Shown: positions 1 through 64,000 of the stretch, piece by piece
Numbering within the stretch: the first letter of the stretch is position 1
Layout of the letters: the number at the start of each line of letters is the position of its first letter
From: Ignavibacteriota bacterium
GTDB lineage: Bacteria; Bacteroidota; Ignavibacteria; UBA10030; UBA6906
Reading direction: 5' to 3'
Assembly (NCBI GenBank): GCA_963801355.1
Contig: CAWDEM010000004.1
Span: forward strand, 1,152,001 to 1,216,000
Length of the DNA: 64,000 bases
Notes under the pieces: model-generated
What the model was told of the DNA's origin: nothing
The model's database searches: none
The model's input: only the letters and a program-made list of their open reading frames with translations
Program-made: the position numbers and the translations under genes

Positions 1-51
1 CGGTCATCGATCGGGACGGATGGTCAGTGTTGCGGGATTCTCCCCGAAGGG

Positions 52-80
52 TTGACTTCACGGGCTGATTTGGCTATGTT
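52..80 (+). promoter_or_regulatory. Putative sigma70-type promoter, probably the native glmS promoter
   Basis: TTGACT (52-57), 17-nt spacer, TATGTT (75-80). The predicted start site falls at about the CTAG IS target site. Confidence 0.55.
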
Positions 81-89
81 TTTGTCTAG

Positions 90-1650
90 GTGTCTGTCCG
101 AGTAATAGTTTTCCACATATAGTGTAACGTCCTCATCTGTTCGTATATTTGTGGGAGAAACAGTCGATGTCCCACAATGTAGTCGAGCGATGAGTAAGAC
201 ATACCGTCCGTTTGAGCCTGACCAGATGTTCCTTTTGCCGCCGTCCTTGATAGATTGGCTGCCGAAGGATCATATGGTGTTCTTTCTCAGAGATATCCTG
301 GAGAAGATCGACCTGAGTCCGATCACCAGCGTGTATGAACGGGAGGAACGGGGATTTCCTCCGTACCATCCGAAGGTGATGACGGGGATCCTCCTGTACG
401 GATATGCAACGGGTATCTGGTCCTCACGGAAACTGGCCAAGCGCTGCCAGGAAGATGTCGCTTTCCGGGTGCTGGCGGCGAACAATGGACCAGACTTCCG
501 GACAATCAGTGACTTTCGCAAGCGACACCTGACATCATTAGAGCATCTGTTCAAAGAGATCCTCATCCTTTGCCAGAAAGCGGGGCTGGTGAGGTTTGGC
601 CACATCGCACTGGACGGGACAAAGGTGAAAGCCAACGCTTCAAAACACAAGGCGATGAGCTACGGCCGCATGAAGCAGGAACAGAGTCGTCTGGGGCAGG
701 AGATCGCTCATTTACTCAAAGAGGCCGAGAAGACTGACAGACGGGAAGACCGCAAGTATGGCCCCGATAAACGGGGAGATGAACTCCCCGAAGAACTCGT
801 CCGCCGCGAGACACGTCTGGCCAGGATCATGGAGGCCAAACGGGCGTTGGAGGAGGAAGCCAAGCACAACAAGGACGATGATCCTCCTTCCGGGCCGCCG
901 ATGGCAAAAGTAAAGAGCGAGAAGAACTCCAAGACCGGTAAGGCAGCACCCACGGACCGTGCCCAGAGAAACTTCACCGATCCGGACTCCCGTATCATGC
1001 CATACCAGAAAACATTCATTCAGGGGTACAATGCCCAACTCGCAGTGGACAGCGCGCATCAGATAATTGTCGCAACAGATGTCTCCAACAGCCCGACAGA
1101 TGAATCGCAACTAAAGTACATGCTCTCACGACTTCCCCGAAAACCGCGGGTCTTCTCTGCTGACGCTGGATACGCAAGCAAGGACAACATTATCTACCTT
1201 AAGAGACGAAAGATCGATGCCTACATCGCGTGTGGTCGAGAGAAGAATGGCCTGAGAGATGATCCCCCTCCCCGTGGGCGGATGCCGGAGGGGCTCACAC
1301 TCCAGGACCGCATGCGACGCAAAGTTCGAACTCTCAAAGGGAGACGGCTCTACGCCAGACGCAAGGCGATCGTTGAGCCACCGATCGGCCAGATCAAGCA
1401 TGCGCTCGGCTTCCGGCAGTTCAGTCTCAGAGGTCACCCAAAGGTGCAAGCTGAATGGTTTTTGGTGAGCGCGGTACATAATCTGAGGAAACTGTTCACC
1501 GCTTGTCTCAAAAAACCTGCGATACGGGATCTGCTCCTGGTCACCTGATCAAGAAAAACGAACGGTTGTCAAAGAACTATACTGGTGAACCGTCCAAAAA
1601 CATGCTTCACCGGATTCCAACTACATGAACCTACATACTCGGACGGTCAC
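90..1650 (+). mobile_element. IS1182-family insertion sequence, 1561 bp, with 4-bp CTAG target duplication
   Basis: Left IR GTGTCTGTCCGAGTA (90-104). Right IR TACTCGGACGGTCAC (1636-1650), reverse complement GTGACCGTCCGAGTA, 13/15 match. CTAG flanks at 86-89 and 1651-1654. Single transposase ORF; lower GC than neighbouring genes. Confidence 0.92.
190..1548 (+). CDS. IS1182-family DDE transposase
   Basis: N-terminal QMFLLPPSLIDWLP..H, GFPPYHP, SSRKL, PDFRTISDFRKRH; catalytic-type motifs IALDGTKVKANASK, TDPDSR, GYNAQ, ADAGY, RRKAIVEPPIGQIK. ATG 190 preferred over GTG 151. Confidence 0.93.
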   Translation: MSKTYRPFEPDQMFLLPPSLIDWLPKDHMVFFLRDILEKIDLSPITSVYEREERGFPPYHPKVMTGILLYGYATGIWSSRKLAKRCQEDVAFRVLAANNGPDFRTISDFRKRHLTSLEHLFKEILILCQKAGLVRFGHIALDGTKVKANASKHKAMSYGRMKQEQSRLGQEIAHLLKEAEKTDRREDRKYGPDKRGDELPEELVRRETRLARIMEAKRALEEEAKHNKDDDPPSGPPMAKVKSEKNSKTGKAAPTDRAQRNFTDPDSRIMPYQKTFIQGYNAQLAVDSAHQIIVATDVSNSPTDESQLKYMLSRLPRKPRVFSADAGYASKDNIIYLKRRKIDAYIACGREKNGLRDDPPPRGRMPEGLTLQDRMRRKVRTLKGRRLYARRKAIVEPPIGQIKHALGFRQFSLRGHPKVQAEWFLVSAVHNLRKLFTACLKKPAIRDLLLVT

Positions 1651-1684
1651 CTAGTCTCTATTTGCCGGGAACAGGGAGGTAACC

Positions 1685-3523
1685 ATGTGCGGCATCGTCG
1701 GATATATCGGAACGCAGAATTGTGTTCCATTCATACTCGAAGGCCTGCGCAGGCTGGAGTATCGCGGATATGATTCTGCGGGGATCGCGGTTGTCCGCGA
1801 CGGTGTGCTGCTCATCCGCAAGAAAGCGGGGAAGGTGTCCGAGCTTGCGAAGTTGCTGGGGGAGGAAGATGGTGCACTGACTGCACCCCTCGGGATGGGT
1901 CACACACGGTGGGCCACGCATGGCGAACCGAACGACATCAACGCCCATCCGCACTGGGATCAGAAGAAACAGATTGCCATTGTCCATAATGGCATCATTG
2001 AAAACTACATGACGATCAAAACGAAGCTGATGCGTGATGGTCATCAGTTTCTGGGCGCGTCCGATACCGAAGTGCTCGCCCATCTGATCGGGGTCGCGTT
2101 CGAGCAATGCGGTGATCTGACAGCGGCGGTGCGTGCGGCACTCGCCGATGTGGAGGGAACGTACGGAATCGTCGTGCTGTCGCCGCAGGCACCCGATCGC
2201 ATCGTCGTTGCGCGCAAAGGGAGTCCGCTCATTATCGGCGTGGGCGATCACGAGAACTATGTCGCGTCCGATGCTTCCGCGATTGTTGCCCGCACGCGTT
2301 CGGTCGTGTACCTTGACGACGGCGAGATCGCGGAAATCACGGCAGAGCATATCCGGACCATGACGATTGACGACGTGGCCGTGGAGAAATCCGTTCATCA
2401 GATCACCCTCGAGTTATCGCAGATTGAACGGGGTGGCTATGATCATTTCATGCTGAAGGAAATCAACGAGCAGCCGAACACCATTCTGAATGCGATGCGG
2501 GGCCGCCTGCTTGTAGAAGAAGGGGATGCCAAGCTCGGCGGACTGCAGAACACGATCGGCAAGCTTCTGAGTGCACGCCGGATCATTCTGACGGCGTGCG
2601 GTACATCATGGCACGCGGCACTTGTAGGCGAATATATGCTGGAACAGATCGCGCGGGTGCCGGCGGAAGTGGAATATGCGTCCGAGTTCCGCTATCGCGA
2701 TCCGATCGTCAATATCGACGACGTGGTGCTGCTCATCAGCCAGAGCGGTGAAACAGCGGATACGCTCTCTGCATTGCGCGAGGCGAAGCAGAAAGGGGCC
2801 ACAGTGCTGGGGATCGTGAATGTCGTGGGGAGCAGCATTGCCCGGGAATCGCACGGCGGGGTCTACGTGCACGCGGGTCCGGAGATCGGGGTTGCTTCCA
2901 CCAAGGCCTTCACATCCCAGCTCACCGTCCTTGCGTTGATCACGATCATGATCGCACGGGTCCGCGGGATGAACCGGGAACGCGGCATCACGCTGGCCAG
3001 GGAGCTTGCCCAGTTGCCGGAGAAAGTGTCGCAGGTGCTCCAGCACACCGAGGCTATTCAAAAGATCGCACAGGAATTCAAGGACACGCAGCATGTGCTC
3101 TACCTCGGCCGTGGCGCGAATTTCCCGGTGGCACTTGAGGGGGCGTTGAAGCTGAAAGAGATCTCGTACATCCATGCCGAAGGCTATCCTGCCGCTGAAA
3201 TGAAGCACGGGCCGATCGCGCTGATCGATAAGAATATGCCGGTGGTGTTCATCGTGCCCCGGGACGGCATTTACGACAAAGTGATCAGCAATATCCAGGA
3301 GGTCCGGGCGCGGAAAGGCCGCATTATCGCGGTGGCGAATGACGATGACACGGAGATCGAGGGGCTCGCCGAATTCGTGATCCGCGTCCCGCGGACCTAC
3401 GGATTCTTCGGACCGATTCTGAATATCATCCCCCTGCAGCTGCTTGCATATTACATGGCCGTCGCGAGGGGGACCAATGTGGACCAGCCGAGAAATCTGG
3501 CGAAAAGCGTAACCGTCGAGTAA
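1685..3523 (+). CDS. glmS: Glutamine--fructose-6-phosphate transaminase (isomerizing)
   Basis: MCGIVG N-terminus, LEYRGYDSAG, GHTRWATHG, SQSGETADT, VASTKAFT, ALKLKEISY, PRNLAKSVTVE C-terminus; SD GGAGGT upstream. Confidence 0.99.
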   Translation: MCGIVGYIGTQNCVPFILEGLRRLEYRGYDSAGIAVVRDGVLLIRKKAGKVSELAKLLGEEDGALTAPLGMGHTRWATHGEPNDINAHPHWDQKKQIAIVHNGIIENYMTIKTKLMRDGHQFLGASDTEVLAHLIGVAFEQCGDLTAAVRAALADVEGTYGIVVLSPQAPDRIVVARKGSPLIIGVGDHENYVASDASAIVARTRSVVYLDDGEIAEITAEHIRTMTIDDVAVEKSVHQITLELSQIERGGYDHFMLKEINEQPNTILNAMRGRLLVEEGDAKLGGLQNTIGKLLSARRIILTACGTSWHAALVGEYMLEQIARVPAEVEYASEFRYRDPIVNIDDVVLLISQSGETADTLSALREAKQKGATVLGIVNVVGSSIARESHGGVYVHAGPEIGVASTKAFTSQLTVLALITIMIARVRGMNRERGITLARELAQLPEKVSQVLQHTEAIQKIAQEFKDTQHVLYLGRGANFPVALEGALKLKEISYIHAEGYPAAEMKHGPIALIDKNMPVVFIVPRDGIYDKVISNIQEVRARKGRIIAVANDDDTEIEGLAEFVIRVPRTYGFFGPILNIIPLQLLAYYMAVARGTNVDQPRNLAKSVTVE

Positions 3524-3544
3524 CGGAGAGACCGAGGAAATCCG

Positions 3545-4381
3545 ATGAAACACGAAATGCGTTTCAAACCGAATGAATGGGCTCTCGTCCTGGGCGCTTC
3601 CAGCGGGTTCGGGGGAGCAAGCGCAATCGAGTTCGCCCGCCACGGTATGAATATTTTCGGCGTCCACCTGGACCGGCAGGCGACCATGCCCGTGGTGCAA
3701 GGAGTTCTCAGGGAGATCAGGCACGCCGGCAGAGAAGCGATCTTCTTCAATATGAACGCGGCAGACGCCATCAAACGCAATGAGACGCTCGACGAGATAC
3801 AGGAACGGTTCGGGACTCACTCGCAACAGACGGTCAAGGTACTGCTGCACTCACTCGCGTTCGGGACCCTGAAGCCGTTCATCGCAAAGAAGCCGGATGA
3901 GGCGTTGACACAGGCACAGATGGAAATGACCATCGACGTCATGGCCAACAGTCTTGTCTACTGGGTGCAGGGATTGGTGGGGCGCGGCTTAATGAAACGC
4001 GGGGGACGAATATTCGGCATGACCAGTTCCGGCGGGCACAGCGTGCTGCCGGCGTACGGTGCGGTGTCCGGTGCCAAAGCGGCCATGGAATCTCACATCC
4101 GACAATTGGCGATGGAGCTGGGCCCTCTGGGAATAACCGCGAATGCCCTGATGGCCGGTGTGACAGACACGCCGGCGCTGCGGAAGATCCCCGGCTCCGG
4201 CGGGATGCTGCAGATTGCCCGATGGAAAAATCCGGGCGGACGCCTGACCGCGCCAGAAGATGTGGCCCGCGCACTCGTCCTCCTGTGTGAAGACGGCGCG
4301 TCGTGGATTTCCGGCAATGTCATCGGGGTGGATGGCGGAGAGGACATCGTGAGTTATGTCGGGCAGAAGGGGGCCGAATAA
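3545..4381 (+). CDS. SDR oxidoreductase, enoyl-ACP reductase (FabL/FabI)-like
   Basis: LGASSGFG cofactor motif, Y-x6-K catalytic motif (YGAVSGAK), AGVTDTPAL, VDGG. Confidence 0.8.
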   Translation: MKHEMRFKPNEWALVLGASSGFGGASAIEFARHGMNIFGVHLDRQATMPVVQGVLREIRHAGREAIFFNMNAADAIKRNETLDEIQERFGTHSQQTVKVLLHSLAFGTLKPFIAKKPDEALTQAQMEMTIDVMANSLVYWVQGLVGRGLMKRGGRIFGMTSSGGHSVLPAYGAVSGAKAAMESHIRQLAMELGPLGITANALMAGVTDTPALRKIPGSGGMLQIARWKNPGGRLTAPEDVARALVLLCEDGASWISGNVIGVDGGEDIVSYVGQKGAE

Positions 4382-4412
4382 CCGCGACCCGGTGTACAGA
4401 GGTGCCTCCGCG

Positions 4413-4610
4413 CTACGGTTTCTTCTTCTCCCGCAACAGGAAAATGGTGCCTGCGATCACCATCACTCCTCCCCACCAGATCGCAGGATGTGTCGATCCC
4501 AGTGCTGTCTGGCGCGCCGGGGGAGTGATATAGTCGAAAATCCCCGCCACAACGACGAACACGCCCATGATCGCCAGGGTCAGTCCGACAAAGAACCAGA
4601 TCGATTTCAT
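4413..4610 (-). CDS. Small two-TM membrane protein associated with the SSS transporter
   Basis: 65 aa with two hydrophobic segments; SD GGAG; directly downstream of the SSS gene. Confidence 0.7.
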   Translation of the reverse strand: MKSIWFFVGLTLAIMGVFVVVAGIFDYITPPARQTALGSTHPAIWWGGVMVIAGTIFLLREKKKP

Positions 4611-4622
4611 GGCGTGTTCTCC

Positions 4623-6284
4623 TTACCAGAAGTAGATGTTGAGCGCGACGAGCACGACGACGGAAATGACTGCCCAGGTCTCCGGTCTGCGCATGAGAGG
4701 GACGTGGATTTCGCCGACCGCAGGCGTAAATCCTTTTACCAGGCCGACGAGGTCAGCTTCAGGTTTCTTTTTCGTGAAGAAACTGATGACGATGGTCGAG
4801 ACAAAGCAGATCAGCCATGCCCACCAGGCGCGCCAGAAATTCGCGGCCATATCGCTTGCCGATGTGGAGAGTGTGAGCACCGAGTTATCGACCCACTGGA
4901 ACTTCACCGCGAGGAACAGGAAGAAGGATGATCCCATGCCGGCAAGCAGGCCCCAGAAGGCGGCGGTGGGGGTGATCCAGGGGATGAACATGCCGAGCAG
5001 CATGGTGGCGAACAGCGGAGCGTTCACCCACGAGAAAATCGCCTGCATGTAGTCCATAATACTCGGGAAGCTCTTCGCCCAGTATGCGGTCACGATGCTG
5101 AGCAACACTCCTGCGACCGTGGCGACACGGCCCATCCAGAGCAGATGTGCGTCCGAGGCATTCCTGTTGATCACCGACTTGTAGATGTCGTAGGTCCAGA
5201 CCGTGTTGAATGCGCTGATATTTCCCGCCTGCCCTGCCATAAATCCGGCCAGCAATGCCGTGACCCCGAGGCCGATCAATCCACTCGGATAGTAGCGGGC
5301 GATCAGCAACGGCAGCGCGGAGTCGTAGTTCACCTGGCCTCCCTCCTGGATCAATGCGAACCCGCTGCCGGGGTCACGGGAGAGCGCGAGGGCGATCAGG
5401 CCGGCCAGAATCACGATGAAGGGGAGCGCCATCTTGAAAAACGAGGCGAGCACCGGGGTCATGCGCGCAGAGCGGAGGTCTTTCGCGGAAAACGCCCGTT
5501 GCACCACCAGAAAATCGGTGGTCCAGTATCCGAACGACAGAACGAACCCGAGGCCGAGAACAATTCCTGCCCAGGTAATCATCATGCCGTTCTGCGATGC
5601 GTCGCCGGATGTGGACCAGAGAGTGGAAAACGACTCCGGAATCCGGTTGAGAATTTCCTGGACACTGCCGATTTCGACGATGCCGAGGATAGACACAAGG
5701 AACAGCCCGAACCAGATCAGGAAGAACTGGATGATCTCGGTGAAGATGGCGGACATCAAACCGCTCATGCCCACATACACAGCGACCGTGATTGCCGAAA
5801 TCCACATGCTCACGTTCCAGTCCCACCCGACAAACGTGCGAAGCACGAGGGCCATGGCGTACAAGTTGATGCCGGAGACAAGGAGTGTCATGACGCCGAA
5901 GGCGATGCCGTTCAGGACCCGGGTTTTCTCGTCAAAACGGAGCTTGAGATATCCCGGGATCGATTTGATGCGGCTGCTGTAGTAGAAGGGCATCATGTAG
6001 ATGCCGAGGAACAGCATTGCGGGAATCGCGCCGATCCAGTAGAAATGTGCGACGTACATGCCGTACTTGAACGTGTTACCGGTCATGCCAAGCAGTTCCA
6101 GCGCTCCGAGGTTGGCAGAGAGGAACGCAAGGCCGGCCACCCACGAGCTGTTCCTCCTGCCCGCAAGGAAGAAGTCCTCCTCGCTTTTTGTGTAGCGCTT
6201 GAGGTAGAAGCCGAGTCCGAGCACGACGCCGAAGTAGGAGGCAATGACGAGCCAGTCCATGACACCGAGACTGAGAGCTTGCAT
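4623..6284 (-). CDS. Sodium:solute symporter (SSS) family, probably a sugar transporter
   Basis: DFFLAGR, LSANLGALE, YWTTDFLVVQRAFSA, SAFNTVWTYDIY; about 13-14 hydrophobic segments. Confidence 0.93.
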   Translation of the reverse strand: MQALSLGVMDWLVIASYFGVVLGLGFYLKRYTKSEEDFFLAGRRNSSWVAGLAFLSANLGALELLGMTGNTFKYGMYVAHFYWIGAIPAMLFLGIYMMPFYYSSRIKSIPGYLKLRFDEKTRVLNGIAFGVMTLLVSGINLYAMALVLRTFVGWDWNVSMWISAITVAVYVGMSGLMSAIFTEIIQFFLIWFGLFLVSILGIVEIGSVQEILNRIPESFSTLWSTSGDASQNGMMITWAGIVLGLGFVLSFGYWTTDFLVVQRAFSAKDLRSARMTPVLASFFKMALPFIVILAGLIALALSRDPGSGFALIQEGGQVNYDSALPLLIARYYPSGLIGLGVTALLAGFMAGQAGNISAFNTVWTYDIYKSVINRNASDAHLLWMGRVATVAGVLLSIVTAYWAKSFPSIMDYMQAIFSWVNAPLFATMLLGMFIPWITPTAAFWGLLAGMGSSFFLFLAVKFQWVDNSVLTLSTSASDMAANFWRAWWAWLICFVSTIVISFFTKKKPEADLVGLVKGFTPAVGEIHVPLMRRPETWAVISVVVLVALNIYFW

Positions 6285-6326
6285 GGCGATGGATCTCCAG
6301 AGAATCGATGAGATATTAGGAATAGC

Positions 6327-6355
6327 AACATACGTTCCGGAGTTGTTGAATGCAA
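6327..6355 (-). promoter_or_regulatory. Putative sigma70-type promoter for the SSS gene
   Basis: Minus strand TTGCAT (6355-6350), 17-nt spacer, TATGTT (6332-6327). Confidence 0.5.
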
Positions 6356-6402
6356 GGGGGAAATGGAGTCAGGCCCCCGTCTCCTCACGCCCTTGAATCT
6401 GC

Positions 6403-6460
6403 TTGACTTTTCAACAATTTCCATATATTGTCCATACATCATACGTAATACGATATACTT
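6403..6460 (+). promoter_or_regulatory. Putative promoter of the hexuronate operon followed by a heptamer-repeat operator
   Basis: TTGACT (6403-6408), 17 nt, TATTGT (6426-6431); then CATACAT-CATACGT-AATACGA-TATACTT (6433-6460). Confidence 0.55.
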
Positions 6461-6476
6461 ACCCCTGCAGGTCCTG

Positions 6477-7220
6477 ATGGACACACCGTTTACCAAAATC
6501 CAACGCCCTTCAACGCTGAGCCAGGTGATTGTCGAAAACGTCGAACAGTATATCAGGGATCGGAAACTTGTCCCGGGGCAAAAACTTCCCACTGAACAAG
6601 AGCTCTGTGAGATGTTTTCCGTAAGCCGGACGGCGGTGCGCGAAGCCCTGCGCATGCTGAGCGCCCGCGGGCTGATCACCATCAGAAAGCGAAGGGGCAT
6701 GTTTGTCAGCGACATGTCATCATCGCACGCCGTCTCCACGATGGGGTTATTCCTCGAGCTCAAATTCGATAAGGACTACATTCTCCACGTGTTCAATGTA
6801 CGGCGCGCGATAGAGCCGGAGGTATGTCGCTGGGCGGCGCAACACCGGACGGCCGAAGACATCGCCGTCCTCCGGAAAAACCTGGAGAAGATGGAGGGGT
6901 GTGATCCGGAAGACCGCGACATTGAAAGCGTCCTTGATCAGGAGTTCCACTCGACCGTCACCGCGGCCAGCAAGAATCCCATCGCGCCCGTTGTTCTCGA
7001 GCCGATCTTCGCGTTGATGCCCAAAATCCGTACGATGGTCTACGGCAACATCGCCGACTGCAAGAGCTCAGCGCTGGACTATCACCGTGAAATCTTCGAC
7101 GCAATCAATCGGCAGGACGACGAGCGCGCATGTACCCTGATGCGCAATCACATAACCCGGGCAGCGCTTCAGGCAAACGAAGCGATCGACAGGATCAACC
7201 AGCTACAGGAACATCTATGA
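6477..7220 (+). CDS. GntR/FadR-family transcriptional regulator
   Basis: KLPTEQELCEMFSVSRTAVREAL winged HTH; FCD domain with DQEFH..ASKNP and YHREIFDAI..MRNHI. Confidence 0.93.
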   Translation: MDTPFTKIQRPSTLSQVIVENVEQYIRDRKLVPGQKLPTEQELCEMFSVSRTAVREALRMLSARGLITIRKRRGMFVSDMSSSHAVSTMGLFLELKFDKDYILHVFNVRRAIEPEVCRWAAQHRTAEDIAVLRKNLEKMEGCDPEDRDIESVLDQEFHSTVTAASKNPIAPVVLEPIFALMPKIRTMVYGNIADCKSSALDYHREIFDAINRQDDERACTLMRNHITRAALQANEAIDRINQLQEHL

Positions 7221-8527
7221 ACACAACCGCAACCAGCAGTGTCGGACGGCTGTTCGCCGGCAACTACCGATGGGTCGTTTGTGCATTGCTCTTCTTTGCC
7301 ACGACTGTCAACTACATTGATCGTCAGATTCTCTCCCTGCTCAAGCCCATTCTCGATGAGGAGCTGCAGTGGACCAACGAGCAGTTCGGGATCGTGAATT
7401 CCGCATTTCAAGGTGCATACGGCATTGGTCTCCTGGCCTTCGGCTGGTTTATTGACCGCTTCGGCACAAAGATCGGGTACGGTGTCTCCATCGCCGCCTG
7501 GAGCGTTGCTGCGATCGGGCACGCCCTTGTGAGCAGTGTGGGTGGTTTCATGGGTGCCCGGATTGCGCTTGGTCTGGGTGAGGGGGGCAACTTCCCTTCG
7601 GCCATCAAGGCGGTGGCGCTCTGGTTTCCCAAAAAAGAGCGGGCGTTTGCCACGAGCATCTTCAACGCCGGAACCAACGTCGGCGCAATCATCGCTCCGG
7701 CGGTCGTCCCGTGGATTGCCTTCACCTGGGGTTGGCAGGCCGCTTTCATCGCCGCGGGCATCGCCGGATTCCTCTGGCTGTTCTTGTGGATACCGTTCTA
7801 TAATGTCCCGGAAAAAATCAAGCATCTCCAGCAGAAAGAGTTCGCACACATTCACAGTGATCTGGACGATTCGGTCGTGGGGGCGAAGACCTCCTGGGGC
7901 AGTCTCCTCCGGTACCGGCAGACGTGGGCATTCCTTGTTGCAAAAGGCCTCACCGATCCCATCTGGTGGTTCTTCCTTATCTGGCTTCCGGATTACTTCA
8001 AGCAGACACGCGGGTTGAATATCAAAGAAAGCTGGGTCCATCTCGTCACGATCTATGCCATCGTGACGGTTCTGAGTATTGCGGGAGGATGGATCACCGG
8101 GTATATGGCAAAACGGGGCTGGACCGTGACACGTGCACGCAAATCAGGAATGTTTCTCTTTGCGTTGCTGGTGGTGCCAATTTATGCTGTCACCACAGTT
8201 GGTGACTGGACAGCGGTGCTGCTCATCGGACTCGCGGGTGCCGCACACCAGGCCTGGTCAGCGAACTTGTTCACCACCGTGTCTGACATGTTTCCCAAGC
8301 ACGCAGTGGCTTCGGTCACCGGTATCGGCGGCATGGCCGGGGCGTTTCTCGGGATGTTCTTTCCGTTCTTGACGGGAAGGCTCCTCGATGTGTTTAAAGC
8401 CTCCGGAGACATCACCGGCGGCTATACGGTGCTGTTCACCATCTGCGCATTCGCATACCTGGTGACATTTGCCATCCACCACCTGCTCGCTCCGCGGTTT
8501 GAACTGTTCGACATGAATAAGGGATAG
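7217..8527 (+). CDS. exuT: MFS hexuronate transporter
   Basis: YRWVVCALLFFATTVNYIDRQ, GEGGNFP, FNAGTNVGA, TDPIWWFFLIWLP, AAHQAWSANLFT; ATGA overlap with the GntR stop. Confidence 0.9.
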   Translation: MNTTATSSVGRLFAGNYRWVVCALLFFATTVNYIDRQILSLLKPILDEELQWTNEQFGIVNSAFQGAYGIGLLAFGWFIDRFGTKIGYGVSIAAWSVAAIGHALVSSVGGFMGARIALGLGEGGNFPSAIKAVALWFPKKERAFATSIFNAGTNVGAIIAPAVVPWIAFTWGWQAAFIAAGIAGFLWLFLWIPFYNVPEKIKHLQQKEFAHIHSDLDDSVVGAKTSWGSLLRYRQTWAFLVAKGLTDPIWWFFLIWLPDYFKQTRGLNIKESWVHLVTIYAIVTVLSIAGGWITGYMAKRGWTVTRARKSGMFLFALLVVPIYAVTTVGDWTAVLLIGLAGAAHQAWSANLFTTVSDMFPKHAVASVTGIGGMAGAFLGMFFPFLTGRLLDVFKASGDITGGYTVLFTICAFAYLVTFAIHHLLAPRFELFDMNKG

Positions 8528-8534
8528 CACACCA

Positions 8535-9977
8535 ATGAAGACACGCCCGTTCATCCATGAGCGTTTTCTGCTGGAAAACGACATCGCGGTCGAGCTGTAC
8601 GAACGCTATGCCCGCGACCTCCCGATCATCGACTATCACTCGCACCTGCCTCCCGCCGATGTTGCGCGCAACCGTACCTTCGACACGCTGACGCGCGTCT
8701 GGCTTGAAGGCGACCACTACAAGTGGCGCGCGATGAGGTCCAATGGAGTCGACGAACGTTTCTGCACCGGTGATGCAACCGACTGGGAGAAATTCGAAGC
8801 ATGGGCGGCAACGGTGCCGAAGACCCTCCGCAATCCGTTGTACCACTGGACGCACATGGAACTGCGGCGTCCGTTTGGCATCGACGACATCCTGTTAAGC
8901 ACAGAGACGGCGCGCAGGGTCTGGGATCGATGCAATGAGCTCCTGCACCAACCGGACTTCTCGGCGCGCGGGCTTCTGCGTCAATTCAACGTAGAGGTCA
9001 TCTGCACGACGGATGATCCCACGGATACCCTCGAGCACCACCGCGCGGTGGCTGCGGATCCCACATTCGGAGCGAAGATGGTCCCGGCGTACCGTCCCGA
9101 CAAAGCCCATCGGGTTGATGATCCGGTCTTCTTCAGAGGGTGGGTGGAACGGCTGGCCGCTGCAGCAGACATGACGATTGTCTCCTACATGGATTTCCTG
9201 GATGCGCTGCGCAAACGTCACGGGGTGTTTCATGACCTCGGATGCCGCGTGTCCGACCACGGACTCGAGAGCATCGTGGCCGACGACGCCTCTGCGGCCG
9301 ACATTGCCGGCATCTTCCGGCGTGCGATGGACGGCCATCAGGTGAGTGCCGCGGATGCCCAGAAATTCGGGGCTGCGCTGCTGTTCGAGTTCGGCCTCAT
9401 GGATAACGAGCGTGGTTGGACCCAGCAATACCATCTGGGGGCATTGCGCAACACGAATCCCCGCATGTTCCGCACACTCGGTCCGGATACGGGGTTCGAC
9501 ACCATCGGTGACTTTGACATCGCACGCCCGCTTGCCCGCATGCTCGGCAAACTCGATGATGCCCGGGCGCTGCCGAAAACCATCCTCTACAACCTCAATC
9601 CGCGCGACAATGAGCTGATGGCGACAATGATCGGGAATTTCCAGGACGGCAGTGTCCCCGGAAAAATGCAGTACGGGAGCGCATGGTGGTTCCTGGATCA
9701 AAAGGACGGCATGGAACGGCAGCTCAATGCGCTCTCCAATCTGGGGCTGCTCAGCCGGTTTGTCGGGATGCTCACTGATTCCCGCAGCTTCCTCTCGTTT
9801 CCGCGGCACGATTATTTCCGCCGGGTCCTCTGCAATATTCTCGGCAATGAGATGCAGCGCGGCCTCCTGCCCAATGAGATCGATCTGGTCGGGCCGATGG
9901 TTTCGGATATCAGTTACTACAACGCGAAGTCGTATTTCGGATTTGACGTTCCTTCCTCCAAGGAGGCTCTCACATGA
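8535..9977 (+). CDS. uxaC: Glucuronate (uronate) isomerase
   Basis: PIIDYHSHL, GDHYKWRAMR, NPLYHWTH, CTTDDP, GSAWWFLDQKDG, GMLTDSRSFLSFPRHDYFRR. Confidence 0.98.
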   Translation: MKTRPFIHERFLLENDIAVELYERYARDLPIIDYHSHLPPADVARNRTFDTLTRVWLEGDHYKWRAMRSNGVDERFCTGDATDWEKFEAWAATVPKTLRNPLYHWTHMELRRPFGIDDILLSTETARRVWDRCNELLHQPDFSARGLLRQFNVEVICTTDDPTDTLEHHRAVAADPTFGAKMVPAYRPDKAHRVDDPVFFRGWVERLAAAADMTIVSYMDFLDALRKRHGVFHDLGCRVSDHGLESIVADDASAADIAGIFRRAMDGHQVSAADAQKFGAALLFEFGLMDNERGWTQQYHLGALRNTNPRMFRTLGPDTGFDTIGDFDIARPLARMLGKLDDARALPKTILYNLNPRDNELMATMIGNFQDGSVPGKMQYGSAWWFLDQKDGMERQLNALSNLGLLSRFVGMLTDSRSFLSFPRHDYFRRVLCNILGNEMQRGLLPNEIDLVGPMVSDISYYNAKSYFGFDVPSSKEALT

Positions 9978-10807
9978 TTTCGGAAATGGTGAGCAAGTTC
10001 TATGATTTCTCCGACCGCACGATGGTCATTACAGGAGGCGGCGGGGTGCTCTGCAGCGAGATGGCGGTTGCGCTCGCAGGATGCGGCGCCCGGATGGCGG
10101 TCCTCGACCGTGATCTGGCGCTGGCACAAAAGGTCGTTGACCGCATCGTGAAGTCCGGCGGTACTGCGATTGCCGTGCAGGCTGATGTATTGATTCCCGA
10201 CCGTCTGGAAGAAGCCAGGAAGCAGGTCACCGAAGCCTTCGGCCATGTGGACACTCTCATCAACGGGGCCGGCGGTAACAACCCGAAGGCAACCACCGGT
10301 GCCGCCCAGTCATTCTTCGCGCTGCCGCCCGAGGCCTTGCGGTTCGTTTTCGATTTGAATATTGTCGGGGCGATTCTGCCGTCGCAGGTTTTCGGACGAG
10401 CCATGGCCGAGCACCGGCGCGGCGTGATTCTGAATGTCTCTTCCATGAATGCCTTCCGTCCCCTTACCCGGATCCCGGCCTATTCTGCGGCCAAGGCCGG
10501 TGTCAGCAACTTCACCCAATGGCTTGCCGTGCATATGGCACAGGAATATTCACCCGACATCCGGGTCAATGCGCTCGCCCCCGGTTTTTTCCTGACCGAC
10601 CAGAACCGGTTCCTGCTGACGGAGCAGGCAACGGGTGCCCTGACCGAGCGTGGCAAAAAAATCATCGACCACACGCCCATGGCACGGTTCGGAACACCGC
10701 ACGATTTGCTCGGCACCGTTCTCTGGCTGCTCTCGCCGGCAGCAGCGTTCGTGACCGGAACGGTGATCCCCGTCGACGGCGGATTCTCGGCATATTCAGG
10801 TGTCTAA
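9974..10807 (+). CDS. uxuB: SDR-type D-mannonate oxidoreductase (fructuronate reductase)
   Basis: TGGGGVL, NGAGGN.P.ATT, SSMNAFRPLTRIPAYSAAKA, APGFFLTDQNR; translationally coupled to uxaC. Confidence 0.82.
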   Translation: MISEMVSKFYDFSDRTMVITGGGGVLCSEMAVALAGCGARMAVLDRDLALAQKVVDRIVKSGGTAIAVQADVLIPDRLEEARKQVTEAFGHVDTLINGAGGNNPKATTGAAQSFFALPPEALRFVFDLNIVGAILPSQVFGRAMAEHRRGVILNVSSMNAFRPLTRIPAYSAAKAGVSNFTQWLAVHMAQEYSPDIRVNALAPGFFLTDQNRFLLTEQATGALTERGKKIIDHTPMARFGTPHDLLGTVLWLLSPAAAFVTGTVIPVDGGFSAYSGV

Positions 10808-10828
10808 CATCGTATTCCGGAGATCGTT

Positions 10829-12238
10829 ATGAAGACGCAGCAATTTGGAGTTGTGGGACTGGGCGTTATGGGTCAGAATCTGGCTCTGAACATCGCCCGC
10901 AACGGGTACAGCGTGGCAGGTCTTGATCTGGACCCCGCGAAAGTGAAAAGCACCGTCGGCAAGTTCAGCGGATCCGACATCGTCGCGACGGATTCCAAAG
11001 AGGAATTCGCTGCGCTGCTCGCTGCGCCGAGAATGGTACTCATCATGGTGCCGGCCGGGAAGGCCGTGGATGCAGTGATCAATGACCTGCGCCCGCACCT
11101 CACGCAGGGTGATATCCTCATCGACGGAGGCAACTCCTATTTCGAAGACACCCGCCGGCGGCTGAAACAGCTCATGGGCAGCGGCATCCTCTACATCGGG
11201 ACGGGGGTGAGCGGCGGGGAGGAGGGTGCGTTGCACGGTCCGGCCATCATGCCGGGCGGTGATGCCGCCGCCTGGCCGCTCGTGAAACCGATCTTCCAGA
11301 AAATCAGTGCGAAGGCTCCTGACGGAGTTCCCTGCTGTGACTGGATCGGCTCCGATGGTGCCGGCCATTTTGTGAAGATGGTGCACAACGGCATCGAATA
11401 TGCCGATATGCAAATGATCTGCGAGGCCTACTTCCTGATGGAAAAGGTGCTGGGGCTGAGCCCGGACGAGATGCACCGCGTCTTCACCGCCTGGAACGGC
11501 GGTGAGCTCAACAGCTACCTGATCGAGATCACGGCCAAAATCATGTCCCGGAAGGACCCGGATACCGGCAAAGCACTGGTGCAGGTCATTCTGGACACGG
11601 CCGAACAAAAAGGAACCGGCAAGTGGACGAGCACGGTATCACTGGATCTGGGTGTGCCGGCGCAGACCATCGCCGAAGCTGTGTTTGCCCGCATGTTGAG
11701 CGCCCTCAAGAAAGAGCGGGTGGCGGCGTCGACCGTGCTGGCGGGCCCCAACGGCGTATTCAAGGGCAACAAAGAAGAATTCATCGAGATGATCAGAAGA
11801 GCTCTGTATGCATCAAAGATCTGCTCGTATGCGCAGGGGTTCCAACTGTTGAAGGCTGCCGACGAGGAGTATAAGTGGAATCTTCGTTTTGGCTCGATTG
11901 CATCATTGTGGCGTGCCGGATGCATCATCCGCGCGCAATTCCTGGGCAAGATCAAGGAAGCGTACGAACGCAATCCGGCGCTCGCGAATCTGCTGCTCGA
12001 TCCATATTTCACCGGAGCCATCCGCGAAGCGTCGACGTCATGGCGCAAGGTCGTTGCCACGGCGGTGGAACTCGGCGTACCGGTCCCTGCGTTCAGCAGT
12101 GCCCTGTCATACTATGATGGATATCGCTCGGCGGTCCTGCCCGCGAACCTGCTGCAAGCCCAGCGTGATTTCTTCGGCGCGCACACATATCGCCGCATCG
12201 ACAAAGAAGGCATTTTCCATACACAGTGGGAAGAGTGA
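10829..12238 (+). CDS. gnd: NADP-dependent 6-phosphogluconate dehydrogenase (decarboxylating)
   Basis: [50 protein letters not shown]. Confidence 0.98.
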
Positions 12239-12244
12239 CCCGGC

Positions 12245-13405
12245 ATGGTGATCGTGGTCGACAGCAAGAACCCGTTTCTCGCTGATGCGCTCGCCGGAAT
12301 CGCAGAAGTGCGGCAGCTGGATACTGCTGCGATTACGCATGAGGTGTTGCGCGATGCGGATGCCGTGGTCGTGCGCTCGGAGACGAGAGTCGGGGAACCT
12401 CTGCTCCGGAATACGCGTGTGCAGTTCGTGGGGACGGCGACGATCGGCACGGATCACGTGGATACCGCATACTTGCAGAGGTCCGGTATCGGCTTTGCGA
12501 GTGCGCCCGGCAGCAACGCAAATTCCGTCGCCGAGTATGTCGCCGCAGCGCTCCTGGAGACCGCCGCCCGTCTTCACATCTCACTGAAGAACCGAATCCT
12601 CGGAGTGGTCGGCGTCGGTAATGTCGGGAGCCGGGTGGTGCGCGTCGGCCGCGCTCTCGGCATGCAGATTCTCCAAAATGATCCCCCGGTCGCCCGGAAG
12701 ACAGGCGGCCGGGATTTTGTTTCCCTTGATGCGATCATGGAAGCGGATGTGGTTTCCCTCCATGTGCCCCTGACCCGGACGGGTGACGACCCGACCTTCC
12801 ATCTGTTCAACCGGGAACGCCTCTTCCGCATGAAACGCAGGAGCGTGCTGTTGAACACCTCCCGGGGTGCTGTTGTGGAGGGGAGGGGACTGCACTCCGC
12901 TCTGACTGCCGGTCATCTGGCAGCCGCCGTCCTCGATGTCTGGGAAGGAGAACCGGATATCGATCCTCTGCTTCTCGGCACGGTGCTCATCGGGACTCCG
13001 CACATCGCAGGATATTCGTTTGACGGCAAGGTCAATGCCGCGCGCGCAATGTTTGAGTCCATTGTGCGCCACTTCGGAGTGGCGCGGCAGTGGCCTGACC
13101 CGGCGGCCATGCCCTCACCGCGGGCCGGCCGGATCGAACTCTCACCGCTGACTGATTGGCAGGAAGAACTCCGCCGCGTCATCAACTGTTGCTACAGCAT
13201 AGGGGAAGATGACAGGCGGCTCCGGGAACTGCTGGCATTGCCTGACGGTGCCCGGGGCGCGGAGTTCCGCAGTCAACGGGCCCACTATCCCGTGCGGCGC
13301 GAGTTTCACGCTACCCTGATAATTGCCCGGCGAGGATGCGACTCCGTGCGGGAGTCCCTGTCCGCGCTGGGTTTCACCCTGCAGGAATCACAGGAGGATG
13401 CATGA
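12245..13405 (+). CDS. pdxB: 4-phosphoerythronate dehydrogenase-like 2-hydroxyacid dehydrogenase
   Basis: VVRSETRV, GTATIGTDH, APGSNANSVAEY, GVGNVG, LHVPLT, LDVWEGEP, TPHIAGYS, C-terminal YPVRREF. Confidence 0.85.
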   Translation: MVIVVDSKNPFLADALAGIAEVRQLDTAAITHEVLRDADAVVVRSETRVGEPLLRNTRVQFVGTATIGTDHVDTAYLQRSGIGFASAPGSNANSVAEYVAAALLETAARLHISLKNRILGVVGVGNVGSRVVRVGRALGMQILQNDPPVARKTGGRDFVSLDAIMEADVVSLHVPLTRTGDDPTFHLFNRERLFRMKRRSVLLNTSRGAVVEGRGLHSALTAGHLAAAVLDVWEGEPDIDPLLLGTVLIGTPHIAGYSFDGKVNAARAMFESIVRHFGVARQWPDPAAMPSPRAGRIELSPLTDWQEELRRVINCCYSIGEDDRRLRELLALPDGARGAEFRSQRAHYPVRREFHATLIIARRGCDSVRESLSALGFTLQESQEDA

Positions 13406-14667
13406 TCGGCTCGGGTTTCACTGATCGCGATCTGGCCGTTGAGGAGGTCCGCACCATTCTTTCCGCCGCGTTCGAGAAGGAAGCCTTCGACGGGAAGCGG
13501 GTGCTGATGGTCATCCCTGACAGCACGCGGACTGCCCCCATCGGGTTGATGTTCCGGGAAATCGCCGCCCTGTTGCAGCCGCGCGTGAAGCACCTGGATG
13601 TGCTCGTGGCGCTGGGGACGCATCCCCCGATGAGTGAGGCGGCCATTGACCAGCGGCTCGAAATGGCTCCGGGGGAACGCGCCCGGCTCTTCCCGCGGAT
13701 CCGTGTGTTCAACCATCACTGGAATGATCCCTCGCAGCTGGTCTCCCTCGGCACGATCAGCGAACGCGACGTGGAGCACATCTCACGCGGGCTCATGAGT
13801 GAACGCGTGAATGTGACGATCAACAAACTGGTGCTCGAGTATGATCTGGTGATGATTGTCGGACCGGTATTTCCGCATGAAGTAGTGGGTTTCTCGGGCG
13901 GCAACAAGTATCTCTTCCCTGGCATTTCGGGACCGGAGATCATCGACATGTTTCACTGGCTGGGCGCACTTATCACAAGTCCCGTGATCATCGGCAGGAA
14001 GAATACCCCGGTGCGTGCGGTCGTCAACAAGGCCGCCTCATTGCTTCCTGTCAGGCGGTACTGCTGCAGTCTGGTCGTCCGGGGACACGGACTGGCGGGA
14101 TTGTACTGCGGGACTCCGGAAGAAGCGTGGGAAGGGGCGGCAGACCTCTCAAACCTGATCCACATCCTGTACAAAGACCGGCCGTATCACAGCGTGCTCT
14201 CCTGCGCGCCCTCGATGTACGACGACCTCTGGGTGGGAGCGAAGTGCACGTACAAACTCGAACCGGTCGTAGCGGACGGCGGCGAGGTCATCATCTATGC
14301 GCCGCACATCAAGGAGATTTCCGTTACGCACGGGAAACTCATCGGTGAGATCGGCTATCATGTGCGGGACTATTTTCTCTCCCGGTTTGACCGTTTTGCC
14401 CATATCCCGCGGGGGGTCCTGGCACACTCCACGCACGTGCGCGGTGTGGGAACGATGGTGGACGGTGTCGAGTACCCGCGAATATCCGTGATCCTTGCGA
14501 CAGGAATTCCGGAGGCGGAATGCCGCAAGGTGAATCTCGGGTATCGTGACCCCCGTTCCATCACCCTGCAAGATTGGAGAGACCGTGAGATCGAAGGAGT
14601 GCTTCTCGTGCCCAAAGCGGGGGAGATCCTCTACCGGTTGACCAACGATCCATTCCCCTTCACGTAA
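13402..14667 (+). CDS. LarA (lactate racemase) superfamily nickel-pincer epimerase, possibly mannonate/gluconate 2-epimerase
   Basis: PDSTRT, ALGTHPP, FNHHW, FPHEVVGFSGGNKYLFPGI, FHWLGA match LarA active-site motifs; SD AGGAGG; ATGA overlap with pdxB. Confidence 0.85.
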   Translation: MIGSGFTDRDLAVEEVRTILSAAFEKEAFDGKRVLMVIPDSTRTAPIGLMFREIAALLQPRVKHLDVLVALGTHPPMSEAAIDQRLEMAPGERARLFPRIRVFNHHWNDPSQLVSLGTISERDVEHISRGLMSERVNVTINKLVLEYDLVMIVGPVFPHEVVGFSGGNKYLFPGISGPEIIDMFHWLGALITSPVIIGRKNTPVRAVVNKAASLLPVRRYCCSLVVRGHGLAGLYCGTPEEAWEGAADLSNLIHILYKDRPYHSVLSCAPSMYDDLWVGAKCTYKLEPVVADGGEVIIYAPHIKEISVTHGKLIGEIGYHVRDYFLSRFDRFAHIPRGVLAHSTHVRGVGTMVDGVEYPRISVILATGIPEAECRKVNLGYRDPRSITLQDWRDREIEGVLLVPKAGEILYRLTNDPFPFT

Positions 14668-14676
14668 CGCGCAGCA

Positions 14677-14711
14677 CTCCGGCATGCCGTTTTCGATGCA
14701 GCGTGCCGGAG
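14677..14711. terminator. GC-rich hairpin between convergent genes
   Basis: CTCCGGCATGC (14677-14687) pairs with GCGTGCCGGAG (14701-14711). No clear U-tract. Confidence 0.4.
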
Positions 14712-14736
14712 GCGCTCCGTCTCGCGTGGTCTGCGT

Positions 14737-15882
14737 CTACTTCACTTCCAGCACATCCTTGTCCGGTAACTTGGGGAACGGTGCATGTGGTTCCGTCTGG
14801 TACCAGAATGCCACCGAGGCGATGTCGTCCTGGAGCGGCAGGTAGCGTCCGCCTGACCGCCATCCCAGGGCCTGCATGGTGACACGAAGATCCTTCTCGA
14901 ACCTGACGGGATCCATAATGTGCCAGCGGTAGAGTCCGAACCGTTGCTGGGAGTTGGCACCGAGGCCGTCAGGGCGAATGACCTGGGGCATCCCTGTGTA
15001 CGGGGTGGTGAATTCCACATATTGTTTTGTCTTGGGATCCTCGAAACCGTAGGAACCGCAAAAGTAATCCTCCGTGCCGGTCCCACAGATGGTTGGGTAC
15101 GAGCCGTCGCCATCCATGTAGAACTTTATCTCTCCTTCTCCCCACCAGCCGTTGTTGTTCACCCCCCAGGCCATGTAGAGTCCGACGAAATGCCCCCAGC
15201 CTTTCACACCATCGAGAATGGTGTAGTCCTGTTTGTACGGGAGCGGGTTGACGCGGCGGAATTGTGCGTGAAAGTATGCCGCGTCGTCGGAAACATCGGT
15301 GAGTGTGTAGTTGACCTGGTAGTAGAGGAACAGGTCTTCCTCGGCGATATTCTCGACGGTGATCTTGCATGATCTCCGGAAGGGCATTTCCCAATAGCAG
15401 TTGAAGCCGTTGCCCGGGTTGACGCACACCGGGAGAGAAACGATTGGCGCGAACTGGCACCAGCCGTTGCCGAAGAAATCGGCCACCGGCGTTTCGACGG
15501 ACGGTGTGGCTTCGCCGTCCCAATAGATGCGCAGCAGCGCGTAGCGCCAGTGTCCGCTCGGCGTCATCCATACCTGTTGAATGGCGCCCGGGCCCTTGAT
15601 CTCCGCGAGTGTGAAGATCTCCTGTGGCTTGATCTTCACGGAAGGCGAGATTTTCCACCCCTGCCCGAGGTCGCGGGCGGCTTTGGCACCCGTCCCCTCG
15701 GTGGCCGTTCCCCCTTTGCCCTTTTCTCCGGTGAAGTTCTCCGGGCTGATCGAGCGGGTCTTCGCGTGTGAAAGCCGTGAAAGCGTCCCGAGCCCCAAAC
15801 CAAGACCGTTGTACGATTGTTGAGCCATCATGGTGCCTCCGGCAAAGACGAGTAGGATGGGAATTATACGCATCGGTGTCAT
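14737..15882 (-). CDS. DUF2961 / GH172-family glycoside hydrolase, secreted
   Basis: Signal peptide; TRSISPENFTGEKGKGG, NCYWEMPF, YFHAQFRR, WWGEGEIKFYMDGD, GTGTEDYF, YRWHIMDP, SVAFWYQ. Confidence 0.9.
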   Translation of the reverse strand: MTPMRIIPILLVFAGGTMMAQQSYNGLGLGLGTLSRLSHAKTRSISPENFTGEKGKGGTATEGTGAKAARDLGQGWKISPSVKIKPQEIFTLAEIKGPGAIQQVWMTPSGHWRYALLRIYWDGEATPSVETPVADFFGNGWCQFAPIVSLPVCVNPGNGFNCYWEMPFRRSCKITVENIAEEDLFLYYQVNYTLTDVSDDAAYFHAQFRRVNPLPYKQDYTILDGVKGWGHFVGLYMAWGVNNNGWWGEGEIKFYMDGDGSYPTICGTGTEDYFCGSYGFEDPKTKQYVEFTTPYTGMPQVIRPDGLGANSQQRFGLYRWHIMDPVRFEKDLRVTMQALGWRSGGRYLPLQDDIASVAFWYQTEPHAPFPKLPDKDVLEVK

Positions 15883-15905
15883 GTGTTCTCCGTTTCGATG
15901 TGAGT

Positions 15906-17534
15906 TCAGAACGGCCTCATGAGTTCCTGGTACGATCGAAGATGATCATACATCTTCCTGAAGACCCGGTACTTTGCCGCGTGAAAGCGCGCATGCTTTT
16001 TCTGCGGTTGAAACCTCTGCCCGGCCGAGCTCATGCGGACCGCTGCATCCAGGATGGAAGGAAACTTTCCGGCGCCGACCGCAGCGAGCATTGCGGTGCC
16101 GAGCAGGACCGCCTCCGGTTCCCGCGGGAGGATGATCTCGCAGCCGGTGATATCGGCATGTTCCTGGAGCCAGAGGGGGTTGCGGGTGCCGCCGCCGCAC
16201 GCATGGATGCGTTTGATGGCAAACCCGTTGCCGTTCATCGTTTCAATAATGTGGCGCGTGCCGTAGGCGATTGCCTGGATCGTGGCATAGTACAGCCGCG
16301 CGATGGAGTCGATGCTATCGTCCAGTGAGAGTCCGCTGATGATGCCCCGGGCGGCGGGATCGGCGTGCGGCGAACGGTTTCCCAGAAAGTAGGGGAGGAT
16401 GTGGAGATCTTTCACGATCGCCGGCCCTTCCAATTCTCGCTGCTTGATATCCGACACGACGCCGTTCAGATATTCGTAGACGGTGACCCCGCGGCCGCGC
16501 GCTTCAGCGGTGACAATTTCCGAGCGGCATGTAGAGTGGATGATGAAATCCAGCAGCGAGCCTGTCGCGCTCTGTCCGCCCTCGGTAAGCCAGAGTCCAG
16601 GGATCATGGCATCTCTGTACGGCCCCCAGATCCCCTTGATGAAGTGGGGCGACCGCGACACGGCCATATGACAGGAGGACGTGCCGCCGATCAGCGCGAG
16701 GACCCGTTCAAGGGCTGCAGGCTTCGGCGTGCTGGTGAAGCCCATGCCCATTACGCCGATGCCCCCCGCATGCGCGTCAATGATGCCGACAGCCACTTTC
16801 GTGGCCGTCGTGAGGCCGAGGTGCTGCGCCGCGACCGGCGTGAGCTCGCCGGCATAGGAACCCATCGGCATGATCCTGTCGCCGATCATCCCCTTTGTGA
16901 GGAGGTCATCCATGCCGAGCTTGCCATAGAAGGTGGGATCCCACCGTGCTTTCTTTCCGTCAAATCCCCATTTGCACACCGTGGTGCAAAGGCTGCGCAC
17001 ATCCTGTCCGGTGGCCTGCAGGACCAGGAAGTCCGCAAGGTCAAGATAGCGGGCAGCCCTTTTCCACGTCGCCGGCATATGCTCTTTCAGCCAGAGGAGT
17101 TTCGGCGGTTCCATCTCCGGAGAAATCACCCCGCCCACATACTTCAACAGAGGATGATGGGTGGCGTTGATGCGCCGGGCTTGATCGATGGCGCGATGGT
17201 CCATCCAGACAATGACATTGTGTTCTGCTGTTCCGGTGGGTGAAACGGTGATTGGTGCCAGGGAAGCATCCAGTGCCACGAGTGAACAGGTCGCGTCAAA
17301 AGAGAGCCCGACCACGGTTGAAGGATGAATCTCCGCTACGGCGACGGCCTCACGCACAACTTCGCCCGCCCGTGCCCAGATGTCGGTTGAAGACTGCTCC
17401 ACGAAATCTTCCCTGGGCCGCCAGATCTGGATCTCGCGGACAGCATGGCCGACCATTCTTCCTTCGAGGTCAAACACGCCGGCACGGACGCTTCCCGTGC
17501 CCACATCGACTCCGATGACATAGTCGAAGTTCAT
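15906..17534 (-). CDS. FGGY-family carbohydrate kinase (D-ribulokinase/pentulose kinase-like)
   Basis: GVDVGTGSVRAG, FDATCSLV, WMDHRA, SPEMEPPKL, IDAHAGG, GTSSCH, GNRSP; ATGA overlap with the binding-protein stop. Confidence 0.92.
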   Translation of the reverse strand: MNFDYVIGVDVGTGSVRAGVFDLEGRMVGHAVREIQIWRPREDFVEQSSTDIWARAGEVVREAVAVAEIHPSTVVGLSFDATCSLVALDASLAPITVSPTGTAEHNVIVWMDHRAIDQARRINATHHPLLKYVGGVISPEMEPPKLLWLKEHMPATWKRAARYLDLADFLVLQATGQDVRSLCTTVCKWGFDGKKARWDPTFYGKLGMDDLLTKGMIGDRIMPMGSYAGELTPVAAQHLGLTTATKVAVGIIDAHAGGIGVMGMGFTSTPKPAALERVLALIGGTSSCHMAVSRSPHFIKGIWGPYRDAMIPGLWLTEGGQSATGSLLDFIIHSTCRSEIVTAEARGRGVTVYEYLNGVVSDIKQRELEGPAIVKDLHILPYFLGNRSPHADPAARGIISGLSLDDSIDSIARLYYATIQAIAYGTRHIIETMNGNGFAIKRIHACGGGTRNPLWLQEHADITGCEIILPREPEAVLLGTAMLAAVGAGKFPSILDAAVRMSSAGQRFQPQKKHARFHAAKYRVFRKMYDHLRSYQELMRPF

Positions 17535-18463
17535 TCTTTCAACCACTCGCCTCCCTTGTCGATATTTCCGCGCGTGAAGACCCGCGAAGGCAATGTCACT
17601 TCCTTCTGCACCTTCTTCCCCTTGAGGATTTCCAGGGCTGTGGTGACGGCCTCCCGTCCTCCAGTCGGGTACTCAAAGGACGCGGAGAGAATTCCCTGCC
17701 TGACGTACATTTGGCCTTCTTGTGGCAAGCCGTCGATGCCTACAAAGGTAATTTGTTTCTCCCTCCCGGCGGCCTTGGCGGCAAGATACGCCCCATGCGC
17801 GCCCGGGTCATTGTGCGCATAGACCAGCGTGATATTCGGGAACCGGGCCAGTGCCGACTCCATTTCCTTCCGGGCATTCGGTTCCAGCCATTTCATGTCG
17901 GCCTCGAAGACCACAGACACGCCGCTCCCGGCGATTCCGTCGCGGAATCCCGTATGCCGGTCCTGCCCCGGCGTCGACGTCATGAGCCCCTTCAGTTCCA
18001 CGATTGTACCCTTTCCCCCGAGCAGGTTCACAATCCATTTGCCCGCCGCACGGCCGATTTTTTTGTTGTCCGCACCGATGAAACACGTGTACTCGTTGCC
18101 GACGACGCGCCTGTCCAGCACGATGACGGGAATGCCATTGCGGTATGCATCGGCCACCGGCTTGGTGAGGGGAGCTGCTTCCTTGGGGGAGATAATGATC
18201 AGGTCCACCTTCTGCCGCACGAACTCTCCGACATGCGCGCTCTGGCGCAGGTTGTCGTTCTGTGCGTCTTTGAAGACAACACGCAATTCCGGGTGTCCCT
18301 CCGCCGCCTTCCTGATGTCGGCATTCATCTGGACCCGCCACGGCTCGCCGAGATTGCACTGGCTCATGCCGATGGTCCACCGGGGTGACTGGGCGAACGT
18401 GAGTGTCATAGACAGCGCCAGACCGCACGTCATGAGGATGAGTGTCCGGAACAAGGGTTGCAT
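17531..18463 (-). CDS. Sugar ABC transporter substrate-binding protein (RbsB-like)
   Basis: Signal peptide; IGMSQCNLGEPWR, PVIVLDR, IGADNKKIG, YAHNDPGA, VGIDG. Confidence 0.92.
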   Translation of the reverse strand: MQPLFRTLILMTCGLALSMTLTFAQSPRWTIGMSQCNLGEPWRVQMNADIRKAAEGHPELRVVFKDAQNDNLRQSAHVGEFVRQKVDLIIISPKEAAPLTKPVADAYRNGIPVIVLDRRVVGNEYTCFIGADNKKIGRAAGKWIVNLLGGKGTIVELKGLMTSTPGQDRHTGFRDGIAGSGVSVVFEADMKWLEPNARKEMESALARFPNITLVYAHNDPGAHGAYLAAKAAGREKQITFVGIDGLPQEGQMYVRQGILSASFEYPTGGREAVTTALEILKGKKVQKEVTLPSRVFTRGNIDKGGEWLKE

Positions 18464-18480
18464 GGAATTGCTCCTTGTGG

Positions 18481-19452
18481 TTATGTGCCGCGTTGAAACA
18501 GCACCGCGGCAAGAATAATGAGTCCAGTCAGCATGAGCCGTGTTTCTTCTCCGACCGCATTGATGCTCAGGATTTTCTCGAGATTCCCGATGATCAAGAC
18601 GCCGAGAAGCGTCAGCCAGATGGACCCTCTGCCGCCCTGCAGGGAGGTGCCGCCGATGACCACCATGGCGATCGCGCTCAGCTCGTATGTCGCCCCGGCT
18701 TCAGGATCACCCTGCAGTTCCTGCGCCGCCTGGCAGATGCCGGCGATCCCGCATGTGAAGCCGCAAAATCCGTACGCGAACAGCTTCGTCATGCCCACCG
18801 GGATGCCCGCGTAGAGTGCGGCCTCCTCATTCCCGCCCACGGCGTACACCTGCCGCCCCCAGGGGGTATGTGTGAGGAGCACCCACACCAGCACAAGGCA
18901 GACCACAAGGATAACAGTGACCACGGCAAGATTGTCGCCTGCCATGCGGGCACTGATCAGGTCGAAGAGGCGAGGGGTGTCGACATAGTGGTACGTGCCA
19001 TCCGGAAGTTGTACTGCGGTCGAGATCTTTTCTCCGCCCGAAATGAGTTTTGCCAGTCCACGGGCAAAGACCATCATTGCCAGAGTCGCGATGAACGGCT
19101 GGACGCGAAAGCGGGCGATCACCCCGCCCGATACCAGGCCGCAGGCGGTCCCCAGAAGGAGCGTTCCGCCGACGGCGATAGCATCCGGTACTCCTTGATG
19201 CATCGAGAGCAGGGAGAATGCGACGGCACAGAGTCCGAGAATGCTCCCGACGGAAAGATCAATGCCGCCGGCAATGATCACCACGGTCATGCCGCACGCC
19301 AGGATGCCATAGACCGACACCTGCCGCAGCATATCCCGTTGGGTTGCCCACTGGAAAAAAGTCCCGTCCGCGTTGAAGACCGCTCCGAGCACCATGACCA
19401 GGGCCAGGGAGAGGAAGGCGCGGGCGAGGGGGTGATCTTTAACGGACGCCAC
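18481..19452 (-). CDS. Sugar ABC transporter permease (RbsC-like)
   Basis: [45 protein letters not shown]. Confidence 0.92.
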
Positions 19453-21037
19453 AGAAGTACACTTTCACGCCGAGCGCACGCATGGCCGCTGCCTTCGCAT
19501 ACATTGCCCGCCGTGCCCCGGCTGCGTCCGGAGCGTACGCCACCTGGATGTGGTTGGACTGGTGGCGGGCCATCATCTGGTCGCGGCTGACTCCCTGCAG
19601 CACCGCATGCATGATCGGCCATTCCGGATTCGTTTGGTTCCAGCGATCGCGTGTTTCCTCTTCCGGAAGAGCCACTGTTTCGCCGAGTCCGATGTCGCAG
19701 TGCAACGCATGGTCTTTCACGAATACACGGCTCCAGACGATTGGTCCCGGTTTGCTGACCCCCTTCAGTGTTGCTCCCCCGAGCCGGAAAAACATCGGAG
19801 GTTGCCGTTCGCCGACAGCACCACGATACCCGTCGACGAGATGGGCAGGCGGGACAGCTCCCGAGATTTCGAACACCCAGACGAACTTCTCGCGCCCGTT
19901 CACAGCAGAGGTGCGGCCCCAGCGGACATCGTGCAAGGTTGTTTCGGGGGAGAATCCCAGCTGGCGCCAGAGGCGATAGGTCACGAGGGCGTCCAGGCCC
20001 GCACATTCGTCCACTTCGTTGAAATGAGGTAGAGCTTCGCCCTCGTACAGCTCTCTGCCCGACTGCTCATGGAGCACCGGAGGACGTTCCACGTTATTCA
20101 ATAGACCCTCCACCAGGTCCGAAGCAGGGACAAGGTCCTTCAGCCCTTGCTGATACTGGATGCCGATGGTGTCACAGCCGAATTCATCGGCAATCCGCAA
20201 GGCGGCGATGTACATCTTGCACTGCTGCAGCACCTGTGCTTCCGTCAGATCGGTTGCCTCATCGTGGCCGAACTCGAATCGCATGCCGCGCTGAATGATC
20301 CAATCGAACACTTTCCGTGCTTCGTCATCGCCGACGGTGCGCATGCGGGCATAGAGGGTAGACTGGCTGAGCCGCTCCTTGAACACACCTGTCGCATGAA
20401 GGAGTTCATCGGGGATAATGGCATTGTACATGCCCATGCAACCCTCGTCGAAGATGCCCATGATGGCCTTGCGCTTGAGCAATGTCGCGGCAACAGCGAT
20501 GCCTGTCTTTGCGGCGGCGGCAGGAACGCGGACCTTGTTGTACGGCGTGACGTGCGAAGTGTCGTGCCGTAGTGTGCCGGTCTTGAGCCAGCGGGCCAAC
20601 CCTTTCATGAAGAAAGGATCGGTGAAGTCCTCGCTCCAGAGTGTGCTGAACGCCACCCCCGCTTTGGTGAGCGAGGCATTCAGGTTCAGCATACCCACCA
20701 GGCCTGGCCATGTTCCGCTCCAGTTGGCGACGGTCAGGATGGGGCCACGATGGGTGAGCAGACCCGCGAGGACATGGTGCGTATATTGCCAGACGGATTC
20801 AGCGACGATGAGCGGCGCAGTCGGCGGAATTGCGGCAAAAACTTCCATACCGTACTTCTGGCTGTCAATAAAACCGTGCTGTTTCACCGGATCGTACGGG
20901 TGTGCCCGGACTACGGTGCCGCCGAGCTTCTTTACCGCCGAGGTGACTTGCGCCTCCATTGCTGCCTGTGCGGGCTCGCATTTCTGATTGGCGGCCGGCC
21001 GTAGATCACCGCTGGCGACAAGGTATATGGATTTCAT
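19439..21037 (-). CDS. L-fucose/D-arabinose isomerase (FucI)-like protein
   Basis: [57 protein letters not shown] resemble the FucI/AraA family. Confidence 0.7.
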
Positions 21038-21145
21038 GATTACGTTCTCTGATTGTGTGGAATGATGAACGTCCGTCAGTGACTCCGGTGAGATACACAT
21101 TGCGGATATTGGTCGAAATTACAGAAAAACATCGGGAAACACAAC

Positions 21146-21174
21146 TTGAAGTTGCCCATCATCCTCTCTACATT
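21146..21174 (+). promoter_or_regulatory. Putative promoter for the GHMP kinase/PrsW unit
   Basis: TTGAAG (21146-21151), 17-nt spacer, TACATT (21169-21174); SD AGGAG before ATG 21199. Confidence 0.45.
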
Positions 21175-21198
21175 GAAGTCCCAGGAAGGAGCCACACG

Positions 21199-22260
21199 AT
21201 GGAGCAAACCGGAATGAAACCACTCCGCGTCATCAACAGCGTCGCGCCGATCAGGATCGCCGACAACGGAGGCTGGACCGACACATGGTTTTCGGGTCAC
21301 GGCAAGATCTTCAACATCGGAGTCTATCCGTATGCCGAAGTGCAAGTAGAGGTCTTCCGCCACGACGGTCGTCAGGACCGGGTGATGATACAGGCGGAAA
21401 ACTACGGCGACCGGTACGCGGTAGTGCCCGACACCGGCCGCTGGAACAAGCATCCGCTGCTGGAGGCGGCGATTCACTACATGAAGGTCCCCAAAGACGT
21501 GACCCTCCAGGTCACAATCTTTTCCGAGGCACCCGCGGGAGCTTCAACAGGGACATCCGCCGCCGTTTCGGTGGCGCTGATTGCCGCACTTGACCTTCTT
21601 ACGCCCGGCCGGATGACACCGCACGAGATTGCCCAGGCGGCCCATCATGTCGAGATGCAAATGCTCGGGCTGCAGTGCGGCATACAGGATCAGATCTGTT
21701 CGGCGTTCGGGGGCATCAACTTCATCGAGATGAGGCAATTCCCCTGGGCGACGGTATCGCAGATACAGGTTTCCAATGCGATATGGTGGGAACTTGAACG
21801 GCGCCTGGTGCTGATCTTCCTTGGCCGGTCGCACGATTCGTCTGAACTCCACAAAAAGGTTATCAAGGAGTTGGAGGATGAAGGCCCTGATGCGCCTCGG
21901 CTTGCGGTGCTGAGGCTGACGGCGGAGAAATCGCGTGATGCAGTCTATGAAGGGGATTTCGAGGCGCTCGGGAGGGCGATGATTGAAAACACGGAGGCAC
22001 AATCGCACCTGCATCCCGAGCTTGTGAGTGCCGACGCCCGCCGTGTTATTGAAATCGCCAGGGCTCACGGCGCATTGGGGTGGAAGGTGAACGGAGCAGG
22101 GGGGCTTGGCGGCTCAGTGACAATTCTCTCCGGTGACACCTCGTTCGTCAAGCGGCATATGGTCAGGGAGATCGAGCAGGAAAACTCCCTATTCAAAAAC
22201 ATCCCGATTTACCTCAGCCGCTACGGAGTGCGGACCTGGGAGTCGATCCGCCCCCAATAA
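21199..22260 (+). CDS. GHMP-family sugar kinase (HddA / heptose-7-phosphate kinase-like)
   Basis: APIRIADNGGWTD, PAGASTGTSAA, GIQDQ..SAFGG, KVNGAGGLGG. Confidence 0.85.
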   Translation: MEQTGMKPLRVINSVAPIRIADNGGWTDTWFSGHGKIFNIGVYPYAEVQVEVFRHDGRQDRVMIQAENYGDRYAVVPDTGRWNKHPLLEAAIHYMKVPKDVTLQVTIFSEAPAGASTGTSAAVSVALIAALDLLTPGRMTPHEIAQAAHHVEMQMLGLQCGIQDQICSAFGGINFIEMRQFPWATVSQIQVSNAIWWELERRLVLIFLGRSHDSSELHKKVIKELEDEGPDAPRLAVLRLTAEKSRDAVYEGDFEALGRAMIENTEAQSHLHPELVSADARRVIEIARAHGALGWKVNGAGGLGGSVTILSGDTSFVKRHMVREIEQENSLFKNIPIYLSRYGVRTWESIRPQ

Positions 22261-22281
22261 CCGCAAGGCCGTTCACATACC

Positions 22282-23253
22282 ATGGTGCAGACTCTCCTCG
22301 CTGTTTCCGCGATCGTCCCCTCTGTGCTGCTCGTCTGGTATTTCCATGCCCGTGACGCCTATCCGGAACCGGCCCGCGTGATTTGGGCCACGTTCGGATT
22401 TGGGGTTCTCGCAGTCATTCCGGTGCTGGCTATCGGCATTCCGATCCATCTCGCGATTGCGAGGATCGAGCATCCTGTATTGGCGAGCGCGCTGGAAGCA
22501 TTCTTCGTAGCTGCTGTTCCCGAGGAGTTCTTCAAACTCGTGGTGCTCCTGTTCTACAGTATGCGCAAAGAGGCATTCGATGAGCCGATGGATGGGATCG
22601 TCTATGGCGTGGTTGCATCGCTGGGGTTTGCCGCCTTAGAAAACCTTCTCTACGTTGTGGACGGTGGAACAGGTGTGGCTTTTTCCCGCGCCTTCACCGC
22701 TGTTCCTCTCCATGCGTTTCTCGGCGCAATTATGGGCTACTACGTCGGGCAGGCCTGGAAGAACCCCGCGCGCCGGACTGCGCTCATCGTTCAGGGATAT
22801 GGTATCGCCGTCCTCCTGCATGGTGTCTATGACTTCCCGCTGATGACCATGAACGCGCTCGAGGGCGACCCGGAGCTTCTGCTGGCGGCAGCCACACTCG
22901 TCGTGCTCCTCATCTCGTGGAGTTGGGCGGTCCGGCTCAGCCGGGGCCTCCGGCGGGAACAATTGGCGCACATGGTGACCCGGGTAGCACCGGACGGCGG
23001 CGCTGTGATGAAGGCACCGGCGGTCCGGTCCCGCGTGATACCGATGATGCAAATCGCCGTGGGGGTCATAAGCGCAAGCATGGGCGGCATGGTCATGTTC
23101 GGCTTGCTTCTGGCGTTTTTCCTGGGCATCGTTGCCGTTGATGACACCGCGGATGTGGTGTCCGGTGGAGTGTTGATCGGAGTGTTGCCGCTGGTGGCCG
23201 GCGGACTGTTCTTCCGGTATGGCGTGCGTGGGTTGAACAACAGAGGGATCTAG
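22282..23253 (+). CDS. PrsW-family intramembrane protease
   Basis: PEEFFK, FDEPMDGIVYG, GFAALEN, VPLHA, LLHGVYD; multiple TM segments. Confidence 0.9.
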   Translation: MVQTLLAVSAIVPSVLLVWYFHARDAYPEPARVIWATFGFGVLAVIPVLAIGIPIHLAIARIEHPVLASALEAFFVAAVPEEFFKLVVLLFYSMRKEAFDEPMDGIVYGVVASLGFAALENLLYVVDGGTGVAFSRAFTAVPLHAFLGAIMGYYVGQAWKNPARRTALIVQGYGIAVLLHGVYDFPLMTMNALEGDPELLLAAATLVVLLISWSWAVRLSRGLRREQLAHMVTRVAPDGGAVMKAPAVRSRVIPMMQIAVGVISASMGGMVMFGLLLAFFLGIVAVDDTADVVSGGVLIGVLPLVAGGLFFRYGVRGLNNRGI

Positions 23254-24404
23254 TACACGCACTTCCTGGCTTCGTCTGCGAACGCCTCGAGCAGGGGAAT
23301 ATCCGCCTCGAAGAAGTGATCTGAAGGGCACAGGATGTAGCCGCCTCCGGGCCCCGCTTCACGGAAGCAGCGGCGGACTTCCGCGCGTGTCTCCGCGGGC
23401 GTGCACTTCGTGAAGAAATGGAACTGATCGAACCCTCCGATCATACAGACGCGGTCTCCGATCCTGCGCTTGGCCTCCCCGAGCAACGTGTCGCCCCCCA
23501 TGGCGGCGGGCGTGAATGTTTCCATGGCATCGGGTCCCATGCCCGCGATGATCTCGAGGAACGGCATCATCCCGCCGCATGTATGGTAGACGATCTTCTG
23601 TCCGACCGCGTGCGCACGGTCGATCAGTTGTGAGTCGTACGGTGCAACGAACGCGTTAAACACCCCGGGCGAGATCACCGTCGACGACGCATCGCCGCCT
23701 CCCAGTTCGATCACGTCAAACTGGGCTCCCCGCAATGAATCCACGAAACTCAACTTCCGCGCAAGAAGCACACGCAGGAATGCGTGCACCCATTCGGGGT
23801 CGTCGTATGTGGCGAGTATCAGGTTCTCGATGCCGAAAAGGACAGAGGCATCCTGCCAGCAACCCGGCTGGCCGTACAGATCAAAACAAACCATCGTGCC
23901 TCTAATCATCGCCCGCTCGCCTGTAGATGCGGAGATGGCGTTCACTGCCGCGACATCACACCGCGGCATGGGTGCGTGTGCCGCAATGACATCAATATCC
24001 GCGGGGTCTTTGACCAATCGTTCGCTGACCCATGTGGTGTGCTCATTACTCTGCAGAACGGTAGTGAGATCCTTCGTGGGCGTATGAACCGTGTAACGCA
24101 CGGTTACATACTGGGGATCCGGGAGAGTCGCAGACGTGATGCGCCATTGGTCCGAGACGATCCTGCGGGGTTCAAGAACCCCGGGGACATGGGAGGGATC
24201 GAAGTAGGCGCCGTGAGCCGTGTCAGGCGCGTGCTCTGCGACCCAAATAATCGGGTCGATACCGAAGCGGTCAAAAAACGCCTCGTTGTCTATTCCTCCC
24301 AGAACGCGATTGAGGAACGAGGGCATGAGATGATGTGTCGTCACGGGCAACCGGTCGGTTGCCCGCCGCTCGAGCGCGGCCCGGAAACGTTCTCTGACTG
24401 TCAT
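23250..24404 (-). CDS. Uroporphyrinogen decarboxylase / MtaA-like superfamily protein
   Basis: MTVRERF..AL.R..TDRLP N-terminus, DDPEWVHAFL, ISPGVF..FVAPY, YHTCGG, AKRRIGDRVCMIGGFD, GGGYILCPSDH. Confidence 0.85.
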   Translation of the reverse strand: MTVRERFRAALERRATDRLPVTTHHLMPSFLNRVLGGIDNEAFFDRFGIDPIIWVAEHAPDTAHGAYFDPSHVPGVLEPRRIVSDQWRITSATLPDPQYVTVRYTVHTPTKDLTTVLQSNEHTTWVSERLVKDPADIDVIAAHAPMPRCDVAAVNAISASTGERAMIRGTMVCFDLYGQPGCWQDASVLFGIENLILATYDDPEWVHAFLRVLLARKLSFVDSLRGAQFDVIELGGGDASSTVISPGVFNAFVAPYDSQLIDRAHAVGQKIVYHTCGGMMPFLEIIAGMGPDAMETFTPAAMGGDTLLGEAKRRIGDRVCMIGGFDQFHFFTKCTPAETRAEVRRCFREAGPGGGYILCPSDHFFEADIPLLEAFADEARKCVY

Positions 24405-24946
24405 TGAGTAATGACCGGCATCCTGTTGATGAGTGGATCAGTGAAGATATCCGAGGCGTCGTCACTTGAAGATGAAAACTCCGACACCACAGCGCCTCCC
24501 GGACCAGCCTGGAACCAGTGCAATGTGTTGGGTGGGAGCGTGTACTGGTCCCCGGGTTTCAGGACGATTTCATTGAACACCGTGAAGTGCTCTTTGCGCG
24601 CTTTCGGCACTCTGGCTTTGGGCCTGCGCAGAGCCGGGCCTTCGATATACAGATACAGGATGCCCCAACGGCACCTGAACGTCTCCTGTTTTCCCGGATT
24701 GTGCTCATCGCGCGGTGGATGGCGGTGTTCGGGGCATGTCTGGCGGGGCATAAGCACGATCTCTTTTGCACAGTACCGGTCGTTGTTTTCGTAGACAACA
24801 AGCTCCAGTCCGATTGTGTCGACCATTGCCAATCCAAAATCAGCCACTTCGATGTGCCGCGCCTCTTCCGGCGTGACGGCTATGTGCGCCTTCTTGAGAT
24901 ATTGAAGGGTGTTCTTTTGGATTTTGCGGACTTCAGATGCTTTCAT
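24401..24946 (-). CDS. D-lyxose/D-mannose ketol-isomerase (cupin fold)
   Basis: ADFGL, RYCAKE, QTCPEHRHP, KQETFRCRWG, HWFQAG, SEFSS, DIFTDP. Confidence 0.88.
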   Translation of the reverse strand: MKASEVRKIQKNTLQYLKKAHIAVTPEEARHIEVADFGLAMVDTIGLELVVYENNDRYCAKEIVLMPRQTCPEHRHPPRDEHNPGKQETFRCRWGILYLYIEGPALRRPKARVPKARKEHFTVFNEIVLKPGDQYTLPPNTLHWFQAGPGGAVVSEFSSSSDDASDIFTDPLINRMPVITQ

Positions 24947-26478
24947 GTTTCCTCCGAATTGTGACGTTCACCCCCGGACGGGGAGGGAGCATGGAGCCCC
25001 GACATCATACGCAACAGTTTTTCCTGCGATGCTTCGCCGCGCTGCAACTCGCCCACGATGCGTCCCTCACGCATCACGAGTATGCGTGTGGAGAGAGCAA
25101 GAATCTCGGGGAGTTCGGATGAAACGAGCAGGATACCCTTTCCCGATCCCGCCAGGTTGTCGATCAGCACGTGAATTGCCGCCTTGGCCCCGACGTCAAC
25201 CCCGCGTGTGGGTTCATCCAGCAGCAGAATGCGCGATGACCGGGCGAGCCATTTCGCGAGCACGATTTTCTGCTGGTTTCCTCCGCTCAGGCTGCCCGCT
25301 TCACTTTCAAATGATGCAGTCTTGATGCCGAGTTCTGCGAAGTGCTTTGTGAGAAGGAAGTTCTCCAACCGCCGGCGAAGGAACCCCGCCTTCGTGAGGA
25401 TCTCCAGAAGAGTGAATGAGAAGTTGAAGCGGCAGCTGAGCACCAGCGCAAGGCCGAATCGCTTCCGGTCCTCCGGCACGAAACCGAGACCTGCCTTCAT
25501 GCGCGTCCGCACAGACGCGCGGGAGATATCCTTGCCCTCCAGCGTGATCGTCCCGCGCGCGCGCAGATCAAGGCCGAACAGGGCCGTGGCGATTTCACTT
25601 CTTCCGGCGCCCACGAGTCCGGCAATCCCGACGATTTCTCCCGCCCGGATGGTCAACGCAACATCTTCGAACTTCCCCGGTGAGCTGAGATGCTCCACAC
25701 GCAGCAGATCGGGTCCGACAGGATTGTTGAGATGCGCCGGAAAGTACTCCTTCAGCTGACGCCCGATCATCATCCCGACGACGGCATCTTGAGTGGCTTC
25801 CGATTGCGTGAGTGTCCCGATCATGCGCCCGTCACGCAGCACACTGATTCTGTCGCACAGGGCGACCACTTCCGCCATACGATGGGAGATGTAGATGATC
25901 GTCACTCCGCGATCACGCAATGTGCCAATGAGCGCAAACAGCCGCCCGGCGTCGGCTTCCGAAAGCGCACTCGTGGGCTCATCGAATATCAGTACCCGGG
26001 CACCCGATCCGACCGCAGCGGCAATCTGGACAAGTTGGTGCTGTGCGACGGAGAGATGCCGCATTGTCTCCCGGACGTCGATCGAGGCCCCGATATCCCC
26101 GAGAAGTCGCGTGGCGGTCGTCCTCATCGCAGCACGGTCCACAAAGAACATCCGGCGACGCGGGTATTGTCCGAGGACCAGATTCTCGGCCACGCTCAGA
26201 TCCGGGCAGCACGCCGGCTCCTGTTGAACCATTCCGATGCCGGCCTTGCGGGCGTCGCGCGGGGAGGCAAAATACATAACCCGCCCCGCCATGCGTAACG
26301 TTCCCCCGTCGGGGGCATGGATGCCTGCCAGTATCTTTCCGAGCGTCGACTTCCCTGCGCCGTTTTCGCCCATAAGGGCATGGACCTCGCCCTGCCCTAG
26401 AGCAAGCGTCACCCCGTCCAGGGCACGTGTGCCCCCGAACGACTTGGAGACGGCTTCAATTTCGAGGAATGGATTCAC
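24943..26478 (-). CDS. Sugar ABC transporter ATP-binding protein (RbsA-like)
   Basis: GENGAGKST, FDEPT, YISH, GLVGAGRSE, LSGGNQQK, LDEPTRGVDVGAK. Start uncertain; GTG 26478 used. Confidence 0.92.
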   Translation of the reverse strand: MNPFLEIEAVSKSFGGTRALDGVTLALGQGEVHALMGENGAGKSTLGKILAGIHAPDGGTLRMAGRVMYFASPRDARKAGIGMVQQEPACCPDLSVAENLVLGQYPRRRMFFVDRAAMRTTATRLLGDIGASIDVRETMRHLSVAQHQLVQIAAAVGSGARVLIFDEPTSALSEADAGRLFALIGTLRDRGVTIIYISHRMAEVVALCDRISVLRDGRMIGTLTQSEATQDAVVGMMIGRQLKEYFPAHLNNPVGPDLLRVEHLSSPGKFEDVALTIRAGEIVGIAGLVGAGRSEIATALFGLDLRARGTITLEGKDISRASVRTRMKAGLGFVPEDRKRFGLALVLSCRFNFSFTLLEILTKAGFLRRRLENFLLTKHFAELGIKTASFESEAGSLSGGNQQKIVLAKWLARSSRILLLDEPTRGVDVGAKAAIHVLIDNLAGSGKGILLVSSELPEILALSTRILVMREGRIVGELQRGEASQEKLLRMMSGLHAPSPSGGERHNSEET

Positions 26479-26573
26479 ACCATGGTCTGGAAAATTTCGA
26501 ATCAATGTAGGAAGAAGGGGAGAGAACTGCAAAAGCTTGCTTCGCTCTGTTAGTTTTCGTAGCATACCACATT

Positions 26574-27617
26574 ATGACCGCACTCCCGGATCATCCCCAC
26601 CGAAGGTTCAATCCACTGACAGGCGAATGGATTCTTGTATCGCCGCAGCGCACGCAACGCCCGTGGCAGGGCAAAGTGGAGGCGATTGTCTCCGAGGTTC
26701 GCCAGGCATACGATCCACACTGCTATCTCTGTCCCGGCAACATGCGGTTTGGCGGTGCGCAGAACCCCCGCTACGAGCAGACATTCGTGTTCACCAATGA
26801 CTTCAGCGCGATGATACCACTGAAGGCACATTTGACGATGCAGGATGGCGATCTTCTCCGCGCCGAAAGTGAATCCGGCGTCTGCCGGGTCGTCTGCTTT
26901 ACACCCCGCCACGATCTGACGCTTTCCGGTTTGGCAACGCATGAGATTACCGGTGTCGTCAATGCCTGGACGGAAGAATATCGCACGCTCGCCGGCCTTG
27001 AAGATATTGCGTATGTCCAGATATTTGAAAACAAGGGTGAACTCATGGGATGCAGCAATCAGCATCCCCACGGGCAGATCTGGGCGCAGTGCACGATTCC
27101 CGTGATCCCGGCCATGGAACAGGCCCGGCAGCAGGAATACCGCAACGGGCACGCCTCTTGTCTCTTGTGCGACTACGCGGTCCTTGAGCGTTCCCGGGAG
27201 GAGCGTCTGGTGTGCAGTAACGATCACTTTGTAGCGCTGGTCCCGTTCTGGGCTGTCTGGCCGTTCGAGACCCTTCTCCTTCCGCTCCGTCACAGGTCGT
27301 CGTTGCTCGACTTTACGGGCGAGGAACGCGCAGCCCTGGCGGACCTTCTCCGGCGGCTCTCCCTGCGCTATGACAATCTCTTCGGCGTCTCCTTCCCTTA
27401 TTCAATGGGAATACATCAATCGCCGACGGATGCCCTCCCGCACCCTGAGTGGCACCTCCATTTCCACTTCTATCCGCCGCTCCTGCGCTCGGCGACAGTC
27501 AGGAAGTTCATGGTCGGTTATGAGATGCTTGCGAATCCGCAGCGTGACGTGTCCCCGGAACTCAGTGCGGCCCGCCTTCGGGAATCCTCAGAACTCCTTC
27601 CTCCGTTGCCCGGTTGA
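26574..27617 (+). CDS. galT: UDP-glucose--hexose-1-phosphate uridylyltransferase
   Basis: HRRFNPLTGEW, RPWQG, CYLCPGN, FENKG..MGCSNQHPHGQ, PLLRSATVRKFMVGYE. Confidence 0.97.
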   Translation: MTALPDHPHRRFNPLTGEWILVSPQRTQRPWQGKVEAIVSEVRQAYDPHCYLCPGNMRFGGAQNPRYEQTFVFTNDFSAMIPLKAHLTMQDGDLLRAESESGVCRVVCFTPRHDLTLSGLATHEITGVVNAWTEEYRTLAGLEDIAYVQIFENKGELMGCSNQHPHGQIWAQCTIPVIPAMEQARQQEYRNGHASCLLCDYAVLERSREERLVCSNDHFVALVPFWAVWPFETLLLPLRHRSSLLDFTGEERAALADLLRRLSLRYDNLFGVSFPYSMGIHQSPTDALPHPEWHLHFHFYPPLLRSATVRKFMVGYEMLANPQRDVSPELSAARLRESSELLPPLPG

Positions 27618-27733
27618 CCCCATGCCCTTGCGGAGACTTCCATGCTAGCAATCCTCTCCCGGTACTTCGGGCTCGACGCCCATGGGACGACATTACTGTT
27701 TTTTGTGTTCTATCCATACTCGTGAGGGTTCCA

Positions 27734-30700
27734 ATGAACTATTGCAGGGTTGTCTGTGCGGGCGGCATGGTACTCGCTGTGCTGTTTGCCGTTGCTGCAC
27801 TTGCGCAGTCAAAGCCGATGGTGTTGACGAATCCGGGTTTCGAACTCGCCGATCAGTCCGGAAGAGCCACAGCGTGGTCCGTCCACGGGAGCACAGATGG
27901 TGTGACAACGGCCGTCGATCGCTCGGTGAGTCATTCCGGGAGCGCCAGTCTGATGTGCCACGCACCGGCGCCCGGATCCTGCACTGTCGCGTCCGCGCCC
28001 CTCACGCTCGTTGTCGGCCGTCTGTACCGGCTCGCCGTATGGATCAAGACGGACGGAGCCGTCGCGGACCCGACATCCCGGTATCCTACGGCGGTGTCTG
28101 CCACGGCAACAATGGCATCGTTCCCGTTTGAGACACATGCCACTGTAGTCGGTGGTACACATGACTGGACCAGGAGCGAGATACTGTTTTTTGCGACGCG
28201 GGCAGCGGATTCCGTCCTCCTGCATCTCGGCTTGAACGGCCGCGCGACCGGCAAGGCCTGGTTCGACGATGTAGAGGTCGAAGAGGTGGACGACATCGCC
28301 GCCTATGTCCCTCTGGAAACCGTAAAGTGGTTCGGACCCGCGTTCCGGTACACCGACAAGGGGTGGACATTCGTCCATATCGAAGGAGAACCGTACCAGC
28401 GGGGGTATCAGTACGGCTCGTTGCTCTCGCGTGAGATCGGGATATTCATCGACAAGCTCGCGATCCGGCAGAACGGCGACAACCCGCGTGCCGGCTGGGT
28501 TGAACTGCGTACGTTGACAGACGCCCTGCTGCTCCGCAAATACGACAAAGAGTATCTGGAAGAGATGAAGGGCATCGCGGATGGCGCGGCAAACGCCGGC
28601 GGCACGTCCGGCGGGCGTCCGATCGATCTGCTGGATATCGTTACCCTGAATTCCTCCGTGGATCTCGGTCAGCTGGGCAGCGCATTGAACGAGACCGCCC
28701 ATTCCCTCAGCGGCCGCAGCTTCAACAAGGAGCAGGAGGAAGCTCAGGCGGCCGAGCGGCTGCACAAATGTTCATCGTTTCTGGCCAATGGACCCGCAAC
28801 CACGGACGGCGGGATCGTCTTTGCACAGCTGTTCATGTGGGGAGGGTATACGGGCGTGCACTGGGATGTCATCTGTGACGTGCAGCCTTCCCGCGGACAC
28901 CGGCTTGTCTATGAAACCTTCCCGGGCGGCGTACACTCGGGTGCGGATTTCTATATCAACGATGCGGGCATCATGATCGGCGAAACAACCACGATGCAGA
29001 CACCGTTCGACATCAACGGTGAACCGCAGTCCTCCCGCATCCGGCGTGCGGCCCAATACGCCTCCAGCATTGACCAGGTGGTGAACATCCTGACTCAGAA
29101 CAACAACGGCCTGTACACGAACGATTGGTTGATCGGAGATGCGCGCACGAACGAGATTGCCATACTTCTGCTTGGCACGAAGAAGTGGAAACTCTGGCGC
29201 AGTTCCAGCGGTGAATTTCCGGGGGATACAAAGGGGTTCTACTGGAGCGTGAACAATGCAAAAGACCCCGAAGTCAGGAAGGAATTTGTGCCCGACCCTT
29301 CCAACGCGCCCTTTGACGTCGTGTACTCCAACGTAAACCGCGATCTTGCATTTACACAGTTCTATCAGCGTGAGAAGGGGAAGATCGACGCCGGGAGTGC
29401 TGTGCGTGTCATTGCCTCCTCACCGGTGAACCGCCCGCATGCCTGCGACGGCAAGGTGACGACGTCTGCAATGGCCTCGCATATGATGTTCCTTGCTCAT
29501 TACGGCAAGGTCACCCTGCGCGAAAAGATGCCGGAAAAGGGATCCAGGCTTATGCCCGATCTTCCCAATGTGATTCCGCATCTCTCCCTGGGCTATTCCG
29601 TCATCAACCCGGTGTACATTGTGGAAAAGGTGAAGGCCTCGCGGCGCATCCCCCCGCCCGACCGGAAGCCCGTGGTCGATCTTGCTGACGTGAAGGATAT
29701 ATACTCGTTTGACAAGCAGCGACTCTGGATCAACACCGTCTATCCGGCAACGGAAGGGGACAACTGGTTCGCCAGTGCAACAGCGGCATACTGGCAGATG
29801 CTCAATGGCATGACTGCTGATCCTTCCTCGACGATGCCCGTGCTGCGTGACGGCCTCGCCGAGATGAATTGCCGCCTGCTGTACACGGTGGCGCGCGAGG
29901 GCACCATGGTGCCGGTCAAGGCCCAACGGGTATACGACCGGTTCAACAACTATGTCATCCCGCGCATCCGGGGCACCTATGCGCTGCATCAGCTCCGCCT
30001 GGCCCTGGGCAATACCCCGTTTGCCGATGTCATGAACGCCGTGCATACCCGCTTCCGCGAGAAGCCGATGACCACGAAGCAGTTCATCGCGGCCGCGGAA
30101 GAGATCAGCGGTAAGCCTGTCGCCGCTCTTGTCCTGCCCTGGCTTGACCGCGACGATCTGCCGCAAGTGAGCGTTGCCGCTTCACTCTCCGGTGAAGACC
30201 TCGTGCTTCATATTCAACAAACCGGAACACCGTATCTCTTTTCGACGGCCGTGGAAATCGTGACCGACAAGGGGTCTGTATGGAAGCCGGTCGCCGTCAG
30301 GAGTGGGGACGAACGTGTCACCCTCCGGGTTGCCGGGACACCGCGCACCGTGGTGTTCAATGCGGGGAATGACATCCCGGTGCAGCGGATGGAGTACGCA
30401 ACATTCTCCAATTTCTTTGATGATTTTTCCAGCACGACGATTGTGTACGGAACCACACGGCAGATAGAGGCAAACCACACGGCCGCGTTGAAATTCCAGA
30501 CCGTACTTGCAGATCAATTTACCGAGATCTTCTCTCCGCTGCGGCAGGATGCGGAGATGAACCGTCAGGAAATGGCAAAAGGAGACCTGATCGTCCTCGG
30601 AGGGGCGTCCGATAATAGTCTTGCCGCCTTGTGCGCCGGGAATGCCGGTTTGACGCTGGGACAGAACTGGTTCCGCTGGCGCGGTAGGCTCTACGCCGAG

Positions 30701-30904
30701 CCGGACAACGGGATTTTTGTGGCATGTGCGAATCCGTTCAATGCCGGCAGGAACATCTACCTCTTCGTCAGCAACAGCGCACTGCAACAGTACCAGATGA
30801 CAAAGCGATTTCAGGCACTTCCGTCATGGGCGGTGTTCAAGGGAGAACAGGTGGTCGAGAAGGGATACCATGAAGTGCCGGGATTGAGCGTGACTCTGGA
30901 GTAG
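27734..30904 (+). CDS. Secreted multidomain protein: CBM4/9-like domain, Ntn-hydrolase (phospholipase B/C45-like) and M1-like C-terminal region
   Basis: Signal peptide; NPGFE...AWFDDVEV beta-sandwich; HIEGEPYQRGYQYG and HK|CSSFLA putative autoproteolytic Cys; NNNGLYTNDWLIGD; C-terminal RGTYALHQLR..LG...F segment with no HEXXH seen. Confidence 0.7.
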   Translation: MNYCRVVCAGGMVLAVLFAVAALAQSKPMVLTNPGFELADQSGRATAWSVHGSTDGVTTAVDRSVSHSGSASLMCHAPAPGSCTVASAPLTLVVGRLYRLAVWIKTDGAVADPTSRYPTAVSATATMASFPFETHATVVGGTHDWTRSEILFFATRAADSVLLHLGLNGRATGKAWFDDVEVEEVDDIAAYVPLETVKWFGPAFRYTDKGWTFVHIEGEPYQRGYQYGSLLSREIGIFIDKLAIRQNGDNPRAGWVELRTLTDALLLRKYDKEYLEEMKGIADGAANAGGTSGGRPIDLLDIVTLNSSVDLGQLGSALNETAHSLSGRSFNKEQEEAQAAERLHKCSSFLANGPATTDGGIVFAQLFMWGGYTGVHWDVICDVQPSRGHRLVYETFPGGVHSGADFYINDAGIMIGETTTMQTPFDINGEPQSSRIRRAAQYASSIDQVVNILTQNNNGLYTNDWLIGDARTNEIAILLLGTKKWKLWRSSSGEFPGDTKGFYWSVNNAKDPEVRKEFVPDPSNAPFDVVYSNVNRDLAFTQFYQREKGKIDAGSAVRVIASSPVNRPHACDGKVTTSAMASHMMFLAHYGKVTLREKMPEKGSRLMPDLPNVIPHLSLGYSVINPVYIVEKVKASRRIPPPDRKPVVDLADVKDIYSFDKQRLWINTVYPATEGDNWFASATAAYWQMLNGMTADPSSTMPVLRDGLAEMNCRLLYTVAREGTMVPVKAQRVYDRFNNYVIPRIRGTYALHQLRLALGNTPFADVMNAVHTRFREKPMTTKQFIAAAEEISGKPVAALVLPWLDRDDLPQVSVAASLSGEDLVLHIQQTGTPYLFSTAVEIVTDKGSVWKPVAVRSGDERVTLRVAGTPRTVVFNAGNDIPVQRMEYATFSNFFDDFSSTTIVYGTTRQIEANHTAALKFQTVLADQFTEIFSPLRQDAEMNRQEMAKGDLIVLGGASDNSLAALCAGNAGLTLGQNWFRWRGRLYAEPDNGIFVACANPFNAGRNIYLFVSNSALQQYQMTKRFQALPSWAVFKGEQVVEKGYHEVPGLSVTLE

Positions 30905-30922
30905 TCATTCGCACCGGCACAC

Positions 30923-32263
30923 TCAACTCTTCATACGCGAGAAGTGACGAAGGAGCAGAAACAGGGGATAGCCACCCAGAAGAAACAGGAGTCCCACCCA
31001 GACGGAACCCGGCTGTGAGAGGACGACATATACCGTAATCATGAGCAGCGTGAGAATGAACAGAGCGGGCAAAAGGGGGAACAACGGTGCTCTGTAGTAC
31101 CCCTCTGTTTCACCGATCCTGCGGGCGCGGAGAACGAACACGGTTGATGCGACGAGTGCGATGTTGATGGAATCGAAGAGCATAACATAGTTCATCAGGC
31201 GCTCGAATGTTCCGAGGAGGAAGATTGAGAGAACGATAATGCCGCCGAAGAAAAGGAGTGTGAACTCCTGCGCTTGCGTTCTGGGATTGACCTGCATGAA
31301 GCAATGCGGAATTGTGCCGTCAGCCGCCATCGCATAGTACGCACGAGGGATCGTCATCAGTGTCACGTTGAGAAACCCCATTGCTGAAAGAAAAATGGCA
31401 ATGGAGATGACGGTCTGTCCGTGTTCTCCAAACACCACGCGCGCCAGCTCTCCCGCAACGAGTTGTGACGATGCCACCCCCGCCATGCCGAGTACCGAGA
31501 CATAGCAGGCATTGATCAGGAGATACAGCCCCACAATGATCGCGATGCCGAAGAAGATTGCCCGTGGCATAGTGCGGGAAGCTGATCGGACGTCGGCGCC
31601 GAAATTGATGGTTTGCTGATACCCTCCGTAGGTATAGAACACCGAGATCATGCCGACACCGAGGCCGAGAAGCGGCGAAGTCATATCCGGCGTCGCCGCC
31701 GCGGGCGAAGCCGCCGCACCCCCCCTGGCAAACGATGCGCCGATGAGAGAGAGCACCATGATGATCTTGACAACAGTCAGGATGTTTTGAGTCCTGGCCC
31801 CCGCCTTGATCCCCAGGAAGTTTATCCCCAGAAGGAGCGTGACGAGTACCGCTGCAGTGCACTGTGCGTTGAGGGGAGTGCGGGCTTCCGGCGGGAGAAG
31901 AGCCGTGATCAGGTACTCGGCGCCGATCATTCCCACCGCTGCGCTCCCCACCCCGTTGACCAATGTGACGTTTGTGTAATTGAGCATGAACGCCACCGAC
32001 GGATGGTAGAGCTCCGCCACCACTTTGTAGTAAGCCCCGGGCTGTGGATACCGGGAGCCGATTTCCGCAAATGTGAGCGCACCCATCAGGCTGATCACGC
32101 CCCCGAGTATCCACGCGGTGAAGAAGAGCGCTGCGGATCCGGTGTGCGTCGCCACGAGAGAGGGTGTGCGGAAGATTCCTATGCCGATGACCAGACTGAC
32201 CACGATCATGCTGGTATCGAATATGCCCAGACGTGGTTTCAGGATTGGGGTGTCGGGTGTCAT
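30923..32263 (-). CDS. APC-family amino acid permease
   Basis: VIGIGIFRTP, GALTFAEIG..YPQPG, YTYGGYQ, PRAYYAMAADG; about 12 TM segments. Confidence 0.9.
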   Translation of the reverse strand: MTPDTPILKPRLGIFDTSMIVVSLVIGIGIFRTPSLVATHTGSAALFFTAWILGGVISLMGALTFAEIGSRYPQPGAYYKVVAELYHPSVAFMLNYTNVTLVNGVGSAAVGMIGAEYLITALLPPEARTPLNAQCTAAVLVTLLLGINFLGIKAGARTQNILTVVKIIMVLSLIGASFARGGAAASPAAATPDMTSPLLGLGVGMISVFYTYGGYQQTINFGADVRSASRTMPRAIFFGIAIIVGLYLLINACYVSVLGMAGVASSQLVAGELARVVFGEHGQTVISIAIFLSAMGFLNVTLMTIPRAYYAMAADGTIPHCFMQVNPRTQAQEFTLLFFGGIIVLSIFLLGTFERLMNYVMLFDSINIALVASTVFVLRARRIGETEGYYRAPLFPLLPALFILTLLMITVYVVLSQPGSVWVGLLFLLGGYPLFLLLRHFSRMKS

Positions 32264-32435
32264 GCAGGTTCCTGGCGCGAATTCCCCGATTGTAGCCAAT
32301 ATTCGGCACATATCCAAGATGCCGGAGGAAAAATTTCCACCGGAAGGCGTTCACCTTTTGGGCCCCCAATGCATCAACATACAGAAGGCTGGAGAGCAAA
32401 ATCCAACAATTCCAACAACTGTGTGGAGGTGCGTC

Positions 32436-33764
32436 ATGAGAATAGCCGCGAGTCTGCTGCTGCCGCTTCTACTGACCGTCCAGAGCATGGCATTCACATT
32501 CCCACCGCGGGAGAGAGTCCATTTCGAAGGACGCGTGAGCTGTCCCGCCGTCTCCACCGCCGGCGGCCGCGTGTATGTGCGGCTTGCCATAGCTACCCGT
32601 GATCACCATCGGCCGGAACGCCGGCCCGTGAACCTCTGCGTTGTACTGGACAGGAGCGGCTCGATGTCGGAAGAGTCAAAAATGAATTATGCGAGGGCGG
32701 CACTGGTTGCCTTGATCGATCAGTTGAAGCGGGACGACATCTTTTCGCTCGTCATCTACGATGATGTGGTCGAAGTGGTCAGAGCCGCTGCACGCGTGGG
32801 TTCAGAGAAGGAGCGCATCCGGAATCTTGTTGAAGATATCAACCCCCGCGGATGGACAAACCTCGGCGGCGGCATGCTTGAAGGATTCCGGCAGGTCGAG
32901 AAGAACAGCTGCAGGGAATATGTGAACCGTGTCATTCTACTGTCTGACGGCCTGGCCAATCAGGGGATCACTGATCCGTACCGGTTGCAGGGCATTGCGC
33001 GAAAACAACGGGAGCATGCTATTTCGCTCTCCACCATCGGCGTCGGGCTGGACTATAATGAAAACCTGATGGTCGGCCTCTCAGAAAATGGAGGCGGCAA
33101 CTACTACTTCCTGGAAAGCTCGCGCAACCTCGCCGCCGTCCTGAGGAAGGAATTTGACCGGCTTTCGGACGTGATGGCGCAGAATGTCGTTGTCGAGCTT
33201 GAGCTCGGCCGCGGAGTCACCTTGCTCGACGCCATCGGATACAACCATCACAGCACCGGGCAGAACGTGCAGATAGCTGTGGGTGATCTCTACGGAGAAG
33301 ATACCCGGGAAATTATCCTGGAATTGGAAGTCCCTCCGGGCGCCGGGTCATTGACGATTGCGAAGGGGAGACTCGTTGCAGCAGCATCATCGGAAGGGAG
33401 CGATCTCGGATCGTTTGCCAGCGGTATCAAGTATGAAACTGATGCAGCAGCAGTCGACCGGCAAAGGGATCTGGAAGAGCAGGCCAGGGCGGATGTGGCG
33501 GTATCGACCCGCAACGTGTTGAAGGCGATGGAAATGCTTGACAAGGGGGACAAGGAGGAAGCCTCGCGCACATTGGCCGGGGCGAATGAAATGCTCCTTG
33601 CCTCGCCGGCCGCCGCCGCCCCGGGGGCTGCCGGAAGCGCCATCCGGGATCAGGTGGCGCGGATCAAGGGATATGATGAGACACTGCGGAGCGACGACAA
33701 GGATGGCCGCCGCGCGAAGAAGTCCATACAGTACGAGAATTACCAGCAGCAGAAGCAGAAATGA
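32436..33764 (+). CDS. Secreted vWA-domain protein (YfbK-like)
   Basis: Signal peptide; RPVNLCVVLDRSGSM MIDAS motif, GWTNLGGG, ILLSDGLANQG, GGGNYYF; SD GGAGGT. Confidence 0.88.
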   Translation: MRIAASLLLPLLLTVQSMAFTFPPRERVHFEGRVSCPAVSTAGGRVYVRLAIATRDHHRPERRPVNLCVVLDRSGSMSEESKMNYARAALVALIDQLKRDDIFSLVIYDDVVEVVRAAARVGSEKERIRNLVEDINPRGWTNLGGGMLEGFRQVEKNSCREYVNRVILLSDGLANQGITDPYRLQGIARKQREHAISLSTIGVGLDYNENLMVGLSENGGGNYYFLESSRNLAAVLRKEFDRLSDVMAQNVVVELELGRGVTLLDAIGYNHHSTGQNVQIAVGDLYGEDTREIILELEVPPGAGSLTIAKGRLVAAASSEGSDLGSFASGIKYETDAAAVDRQRDLEEQARADVAVSTRNVLKAMEMLDKGDKEEASRTLAGANEMLLASPAAAAPGAAGSAIRDQVARIKGYDETLRSDDKDGRRAKKSIQYENYQQQKQK

Positions 33765-33775
33765 AGCACCATGGC

Positions 33776-33828
33776 GTCAGACCCCTGTGCACAGGGGGTC
33801 TGACCCCGGTTTTTCCTGGCCTGACCCC
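33776..33828. repeat. REP-like palindrome cluster (GGGGTCTGACCCC type)
   Basis: GTCAGACCCC-TGTGCACAG-GGGGTCTGAC hairpin (33776-33804); palindrome GGGGTCTGACCCC (33795-33807); variant GGCCTGACCCC (33818-33828). Confidence 0.6.
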
Positions 33829-34547
33829 AGTTTGTCTTTCATCCTTTCCCACACCAACCGATTCACTTCCCTCGTCGACATGCCGGAAAAAACAGAATAA
33901 GGGATTGCCGGGAGAACCTGCAGACGCACGTCGGGACTCTTCTGAAGGAGCATCCCTTTTTTGGCAAGAGCCCGTGCGGTTCCATCGATGACGATCGGAA
34001 GAATTGGGCAGTGTGTCCGCAAGGCCAGCTCAAATGCCCCATCTTTGAATGGTCGCATCGCGCCATCGGGCGACCGCGTGCCTTCGGGGAACATCATCAG
34101 AGAATTCCCGGCCTTTAGCGCTTCCTCGCATGCCCGCATCATCTGAAGGTTTCCCTTTATCGTCCCGCGGGCAATGGGAATGTACCGGTTCAGGCTCATG
34201 TTCCATCCGATCAGGGGCGCGTGGAAGTTCTCCACCTTGGAGACCCACTTGTAATGAAGGCGGAGACGGAAGAGCAACAGGATATCCACGAACGATTGAT
34301 GGTTGGCAACGATGACATGAGGTACATCACCGGGGAGATGTTCCTCCCCGGTGATGCGAACCTTCCATATTGGCGTGCACCACGTGTAGAGTGAACCCCA
34401 TAGCGATGTGAATCGGTGGAGAATCCTCAGTCGGCTGTCGAACGGCGAGGTCGCCAATCTGATCAACAGTGCCACCGGGTACAGCAGGAGAGAGCTGAGG
34501 GCCATGAATGTCCAGAAGTACACCGACACCAGAACACGTATGAGCAT
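33777..34547 (-). CDS. Lysophospholipid acyltransferase (PlsC family)
   Basis: NHQSFVD (HX4D), FPEGTRS, PFKDGAF, PILPIVI. Confidence 0.92.
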   Translation of the reverse strand: MLIRVLVSVYFWTFMALSSLLLYPVALLIRLATSPFDSRLRILHRFTSLWGSLYTWCTPIWKVRITGEEHLPGDVPHVIVANHQSFVDILLLFRLRLHYKWVSKVENFHAPLIGWNMSLNRYIPIARGTIKGNLQMMRACEEALKAGNSLMMFPEGTRSPDGAMRPFKDGAFELALRTHCPILPIVIDGTARALAKKGMLLQKSPDVRLQVLPAIPYSVFSGMSTREVNRLVWERMKDKLGSGQEKPGSDPLCTGV

Positions 34548-34586
34548 CAGCTATCTCTTCCTGATGAGCAGCCCGAGAATTGTGGA

Positions 34587-37101
34587 TTATTCCGGCTTCA
34601 GGAGCTTCTCCAGGATCCCGCGCTGCCATTCGGTCCAACGGTGTTTGTCGACTACCGCGGTGAAAAGCTCCCTGTGCGCTGACTGCCGGAGAAAATATGC
34701 GGTGACCTCTGCCGCTGGTCCGCGAAGCCGGTTGTTGGGGTGGATCAACGCATCACACAGGTTCAAAACACACGTCGAGTCGAGATGGTTCAGTGAGCGG
34801 AGGGCTTCGAAGGCATTCACCCGTGTGCGGTACTCAAAGGACGGTCCCGCCATGTCCACGAGGGAATCCAGCGACGCGCGGTCGCCGGTTGCAGCCTTGA
34901 TGTTGTACCGGAGGACGCGTAGCTGGTTCCCGATCCCACGATCATCCCTTGTCAATGTCAGGTAGTGGGTACGTCGATGCGGGAACTGTGCGCTCAATTT
35001 CTCCATGGCGGATGCCGCGAGGGCATAGGAGGAGTCGGTGATCAGCCCTTCAAATGATGGACGCAGCTCCTCCGGGATGCGGTCGACAGCCGAGAGGGCG
35101 GCCGACCGTACCTCCACTGCCGGGTCGGCAATTGCCCGCAGGAGAAGGGCCCGGGACCCGGGAGAGTCGTCTCCGCCGATCTGTTTTATCACCTCAGCCC
35201 GCATGCCGGGAAAGCGTTCACGGGCAAACACCTTTGTCAGGAGATTCCTTTTTGCATCAGCCGGAGTCCCGGCGAGCGCGTGCAACGCATCGAAACGGTC
35301 AATCATTTCGGGAGCGCCCATCACCTGGGCTTCGAGCTCGGCGAAGGATTTTGGAAAGGATATGCTCTTCGTAATCCAACTCCCTGGATCACACAGGACA
35401 AACGCGATCTCCCGCCCGCCGGGATTCGGCACAGACACCGTCTGGGATTGTTGCGCAACCATCTGGCGCGTCCGGTCGACACTGCCATCCCGGTAGTGCA
35501 CTTCGAACACCACCGGCATGGCAAACAACTTCACCAGGTCATTGGTCTGATGTACCTGTTGAATCAGCACGTCAGTCCGGCGTTGACCTGCGCGTGCAGT
35601 GACATCCTGATAGGAAACGACATAACGGGGTTCACCGCCGCGGTAGATCCACTCTTCGAAGAACCAGCGGGGCGACACGCCGAGTACATCCTGGAATGCC
35701 TGGTAAAGGTCATTGGTTTCGACGTTGGCGTAGGCGTGCTGTTGCAGATAGTGTGTGATGACGCGCCGGACCTCCTCTTCGCCGAACACGTATCGCATCA
35801 TGTCGATGACCGTGGAGCCTTTGCGATATACCCTGTCCGAACCCGCACGGGAGTGCAGGATGGGGAAAAGGTCCTGTTCCGATGCGCGAAGCGCAGTATC
35901 CTGCTCCCGGCGGCGCTCCCACTGATATGCATCCTCGCCGCCGATGTCTTTCAAGAAGAGCTTTGCATAGAAGGTGGCGAAGCTTTCATGAAGCCATGAT
36001 TGTCTCCCGCTTCGCCCGGTCACGAAGTCACCGAACCATTGATGTGCAAGTTCGTGCACATTGACGCTGACGTAATTCCGGTCGAGGAACGCGCGGCGAT
36101 CGACAAGAAAAAAATCGCCGAACACGGTGGCCGTCGTGTTCTCCATTCCGCCATAGAGAAAATCCTGAACCGGGATCTGCGCGTACGATTCCCATGGGTA
36201 GGGGATACCCGTTTCACGTTCCATGAAATCAACTGCTTCGGCGGAATACCGATATGTTGGCTCGACGCGCTCCGGGTATTCCGGATAATACCAGAGATGC
36301 AGGGGGACTCCACTGCGCGAATGCCGCTCTTCCACATCATACTTCCCGATGCCGAGCATGACCAGATATACTGAGTGTGGATGGGACATACGGTAGTGCC
36401 ATGTCGTCGTGCCGCCGCTATTCCGGCGCTGGTCCACGAGTGTGCCGTTGGAGAGCACGCGATACCCGCTATCGAACGTGATGATGGTTTCCGTTGTGAG
36501 CTTGTCGTTCGGCTCGTCGTAGCAAGGAATCCAGTGTCGGTTGTCGTTGCCCTGTCCCTGCGTCCAAACTTGCTTCCTGCTTCGCCCGGTGGGGTCGTTC
36601 CACCCGACGAAGTAGATGCCCTGGCGCGGTGTCGCTTCGTACACAAACGCGACGCTGTCGATGGTGTTCCAGTGCAGCGGCCGCGCAAAGTGTACGGTGA
36701 CTCCCTCCGGCGATATACTGAAAGGCACAGAAGAGCCGTTCGCCCGGGCCGAGATGATACGGATGCCCGGCGCGTTAAAGAACAGGGAGTCCACGCGTGC
36801 CCGCAACGGGGAGAATTGATGCGTGACTGTTCCCCTGACTAGCCCGATTGCGGGTTCGAAGGAGACCTCCAGCCGCATATGCCGCATGTCCACCTGGTGT
36901 TCGGCTGGTTCGTACTCCGGTTCATCGTACCAACGGGCCGTCGGACTTTCCTGCGCGTGCAGCCCTCCCATGGTGAACAGCACCGCGAGGAGCAGTGATC
37001 CATCGCCGGCCCTGCTTCCGTGCCCAATGCCCAGTGCCTCGTGCCCAATGCCCAGTACCCCGTGCCCTATGCCCAGTACCTCGTGCCATCTTTCGCTTCA
37101 T
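34587..37101 (-). CDS. M1-family aminopeptidase with HEAT-like C-terminus; signal-peptide region probably frameshifted
   Basis: GGMEN, HELAHQWFGD...WLHE, VYRKGS. The open frame covers 34587-36983. The likely true start is ATG 37101, overlapping the S9 stop, which needs one indel near 36995. Confidence 0.88.
37019..37087 (+). repeat. 21-bp tandem repeat (3.3 copies) built from TGCCCAR-like heptamers
   Basis: CGTGCCCAATGCCCAGTGCCT / CGTGCCCAATGCCCAGTACCC / CGTGCCCTATGCCCAGTACCT / CGTGCC. Confidence 0.9.
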
Positions 37102-39920
37102 TTCACTTCGAGCCCCAGTGTTTTTCCTTTGTTGATCGCCGGAACGCCGTCCTTCATCCACACCGGCATCGGGGCGTCTTTCAGAAAGTGATCGAAGAAC
37201 TGCATCATGCGGACCGACAGGTCCTTGCTGTTTTTGCGGAGCGTGAGATTGTGCGCTTCACCGTTGTATGTCAGCATCCAGCTTTGCTTCCCGAGCCGCC
37301 GCATCGCAGTGAACAGTTCGATCCCCTGGTACCAGGGAACCGCGCCGTCGTTGTCGTTCGCCATGATCAGTAGCGGCGTCGTGACCTTATCAACAAAGAA
37401 GAGGGGGGAATTCTCGATGTAGAGATCACGCTTGTCCCACAGAGTTCCGCCAATGCGACTCTGGTTCTTTTCGTACTGAAACATGCGGCTCATGCCGGAT
37501 TCCCAGCGGATCCCGCCGTACGCGCTGGTCATGTTCGAGACCGGCGCACCCGCCATCGCCGCCCGGAACATCGATGTCTGCGTGACGAGGTAGGCCGTCT
37601 GGTAGCCTCCCCAGCTCTGTCCCTGAAGGCCGATCCGCGTGGGATCAACGAATCCCGCGGCAATGAGTTTCTTCACGCCGGGGACAATACATTCATAGGC
37701 GCTCTTCCCCGGATGGCCCACGCGATAGCGTATGTCGGGGATGAACACCAGGTAGCCGTTGCTGACGCAGTACGCCGGATTGATGGTTGACCTGCTTGGC
37801 TGAGGCGGTGTGTACCTGTGCAGGAGATCCGAATTCCGCTCATAGTAGTACAACAGCATCGGATACTTCCGTTTCGGATCAAAGTTTTCGGGTTTGTACA
37901 GCAGTCCTTCGAGGGGTGTGTTGTCAGGCGTTTTCCATGCGAAGAGTTCCACTGTCCCCCAGAGGAACTCCTTCTGCTGAGGGTTGATGTCGCTGATGCG
38001 CCGCATGTCCGTGAAGCGGCGGCCATGAACGACATAGAGGTCGGGACACATGCTGAAACTGGATATTGTGAAGATGAACGTGCTGTCGCCCTTTGCCTTG
38101 AGCGGCGTGCTGAAATCGCGGGATTCGAGGATCAGGCGTTGCGGCGTCCCCGGTGAGTCGACCCGCAGCACCGCGAATCCGGCATCCTTGGTGGTTCTGT
38201 TGAAAACTCTGAGGAGCATGGTACTTCCGGGCCCGATGAAACGCTCCTCAGGGTCGGTCCGGATGTAACGGTACATCGTCCGGTGCGCACGTCCGGCCCC
38301 CGCCGTGAGATTTGTTGCGGGCCGGACTCCGATTGGATCGACAGCCCAGATGTCATACCTGTCATAGACCAGCAGAGTGGAGTCTCCGCCCGTCCATCCC
38401 GGAGAGCCGTGGGACGGAGGATCGTCGGGCACGTCGCTGAGTTCGTTGTATAACGGGACGGGGATAGACCCGGTCACCCGTGTGGATGTGCGTGTCTGCA
38501 CGTCCATGGTGTACCAGTGCCGGCGCCCCATATCATACCAGCTGATGTACCGGGCACGCGGGGAGAGTGATGCGGTACCTTTGAGCTTCTCGATCACTCT
38601 TGTTGCCGCTCCGGTTTTGACGTCGATCAGATACACATCGTTGAAGGGATGGTCCTCCCACGAGACCAATTTGCGGTATGGCACGTCAGCCAGGCCGATT
38701 GCCATCGATGCGTTTCCTTCATCGCCTACGGTTACCTCCGGGATTTGAAGGTTGGCGATTTGGGTGAATTCCCGCGATGCCGGGTTGAGCACCGCGAGAA
38801 ACGACCGCTTTTGTTCCCGGGCAAGGTCGTGTACCTGCTGAGACTGGATGAAATCGTCCTCCCAGCTCCAGATATCCAGTTTCGGAGTGACTTCCTCGTT
38901 CATTGTGGTATCTTCCGGCAGGGGAATCGGTGCTGTGCCGAAGTACAGACGTTTGCCATTCCTGGAGAACGACGGCTGGCGATGCTCGCTGAGCAGCCAA
39001 CTCCGGGGGAAGTTCACCATGGACGTATCGGCGAGCAGGGCCGCCGAATCACTGCCCGGCTGCCAATAGTAGAGTGCAAAGAAACGTTGCTTGTTCTTGG
39101 ACGTGTCCCGATCAGCCAGGAATGCCGCCTGGGTGCCCTCCTCATCCCACGCAAGTTGCTTGTACACCCCTTTCCCTCTGCTCAGCGTGTCCAGATGGCG
39201 GTTCGTTGTGGTGAAGAGAAACACGCCCGGTAGTGTGGTGCTGTCATTGCCTGTGGATGCAAAGATCAGGGACCGGCCGTTTTTGGAGAAGAGGAACTCA
39301 TTGACAAGCGGGAATTGGAATTCCTCGCCCGAGACGAGCTCCCGCGCGACGAGTGTTGTTCCCGGTTCGTCCTTTTTCTCATTTTCATCAGTTGCTGCGT
39401 CCGTTCGCGGGCCTGCCTTTGCGCTGGATGTACCCGAGTCGGACTTCGCTGCCTCTTTGAAGAGTTGGTACGCAATCCATCCCGCCCCCTTCTCCGGAAG
39501 TCTGAAGGACTTCACGCGCGGGATGCGCACGACGGTGTCTCTTCCAAATTCCAGGATTCCGAGTGAGTCTTTGGGCAGTTCATCGGCTGTCTTCTTGGCG
39601 ATCTTCGCCTTGCGCACGTCGGCGAAGAACGGTTTGATGGTAAATGCCACAAACCGGGAGTCCTCGGAAATCCGCGGGGCGTTGCCGCGTGCAACAGTAT
39701 CCGCCTTGCCGGAGCCGGCGTTGTATACAACGAGGCGGCTGTCCCCCTCCTGGGGTTCGACAACGTACACTATCCATTTGCCGTCTTTGGAAATGCATTC
39801 GCCCGACACCTTGTTCCAGCTGTCGTACACTGAGTGGTTGAGGGGTCTTTTCTCGGCCGCGTGCACACCCGGAAGAAGAGTAATTGCCAGGAAGCAGGTC
39901 TTGATGAATGTTGTGCGCAT
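37098..39920 (-). CDS. S9 (prolyl oligopeptidase family) serine peptidase, secreted
   Basis: Signal peptide, beta-propeller-like region, GQSWGG nucleophile, DNDGAVP, GEAH. Confidence 0.93.
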   Translation of the reverse strand: MRTTFIKTCFLAITLLPGVHAAEKRPLNHSVYDSWNKVSGECISKDGKWIVYVVEPQEGDSRLVVYNAGSGKADTVARGNAPRISEDSRFVAFTIKPFFADVRKAKIAKKTADELPKDSLGILEFGRDTVVRIPRVKSFRLPEKGAGWIAYQLFKEAAKSDSGTSSAKAGPRTDAATDENEKKDEPGTTLVARELVSGEEFQFPLVNEFLFSKNGRSLIFASTGNDSTTLPGVFLFTTTNRHLDTLSRGKGVYKQLAWDEEGTQAAFLADRDTSKNKQRFFALYYWQPGSDSAALLADTSMVNFPRSWLLSEHRQPSFSRNGKRLYFGTAPIPLPEDTTMNEEVTPKLDIWSWEDDFIQSQQVHDLAREQKRSFLAVLNPASREFTQIANLQIPEVTVGDEGNASMAIGLADVPYRKLVSWEDHPFNDVYLIDVKTGAATRVIEKLKGTASLSPRARYISWYDMGRRHWYTMDVQTRTSTRVTGSIPVPLYNELSDVPDDPPSHGSPGWTGGDSTLLVYDRYDIWAVDPIGVRPATNLTAGAGRAHRTMYRYIRTDPEERFIGPGSTMLLRVFNRTTKDAGFAVLRVDSPGTPQRLILESRDFSTPLKAKGDSTFIFTISSFSMCPDLYVVHGRRFTDMRRISDINPQQKEFLWGTVELFAWKTPDNTPLEGLLYKPENFDPKRKYPMLLYYYERNSDLLHRYTPPQPSRSTINPAYCVSNGYLVFIPDIRYRVGHPGKSAYECIVPGVKKLIAAGFVDPTRIGLQGQSWGGYQTAYLVTQTSMFRAAMAGAPVSNMTSAYGGIRWESGMSRMFQYEKNQSRIGGTLWDKRDLYIENSPLFFVDKVTTPLLIMANDNDGAVPWYQGIELFTAMRRLGKQSWMLTYNGEAHNLTLRKNSKDLSVRMMQFFDHFLKDAPMPVWMKDGVPAINKGKTLGLEVK

Positions 39921-39952
39921 AGTCTCTTGTCGTTGGTATTCTGAAGGTATGA

Positions 39953-40909
39953 TTACGTCCGTCGTCTCTGCCGCCATCTGTCGATTGCCACCGCGAGCAC
40001 GATGATGCAGCCGGTGACCATCTCCTGGACCCAGTTCGGCAGTCCCATCTGGGCGCAGCCTGACCGGATGACCGTCATGATCAATGCACCGACGATGGAG
40101 CCGAGGATGGATCCCTCTCCGCCGGAGAGGCTTCCTCCTCCGATGACGACCGCCGCGATCACGTCAAGTTCCACTCCCATGGCGACCGTGGGATCGCCGA
40201 CAGTAAGCCGGGAGAACTGGAAGACGCCCGCGACACCCGCGAAGGCGCCGCCGAGGGAGTAGACGATGACTTTGATGCGATCGACGTTGACGCCGCAGAG
40301 GCGGGCGGTCTGTTCGTTCGAGCCGACGGCGAAGATATGGCGGCCGAGGCGGGTATAGATGAGCATGCCGGCGACCAGAAGGGCGAGGAATGCCGTGAGC
40401 CAGACCCCCCACGGCACGATGCGCCATCCTTCACCGGGGGGCAGGGCGGCGAGCAATTCCATCAGCCATGTGAGGGGGGCGTCGATTTTTTGCTCGTGGG
40501 CAAAGCCTTTGGCCGCCCCGCGCACAACGAGATAGGTGCCGAGGGTGACGATGAAGGGAACCACCTTGAGACGGGTGATGAGAAATCCGTTGATGAATCC
40601 GCACAGCGCTCCGATCGCAATTCCGCCGAGCGCTGCGAAAAGCGGATCGACGCCGGCCTGCAACAATGCGGCAATGACCACAGTGACCAGAGCGATCATG
40701 GACCCGACAGAGAGATCGATGCCGCCCGAAATGATGATGAGGGTCATCCCGAGGGCGGCGGAACCGACGATGGTGGTCTGCCGCGCGATTGTTTCCAGGT
40801 TGTTGGACGAAGAGAAGCTCCCGGGGCCGATTGCCGCGAAGAGCAGGAAAATGCCGATGAGGCCCGCGATCGGACCGAGCGTGTGTGAAAGACGGGCAAG
40901 GGATTTCAT
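39953..40909 (-). CDS. Sugar ABC transporter permease
   Basis: [48 protein letters not shown]. Confidence 0.92.
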   Translation of the reverse strand: MKSLARLSHTLGPIAGLIGIFLLFAAIGPGSFSSSNNLETIARQTTIVGSAALGMTLIIISGGIDLSVGSMIALVTVVIAALLQAGVDPLFAALGGIAIGALCGFINGFLITRLKVVPFIVTLGTYLVVRGAAKGFAHEQKIDAPLTWLMELLAALPPGEGWRIVPWGVWLTAFLALLVAGMLIYTRLGRHIFAVGSNEQTARLCGVNVDRIKVIVYSLGGAFAGVAGVFQFSRLTVGDPTVAMGVELDVIAAVVIGGGSLSGGEGSILGSIVGALIMTVIRSGCAQMGLPNWVQEMVTGCIIVLAVAIDRWRQRRRT

Positions 40910-42445
40910 GATGCGCCCGCCTGTCCGGTAGCTTCAAGCATCAACATATGTTCTGTGCATTGGTGAACGGGATGGGCGGGGCCGAGCTTTCCCCTGTGCA
41001 TGATGGCAATCCTGTCACAGATGCCCAGCAGCTCGGGCAGATAGCTGCTGATCATCAGGATGCCCTTCGGTGGAACATCCTGCGACGGGTCACCCGCAGC
41101 GAGACGATCGATGATTTCGTACAGCTGTGCTTTGCTGGCCACATCGATGCCGCGCGTGGGTTCGTCGAGCAGGAGGATGTCCACGTCTTCGTGCAACAAC
41201 CGGGCAAGGGCGACTTTTTGTTGATTCCCTCCCGACAGAGCGCCGACGAGCTGACGCGGACTGGTGCTGCGGATGCCTATTCTTTCTGTCCATACGTCTT
41301 GCCACGTCATTCAGCCGGGATGGCGACAGGAAGCCGAACCGGCCCGCATCCTTCCGGAGCGTCAACGTGATGTTGTCGGCCACGGTCATCGAGAGCGCGA
41401 GTCCCTCTGTCGAGCGGTCTTCACTCACCATGCCGGTACCCGCATCCCAGCGTACAGCAGGCGGCATCCATCCGCTGAGCGCTTTCATGCGCAGAGTGCC
41501 GCTGATGACGGGTGCCAGGCCGAACAGCGCCCGGACGAGCTCGGTGCGTCCGGCGCCCACGAGGCCTCCGATACCGAGGATTTCGCCACGCCGGAGGCTG
41601 AACGACACGTCGAGGGTCTTCGGAGGAGAATGCAACGACGAGACATCCACGAGGATTTCTCCCGGCGTCCGCTCGGTTCTCGGATACAGCTGGTCAATGC
41701 GCCTGCCGATCATGAGCCGGACGATGCCGTCCACGTTTTCCGTGTCCGTGCTTCCTTCTCCGGCCGTGCGGCCGTCACGCAGAACGGTGAAGCTATCCGC
41801 AATGCGCTTCACTTCCTCCAGAAAATGCGAAATGTAGACAATCGCATGGCCGCGATCGCGGAGTGACGAAATGACCTTGAACAGCCGCTCGATGTCGGCG
41901 AGCGTGAGGCTGCTTGTGGGCTCGTCAAGCACGAGGACCCGGCAGCCGACGGCCAGGGCGCGGGCGATCTCAACGATCTGCCGCGTGGCTATGGGGAGCG
42001 TGCCGACACGCACGGTGGGATCGAGAGTGCCGTGTCCGAGCTGTTCCAGCGCGGCCAATGTCCGGGTTCGTATTTCCTGCAGGTGCCGCATACCCCACCG
42101 CACCGGCTCCATGCCGAGCATCACGTTGTCTTCCACGGAGAGATGGGGGGCGAGCGAGAGTTCCTGATAGATCATTGCCACCCCTGAATGCCGGGCGTCC
42201 TCCGTCGATCGGGGGGCAAATGGTCTTCCGTCGAGCTCCATGGATCCAGCGTCGGGATGCAACGCACCCGAGAGGATCTTCATCAAGGTGCTCTTCCCTG
42301 CCCCGTTTTCTCCGACCAGGGCATGGATCCGGCCCGGGAAGACATCGAAATCGACCCCGTCCAGCGCCGTCGTGGCCCCGAACTGCTTCCGGATGCCCCG
42401 CATGGCAAAGCGGGGGAGTGTCGCTGATGGTTCTACTGCAGCCAC
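40906..42445 (-). CDS. Sugar ABC transporter ATP-binding protein, one frameshift near 41295
   Basis: ORF 41090-42445 has GENGAGKST and LDEPT; ORF 40906-41310 continues with LSGGNQQK and LDEPTRGID. Confidence 0.88.
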
Positions 42446-43452
42446 TGGCTAAGATCCGGGGAGATCAATTGCTTGATCTCCGGCTGGTTCATATTTGCCG
42501 GCGTGACCAGCGTGACGCCGGTATCCACTTTGCGCTCGACTTTTTCTCCACGGATGTGCTTGACGACTGTTGTCACGCCGTCATAGCCCATGCGGAAGGG
42601 ATTCTGAAGCACCAGGGCATTGATGTGATTGTTCTGGAGCGCTTCCACGAGCTTTGTGGAGCTGTCGAACCCCACAAAGAAGACCTGTCCTGCACAGCCG
42701 GCATCCTGGAGGGCACGCAGCATCCCGAAAGTGGTCGATTCATTCACAGCAAAGATGCCGTCGATGGACAGCCTGCCGACGGAAACCTTCAGCGGTGCGA
42801 GGAGGTTTTCCGATGCCCTGTAGGCCGTTTCCACGGTTGGACCGCCGTATTGATTGGCACTCACGATTGTGATGTCGGGGTACTCCTTCATGGCATCAAG
42901 AAATCCGCGCTCACGGTTGTCCGTACTCGCAGATCCCTCCATGCAGCGCAGCATGATGACCCTGCCCTTGTTGCCGCACAGCCGTGCAAGTTCACGGCCG
43001 CCCATGACGCCTCCCAGGTGATTGTCGGTGGCCACGAAGCTCACGTAGTCGTCGCTTTTCAGATCGGAGTCGATGATGACGACCGGTATGCCGGCGCTGG
43101 TGGCATTTGCGACAGGGGCACGCAGGGCGATATCATCGAGGGGGGCAAGCACCATGCCTGCGACGCCGCGGCTGATGAAATCTTCCACCACGGAAATCTG
43201 CTGATCACGGTCATCCTCCCGTAACGGCCCTTTCCAGATGATGTCCACGTTGAGTTCGCGCGACGCCTTGATTGCTCCGGCGTGGATCGATTTCCAGAAT
43301 TCATGCGTCGTGCCTTTGGGAATGACCGCGATGGTGGTCTGTTTTGTCGTTCCCTGTTTCCCGCAGGAGAGGGATGACAATGCCATCAGGAGGGCGAGGC
43401 CGAGGGCGAGACCGGGAACAGGACCGGGACCAGGACGGAGAATGCTCTTCAT
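42433..43452 (-). CDS. Sugar ABC substrate-binding lipoprotein
   Basis: Lipobox-like SLSC; IAVIPKGTTHEFWKSIHAGA, VATDN, VGFDSS, QNPFRMGY. Confidence 0.92.
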   Translation of the reverse strand: MKSILRPGPGPVPGLALGLALLMALSSLSCGKQGTTKQTTIAVIPKGTTHEFWKSIHAGAIKASRELNVDIIWKGPLREDDRDQQISVVEDFISRGVAGMVLAPLDDIALRAPVANATSAGIPVVIIDSDLKSDDYVSFVATDNHLGGVMGGRELARLCGNKGRVIMLRCMEGSASTDNRERGFLDAMKEYPDITIVSANQYGGPTVETAYRASENLLAPLKVSVGRLSIDGIFAVNESTTFGMLRALQDAGCAGQVFFVGFDSSTKLVEALQNNHINALVLQNPFRMGYDGVTTVVKHIRGEKVERKVDTGVTLVTPANMNQPEIKQLISPDLSQWLQ

Positions 43453-43498
43453 GGAAATCCTTTCGGAGAAAATCATGCGACGGAGAATAGCCGCTTGC

Positions 43499-43954
43499 TC
43501 AACCGTTCATGAGATACGTGACCACTGCGGCCACATACGCGGCAAGGCCGATGACCAACAACGCCAGCTCCACAAAATAGAGTTTGGTCTTCCCATTGCG
43601 GTAGCGGATGATCCGGGAAATTGTGAGTTCGGGTGTCTCCTCGTCGAACTGTGTCGTCCACCGGATACGCAAACCACCGAGGAGAAGGATGATCATGCCG
43701 GCGAGGACAAAGACGATGCCGAACGCCAGACTGTAGCGCGCGAAGTCGTTCGTCTGTGCGATTTTCGGCCCTGAAAATCCCGTGATGGTGAGGACCAGGG
43801 TGGAGAGTGTCAGCAAGAGTTGTGATCGACCCTGGATCACATCGAAATGGTGCCGGAGGAACTCCATAGATCTGCCGAGGCTCTCCGGTCCGCCCATCAT
43901 GGCCAGAATGTTGCGTGCCTCTTCATCGGGTGTGAGCGGACGGTATCGCTTCAT
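43499..43954 (-). CDS. Hypothetical three-TM membrane protein
   Basis: 151 aa with three hydrophobic segments; ATGA overlap with the GH47 stop. Confidence 0.7.
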   Translation of the reverse strand: MKRYRPLTPDEEARNILAMMGGPESLGRSMEFLRHHFDVIQGRSQLLLTLSTLVLTITGFSGPKIAQTNDFARYSLAFGIVFVLAGMIILLLGGLRIRWTTQFDEETPELTISRIIRYRNGKTKLYFVELALLVIGLAAYVAAVVTYLMNG

Positions 43955-45318
43955 GGTTTCCAGGTCCTGCGAATTGGGTGCGCTTCGGTGTTGAAAATCA
44001 CGTTGTCGAAGTCCAGTGTCTCCGGCGGTGCAAACAGCAGATAGAGATACTTGAGCGTTTCGGCGAGGAAGTAGCTCTCCATCCTGTCGGATTTCTCCTT
44101 GGTCACGACGTTCTTGATCTCCGCGTAGCCGCCCTCCACGCGACAGTAGGTCTTCAAACTGTCCAGAAAGACCTTGCCCATTTCGAGGTAGCGCACATCT
44201 CCGGTTTTCCGGAACAAGGTATATGCCGACTCCATGATTTCGGGATTCAGAAAGAAACGCGGGGCCACGGCTTCGTCTTTGATGTAATCAAACTGTTCCG
44301 GCTCGAGACCATGCCTGTTCCACATATGGAAACATGATTCCTGGAGTTCCGCCGCCCGGCGTGTTTCGCCCGCAAGCGCCAGGACGGCGGGGAAAAACGC
44401 ATCGAGTGCGCCGAACCAGGTTTTCGTGCGTTTGCCGGTGTTCATGTCCGCATGACCGTACCACACGCCTGATGCCGTGGAGTCCACGAGATACCTGGTG
44501 AGCACGCTGTCGGACATTTTCCACATCACTTTGCAGTTTTCATCATTGAACAGGAGCGCGCACTTCACCATATATTCATAGTAGGAGTCAATGCACGCAG
44601 TGATGTGGCTGTCGGTTTTCAACCATTCGCCTGTCTCGCAATCGATCTGCTCGCCGACAAGACCAAGTTCGGACCGGGCCTCGAACACGTTGATAAACGC
44701 ATGCTTTGCATAGTGGTAGTATTTCATGTCACCGGTCAGCATGCTGAGTGTGCCAAACTCGACCAGCAGTGTGCCTACTTCGCCGGGATTCGTTTTCGTT
44801 CCGCGCACATCCCCGGTCCTCAGATTCACCTCCACATAGGGAAGTCCTGTCGGGGAAACAAATGCGGGGATGAGGCGATCGCCAAGATCCTTGGCCAGCA
44901 TGAGCAGCCGGCTGTCGCCCGTGAGCTGGTAATTGGAGAGCAGCCCTCCCAGCATGCGTATGTTGATTTCGAACACCTTGACGTAGATGTCATGGTCAAA
45001 TGTGAGATTGCGGACAATGAATTCGCGCGTGCTGTCGGCTTCGTCCTTCAACCCCATAAGGAACATGGTATCCATCGCATCCAGAGGTGTCAGATAGAGA
45101 GGAGCGGTATACCAGTCATAGGGTGTCTTGCTGAGGGGTCGAAGTCCGTCATGACCCCAGGCATATGTCTTGTAGGAATTCCACGCATGCAGGAATTCAC
45201 TCTTGACCTCTGCGGCGAGGGCCGCTCTGTCGACCGGACCGGGTTGTGCGGAAGTGGAGGAACACACAAGGGTGAGCAGAAATACACATATCCAAAGTAC
45301 CGCGACGAGGTGGCGCAT
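43951..45318 (-). CDS. GH47 alpha-1,2-mannosidase
   Basis: FLHAWNSYKTYAWGHD.LRPLS, VFEINIRMLGGLLS, DSYYEY, NPEIMES, DRMESYFLAETLKYLYLLF, FNTEAHP. Confidence 0.95.
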   Translation of the reverse strand: MRHLVAVLWICVFLLTLVCSSTSAQPGPVDRAALAAEVKSEFLHAWNSYKTYAWGHDGLRPLSKTPYDWYTAPLYLTPLDAMDTMFLMGLKDEADSTREFIVRNLTFDHDIYVKVFEINIRMLGGLLSNYQLTGDSRLLMLAKDLGDRLIPAFVSPTGLPYVEVNLRTGDVRGTKTNPGEVGTLLVEFGTLSMLTGDMKYYHYAKHAFINVFEARSELGLVGEQIDCETGEWLKTDSHITACIDSYYEYMVKCALLFNDENCKVMWKMSDSVLTRYLVDSTASGVWYGHADMNTGKRTKTWFGALDAFFPAVLALAGETRRAAELQESCFHMWNRHGLEPEQFDYIKDEAVAPRFFLNPEIMESAYTLFRKTGDVRYLEMGKVFLDSLKTYCRVEGGYAEIKNVVTKEKSDRMESYFLAETLKYLYLLFAPPETLDFDNVIFNTEAHPIRRTWKP

Positions 45319-45393
45319 GGGTTCTCCAGGTAGAGGACAATTGCTTATGAAAATATACGCAAAGAAAGTGACTCTCGAAATGGATGAGCTGCA

Positions 45394-47988
45394 TCAGCCG
45401 GGACGTGTCAGCACGAGCCGGAAGCCTTTCTCCGATGCAAACCGGAGAATGTCGGGGGCATCTTTCCCCAGGCGCAGCACGTATCCTGCCTGCTTGAGCT
45501 GGCGGAGATGCAATTCCACCATCCCCTGTGCAGCTCCACCCGACATGGGGCTCACAACGATCGTGGCGCGTGATTCGTCGGGAGCAATATCGAGCCGGGC
45601 CGTGCATCGTCCGAAGAGCGTCGGAATGCCCCTGACCTCAAGATGCCTGCCCGCCCGGTACCATCGTGCCGGCACGCCGGCGAGAAGACACATCGTGCTG
45701 TCACGCTCGAGCACGATCAGACGCCGGACAAGCTGGATGAACAGGGCGCTCGCCGTGGCATTGGACCCGTCTCCCGTTGTTCTCGTGCCCAACTCGCGCG
45801 GGAGCTGTTCTTCGACCCAGGTCCACGCAGGGGACGCATGATTGGCAACCGCGTACAGAAGTGCCACAGCGTCGTCGTTCTCCTCTTCAGAGAGGTGAGC
45901 AATGGCCTCCAGGGTTCCGAAGAACGGCCAGAGGCCATTGGACAGCCAACCGGTGTTGGGAGGGAGGCCCTCAAGGGTTTCAGCCCGGAGCATGTGCAAT
46001 GTACCGAGGACAAGCGTGTCACCGGGCGCAAAAAAGTGTCCGATGCCTTGCGCATCAAGCATCCCCCAGTTTGCCCGTTGAGGTGGAGTGGTTGATGAAG
46101 TATCGCCGACTTTCATCGGGAGATAGAGATTGCCGAACCGGTCGGTGCGTTGGTCGCGTGTTGCGGTCTTGCGGAACGCCATGAGAAGCTCTCTGGCATA
46201 CTCATTCCAGCGCACTGCATCGTCATTGTGGCCGAGCCAGTGCGCTGCCTGTACCGCTGACGAGAGGCCGACAAGTCCCCAGTACACGCTCCCGTATTCC
46301 GGTTCGAGTCCGGCCAGTCCGCCGTCTGCAAAACCAGGAGGAAAGAGTCCGTATGATACGTCACCCGGATTCTTCAACGTCGTACTCCGGAGATTCCACA
46401 GCCACCGCACGCCGCTTTGCACCCCCGGCCATCGCCGTTCGAGCCACGGTTTGTCGTTGGCGAGGCGCGCATAAGTGTGCATGAGAAACAGCACAAGCGG
46501 TGTTTCCCGGTTCATCGGGTACGGTGCCATGACCTCGATCCGGCCGTCGCGTTGCTGATACGTGAGGATGCCTTCGACGCATGCACGCACTGCTGATGCA
46601 TCGCCAAGCATGAGGGCGGCCAGGTTATGCCACACCGCGTCATGAACCCAGAGTCCGCGATAGACGCTGGGACCCGGCTGAAACTGCATCCGACCGTTTA
46701 CCGTATCCGCGATCGCATAGAGATTGCGGATATTTGCATCGAGCAACGCTTGCAGCGCACTGTCGGGCAGGAGGATGCGGTCATAGGGGAGACCATTTTG
46801 CTGTTGCCAGAACAGGCGCGCAATCTCCAGTGCCGCATGAACGGATGCAGCGGTGACATCTTCAACGCGCTCGGTCGCGCCGTGCGACACGATTGCGGCT
46901 GCTTCGGTGGTGCCCCTGGGAAATTCGAGAATCAACGCATCGGCTGTGCGTTGTGCCGCCACGGCCGCGGGAACGGTGCGGACATAGGGATGCCCGAGCG
47001 TAAGCACCGAACCCGTGACGTCGTCAAATTCCAGCGGTCGTCGTGTGCGGATGATGAGTGTCGGGACAACCGTGTCGCCCGGAAATGTACCGAGCAGGGC
47101 GTCCTCACGCAGTACCTCGGATTGAGCGTCGCGCTCCGTGCCGCACCGCCAGTAAAGCTCAGCACTGTCCGTCAGGCCCCCACGGATGACTGCATCGTCG
47201 TCGACAGCCGTATCGTTGGCGAACATCCAGATGGCATTCAGGATCACGTTCGGGTCAGGACTGGACATCGACGCATGGACTTCGATGTCCAGCCATCCGT
47301 TGTTGTCAACGTCGCATGCGGCGAACCGATACACGTACGGAATATTAGTTTTGCCGTCGCGCACCGGGTCGGCGATTGCATCACCGCTCCCTTCGACGCG
47401 GAAGACAAGTGTTCGTAGGCCGGGCTGAGTCTTGTAGGGTTCGCAGAGACCGAGGATAACCAGGTGCGAGCTCCCGGGATCGACCCGGGCACGGTATTTC
47501 AGTGGTCTGTTGACCCCCCATGCGGCCCCGCGGAAGGCCGGATCTGCATACTCCGGGGGAGAGGCCCACGACGAACAACCGGCAAGTCCATCCAGCCGCT
47601 CGAGTCTTCCGCCAAGAAACACGCGTTGGGGAATCCTGGGACCCGTCGGTACGACTGCGAAAATCTTCTGGTGTACGGTGAGGTCGTCATCGCTCAGGAC
47701 CGCGCTCGCAATCGGCACCCGGGGACCCTCGAGGAACACAGTGTCAGGTCGGAGCTGACGGCCCTGCACGCCGAACGTGATCTCCGAGAGTGGACGGGCG
47801 TACGGGCCGGGCGCAAAGTCATCTCCGAGCGTTCCCTGGCTCGTGACCACGCTCTTGTGCCAATCTCCCGGAAAACATATTGCCGTGAACCAGGAGGCAG
47901 GTGCATAGCGGAAATCGATTTCGCGTGATTGTCCCCTCAGAGGCGTCCCCGCGAGCACAAGGAGACTCAAGAGCATTATCCGTCGCAT
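45394..47988 (-). CDS. Secreted unclassified six-hairpin-glycosidase-like protein (paralog A)
   Basis: Signal peptide; beta-rich N-terminal half with a malectin-like segment; QPGPSVYRGLWVHDA, GLFPPGFADGG, TWVEEQ, GDGSNA, LLAGVPARW. Confidence 0.6.
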   Translation of the reverse strand: MRRIMLLSLLVLAGTPLRGQSREIDFRYAPASWFTAICFPGDWHKSVVTSQGTLGDDFAPGPYARPLSEITFGVQGRQLRPDTVFLEGPRVPIASAVLSDDDLTVHQKIFAVVPTGPRIPQRVFLGGRLERLDGLAGCSSWASPPEYADPAFRGAAWGVNRPLKYRARVDPGSSHLVILGLCEPYKTQPGLRTLVFRVEGSGDAIADPVRDGKTNIPYVYRFAACDVDNNGWLDIEVHASMSSPDPNVILNAIWMFANDTAVDDDAVIRGGLTDSAELYWRCGTERDAQSEVLREDALLGTFPGDTVVPTLIIRTRRPLEFDDVTGSVLTLGHPYVRTVPAAVAAQRTADALILEFPRGTTEAAAIVSHGATERVEDVTAASVHAALEIARLFWQQQNGLPYDRILLPDSALQALLDANIRNLYAIADTVNGRMQFQPGPSVYRGLWVHDAVWHNLAALMLGDASAVRACVEGILTYQQRDGRIEVMAPYPMNRETPLVLFLMHTYARLANDKPWLERRWPGVQSGVRWLWNLRSTTLKNPGDVSYGLFPPGFADGGLAGLEPEYGSVYWGLVGLSSAVQAAHWLGHNDDAVRWNEYARELLMAFRKTATRDQRTDRFGNLYLPMKVGDTSSTTPPQRANWGMLDAQGIGHFFAPGDTLVLGTLHMLRAETLEGLPPNTGWLSNGLWPFFGTLEAIAHLSEEENDDAVALLYAVANHASPAWTWVEEQLPRELGTRTTGDGSNATASALFIQLVRRLIVLERDSTMCLLAGVPARWYRAGRHLEVRGIPTLFGRCTARLDIAPDESRATIVVSPMSGGAAQGMVELHLRQLKQAGYVLRLGKDAPDILRFASEKGFRLVLTRPG

Positions 47989-47992
47989 CTGT

Positions 47993-50619
47993 TCACCGTC
48001 GGTTCAGTGTACGTTGATACGTTGACCCCCAGGGCAGATCGACTGCAGGCGGTAGCCTAGCCCCATCGGCAGAGTGAAAGCCGGCACGAATGAGCGGGGC
48101 AAGATCAAGTGTTATTCTTCCGCCTTGCCCGTGAGCTCGTGTTGTCCGGATGTCAAGCGTCAGACCGGTCCCATCGGATGACACTTCCAGAACCAGGGAA
48201 ACCGGACCCCGGCGGGTCAGCAGACCATCCACCGAAACCACGGATCCCGGCCGCAGCCAGGAATCGGGGATGCCTGCGCAAAGAATGACTCTCTCGGAGC
48301 GTTCCAGCACGAGCAACGAGCCGAGCGCCTGCACGAACAGGGCGGATGCCTCGGCATTTGACCCATCCCCCGTCGTCCGTGTCCCCCGGTGCGCAACTGC
48401 TGCTCTTCCATCCATGTCGCCAGTGGGCATGCATGATCGGCAACCGCAGAGAGGATGTTCCACGCCTGGGTGCTGTTGCCGGCAAGAAGGTGCGCCGTGG
48501 AGTGCACGTTGCCCAGCCATGGCCACACTCCGTCATGCAGCCATCCGCTGCCCAAGATCAAACCTTCCGCACTATGCGCGTCGAGCATGGCCAGGTTGCC
48601 CCTGAGAATCGTTTGCATGAGTGTGTCGGGGGCGAAGAAGAAGTTGCCGTAAGGAAGGGGAAGGAGGAAAGCATACTGTCCGCGCTGGGGCGGAATAGTC
48701 CGGTCTGTTTCCGCCACGGTGATAGGAAGGTATCGATGGCCGAGCGAATCCTCCCGCATGTCCCGGCCGGCGGCCGTGCGGAATGACGTTGTGAACCCCT
48801 CGAGGAGACCACTCCATTGGTCCGCTTCGCTCTCCCTGCCGATATCCCGCGCCGCCTGGATGGCATGTTCCAGCGCGACCATTGCCCACCAGAGCGAACC
48901 GTAGTCGGCGGCCCGGTGCGAAATGCCGCCGTCAACGAATCCCGGCGGAAGCAGACCGGCGTAGGCGGCTCCGGGTTCATCCAGCGTCCGCATCCGCGCC
49001 GATGCAATCCAGCGCACGCCCTGTTGGAGAATCGGCCAGTTGTGTGTGAGCCACCCCGGGTTATCTGCCGTGCGGGCATAACGGCACATCATGGTGAGGA
49101 ATACCGGTGTTTCATTGAGCGCCTCCGAGGGGTAGAGGCTGCGGAACTGGCCCGTCGGCAACTGGCTCCGGAATCCGGCTTCGAGTGCTGACCGCACGGA
49201 AGCGGTGTCGCCGAACGTCAGGGATGTGTTGCCGGAGACCAGGACATCGGCGAGCCACAACCCGCGGTACACCGTCGGGCCCGGCTGATACTGGAGAAAA
49301 CCGTCCACCTTCTCCCGAACCTGGTAGATATTGCGCACCGAGGCATCCAGGAGGTACTGCATGCGCGCATCGGGTACGCGGATACGCATGCGGGGGACGG
49401 GCGCCTCGTGCTGCCAGTATGCGTTGCAGCGTTCTTCTTCATCGCGGAGGTCAGGTACATGCACGCGGGTGTCTGTGCCGACCGAGCCGTGCATCACGAC
49501 GATCTCCGCGCGGCGCGATCCGCGAGGGAGGAAGAGCAGCAGCGTGTCGCCATGCCAGGATGCGGAATCCGCTTCCGGCCGGCTGGCAAGGAACGGCCGG
49601 CCTTGCCACCGGACCCGGTGCGTCGCCGCATCAAAGACCAGCGGCCGGCGCGTTCTGATCCGGATGACCGGGGTGACATTTCTTCCCTCGAACGTGGCAA
49701 GGAGTGCGTCGGTCCGCATGCCCGTGACGAGTTCCGTGAGTTCCGTCCCGCAGCTCCAATGCATTTGCGCGTGTGCGGAGGCCCTGCCATTCACCAGATC
49801 GCCGGGCGTCACCTGGGCGTCCGCGGGAAATACCCAGAACGTGTTAAGAATGATGTTGGGATCCGGCGAGCGCGGTGATGGATGAACGGTGATCGTCAAG
49901 ACACCATCGTAGTTCACGTCATGGCCGGCAGTCAGGAGCACGACCGGCTGATTTCGCTTTCCGCCGGCCATCGGGTCTACGTCGCGCAGTGTATCGCCCT
50001 CGACCTCGGCGGTCATGATTCGTGCACCGGCTGTAGACTTGTACGATTCGCAGAAACCCAGCGCAATGAGCCTGCGGCTTCCCGGCTCAACGCGCACTGA
50101 ATACCGGAGAGGTCTGTTTGTGCCCCAGGCGACATTTGCAAACGAAGGGTCTGTGCCGGCCGGTGGGGTGGCCCATCCGTAAGCGCCGTTGAGGCCTCCT
50201 GTTCGCATCACCCGCGCGTCGCTGCGTGGGGTATGGGCGGCTGTTGTCTCACGCGGGATCAGTGTGAATGCATGTACGATGCACACTGCTGTTTCCGTGG
50301 AGAGACGTGTCGCGACAATCGGCACAGAAGCATCGGGAAGCCACTGGCGTATCGCGGGACGGTTGCCCTCCAGCGTGCCGACTAGAACTTCCGTCAGCGG
50401 GAATGCGTACGGACCCGGGCCGAAATCATACGCGAGCGAACCTGTCTCGGTGACAAGAGGTTTGTGCCAATCGTCAACGAGGCCGATGGCTGCGAGGTGA
50501 CGTGCGGGGGCGAAGGGAAACCAGGTAGAGTCCGCCGGTTGAGAGAACAACGGCGGAAAAGTACCGGAAAGAGCAGCGATGAGAAGTATGGTGCGTAGCG
50601 GCATGATGATATGGTTCAT
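47993..50619 (-). CDS. Secreted unclassified six-hairpin-glycosidase-like protein (paralog B), frameshift in the homopolymer at 48383-48387
   Basis: Collinear with paralog A (QPGPTVYRGLWLADV, GLLPPGFVDGG, TWMEEQ). Adding one base to the run joins ORF 48217-50667 to ORF 47993-48526 and restores GTRTTGDGSNA. Confidence 0.6.
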
Positions 50620-50694
50620 CGTTCGCGGGTGTGACCTGTATCCGGAGATGAAGGAAGCGTCAGCCACATCCGCAGTGCAGCGCGTCCGGCTATT

Positions 50695-52056
50695 TCACTG
50701 TCTCCAGTGGAGTTCGATTTCTTCGAGAGTCTTTCCCTTCGTTTCCGGCAAGAACAGCCACGTAACGATCACCATGACGGCGCAGAAAAACGCATAGAGC
50801 CAGAACGGAAACGCGTGCCGGAACGTCGCGACCAGCCAGGGGTCTTCGTTGATGACGGGGAATGTCTGCGAAACCGCGAAGTTCGCGGCCCAGAGGAGCA
50901 GAGTGGCTATTGCCATAGCACGCCCGCGGAGCCGGGTGGGATAGATTTCTGACAGAACGACCCAGACAACCGGGCCCATTGAGAGTGCGAAGCAGGCAAT
51001 GTAACCCAGGACGAAAATGAGGACCCACCCATGGGTCGTCTCATAGAACGCCGCAAGGCCGAGCCCGATAAGGGAGAGACCCATGCCGGAGGCGCCGGTG
51101 ATCAGGAGCGGTTTGCGGCCGATACGGTCGACGGTCCAGATGGCGACCACGGTAAATGTGACGTTGAAAGCCCCCACGACAACAGTCTGGAGAAGCGCAC
51201 TATCGGTTCCGGCGCCCATCTGCTTGAATATTTCCGGCGCGTAGTACATGAATACATTGATGCCGGTGATTTGCTGCAGAATGGCGAGAGCGATGCCGAG
51301 AGCGAGAGCTATGCCCATTCCGGGCGACATGAGCCCCGCCGCAGCGTGAGTCGTTTCAGCAAGTGTCGCTTTGATTGCTGCGACTTCTGTGCGGGCTTCG
51401 GCGGGAGCACTGAGGCGTGAGAGGATTTCCAATGCACGCTCATCATGGCCCTGCTTGACGAGCCAGCGCGGACTTTCTGGAATCGCGAGGAGCGCGAGGA
51501 AGAACAACAGCGCCGGGAGTGTCTCCGAGCCGAACATCCACCGCCATCCAGTGGTGATATTCCACGGGTTATCACCGAGGCCGGCGATGAAATAGTTGAC
51601 GAAATAGACGAGCAGGATGCCACTCACGATCGCAAATTGGTTATAGGAAACGAGTCGGCCGCGAATACCTGCAGGAGCAATCTCCGCAATGTACAGCGGC
51701 GAGAGCAGGGACGCCATGCCGACCCCGATGCCGCCGATAATGCGCGCAACATTGAACTCGATGAGCGTGCGGGGAACGGCTGAACCGATGGCGGATATGG
51801 TGAACAACACGGCAGAGAACAGGAGGGCACGTTTGCGGCCGAACCTGTCGCTGAGTGGCCCGGCGACCCCCGCGCCGAGGATGCACCCGAGAAGAGCGCT
51901 GGATGCGGCGAATCCGGTTTCCGCCGGGCCCAGATTGAAGTACGAGCGCAAGAAACCAATGGCACCGGAGATGACAGCCGTGTCGTAGCCGAAAAGCAGA
52001 CCGCCGAGGGCGGCGACGACGCTCAATGATGTTGCGTAGGCGGCGGGTTTCATCAT
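50695..52056 (-). CDS. Sugar porter family MFS transporter (XylE-like)
   Basis: GGLLFGYDTAVISGA, DRFGRK, YIAEIAP..IRG, PESPRW, QQITGIN..MYY, PETKGKTLEEI. Confidence 0.95.
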   Translation of the reverse strand: MMKPAAYATSLSVVAALGGLLFGYDTAVISGAIGFLRSYFNLGPAETGFAASSALLGCILGAGVAGPLSDRFGRKRALLFSAVLFTISAIGSAVPRTLIEFNVARIIGGIGVGMASLLSPLYIAEIAPAGIRGRLVSYNQFAIVSGILLVYFVNYFIAGLGDNPWNITTGWRWMFGSETLPALLFFLALLAIPESPRWLVKQGHDERALEILSRLSAPAEARTEVAAIKATLAETTHAAAGLMSPGMGIALALGIALAILQQITGINVFMYYAPEIFKQMGAGTDSALLQTVVVGAFNVTFTVVAIWTVDRIGRKPLLITGASGMGLSLIGLGLAAFYETTHGWVLIFVLGYIACFALSMGPVVWVVLSEIYPTRLRGRAMAIATLLLWAANFAVSQTFPVINEDPWLVATFRHAFPFWLYAFFCAVMVIVTWLFLPETKGKTLEEIELHWRQ

Positions 52057-52063
52057 GTCGGGG

Positions 52064-52834
52064 TCATTCCTTCTCGTACATATCCGCAGCATCGGTCCGG
52101 GCGAGTTCCAGAAGGAATCCGGCGACCTTCGATGTGACAGCGGCAAAGTAACGGGCACCTTTTGCGGCGGTTGCCGCCCCGGGGTCTCCCGTGCCTGTAT
52201 CGTCAGTGACCCGCGTCCACTCACGCGGTGTCCACGCCCATCCTTCGCGGAAGGCGGTAACAGTCATCCGGTGTTCCTTTCCCTTGCCCGCCTCGGTCAG
52301 GGGAAGCACGAGATCCGGGGCGAGGAACATCATGAGACTCGTTTCCATTTCGTCGGCATGATCCCCCGGGACATCGAAAAAGTCTTTCAGAGGAACAGAG
52401 CGAAACCAGTTTACCGATGCCAGGAACATCGTGTGCCGCAAGCTGAGTTCCCGGATCATCCATCGGAAGTCGTTCCCGCCATGGCCGTTCAGGATAACAA
52501 GCCGCGGGATACGATGATGTTCAAGGGACGTCACGACATCCTCGAGCACCGCCAGTTGGGTGCTCGGATTCATATTCACGGTGAGCGGGATATTCAGTTG
52601 TCCTGTGTTGACGCCGAAAGGAATTGTCGGGAGAAGAATCGTTCGTGCCCCGCCTGCAGAGGCGAGGCGCACGGCTTCACGGCCGATCCTGTCCGTCTCG
52701 ATGATATCGGTGCCGTAGGGGAGATGGAGATTGTGTGGTTCAGTTGCAGCCCATGGGAGTACGGCAATCTGGTACTCAGCAAGTCTGAGATCGCGATACG
52801 GGGCTTCAGCAAGGATGTTGGGTTGATCAGTCAC
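52064..52834 (-). CDS. Creatininase-family amidohydrolase
   Basis: ATEPHNLHLPYGTD, LNGHGGN, DHADEMETS, GDPGAATAAKG. Confidence 0.9.
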   Translation of the reverse strand: MTDQPNILAEAPYRDLRLAEYQIAVLPWAATEPHNLHLPYGTDIIETDRIGREAVRLASAGGARTILLPTIPFGVNTGQLNIPLTVNMNPSTQLAVLEDVVTSLEHHRIPRLVILNGHGGNDFRWMIRELSLRHTMFLASVNWFRSVPLKDFFDVPGDHADEMETSLMMFLAPDLVLPLTEAGKGKEHRMTVTAFREGWAWTPREWTRVTDDTGTGDPGAATAAKGARYFAAVTSKVAGFLLELARTDAADMYEKE

Positions 52835-53990
52835 GGAGTTCACCGAGAAGATTTGCACATAGCAGGAGCGCCCGCGGAATGTGATAGCATCCCTTCCACT
52901 TTCCGCCTTTCATTGGAATGAGCACATCGCCACGCCTGTCGAGATAGCCCCACCACTCACCGAATTCCGGATCGGGGAATCGATTCCACGTATAATCATG
53001 GACCCGCTCAAACCAGGTGAGGCACTCGGGCCGCCTGGTGAGACGGTATCCGAGGAGGAGCGCGATGAGTGTCTCCACATGCACCCACCAGAGTTTCTGG
53101 TCCCATTCCATCGACAGCGGTGGCTTCCCCTGCGCGTCGAGGAGGTAGAAGATGCCCCCGTATTCCTGATCCCACGCCCGGTCCAGTGTCCGCAGGACTG
53201 TATCGAGGGAGCGGGAAATGAGCGCATCATCCCCGGTGGTTCTTGCGAGATCCATCAGGAACCACATTCCCTCGATGCCGTGTCCGGGATTGATACTCCG
53301 GCCTTCGAATGTATCAGGATGCGACCCATCCGGGGCGACATGTTCGTGCACAAGTCCGGTCTCCGCGTCGATGAAGAATCCGGAGATCTCGTGGATCAGT
53401 GCGTCCCGCGTCGTGGCATATTCCGCCGGATCCAGAAGCCAGGAGAGTTCCTGGATGAGATTCATGAGGATCATCGGCAGCGCATAGGATTTCACCGGGC
53501 GGACGCCCGGAACGATCTTTGAGTATTTGCCTTTGGGATTGTCCTTGCGGCGGAGAATATTCCGGTAGGTGCGGAGCGCGATCTCCTGTGCGGTTGTATT
53601 TCCGGAAGCCAGGGCGTACTGACTGAACGCCATTGCGGCGAAACAATCGGAGAAGATATTGTAGGGTTGCACCAGCGGCGCGCCCTCGCGCGTCAGTGCA
53701 AAGTACCAATTCCCCTGACTGTCGGTACCGTGGGCAAGGAGGAATTCGAAACCGTGCTTCGCGATCTCGAGCCATTGCGGGTTCTTTTCCAGGCGCGTGT
53801 ACAGTATCGAAAACATCCACGTTTGGCGCGCCTGCAGCCACACAAATTTGTCGGTATCGTAGACTGTTCCGGATCGATCCAGGCATGTGAAGAATCCGCC
53901 ATGCCGGTCGATCGAGTGTTTTTCCCAAAAAGGGATGATGTCAGCCCGGAGGGCCGCAATGTACTGATGTTGCAGGCCAGGGAAGTCCAT
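52827..53990 (-). CDS. N-acyl-D-glucosamine 2-epimerase (AGE family)
   Basis: GGFFTCLDR.G.VYDTDKFVWLQARQ, YNIFSDCF, NPGHGIE, WDQKLWWVH, KGGKWKGCYHIPR. Confidence 0.93.
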   Translation of the reverse strand: MDFPGLQHQYIAALRADIIPFWEKHSIDRHGGFFTCLDRSGTVYDTDKFVWLQARQTWMFSILYTRLEKNPQWLEIAKHGFEFLLAHGTDSQGNWYFALTREGAPLVQPYNIFSDCFAAMAFSQYALASGNTTAQEIALRTYRNILRRKDNPKGKYSKIVPGVRPVKSYALPMILMNLIQELSWLLDPAEYATTRDALIHEISGFFIDAETGLVHEHVAPDGSHPDTFEGRSINPGHGIEGMWFLMDLARTTGDDALISRSLDTVLRTLDRAWDQEYGGIFYLLDAQGKPPLSMEWDQKLWWVHVETLIALLLGYRLTRRPECLTWFERVHDYTWNRFPDPEFGEWWGYLDRRGDVLIPMKGGKWKGCYHIPRALLLCANLLGELRD

Positions 53991-53991
53991 G

Positions 53992-55164
53992 TTACGACCC
54001 TTTGATGACCGGCTTCAACTCGGGAATATCGATCCACTTTCTGGTTTTCCAGGATTCCATGCCGATTTCGGCGAGTTGGACGCCGCGTGCGCCCTCCAGG
54101 AGATTCCATGGAAACGGTTCGTCCTTCACCACGTGGCGAAGAAAAAGCTCCCATTGGGCTTTGAAGGCGTTCTCGGATTCCTCTTGCGCCGGCACGCGCA
54201 TCCACTGGTCGAAATAGTTGATTGGACTCTCGATGTCGGGGTTCCAGACCGGACGCGGGGTGGCATGAGCGGGTTGAATCCAGCAGTCGCGGAGTCCTGC
54301 CATCGCCGAGCCCGCGGTTCCATCGACAAGCAATGTCAGCAAATCGTCGCGGCGGACGCGTGTCGTCCAGGAGGAGTTGAACTGCGCGATCGCACCGGTG
54401 TCCAGTGCGAATGTTGCATAGGCGGCATCGTCGGCCGTGCACTGGTACGGAGCTCCCCGTTCATCCCAGCGCGTAGGGATGTGTGTGGCGCCGAGGCAGG
54501 AGACCGCCTGCACCTTACCGAAGACGTCGTCGAGGAGGTAGCGCCAGTGGCAAAGCATGTCAAAAATGATGCCGCCGCCGTCCTCCGCGCGGTAGTTCCA
54601 TGACGGCCGTTGGGCAGGGATGGAATTCCCCTCGAAGACCCAGTATCCGAATTCGCCGCGCACAGAGAGAATGCGTCCGAAGAACCCTTCGCGGATCAGG
54701 CGTTTGAGCTTGAGGATGCCCGGAAGCCAGAGCTTGTCTTGTACCACGCCGTGCTTGACGCCCTTCTTTTCCGCCAGGAGATAGAGCTCGTACGCCTCGT
54801 CGGTGGTCAGTGCAGTGGGCTTCTCGCAATAGATGTGTTTTCCGGCTTTCACTGCGGCCCGGATGCTGGGCACGCGGAGGCTGGTGATCTGCGCATCGAA
54901 GTAGATCATATTGGAGCTGTCATCCAGCGCTTTGCCAAGATCGGTTGTCCATCGCGCGATACCATTGGCGGCAGCGAGACTCTCGAGACGCGCGGCGTTG
55001 CGTCCGACGAGAATCGGATCGGGCATGATCACTTCGCGGTCATTGAGCCGGACGCCGCCCTGGCGGATGATCGCAGCGATTGAGCGCGTGAGGTGCTGAT
55101 TCGATCCCATCCGGCCTGTGACGCCATTCATCACGATACCGACATGGTGTGTTGTTGTCGCCAT
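53992..55164 (-). CDS. Gfo/Idh/MocA-family oxidoreductase
   Basis: MNGVTGRMG.NQHL, GKHIYCEKP, VVQDKLWLPG, RGEFGYWVFEG, GGGIIFDMLCHW. Confidence 0.92.
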   Translation of the reverse strand: MATTTHHVGIVMNGVTGRMGSNQHLTRSIAAIIRQGGVRLNDREVIMPDPILVGRNAARLESLAAANGIARWTTDLGKALDDSSNMIYFDAQITSLRVPSIRAAVKAGKHIYCEKPTALTTDEAYELYLLAEKKGVKHGVVQDKLWLPGILKLKRLIREGFFGRILSVRGEFGYWVFEGNSIPAQRPSWNYRAEDGGGIIFDMLCHWRYLLDDVFGKVQAVSCLGATHIPTRWDERGAPYQCTADDAAYATFALDTGAIAQFNSSWTTRVRRDDLLTLLVDGTAGSAMAGLRDCWIQPAHATPRPVWNPDIESPINYFDQWMRVPAQEESENAFKAQWELFLRHVVKDEPFPWNLLEGARGVQLAEIGMESWKTRKWIDIPELKPVIKGS

Positions 55165-55206
55165 GATGTGTTTCTCCAGAGATATGCCGGGATTCACCTT
55201 TTGTTC

Positions 55207-55268
55207 AGGCAATAGGCACGAGGGAAGTCCCTTTCCCCATTGCCCAGTGCCCAACACCTAGTGCCTAC
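55207..55268. repeat. Inverted array of TGCCCAR-like heptamers (imperfect hairpin)
   Basis: AGGCAAT AGGCACG AGGGAAG (55207-55227) faces TCCCCAT TGCCCAG TGCCCAA CACCTAG TGCCTAC (55234-55268). Confidence 0.6.
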
Positions 55269-55714
55269 AGTGCCTTCCCCTCCACACATTGCGGCTTCGC
55301 ACCTCCAGGCAGCGCCGGCGCTTCAATACCTGCGCGGGGAAGCGTCCCGCTGAGCTCCTGACGCCAGTGGGCCACGTCACCGGTGGGGGCGTAGCAATAG
55401 AGCATGCGGAGCGGCGTGCCGCCGGTATTCGTGATCTGATGGAACTGCCGTGACGGAATGTAGACTGCCTGTCCGGTGCTCAGTGTGCGCCGTTCGTTGC
55501 CCAGGCACATTTCCGCGGTGCCTTCGATGATGAAGTAGATTTCTTCCTGCTCCTGATTATGCCAGGGGACCTGACCGCCATCCGGGTCCAGCGTGACATG
55601 ACCCATGGCGAAGCCGGCTGCTTGAATCGGTGAAGCGCCACCGACGAGGTTCTGCGTTTTCCTCCGGGCGGGATACCGGCGGCCTTCGATGGCTGCGAGG
55701 TCGGCGACGATCAT
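55265..55714 (-). CDS. Cupin-domain protein
   Basis: PDGGQVPWHNQEQEEIYFIIEG and YIPSRQFHQITNTG cupin motifs. Confidence 0.88.
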   Translation of the reverse strand: MIVADLAAIEGRRYPARRKTQNLVGGASPIQAAGFAMGHVTLDPDGGQVPWHNQEQEEIYFIIEGTAEMCLGNERRTLSTGQAVYIPSRQFHQITNTGGTPLRMLYCYAPTGDVAHWRQELSGTLPRAGIEAPALPGGAKPQCVEGKAL

Positions 55715-55777
55715 GGGAAGCTCCTGCTGCTGGACGATATAATGCGTCAAAGGCGGTGTACCCGATTCCTGCCGGCC

Positions 55778-58418
55778 CTACGTGAACTTCAACCCTAGCA
55801 CAGTCTCCCTGCCCGCCGGAAGCAAGAAATGCGAGTAGCGCGGGTACTTCTTTCCGGGAACCGGAGTGAGCGTCACGCGCTCTCTGGTGTCGAGTTTCAA
55901 TTCTGCTTCCATACCATCCGGAACACGCAGCCGCAGCTCACGATCCCCCCTTCGGCCGCGCGATCGAAAAACGATGTCACCGCGGACGGTAAATGCGGTC
56001 AGTTCCAGTTTTTCCAGGCTTCCCGGCCGGGGAGTGATAGTGCACCGTGCAAACCCGGGCGCCGTGGGCTTGATGCCGGCGAGACTCATGAATGCGACAT
56101 AGAGCGGCACAATTGCACAGTGGCTCCAGAGATCGCCCGAGTCGGGCTGTGCCGTCCAGTTCTCTGAGACGGTATTGTTCAGCAGTACGGAATCCATTCC
56201 CGCCCATCGGGTCCTGAAATCCTGGAGAATGACATCGGTGAGGTCCCCTTCCGCGAGAGCCCAATACCGCCAGCCGGCATTGGCCGGATACGAAAGGCCC
56301 ATCGCGGGCGGACAGTTGGCCAGTACGTTGAGCGAAGCCGCGGTGTCGTCGTCTGGACAGAGTCCGAAAAGGACTGCAGTTGCGAGTGATCGATCACACA
56401 TGCGTGTCTCGCCCTCCTCTTTTCGCCAGGGGAGGTTGTTCACGAAGAGGTGCTCGTTCTCACTCCAGAACGATGCCTGCGTGGCTTCGACGATCCTCCC
56501 GGCGAAGTCCCGGGCGAACGTGCCCCATGCGGCATGACCGGTGGCGAAGGCAAGGGGAGCGAACGCATGTCTGAGCATTGCTGCGGCATAGAGATTGAAC
56601 GCGCACTGTTTGTGCCGCTGCTGTTTGAAGGCGTTATGGTCGATCCAGACGTTGGGGAGACCCAGGTTCAGGACCGGCAACAGACCGTCGGGACCCACGA
56701 TGCGGTGGAGATAAGCCACGAATCGCTGCAATCTGACTGCGGCCTCCGCAACCTGGGCGACGTCCCCGGTGTAGAGATAGTGCTGATAGCAATCGAACCC
56801 GAATCCCACGGCATGATCCAGTAGCGGTCCCCAGGGGGTTAAATCGAGCTGGCGCTCCATCACGCGGGCAAGCCGATCGTAGGCGGGCCAACAATCGAAA
56901 AAGAAGCCGTCGGTCATCAATCCCTGTGAGAAGGTGCTTATGAACCGGGCGGGAAGGCGGGTCTCCCCGAGTGCGAGGTAGGCGCCATGCATTTGATGAC
57001 TGCCGTCGCCGCTGTATTGCTGCCGCTCGCGTCCCATGCCGTCGACGAATGTCTCCTGGGCGGAGTTGTACAGCGTGTTGACACATGCGTCCATGAGCCG
57101 CTGCAACGGTGGCTCGGACAGAGTAATCTCCGGGCGATGGGAGCCAGGGATAGAGCCGGCGGAGGACGCCGACCTGCGAGACGACAATGGTGCCTTCCGC
57201 ACCATGGACATGCAACTGCAGCCAGCGGAGGCTTTCGTAGTCGAAGCAACGGAATCGGTTCTCCCCCTCGCGACAGATGAATCGTGCCCACGCGTGAAAA
57301 TGTGTATTGAGAAGGGCCGGTCCGCCGGGCGAGTGCGCCTCGTGTACGAGGAGTTCAACGACCGTTCCCCGGGGGGCGCTGATAGTGAATTCCGGAAAGC
57401 CGACTATCTGCTCGGAGAACTCGAATGTAAGTGCAATTCCTCCATTCCGTGCAAGCTGGCATTGCCACGTTCCGGGAGGATTCTCGTATATGCCGGAGAA
57501 AAGAGTCTGCGTGTAGGCATCAGCCGGCGCCATCGCAAAATACTCTTCCGGCGGGCGTTTCCATATAATAGAAAAGGCTCTCGCGTAGACGGAGCGCCGG
57601 AACGGCGGCTTCGTGCAGTAGGGGAATCGATCGGGGCAGCAGACAGCAAATACTCCGGTCGGCGGTGGCATCCATCAGGTAATCGGGATAGCTGGAACAG
57701 ATCGGCGGCAGCGACGCGGGGCAGGGGAGAGGCAGGGCGGAGACCCATGCGTCATCGGGTACAAATCCGGGGCTGTCCCACCCGTGGGGGTGAAGACGCG
57801 CGTCGAACTCTTCCTGGAACGAGCGGAGATACCAGCGCTTGTACTGTCCCGGGGGCCAGCTGGTTGCCAGATGGCATTGCCACTGCTGATCGGTAGTGAG
57901 TGTCAGCGTCGATCCATCAGTACATTCTATAGAGAGAGTGCAGATGAATCCCGGCTTTCCGATGGGATGCGTGCCGTCGCCGTGGCCGTACGACAGTACG
58001 GTCACGGCAATGACGTTTTCGCCCTGTGTGAGTACTTCACCGAGATCGAGCGGATCGACTTCCATGCGTCGCGGATCCGCCGGGGCAGGCCCCCACTGGA
58101 CGCGGCGTCCGTTGACGGTGAGGAGATAGCGGCTGTCTGCAGCGATCCATCCGTCAGCCTTGCGTACCGGGAGCGGAAGAGGCGTACAGTACGCCGGAAG
58201 AGGATTACCGTATTGGGCAACGTCCGTGTCGAGGGATACCAGATCCAGGACGCAGGGGCGAGGTCGAGACGGTGGTGTTGTGGGGGAAGCTGGAGTGGCG
58301 TGCTGCCGGGCAGAGTATCCGGCGACGGTGCAGTGTCCGTCGTGGCGATGGATGGCATAAGTCCGAGGGCAGCGCCCGCGCCTGCAGTCTGTTTAAGGAA
58401 ATCACGTCGGTCGGTCAT
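55778..58418 (-). CDS. GH78 alpha-L-rhamnosidase-like protein with Tat signal, three frameshifts (near 58175, 57570, 57140)
   Basis: DRRDFLK Tat motif; ADSRY.L.VNG..VQWGPAP N-domain; ETFVDGMGRERQQYSGD; TVSENW; WSHCA; GIKPTAPGF. Spread over ORFs 58002-58418, 57520-58065, 56634-57671 and 55778-57358. Confidence 0.78.
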
Positions 58419-58440
58419 AGAGAAAGGCCGCTAATTGTTC

Positions 58441-58469
58441 AGTATGGAGGAAAGTGATGACAATGTCAA
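58441..58469 (-). promoter_or_regulatory. Putative sigma70 promoter for the long minus-strand gene run
   Basis: Minus strand TTGACA (58469-58464), 17-nt spacer, CATACT (58446-58441); palindrome TGACAATGTCA (58458-58468) overlaps the -35. Confidence 0.6.
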
Positions 58470-58501
58470 GACATGCGCGGTGCTCTTTTTGCACAAAGGA
58501 C

Positions 58502-58530
58502 TTGACAGGCACAAAAAAATGCTGTATACT
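58502..58530 (+). promoter_or_regulatory. Near-consensus sigma70 promoter for the TonB-dependent receptor unit
   Basis: TTGACA (58502-58507), 17-nt spacer, TATACT (58525-58530). Confidence 0.75.
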
Positions 58531-58801
58531 CCAAAGGTAAAACACCATTCACATAGTAAAACAGCTGCGTGGTGAATACTGCCACCGTCGTTTCCCATCC
58601 TGTCTGTCGGCTGTTGGTGGTGTTGGTGTAATTCTCCTATCTTCTTTCTCAACGCGTTATTTCACAACTTGCGGCGTTCACTCGGTGATCTCCGGATCAT
58701 GTGGTAGAATCCTCAAGGGGAGTTCCCAACACGGATCGGTGGTGGCTTCTCACACTTCGTTTGCTTTTCCCACACAAACAACACTCCAAAGGAGGAGCGA
58801 C

Positions 58802-61767
58802 ATGAGGCAACTATGGTACAAGTTTCTGTCCGTAGCCTTGCTGACTGTTGTGGTGTCAGTAAGTCTCGTACTTGCCGGGAACGGTAAGATCTCCGGCACG
58901 GTCAAAGGAGCGGACGGTGCCGCAGTCGTGGGGGCGAACATCATCCTGGAAGGGACGATGATGGGAGGGTCGGCTGATGTCAACGGCAATTACTTTGTAT
59001 TGAACGTTCCGCCTGGAACCTACAGGGTGCGCGGATCTGCCGTGGGCTACACGCCGAAAGTGCTGACGGGCGTGCGCGTTGGGTCCGACCAGATCGTGAA
59101 CGTCAACTTCACGCTGGAATCGGAGACGGTCGGCATTTCGGAAGTCGTGATCGAAGCAACACGCCCGCCGGTGGACAAAAGCCAGACGTCGGCGAAGTCC
59201 ACAATGAGCGGTGACGACTTTACAACGCTGCCGATTTCAGACGTCTCGTCGCTGGTGGCCACGTCGGCCTCCACGTTCAAGGGATTCGTCCGTGGAGGGA
59301 AGACGTTCGAGACGAAGACGATTGTCGAAGGTATCGACATGACGGACCAGTTCTATGCTGCTGCCGCTGATGCCGGAGGTCTTGCATTCGGGTCCGGTGG
59401 CGGGTTCACTTCGGCCATGAGCTACAATGGCATCAACCGTCAGACAGAGAGCCAGCGGGCTTCTCTGGTCAACCTGAACGTCTCCGCCGTGGAGGAAGCG
59501 AACCTCGTGACGGGCGGTGTCGGCGCGGACTACAGCAACGCGACCGCAGGTGTGGTGGCGTATTCGCTCCGTGACGCCCGCGAGGCGTTCAATGGGCGTG
59601 TGGATGTGCGCGTCAGCCAGATGGGCGGTCTGCATTACAAAGGGCCGGACCTGTACTGGGACCAGGGCATCTACTATGCGGAGAAAGCTCGTCTATTGGC
59701 GAACGCATCGGCAATAGAACGGGAGAAGGGTGGAAGGTTCACGTGGACCCCGGACAAATACGAGACCGGCAAGCCGGAATACAAGGCGGAAGTGGCTCTC
59801 GGGTCGAAGTTCGGGGAAGGTGGAGGTGCCTACCTGACACTGGGGTGGTTCGATTCTCACGGGCGTCTTCCGGCTGAGTTTACCCGCCGGGCGAACGCCA
59901 CGCTGAAAGTGAACTCGAACCTCACTGATAATCTCAAACTCAGCTTCATCGGTCTTGTGGAAGATCGGGGCAAGCTGCTTGGATGGAAGAACCGCAGCTA
60001 CATGGACGACTTCCGCTATTTCCTGGAGGGTGTCCCGCGGTCGGACGGTGCCAACTTCACCGGTTCGGTCCGGCTGACGTACATTATCTCCCCCTCCTCG
60101 TATGCTGAGTTTCAGATCAGCGGCGTGACAGATAATTCCCGTCGCGGCTTTTCTGACGACAACAATGACGGCTGGTGCTGACCTGTATGAAGACGGTGAT
60201 TTCCTCGAATTCGCCGACACCGCCCAGGTGAACAGGTATCAGGCGAATAATTCGAACTCTCAAATGTGGAAATTCTTCTCTCCCTCGCCAAGGAATGAGT
60301 CGTACAGCGAGAGCGGAGTGACGATGTCCGGTGCTGCAAACTGGAAGATTGCCCGCCCCGGCATCTACTATGAGGATTTCACGAACAGCAACGTGACCGT
60401 GAAAGGTGACTTCACCAGTCAGGTCACACAAAACCATCAGCTCCGTGGCGGTCTGCAGGCCCGGATGCACAATTTCGACATGATCCGCCGTGCCGGCTTC
60501 ATCGGCGGCAACGTTTCTTCGTACAAGAACTACGTGGAAGAGACCTGGAACCTCAAGCCGAACGAATACGGCGGATACCTGCAGGACAGGATGGAATACG
60601 CCGGATTGATCATCAACCTCGGCTTCCGTGTGGACGCTCTTGATCTTGCTGCAGCCGACTGGGCGAATTTCTTCAAGCCCTACACGCTCGGTGACAGAAG
60701 AGGGAGGCGGCCAGGCATTGGTTTCGGTGCGCGGTCCGAATGCAAAGATGAAGTGGTTCTTCTCTCCGCGCCTGGGTGTGTCTCACCCCATCAGCGACCG
60801 GGCAGCCGTGTACTTCTCTTTCTCACAGCAGAACCAGTCGCAGCCCTTCTCAAGATTGTACACATACTACAACCAGTGGGGGAACCCCTCGCTTGCTCAA
60901 CTCCCGAGAGTGGACCAGGACCCGATCAAGTCCACCAGCTACGAACTCGGCGTGCAGTATGCACTCTTCGAGAACTTCAGTCTGGATGTGAACGCGTACT
61001 ACAAAGACATCCAGAATTACGGGTACACCACGATAGTCGTGACTCCGCGAAGCACTCTTGCAAAGCTCTACTACATCAACACGAATTTCGGCTATGCAGA
61101 CTCCCGCGGTGTGGAGTTGACGCTGCGGCGGAATGCCGTGCCGGTGACGGATTGGCTGACTGTGGGAGGGCGCGTAAGCTACGCATACAGTTACATAAAG
61201 CAGTCCGTGCCGCTGGGGACAAGAACGTCACCTCCTACGGATTGGCTGACAGCGCCGAATACGATGGCAGTTTGCCTTTTGATGACATCAAGTACTGGAA
61301 CACCATCGAGCAGCACGTGAATGGTGGCAACACCAGTCTGACGGGAGGCTACGATCGTGCGCACCGCGTCGGGTTCAATGTGTTCTTCCGCGTTCCGTAT
61401 GATATCATGTTGAGCGCCGTGGGGACGCTTCAGAGCGGATTCTACTACCCGCTCACGCTGGCGGATCCCCGTTCGCGTGAAGTTGGTGAAGGCCCGTGGA
61501 CCAAGAGGGTGGACCTGCGCCTCGAAAAGGGTTTCAAAATTGGAGCGAGTCGGTTCGCACTCTATGTCGACCTCATGAATGCATTCAACTGGACCAGCAT
61601 CGTTGCATACCAGCAGTCGTCGACTGCGACGGTCCCGCAGATCGCGTGGGAAAAGAGACGGGGATCCGACAGGTGGACCGACGATCCAGCGCTCGGTCAC
61701 TCAGGACGGATCGACCGTGTATGACGTCCCGCGTGAGATCTACTTTGGCGTGAGTTACCAGTTCTAG
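58802..61767 (+). CDS. TonB-dependent receptor with N-terminal carboxypeptidase-regulatory-like domain, four frameshifts (near 60179, 60690, 61215, 61655)
   Basis: SD AGGAGG; signal peptide; GKISGTV..GANI..G.Y.VLNVPPGTY; plug-like TGG..ADY.NA..GVV; barrel motifs YLQDRMEYAGLIINLGFRVD, FSPRLGVSHPI, YELGVQ, YYKDI, RGVEL; C-terminal PREIYFGVSYQF. Confidence 0.85.
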
Positions 61768-61816
61768 GGTCTCTCTTGGACCAACAACAACAATACGAAT
61801 CATGAGGGTTTGGAAA

Positions 61817-64000
61817 ATGAACATCATAAACTTTGGACGTAAGGTAGGGACCCTGGGACGAGGATTCGCCGTGCTCTGTCTCCTCGTTCTCGGGATGACC
61901 GTCGCCCTGTATGGTCAACCCCTGCAGAACGCAACGTCAGGTGTTATGATTCCGGCCAACGGTGATGGCGTGATGATTGGCGGGAACCTGTGGGAATCCT
62001 TCCAGGCGGCCAACACCGTGGGCCCCCAGTACTGGGAGGGAGCCAAGGAAATGACAGAACGATCGGTCAGATTGGGGAATTTTGACCGCTCGTGGTCAAC
62101 GCCGACCATCATGTGGCCGGGCGGATGGACCAACTCCAACATCTGGGGCATGGCGATGTACATCTCTACATACGATCCTGACCCCACATTCAACCCGGCC
62201 ACCATCGGTGGCGCCACCAACCCGTCGTACTACTCCACTTCCGGGAATAACTATGCGATGGCTGCTTATGCCAACAAGCCCGCAAAGACTCCTCCCCGTG
62301 TCGTGCTGGGAGCCGGTGACCCGGCCCGCGACTACAGACGCGAAACAAAGTGGGTGGATGCGACGAAACGGCATCATACGTTGTATGAAGCAGGGTGGCC
62401 CACGACGATCGGCGTGGACGTCAAGATTGATGTCCACCAATACAGCCTGCGCTGGAACGCGATGAGTGATTTCATCATCATGAACGTCACGATGACGAAC
62501 ACGGGGAATGTAGACCTGAACTGTGACGGCGTTGCCGAAAGGACAAACAACGTCATCAAAGCTCTCGCGCTGGTCATGGATTGCGAATTGGGCTTCTCCG
62601 CCCGATTGGGCACCAACGCCGGCCGTGGTTCCGCCTGGGGAATCTCCCGGCGCGTTGCAGGATACATCGGTGACAACGACCCGAAAGGGAACCCCTGGGC
62701 AACGACGGTGATCTACCCCGGGGAAAGCGGTCCCAATGTCAACGACATGGGGATCAATGACAACCCGTTGAGGTTCTACACGGATGTACAGAACGGATGG
62801 ACCTGGCTTGGTGCAAAGGATGCTACAGGCAACCCGAAGAAGACCATTTACGGGACTGATGCCGTCGGTACCGGAACCCAACGTGGTTGGTATACCTCAG
62901 CAGGTGTCGCTCGCGGCCTCGGGCTTGGGTACGGGGATCCGAGAGGCACACACATCCTGTTCCATGGGGACCTGGTACAAAGACGGCGGCAGGGGCCGGA
63001 GCTCATCGGCTCTCGATCTGAGCCCGAACCCGAATTTCTTTGCCTCCGGCACAACCGGCGACCCGACATCGTTCGTGCCAAAGGCTTCTCCATCGAGGCC
63101 GAACGGAGACCGCAAACTCCTGTCGCTGGAAGACCCTTCCGCATTCGAAGAAATCACGCATGAACCGAACTGGACAATCGGCTACACGCAGCACAACAAC
63201 TTCGACGGCAACACGTACCACGGCCTCGGGCCCTTCAGCCTCGCGGTAGGCGAGACGATGACGGTGACGTTCGTCGAGATGGGCGGATTCCGGTTGCAGG
63301 GAGTGCTCAATGCCCTTGCGGCAGCGCGCTATGTGTATGAAAACGGCGATGCCTTCCTGGACAACTATCCGGCCGTGCCGGAGATCCGGATCGACTCGAA
63401 GGCCCCGGGTATTCCCGTCCTTCGCTGGGACAACCGTGCAGAGAGCGGGCCGAATTTCGGCGGCTACAAGATCTACCGTGCGTCGCAGGCAGTCCCGATC
63501 GACTGGACAAAGACAGGCATGCGCGTGGTCGATGATTACTGGAAGAGCATGACTCCCGGACCGACACCTGAGAATCTGAAGGTGCCGATGAACCCCGATT
63601 TCAAGGCATTCGACTATATCGCGGGGAAGAGAGGTGTTCCGGACAGCTGGGGACCCTATGACCTGGTCAAGGTGATTCCGGCAGCCCAGGCCGGCAGCTT
63701 CGCCGACAACTCGGCCAGCGGGTACAATTATTCCTGGATGGACAATGAAGCACCATTCGGCTTCAAATTCTGGTACTATGTTGCCGCCTATACCAACACA
63801 GGGATGACTCTGAATTCTTCCTATGCTGGTTACAAGCCGGCCAGCACAGAATTCGTGGAGACAGCGAAAATAAACGAGAATGGCGCGTCAGGATTGTGGG
63901 CGAACACCTATCCATTCGCGTTCCTGAACGTGGATTGGCCAAAGACCGCCGAAGGTTTGAAGAATATGGGTGCCGCCATAGCAGTGGAACGGACCCCCAT
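61817..64000 (+). CDS. Large secreted protein downstream of the TonB receptor; partial, frameshift near 62960
   Basis: Signal peptide; DFIIMNVTMTNTGNVDLNCDG. After the shift an open frame runs to the window end with GPFSLAVGETM, LRWD, FGGYKIYR and FWYYVAAY (FnIII-like). Confidence 0.7.

Follow-up and report, generated by a model that had tools for sequence, protein, structure and literature searches.

Within the window, i.e., the whole 64,000-nucleotide stretch of DNA analysed here (C4:1152001-1216000), we found seven co-directional open reading frames on the plus strand that form a single, tightly packed operon at positions 6477-14667. The families were assigned by Pfam and NCBIfam/TIGR profile scores read against the model cut-offs, giving the gene order GntR/FCD regulator, ExuT-like MFS transporter, UxaC, SDR, Gnd, PdxB and LarA homolog. 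The ATG of the MFS gene overlaps the gntR stop in a 4-nt ATGA; this is followed by a 7-nt gap to uxaC, a 4-nt overlap of uxaC with the SDR gene, gaps of 21 nt (SDR/gnd) and 6 nt (gnd/pdxB) and a second 4-nt ATGA overlap that joins pdxB to larA. An identical gene order in a congener (locus L057), at 75-90% protein identity, shows that the operon is genuine and conserved rather than an accidental series of reading frames. The tight gntR-exuT-uxaC-uxuB-gnd-pdxB-larA-like arrangement reported in the initial annotation is hence confirmed, with the reductase being of the SDR type. In the 192-nt divergent intergenic region preceding gntR we noted a weak promoter-like site, TTGACT-17-TATTGT (6403..6431, +); three promoter-like sites were found in this region versus 2.9 expected from shuffles. 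We saw no inverted repeat in it, and comparison with the congener revealed no clear conserved operator ahead of that operon.

The first gene encodes a GntR-family regulator with an FCD ligand domain (6477..7220, +; PF00392 75.8 bits, PF07729 87.8 bits) of an ExuR/UxuR-like class. Its ATG at 6477 is internal to the reading frame 6363-7220, and the protein stays under every NCBIfam equivalog cut-off. The MFS transporter (7217..8527, +; MFS_1 193.8 bits) falls into the anionic sugar-acid (ACS; D-galactonate/ExuT/DgoT-like) subfamily and scores 224.3 bits against TIGR00893, below the cut-off of 395. Uronate isomerase UxaC (8535..9977, +) is assigned by PF02614 (661.7 bits) and NF002794 (627.9 bits, cut-off 387) and is a single-copy gene, with one tblastn match in the whole genome. 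The next product is an SDR-type D-mannonate oxidoreductase (fructuronate reductase; 9974..10807, +; NF006132 379.7 bits, cut-off 281). It is not a member of the long-chain E. coli UxuB family, and with just 95 bits to 1VL8 it was also rejected as an ortholog of T. maritima TM0441/1VL8. The NADP-dependent decarboxylating 6-phosphogluconate dehydrogenase Gnd (10829..12238, +; NF006765 714 bits, cut-off 413; TIGR00873 695.5 bits) and a PdxB-like 4-phosphoerythronate dehydrogenase (12245..13405, +; 2-Hacid_dh_C, 2-Hacid_dh and DUF3410; NF001309 394.5 bits, cut-off 434) precede the last gene, which encodes a 421-aa LarA homolog of the GntE type, P0001 (13402..14667, +; Pfam Lar_N PF09861 84.5 bits, cut-off 23.3).

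The assignment of P0001 to the GntE type, already suggested in the initial annotation, was borne out by sequence, profile and fold. With phmmer, the T. maritima structure 4NAR ranked first in the PDB, aligned along the entire protein (216.3 bits, E 5.3e-63; next 31 bits), and a profile built from 22 homologs gave 283.7 bits for 4NAR versus 44.2 bits for the PDB family ranked second. An AlphaFold model (pLDDT 79, pTM 0.82) matched 4NAR with a TM of 0.85 at 33% identity, so that 4NAR is best by fold as by sequence; the LarA and Mar chains gave TM 0.56-0.75 at 13-19% identity. 4NAR is GntE2 (LarAH20), for which the NPN-dependent epimerisation of D-mannonate to D-gluconate has been demonstrated (PMC7583248). 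The NPN-binding residues listed in the same report, LarA R75, K184 and H200 (GntE2 R41, K164 and H180), correspond to R43, K169 and H185 of P0001, while the catalytic LarA residues D72, H108, H174 and K298 correspond to D40, H74, H159 and K281, the last of these mapped via the 4NAR alignment only; all NPN-binding and catalytic residues are therefore retained. In the GntE pocket signature, as described, the catalytic His is followed by E and then V or S, helix 11 contributes a W, and helix 14 an A and an H (PMC7583248, PMC11770544). This signature is matched by H159-E160-V161, W277 and A341-H342, with the last two signature positions placed by eye on the 4NAR alignment. Invariant among the 22 homologs (alignment A1) are D40, R43, H74, H159, E160, V161, K169, H185, W277, K281, A341 and H342. 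P0001 is thus predicted to be an NPN-dependent C2 epimerase, and we infer that its substrates are D-mannonate and D-gluconate or their 6-phosphates.

Within the GntE-like branch of LarA proteins, which takes in LarAH18-20 and LarAH15, P0001 was not assigned to LarAH group 18, which is covered by the putative hexonate epimerase model NF052594. It reaches 178.6 bits against a cut-off of 500, and three close homologs score 166-185 bits. By comparison, out of five LarA-type genes examined in relatives, those of G001, G010, G020 and G032 score 616-655 bits. P0001 and its close homologs constitute a separate subfamily for which there is no curated NCBIfam model. The subfamily is very common: no fewer than 8000 protein clusters match it at E<=1e-30, and among 599 pattern-matched stretches from species-representative genomes a relative is encoded in at least 594. 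Most of these proteins are annotated as "lactate racemase" or DUF2088. The two types substitute for each other even inside one genus, and LarAH18-type genes occupy equivalent Gnd/PfkB clusters in G001, G010, G020 and G032.

All genes for the nickel-pincer nucleotide are present in the genome, which is 100% complete: LarC at C4:413649 (448.6 bits, over the cut-off), LarE at C4:222000 (325.8 bits, cut-off 150) and LarB at C8:2405582 (296.5 bits, cut-off 175). None of the three lies in the window, just as first described. The window is likewise free of UxuA, PfkB kinase and KDPG aldolase, as the initial annotation had stated for mannonate dehydratase, KDG kinase and KDPG aldolase; this follows from a Pfam search of 45 reading frames in it and from the genome-wide PfkB and Eda matches, which all fall outside it. 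Across the whole genome, UxuA (PF03786) gave no match in a search whose control detected the UxuA of T. maritima. The congener G004 carries uxuA at a syntenic site; with that protein as tblastn query we found nothing here, though its two flanking genes adjoin in this genome. UxaA (PF04295) also gave no match, so that neither uronate dehydratase was found, and no ManD-type enolase was found in the genome, its three enolase-superfamily genes being MenC- or epimerase-like. KdgK and Eda are encoded, within an alginate/unsaturated-uronate (KduI) locus. As we found no other exit for mannonate, the nickel-epimerase shunt looks, from the gene content, like the sole one.

Taken together, the operon probably serves the uptake and catabolism of hexuronates, most likely plant-derived, by a dehydratase-free route that leads via mannonate and gluconate into the pentose phosphate pathway. 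The MFS transporter would import glucuronate, UxaC would isomerise it to fructuronate and the SDR would reduce this to D-mannonate. Galacturonate could also enter, by way of a short UxaE-like epimerase whose gene lies in a pectin locus at another place on this contig. Using the nickel-pincer nucleotide supplied by LarB, LarC and LarE, the LarA homolog would then invert C2 of D-mannonate to give D-gluconate, a kinase encoded outside the operon would phosphorylate this to 6-phosphogluconate, and Gnd would release ribulose-5-P, CO2 and NADPH. The glucuronate to ribulose-5-P route of the initial annotation is supported in this form, with the caveat that the classical gntK it called for was not found: TIGR01313 has no match in this genome and none over the cut-off in 41 relatives. 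None of the four FGGY kinases of the genome reaches the gntK_FGGY cut-off; they classify as a pentulose kinase, a ribulokinase, a rhamnulokinase and a XylB-like kinase. The best candidate is a KdgK paralog, PfkB-B (G000:C4:576004-577086). Among 41 genomes, 14 have an ortholog with at least 74% identity; each of these also has a LarA-family match at E<=1e-20, and PfkB-B is found in none of the 23 genomes that have no LarA match. In 13 of the 14 the LarA match is of the P0001 subfamily or a confirmed LarAH18 type, that of G003 being unclassified. PfkB-B frequently adjoins Gnd or GntE directly, and at 8 of 80 distant loci it is no further than 10 kb from GntE (68-83% identity). Because its own locus also holds GH88, PfkB-B could be a mere second KDG kinase.

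For T. maritima, a mannonate-epimerase route was put forward in 2012, and proof of the GntE activity followed in 2020 (PMC7583248). There, a UxaR-regulated operon is described as aldH-pelB-gnd-uxaR-uxaE-uxaD-gntE-gntK, in which gntE encodes GntE2 (PMC3750489, PMC7583248). In both systems, a GntR-family regulator would govern a route in which a uronate isomerase product passes through an SDR to mannonate and then, via a LarA-type C2 epimerase, a kinase and Gnd, becomes ribulose-5-P. The homology of the two epimerases extends along the entire protein, and their catalytic and NPN-binding residues are the same. Here, however, the SDR is of the non-orthologous PRK08277 type, the kinase candidate is a PfkB/KdgK paralog encoded elsewhere instead of an FGGY GntK, uxaC and the MFS gene lie inside the operon, uxaE lies outside it, pdxB is inserted, and the genome has no UxuA. 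The clustering of uxaC, reductase, gntE and gnd expected of a Thermotoga-type shunt is thus present, while a dedicated GntK (FGGY or P-loop) is not. The galacturonate route of Lactobacillus suebicus, as described in PMC6978723, enters through UxaC, UxaE and UxuB, leaves through 6-phosphogluconate and Gnd, and is redox-neutral, bypassing UxuA, KdgK and KdgA; a kinase-first order was measured there with the genes unidentified in that account, whereas here the genes are visible. With the Ashwell pathway of E. coli (UxaC, UxuB, UxuA, KdgK, Eda) the operon shares UxaC and the step that reduces its product to mannonate, as well as a transporter like ExuT and a regulator of the GntR/FCD type. It differs in the SDR reductase, in the lack of a detectable UxuA or UxaA, in KdgK and Eda belonging to the alginate/KduI locus, and in a carbon exit that would run via Gnd, with CO2 lost and NADPH gained.

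As to whether the kinase or the epimerase acts first, we give the epimerase-first order only tentatively, with slightly less than an even chance. PfkB-B or another kinase could instead form 6-phosphomannonate, which the LarA homolog, as a 6-phosphomannonate 2-epimerase, would pass on to Gnd, leaving the overall route unchanged. In L. suebicus extracts, mannonate without ATP gave no gluconate and with ATP gave 6-phosphomannonate (Valk et al. 2020, PMC6978723); 6-phosphomannonate and 6-phosphogluconate were interconverted, epimerisation occurred only after phosphorylation, and GntE homologs are reported in Lactobacillus (PMC6978723). The Km values for free mannonate, 120 mM for GntE1, 17 mM for GntE2 and 9.4 mM for LarAH15 (PMC7583248, PMC11770544), point the same way; being millimolar, they were counted against an epimerase-first shunt. 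Furthermore, the GntE-linked kinases are KdgK paralogs and not gluconokinases, and the neighbouring PdxB acts on a phosphorylated 2-hydroxy acid. Against this, GntE2, the closest characterised relative, converts free mannonate with a kcat of 197 per s (PMC7583248), T. maritima has gntE and gntK in one operon (PMC3750489), and we recognised no phosphate-binding feature in the sequence of the LarA homolog. We regard phosphorylation before epimerisation as rather unlikely.

P0001 is just 33% identical to GntE2 and fails NF052594, the sole curated hexonate-epimerase model, which speaks against the shunt. Gnd is also the only copy in a genome that encodes Zwf, so it would be required even without the shunt. 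One may ask whether the LarA homolog acts on another 2-hydroxy acid (for instance a uronate, an aldarate or a different hexonate), with Gnd and PdxB being co-transcribed housekeeping enzymes, both single-copy and with Zwf and PdxJ present, and mannonate leaving by an unrecognised enzyme. Desguin et al. suspected that the native substrate of GntE1 is a different one (PMC7583248). At 42 of 80 loci from many phyla, no partner out of those tested (UxaC, SDR, Gnd, PdxB, PfkB, UxaE, MFS, GntR, FGGY, KduI) is found less than 10 kb away from the homolog, some of the contigs being short. Nevertheless, the same 80 loci show recurrent SDR (38), Gnd (27), UxaE (19) and UxaC (18) genes within this distance. 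By tblastn, UxaC, SDR and Gnd each neighbour the GntE ortholog at 8 of 11 loci from relatives, which bears out the expected co-occurrence with uxaC and gnd. Moreover, Gnd adjoins the GntE-type gene in G013, G020, G032 and G033, where Zwf was not found and where 6-phosphogluconate would hence hardly come from glucose-6-P. Since the GntE signature residues are invariant as well, and the search for an alternative mannonate exit found none, we consider a different substrate very improbable. The anti-correlation with uxuA that was also expected was not seen; among 41 genomes searched, UxuA is confined to those that also hold a GntE-type gene.

The position of pdxB, translationally coupled between gnd and gntE, could indicate that its product is itself a pathway catalyst that oxidises C2 of a phosphorylated hexonate such as 6-phosphogluconate or 6-phosphomannonate, besides or in place of 4-phosphoerythronate. 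Its score slightly under the PdxB equivalog cut-off would fit, as would its co-directional occurrence in GntE/Gnd clusters at 7 of the 80 distant loci (by record titles Bacteroidetes, Acidobacteriota, Ignavibacteria-type and Hydrogenedentes-type MAGs) and at 4 of the 11 loci from relatives. However, the other 7 loci from relatives have no pdxB in the cluster, and the operon gene is the only strong PdxB match of a genome that also encodes PdxJ and thus needs PdxB. A single copy is seen in 28 of 41 relatives, among them some without any GntE, and likewise in 4 of the 5 distant genomes checked. As none of the 41 relatives exceeds the NF001309 cut-off of 434, with all 28 matching ones below it, the low score reflects the lineage and not a functional divergence. 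A catalytic role of PdxB in the route is quite unlikely; it is probably the ordinary vitamin-B6 enzyme of the organism.

That the gene sits beside gnd probably reflects function rather than chance. PdxB consumes 4-phosphoerythronate, which arises as a by-product when erythrose-4-P is oxidised and which inhibits 6-phosphogluconate dehydrogenase. One may speculate that co-expressed PdxB protects Gnd, the last enzyme of the route, from this compound when much uronate carbon enters the pentose phosphate pathway and, linked to this, that PfkB-B is the hexonate kinase, perhaps the "mannonate kinase", of the L. suebicus route with the LarA homolog as the matching 6-phosphomannonate 2-epimerase; these linked readings we judge unlikely. 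In other lineages an uncharacterised HAD-like protein is found in the same clusters. This protein might do the protective job proposed for PdxB by dephosphorylation.

In summary, the finding is sound but largely known, and since the route itself is already published it opens no new field. The locus provides a clean example of the nickel-epimerase shunt as the apparent sole exit for mannonate, in a complete genome that encodes the cofactor enzymes but neither a mannonate nor an altronate dehydratase. What may be gained from it is a better annotation of the epimerase subfamily, the identification of the missing kinase, and a way to probe pdxB or the HAD-like protein as a metabolite-damage control for Gnd.

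The LarA homolog of the operon (P0001, 421 aa, 13402–14667, + strand) is a LarA-like protein of the GntE type, as the initial annotation had suggested. The structure 4NAR ranked top by sequence, by profile and by model. The full-length match gave 216.3 bits (E 5.3e-63; next chain 31 bits) and a profile from 22 P0001 homologs gave 283.7 bits (next 44.2 bits), while the AlphaFold model (pLDDT 79.2, pTM 0.82) superposes on 4NAR with TM 0.85 at 33% identity, compared with TM 0.56–0.75 at 13–19% identity for LarA and malate racemase chains. 4NAR represents GntE2/LarAH20 from Thermotoga maritima, an enzyme that, as Desguin et al. 2020 (PMC7583248) report, uses the nickel-pincer nucleotide (NPN) to epimerise D-mannonate to D-gluconate. 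The same paper lists R75, K184 and H200 of LarA as cofactor-binding and D72, H108, H174 and K298 as catalytic; their equivalents in P0001, R43, K169 and H185 and D40, H74, H159 and K281, are invariant in the 22 homologs. The pocket signature described for GntE (PMC7583248, PMC11770544) has E and V following the catalytic His, a W in helix 11 and an A and an H in helix 14; E160, V161, W277, A341 and H342 match it. Against the curated LarAH18 model NF052594, P0001 scored only 178.6 bits, under the cut-off of 500, and three close homologs scored 166–185 bits. A second LarA-type gene in the relatives G001, G010, G020 and G032 (loci L050, L051, L052 and L054) reaches 616–655 bits and occupies equivalent Gnd/PfkB clusters. 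Since G001 belongs to the same genus as the genome studied here, we conclude that two GntE-like subfamilies alternate in equivalent clusters even within this genus.

The ORF map together with Pfam and NCBIfam confirmed the operon coordinates and gene list: seven genes, all on the + strand, span 6477–14667. A GntR/FCD regulator (6477–7220, PF00392 and PF07729) is followed by an MFS transporter of the anionic sugar-acid subfamily (7217–8527, TIGR00893 224 bits, below cut-off), UxaC (8535–9977, NF002794 627.9 bits, cut-off 387), an SDR D-mannonate oxidoreductase (9974–10807, NF006132 379.7 bits, cut-off 281), NADP-dependent Gnd (10829–12238, NF006765 714 bits, cut-off 413), a PdxB-like protein with DUF3410 (12245–13405, NF001309 394.5 bits, cut-off 434) and finally P0001 (Lar_N 84.5 bits, cut-off 23.3). 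The junctions are 4-nt overlaps or else gaps of 6–21 nt. The gene initially called uxuB is a mannonate oxidoreductase, but of the SDR type and not of the E. coli long-chain type. Pfam and genome-wide searches also bore out that the window lacks UxuA, a PfkB kinase, Eda and larBCE. Upstream of gntR we found no inverted repeat and no clear operator block conserved with a congener; a promoter and terminator scan was uninformative, and an Rfam search of the window returned no match.

Downstream, a convergent cluster (14737–18463, − strand) encodes a DUF2961 protein (323.7 bits), an FGGY pentulose kinase (TIGR01315 613 bits) and a periplasmic sugar-binding protein. In the relatives' loci it adjoins the operon only inside the genus, and it is probably a separate pathway for a pentulose-forming sugar. 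Elsewhere in the window we noted a DDE transposase (DDE_Tnp_1 and DUF772, 151–1548, +) close to the start and a 1096-aa ORF (27614–30904, +) whose sole match is a weak phospholipase-B-like one (40.5 bits). The region 43951–45318 (−) and 45394–50667 (−) holds a GH47 protein (394.6 bits), whose gene adjoins two large ORFs of 864 and 816 aa, both without Pfam match; a Sugar_tr MFS protein and an ABC sugar transporter are encoded beside it. Family GH47 comprises mannosidases that are better known in eukaryotes.

The genome (8 contigs, 4.8 Mb, 100% completeness) encodes LarB, LarC and LarE, all with scores above the cut-offs. It also carries two further LarA paralogs outside the window (C4:1228801–1229409 and C4:1418370–1418954), both below the model cut-offs; one closely resembles lactate racemase (NF033504 436 bits, cut-off 460) and is preceded by a sodium:solute symporter gene, the other has an N-terminal extension and resembles malate racemase (263 bits). 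UxuA was not found in the genome-wide search. In the congener G004, uxuA lies between genes for a GH43 beta-xylosidase and a XylB-like FGGY kinase, the latter split in two frames (L151, G004:C10:428000–442000). The GH43 and XylB-like kinase genes are neighbours here as well (C8:2117663–2120789) with no uxuA between them, and a tblastn search of the genome with the G004 UxuA gave no match, showing that the gene is missing through a clean indel rather than through a gap in the assembly. The genus is polymorphic for the presence or absence of uxuA. UxaA was likewise not found in the genome, and its three enolase-superfamily genes were rejected as ManD, being MenC/NSAR/dipeptide-epimerase-like. 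The lack of kdgK and eda holds for the window but not for the genome: both are clustered with KduI, DUF4861, alginate lyases and a TonB-dependent receptor. This Eda and the KdgK ortholog, PfkB-A, serve unsaturated uronates. Gnd, UxaC and PdxB are each present in one copy, and Zwf and PdxJ are encoded too.

In a set of 41 genomes from the same order, 13 carry a P0001 ortholog (at least 47% identity), 5 more only weaker LarA matches and 23 none. The ortholog is broken or split in G007 and G018, and the match in G008 contains one in-frame TGA. The expected co-occurrence with uxaC and gnd is seen in the 11 loci that we fetched, where tblastn placed UxaC, the SDR and Gnd next to the ortholog in 8 loci each and PdxB in 4. 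These clusters further hold UxaE (long or short), KduI, pectinesterase, GH28, DUF4861 and a PfkB kinase directly after gntE; they are pectin and hexuronate loci. In G013, G020, G032 and G033, Gnd stands beside a GntE-type gene while Zwf was not found, which ties Gnd to the GntE pathway. The anticipated anti-correlation with uxuA did not appear. Full-length UxuA occurs in 3 of the 13 genomes with the ortholog, 2 of the 5 with a weaker LarA match and none of the other 23; all seven genomes with UxuA (five full-length, two with fragments) have a GntE-type or LarA match. The epimerase route is commoner than UxuA among the 41 relatives and is often the only one.

Beyond the order, at least 8000 protein clusters match P0001 at E ≤ 1e-30, mostly unnamed or called "lactate racemase" or DUF2088. 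Of 599 pattern-matched stretches listed from species-representative genomes, at least 594 encode a relative; by record titles, the best 80 of these loci come from Bacteroidota, Calditrichota, Myxococcota, Acidobacteriota, Planctomycetota, Chloroflexota, Nostoc, Hydrogenedentes and others. Within 10 kb (tblastn, at least 60% query coverage, E ≤ 1e-20), the SDR was found in 38 of these 80 loci, Gnd in 27, UxaC in 18, long UxaE in 15, PfkB-B, the second KdgK-like kinase of our genome, in 9 (8 of them at 68–83% identity), PdxB in 7, short UxaE in 4, FGGY in 2 and PfkB-A in 1. None of the tested partners was found in 42 loci, some of which lie on short contigs.

The step from gluconate to 6-phosphogluconate requires a kinase, and the search for gntK recognised no gluconokinase in the genome (TIGR01313, no match). 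Of its four FGGY genes, one encodes a pentulose kinase, one a ribulokinase, one a rhamnulokinase and one a XylB-like kinase. We rejected the first (15906–17546, −) because the pentulose-kinase model gives 613 bits versus 114 for gntK_FGGY; its nearest structure is 3gg4, and it is part of the convergent DUF2961/ABC cluster. The XylB-like kinase (C8:2118392) was rejected too, as it sits in a LacI/xylose-isomerase-like/GH43 cluster. The genome also encodes two KdgK-like PfkB kinases, which share about 43–46% identity. PfkB-A is the less likely of the two in this genome, given its place with KduI, alginate lyases and Eda and its closer similarity to T. maritima KdgK (2afb; 248 bits versus 150 for PfkB-B). 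It is, on the other side, the only PfkB beside the epimerase in G008, G010, G013 and G033. Unlike PfkB-B, it also occurs in G014, G024 and G031, all without LarA match. PfkB-B (C4:576004–577086) belongs to a pectin locus that also encodes GH88, GH28 and a TonB-dependent receptor, and it comes after a gene for a short UxaE-like protein (418 aa, C4:574712–575968) that covers only 79–473 of PF16257 (164 bits); the relatives' UxaE is either of this short form or full length (517–567 aa). Orthologs of PfkB-B (at least 74% identity) were found in 14 of the 41 genomes, each of which has a LarA-family match at E ≤ 1e-20, and in none of the 23 genomes without a LarA match. The match belongs to the P0001 subfamily or is a confirmed LarAH18 type in 13 of the 14, that of G003 being unclassified. 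PfkB-B directly adjoins Gnd or GntE in G001, G003, G005, G012, G018, G020, G027 and G032, and in G020 and G032 both kinases stand side by side. Because related genomes are not independent, we take this co-occurrence as a lead and not as a test, and name PfkB-B only tentatively as the likeliest hexonate kinase.

The kinase could also act before the epimerase, which would then be a LarA-type 6-phosphomannonate epimerase. Valk et al. 2020 (PMC6978723) report this order for extracts of L. suebicus, where mannonate is phosphorylated first and 6-phosphomannonate is then epimerised, the genes being unidentified; moreover, the Km values given for GntE with free mannonate are 9.4–120 mM (PMC7583248, PMC11770544). 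For these two reasons the kinase-first order is a serious rival, if one with clearly less than an even chance. The Thermotoga order, epimerase and then kinase, has in our judgement a slightly less than even chance of operating in this operon.

This genome has a single pdxB copy; so do 28 of the 41 relatives, among them genomes that lack GntE, and 4 of 5 distant genomes with PdxB inside the GntE cluster. These counts indicate that PdxB is the usual enzyme of vitamin-B6 synthesis, yet it is not placed at random. Of the 20 relatives with both genes, 9 have PdxB next to Gnd (G000, the genome studied here, and G002, G004, G016, G017, G018, G022, G027 and G033), with GntE absent or elsewhere in four of these, and in the 7 distant loci, whose record titles point to several phyla, PdxB is co-directional within GntE/Gnd clusters of varying gene order. 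The PdxB substrate 4-phosphoerythronate is described as an inhibitor of 6-phosphogluconate dehydrogenase, and a mutant unable to remove it as being poisoned by carbon sources leading into the pentose phosphate pathway (PMC6449344, PMC12445079). We therefore propose that the gnd–pdxB coupling would serve to drain this inhibitor of Gnd. An uncharacterised 305-aa HAD-like protein (L058:11809–12726, relative G013), whose sole family match is a weak one to Pfam HAD_2, is a neighbour of the GntE homolog, often directly upstream, at 16 of the 80 distant loci (L071–L150), and this set overlaps with the PdxB-containing loci only in L127. It has no PDB or NCBIfam match, and no homolog was found in our genome; the protein may represent another way of solving the 4-phosphoerythronate problem.

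The route described here is the already published GntE shunt, which was proposed by Rodionova et al. 2012 (as cited in PMC7583248 and PMC6978723) and whose GntE activity was reported in 2020 (PMC7583248). The T. maritima operon, given as aldH-pelB-gnd-uxaR-uxaE-uxaD-gntE-gntK (PMC3750489), is built like the pectin and hexuronate clusters of the relatives. What distinguishes the present locus is that its genome is without a dehydratase route and its operon without a kinase, that P0001 belongs to a subfamily without a curated model, and that the sole gnd and the sole pdxB of the organism both lie inside the operon.
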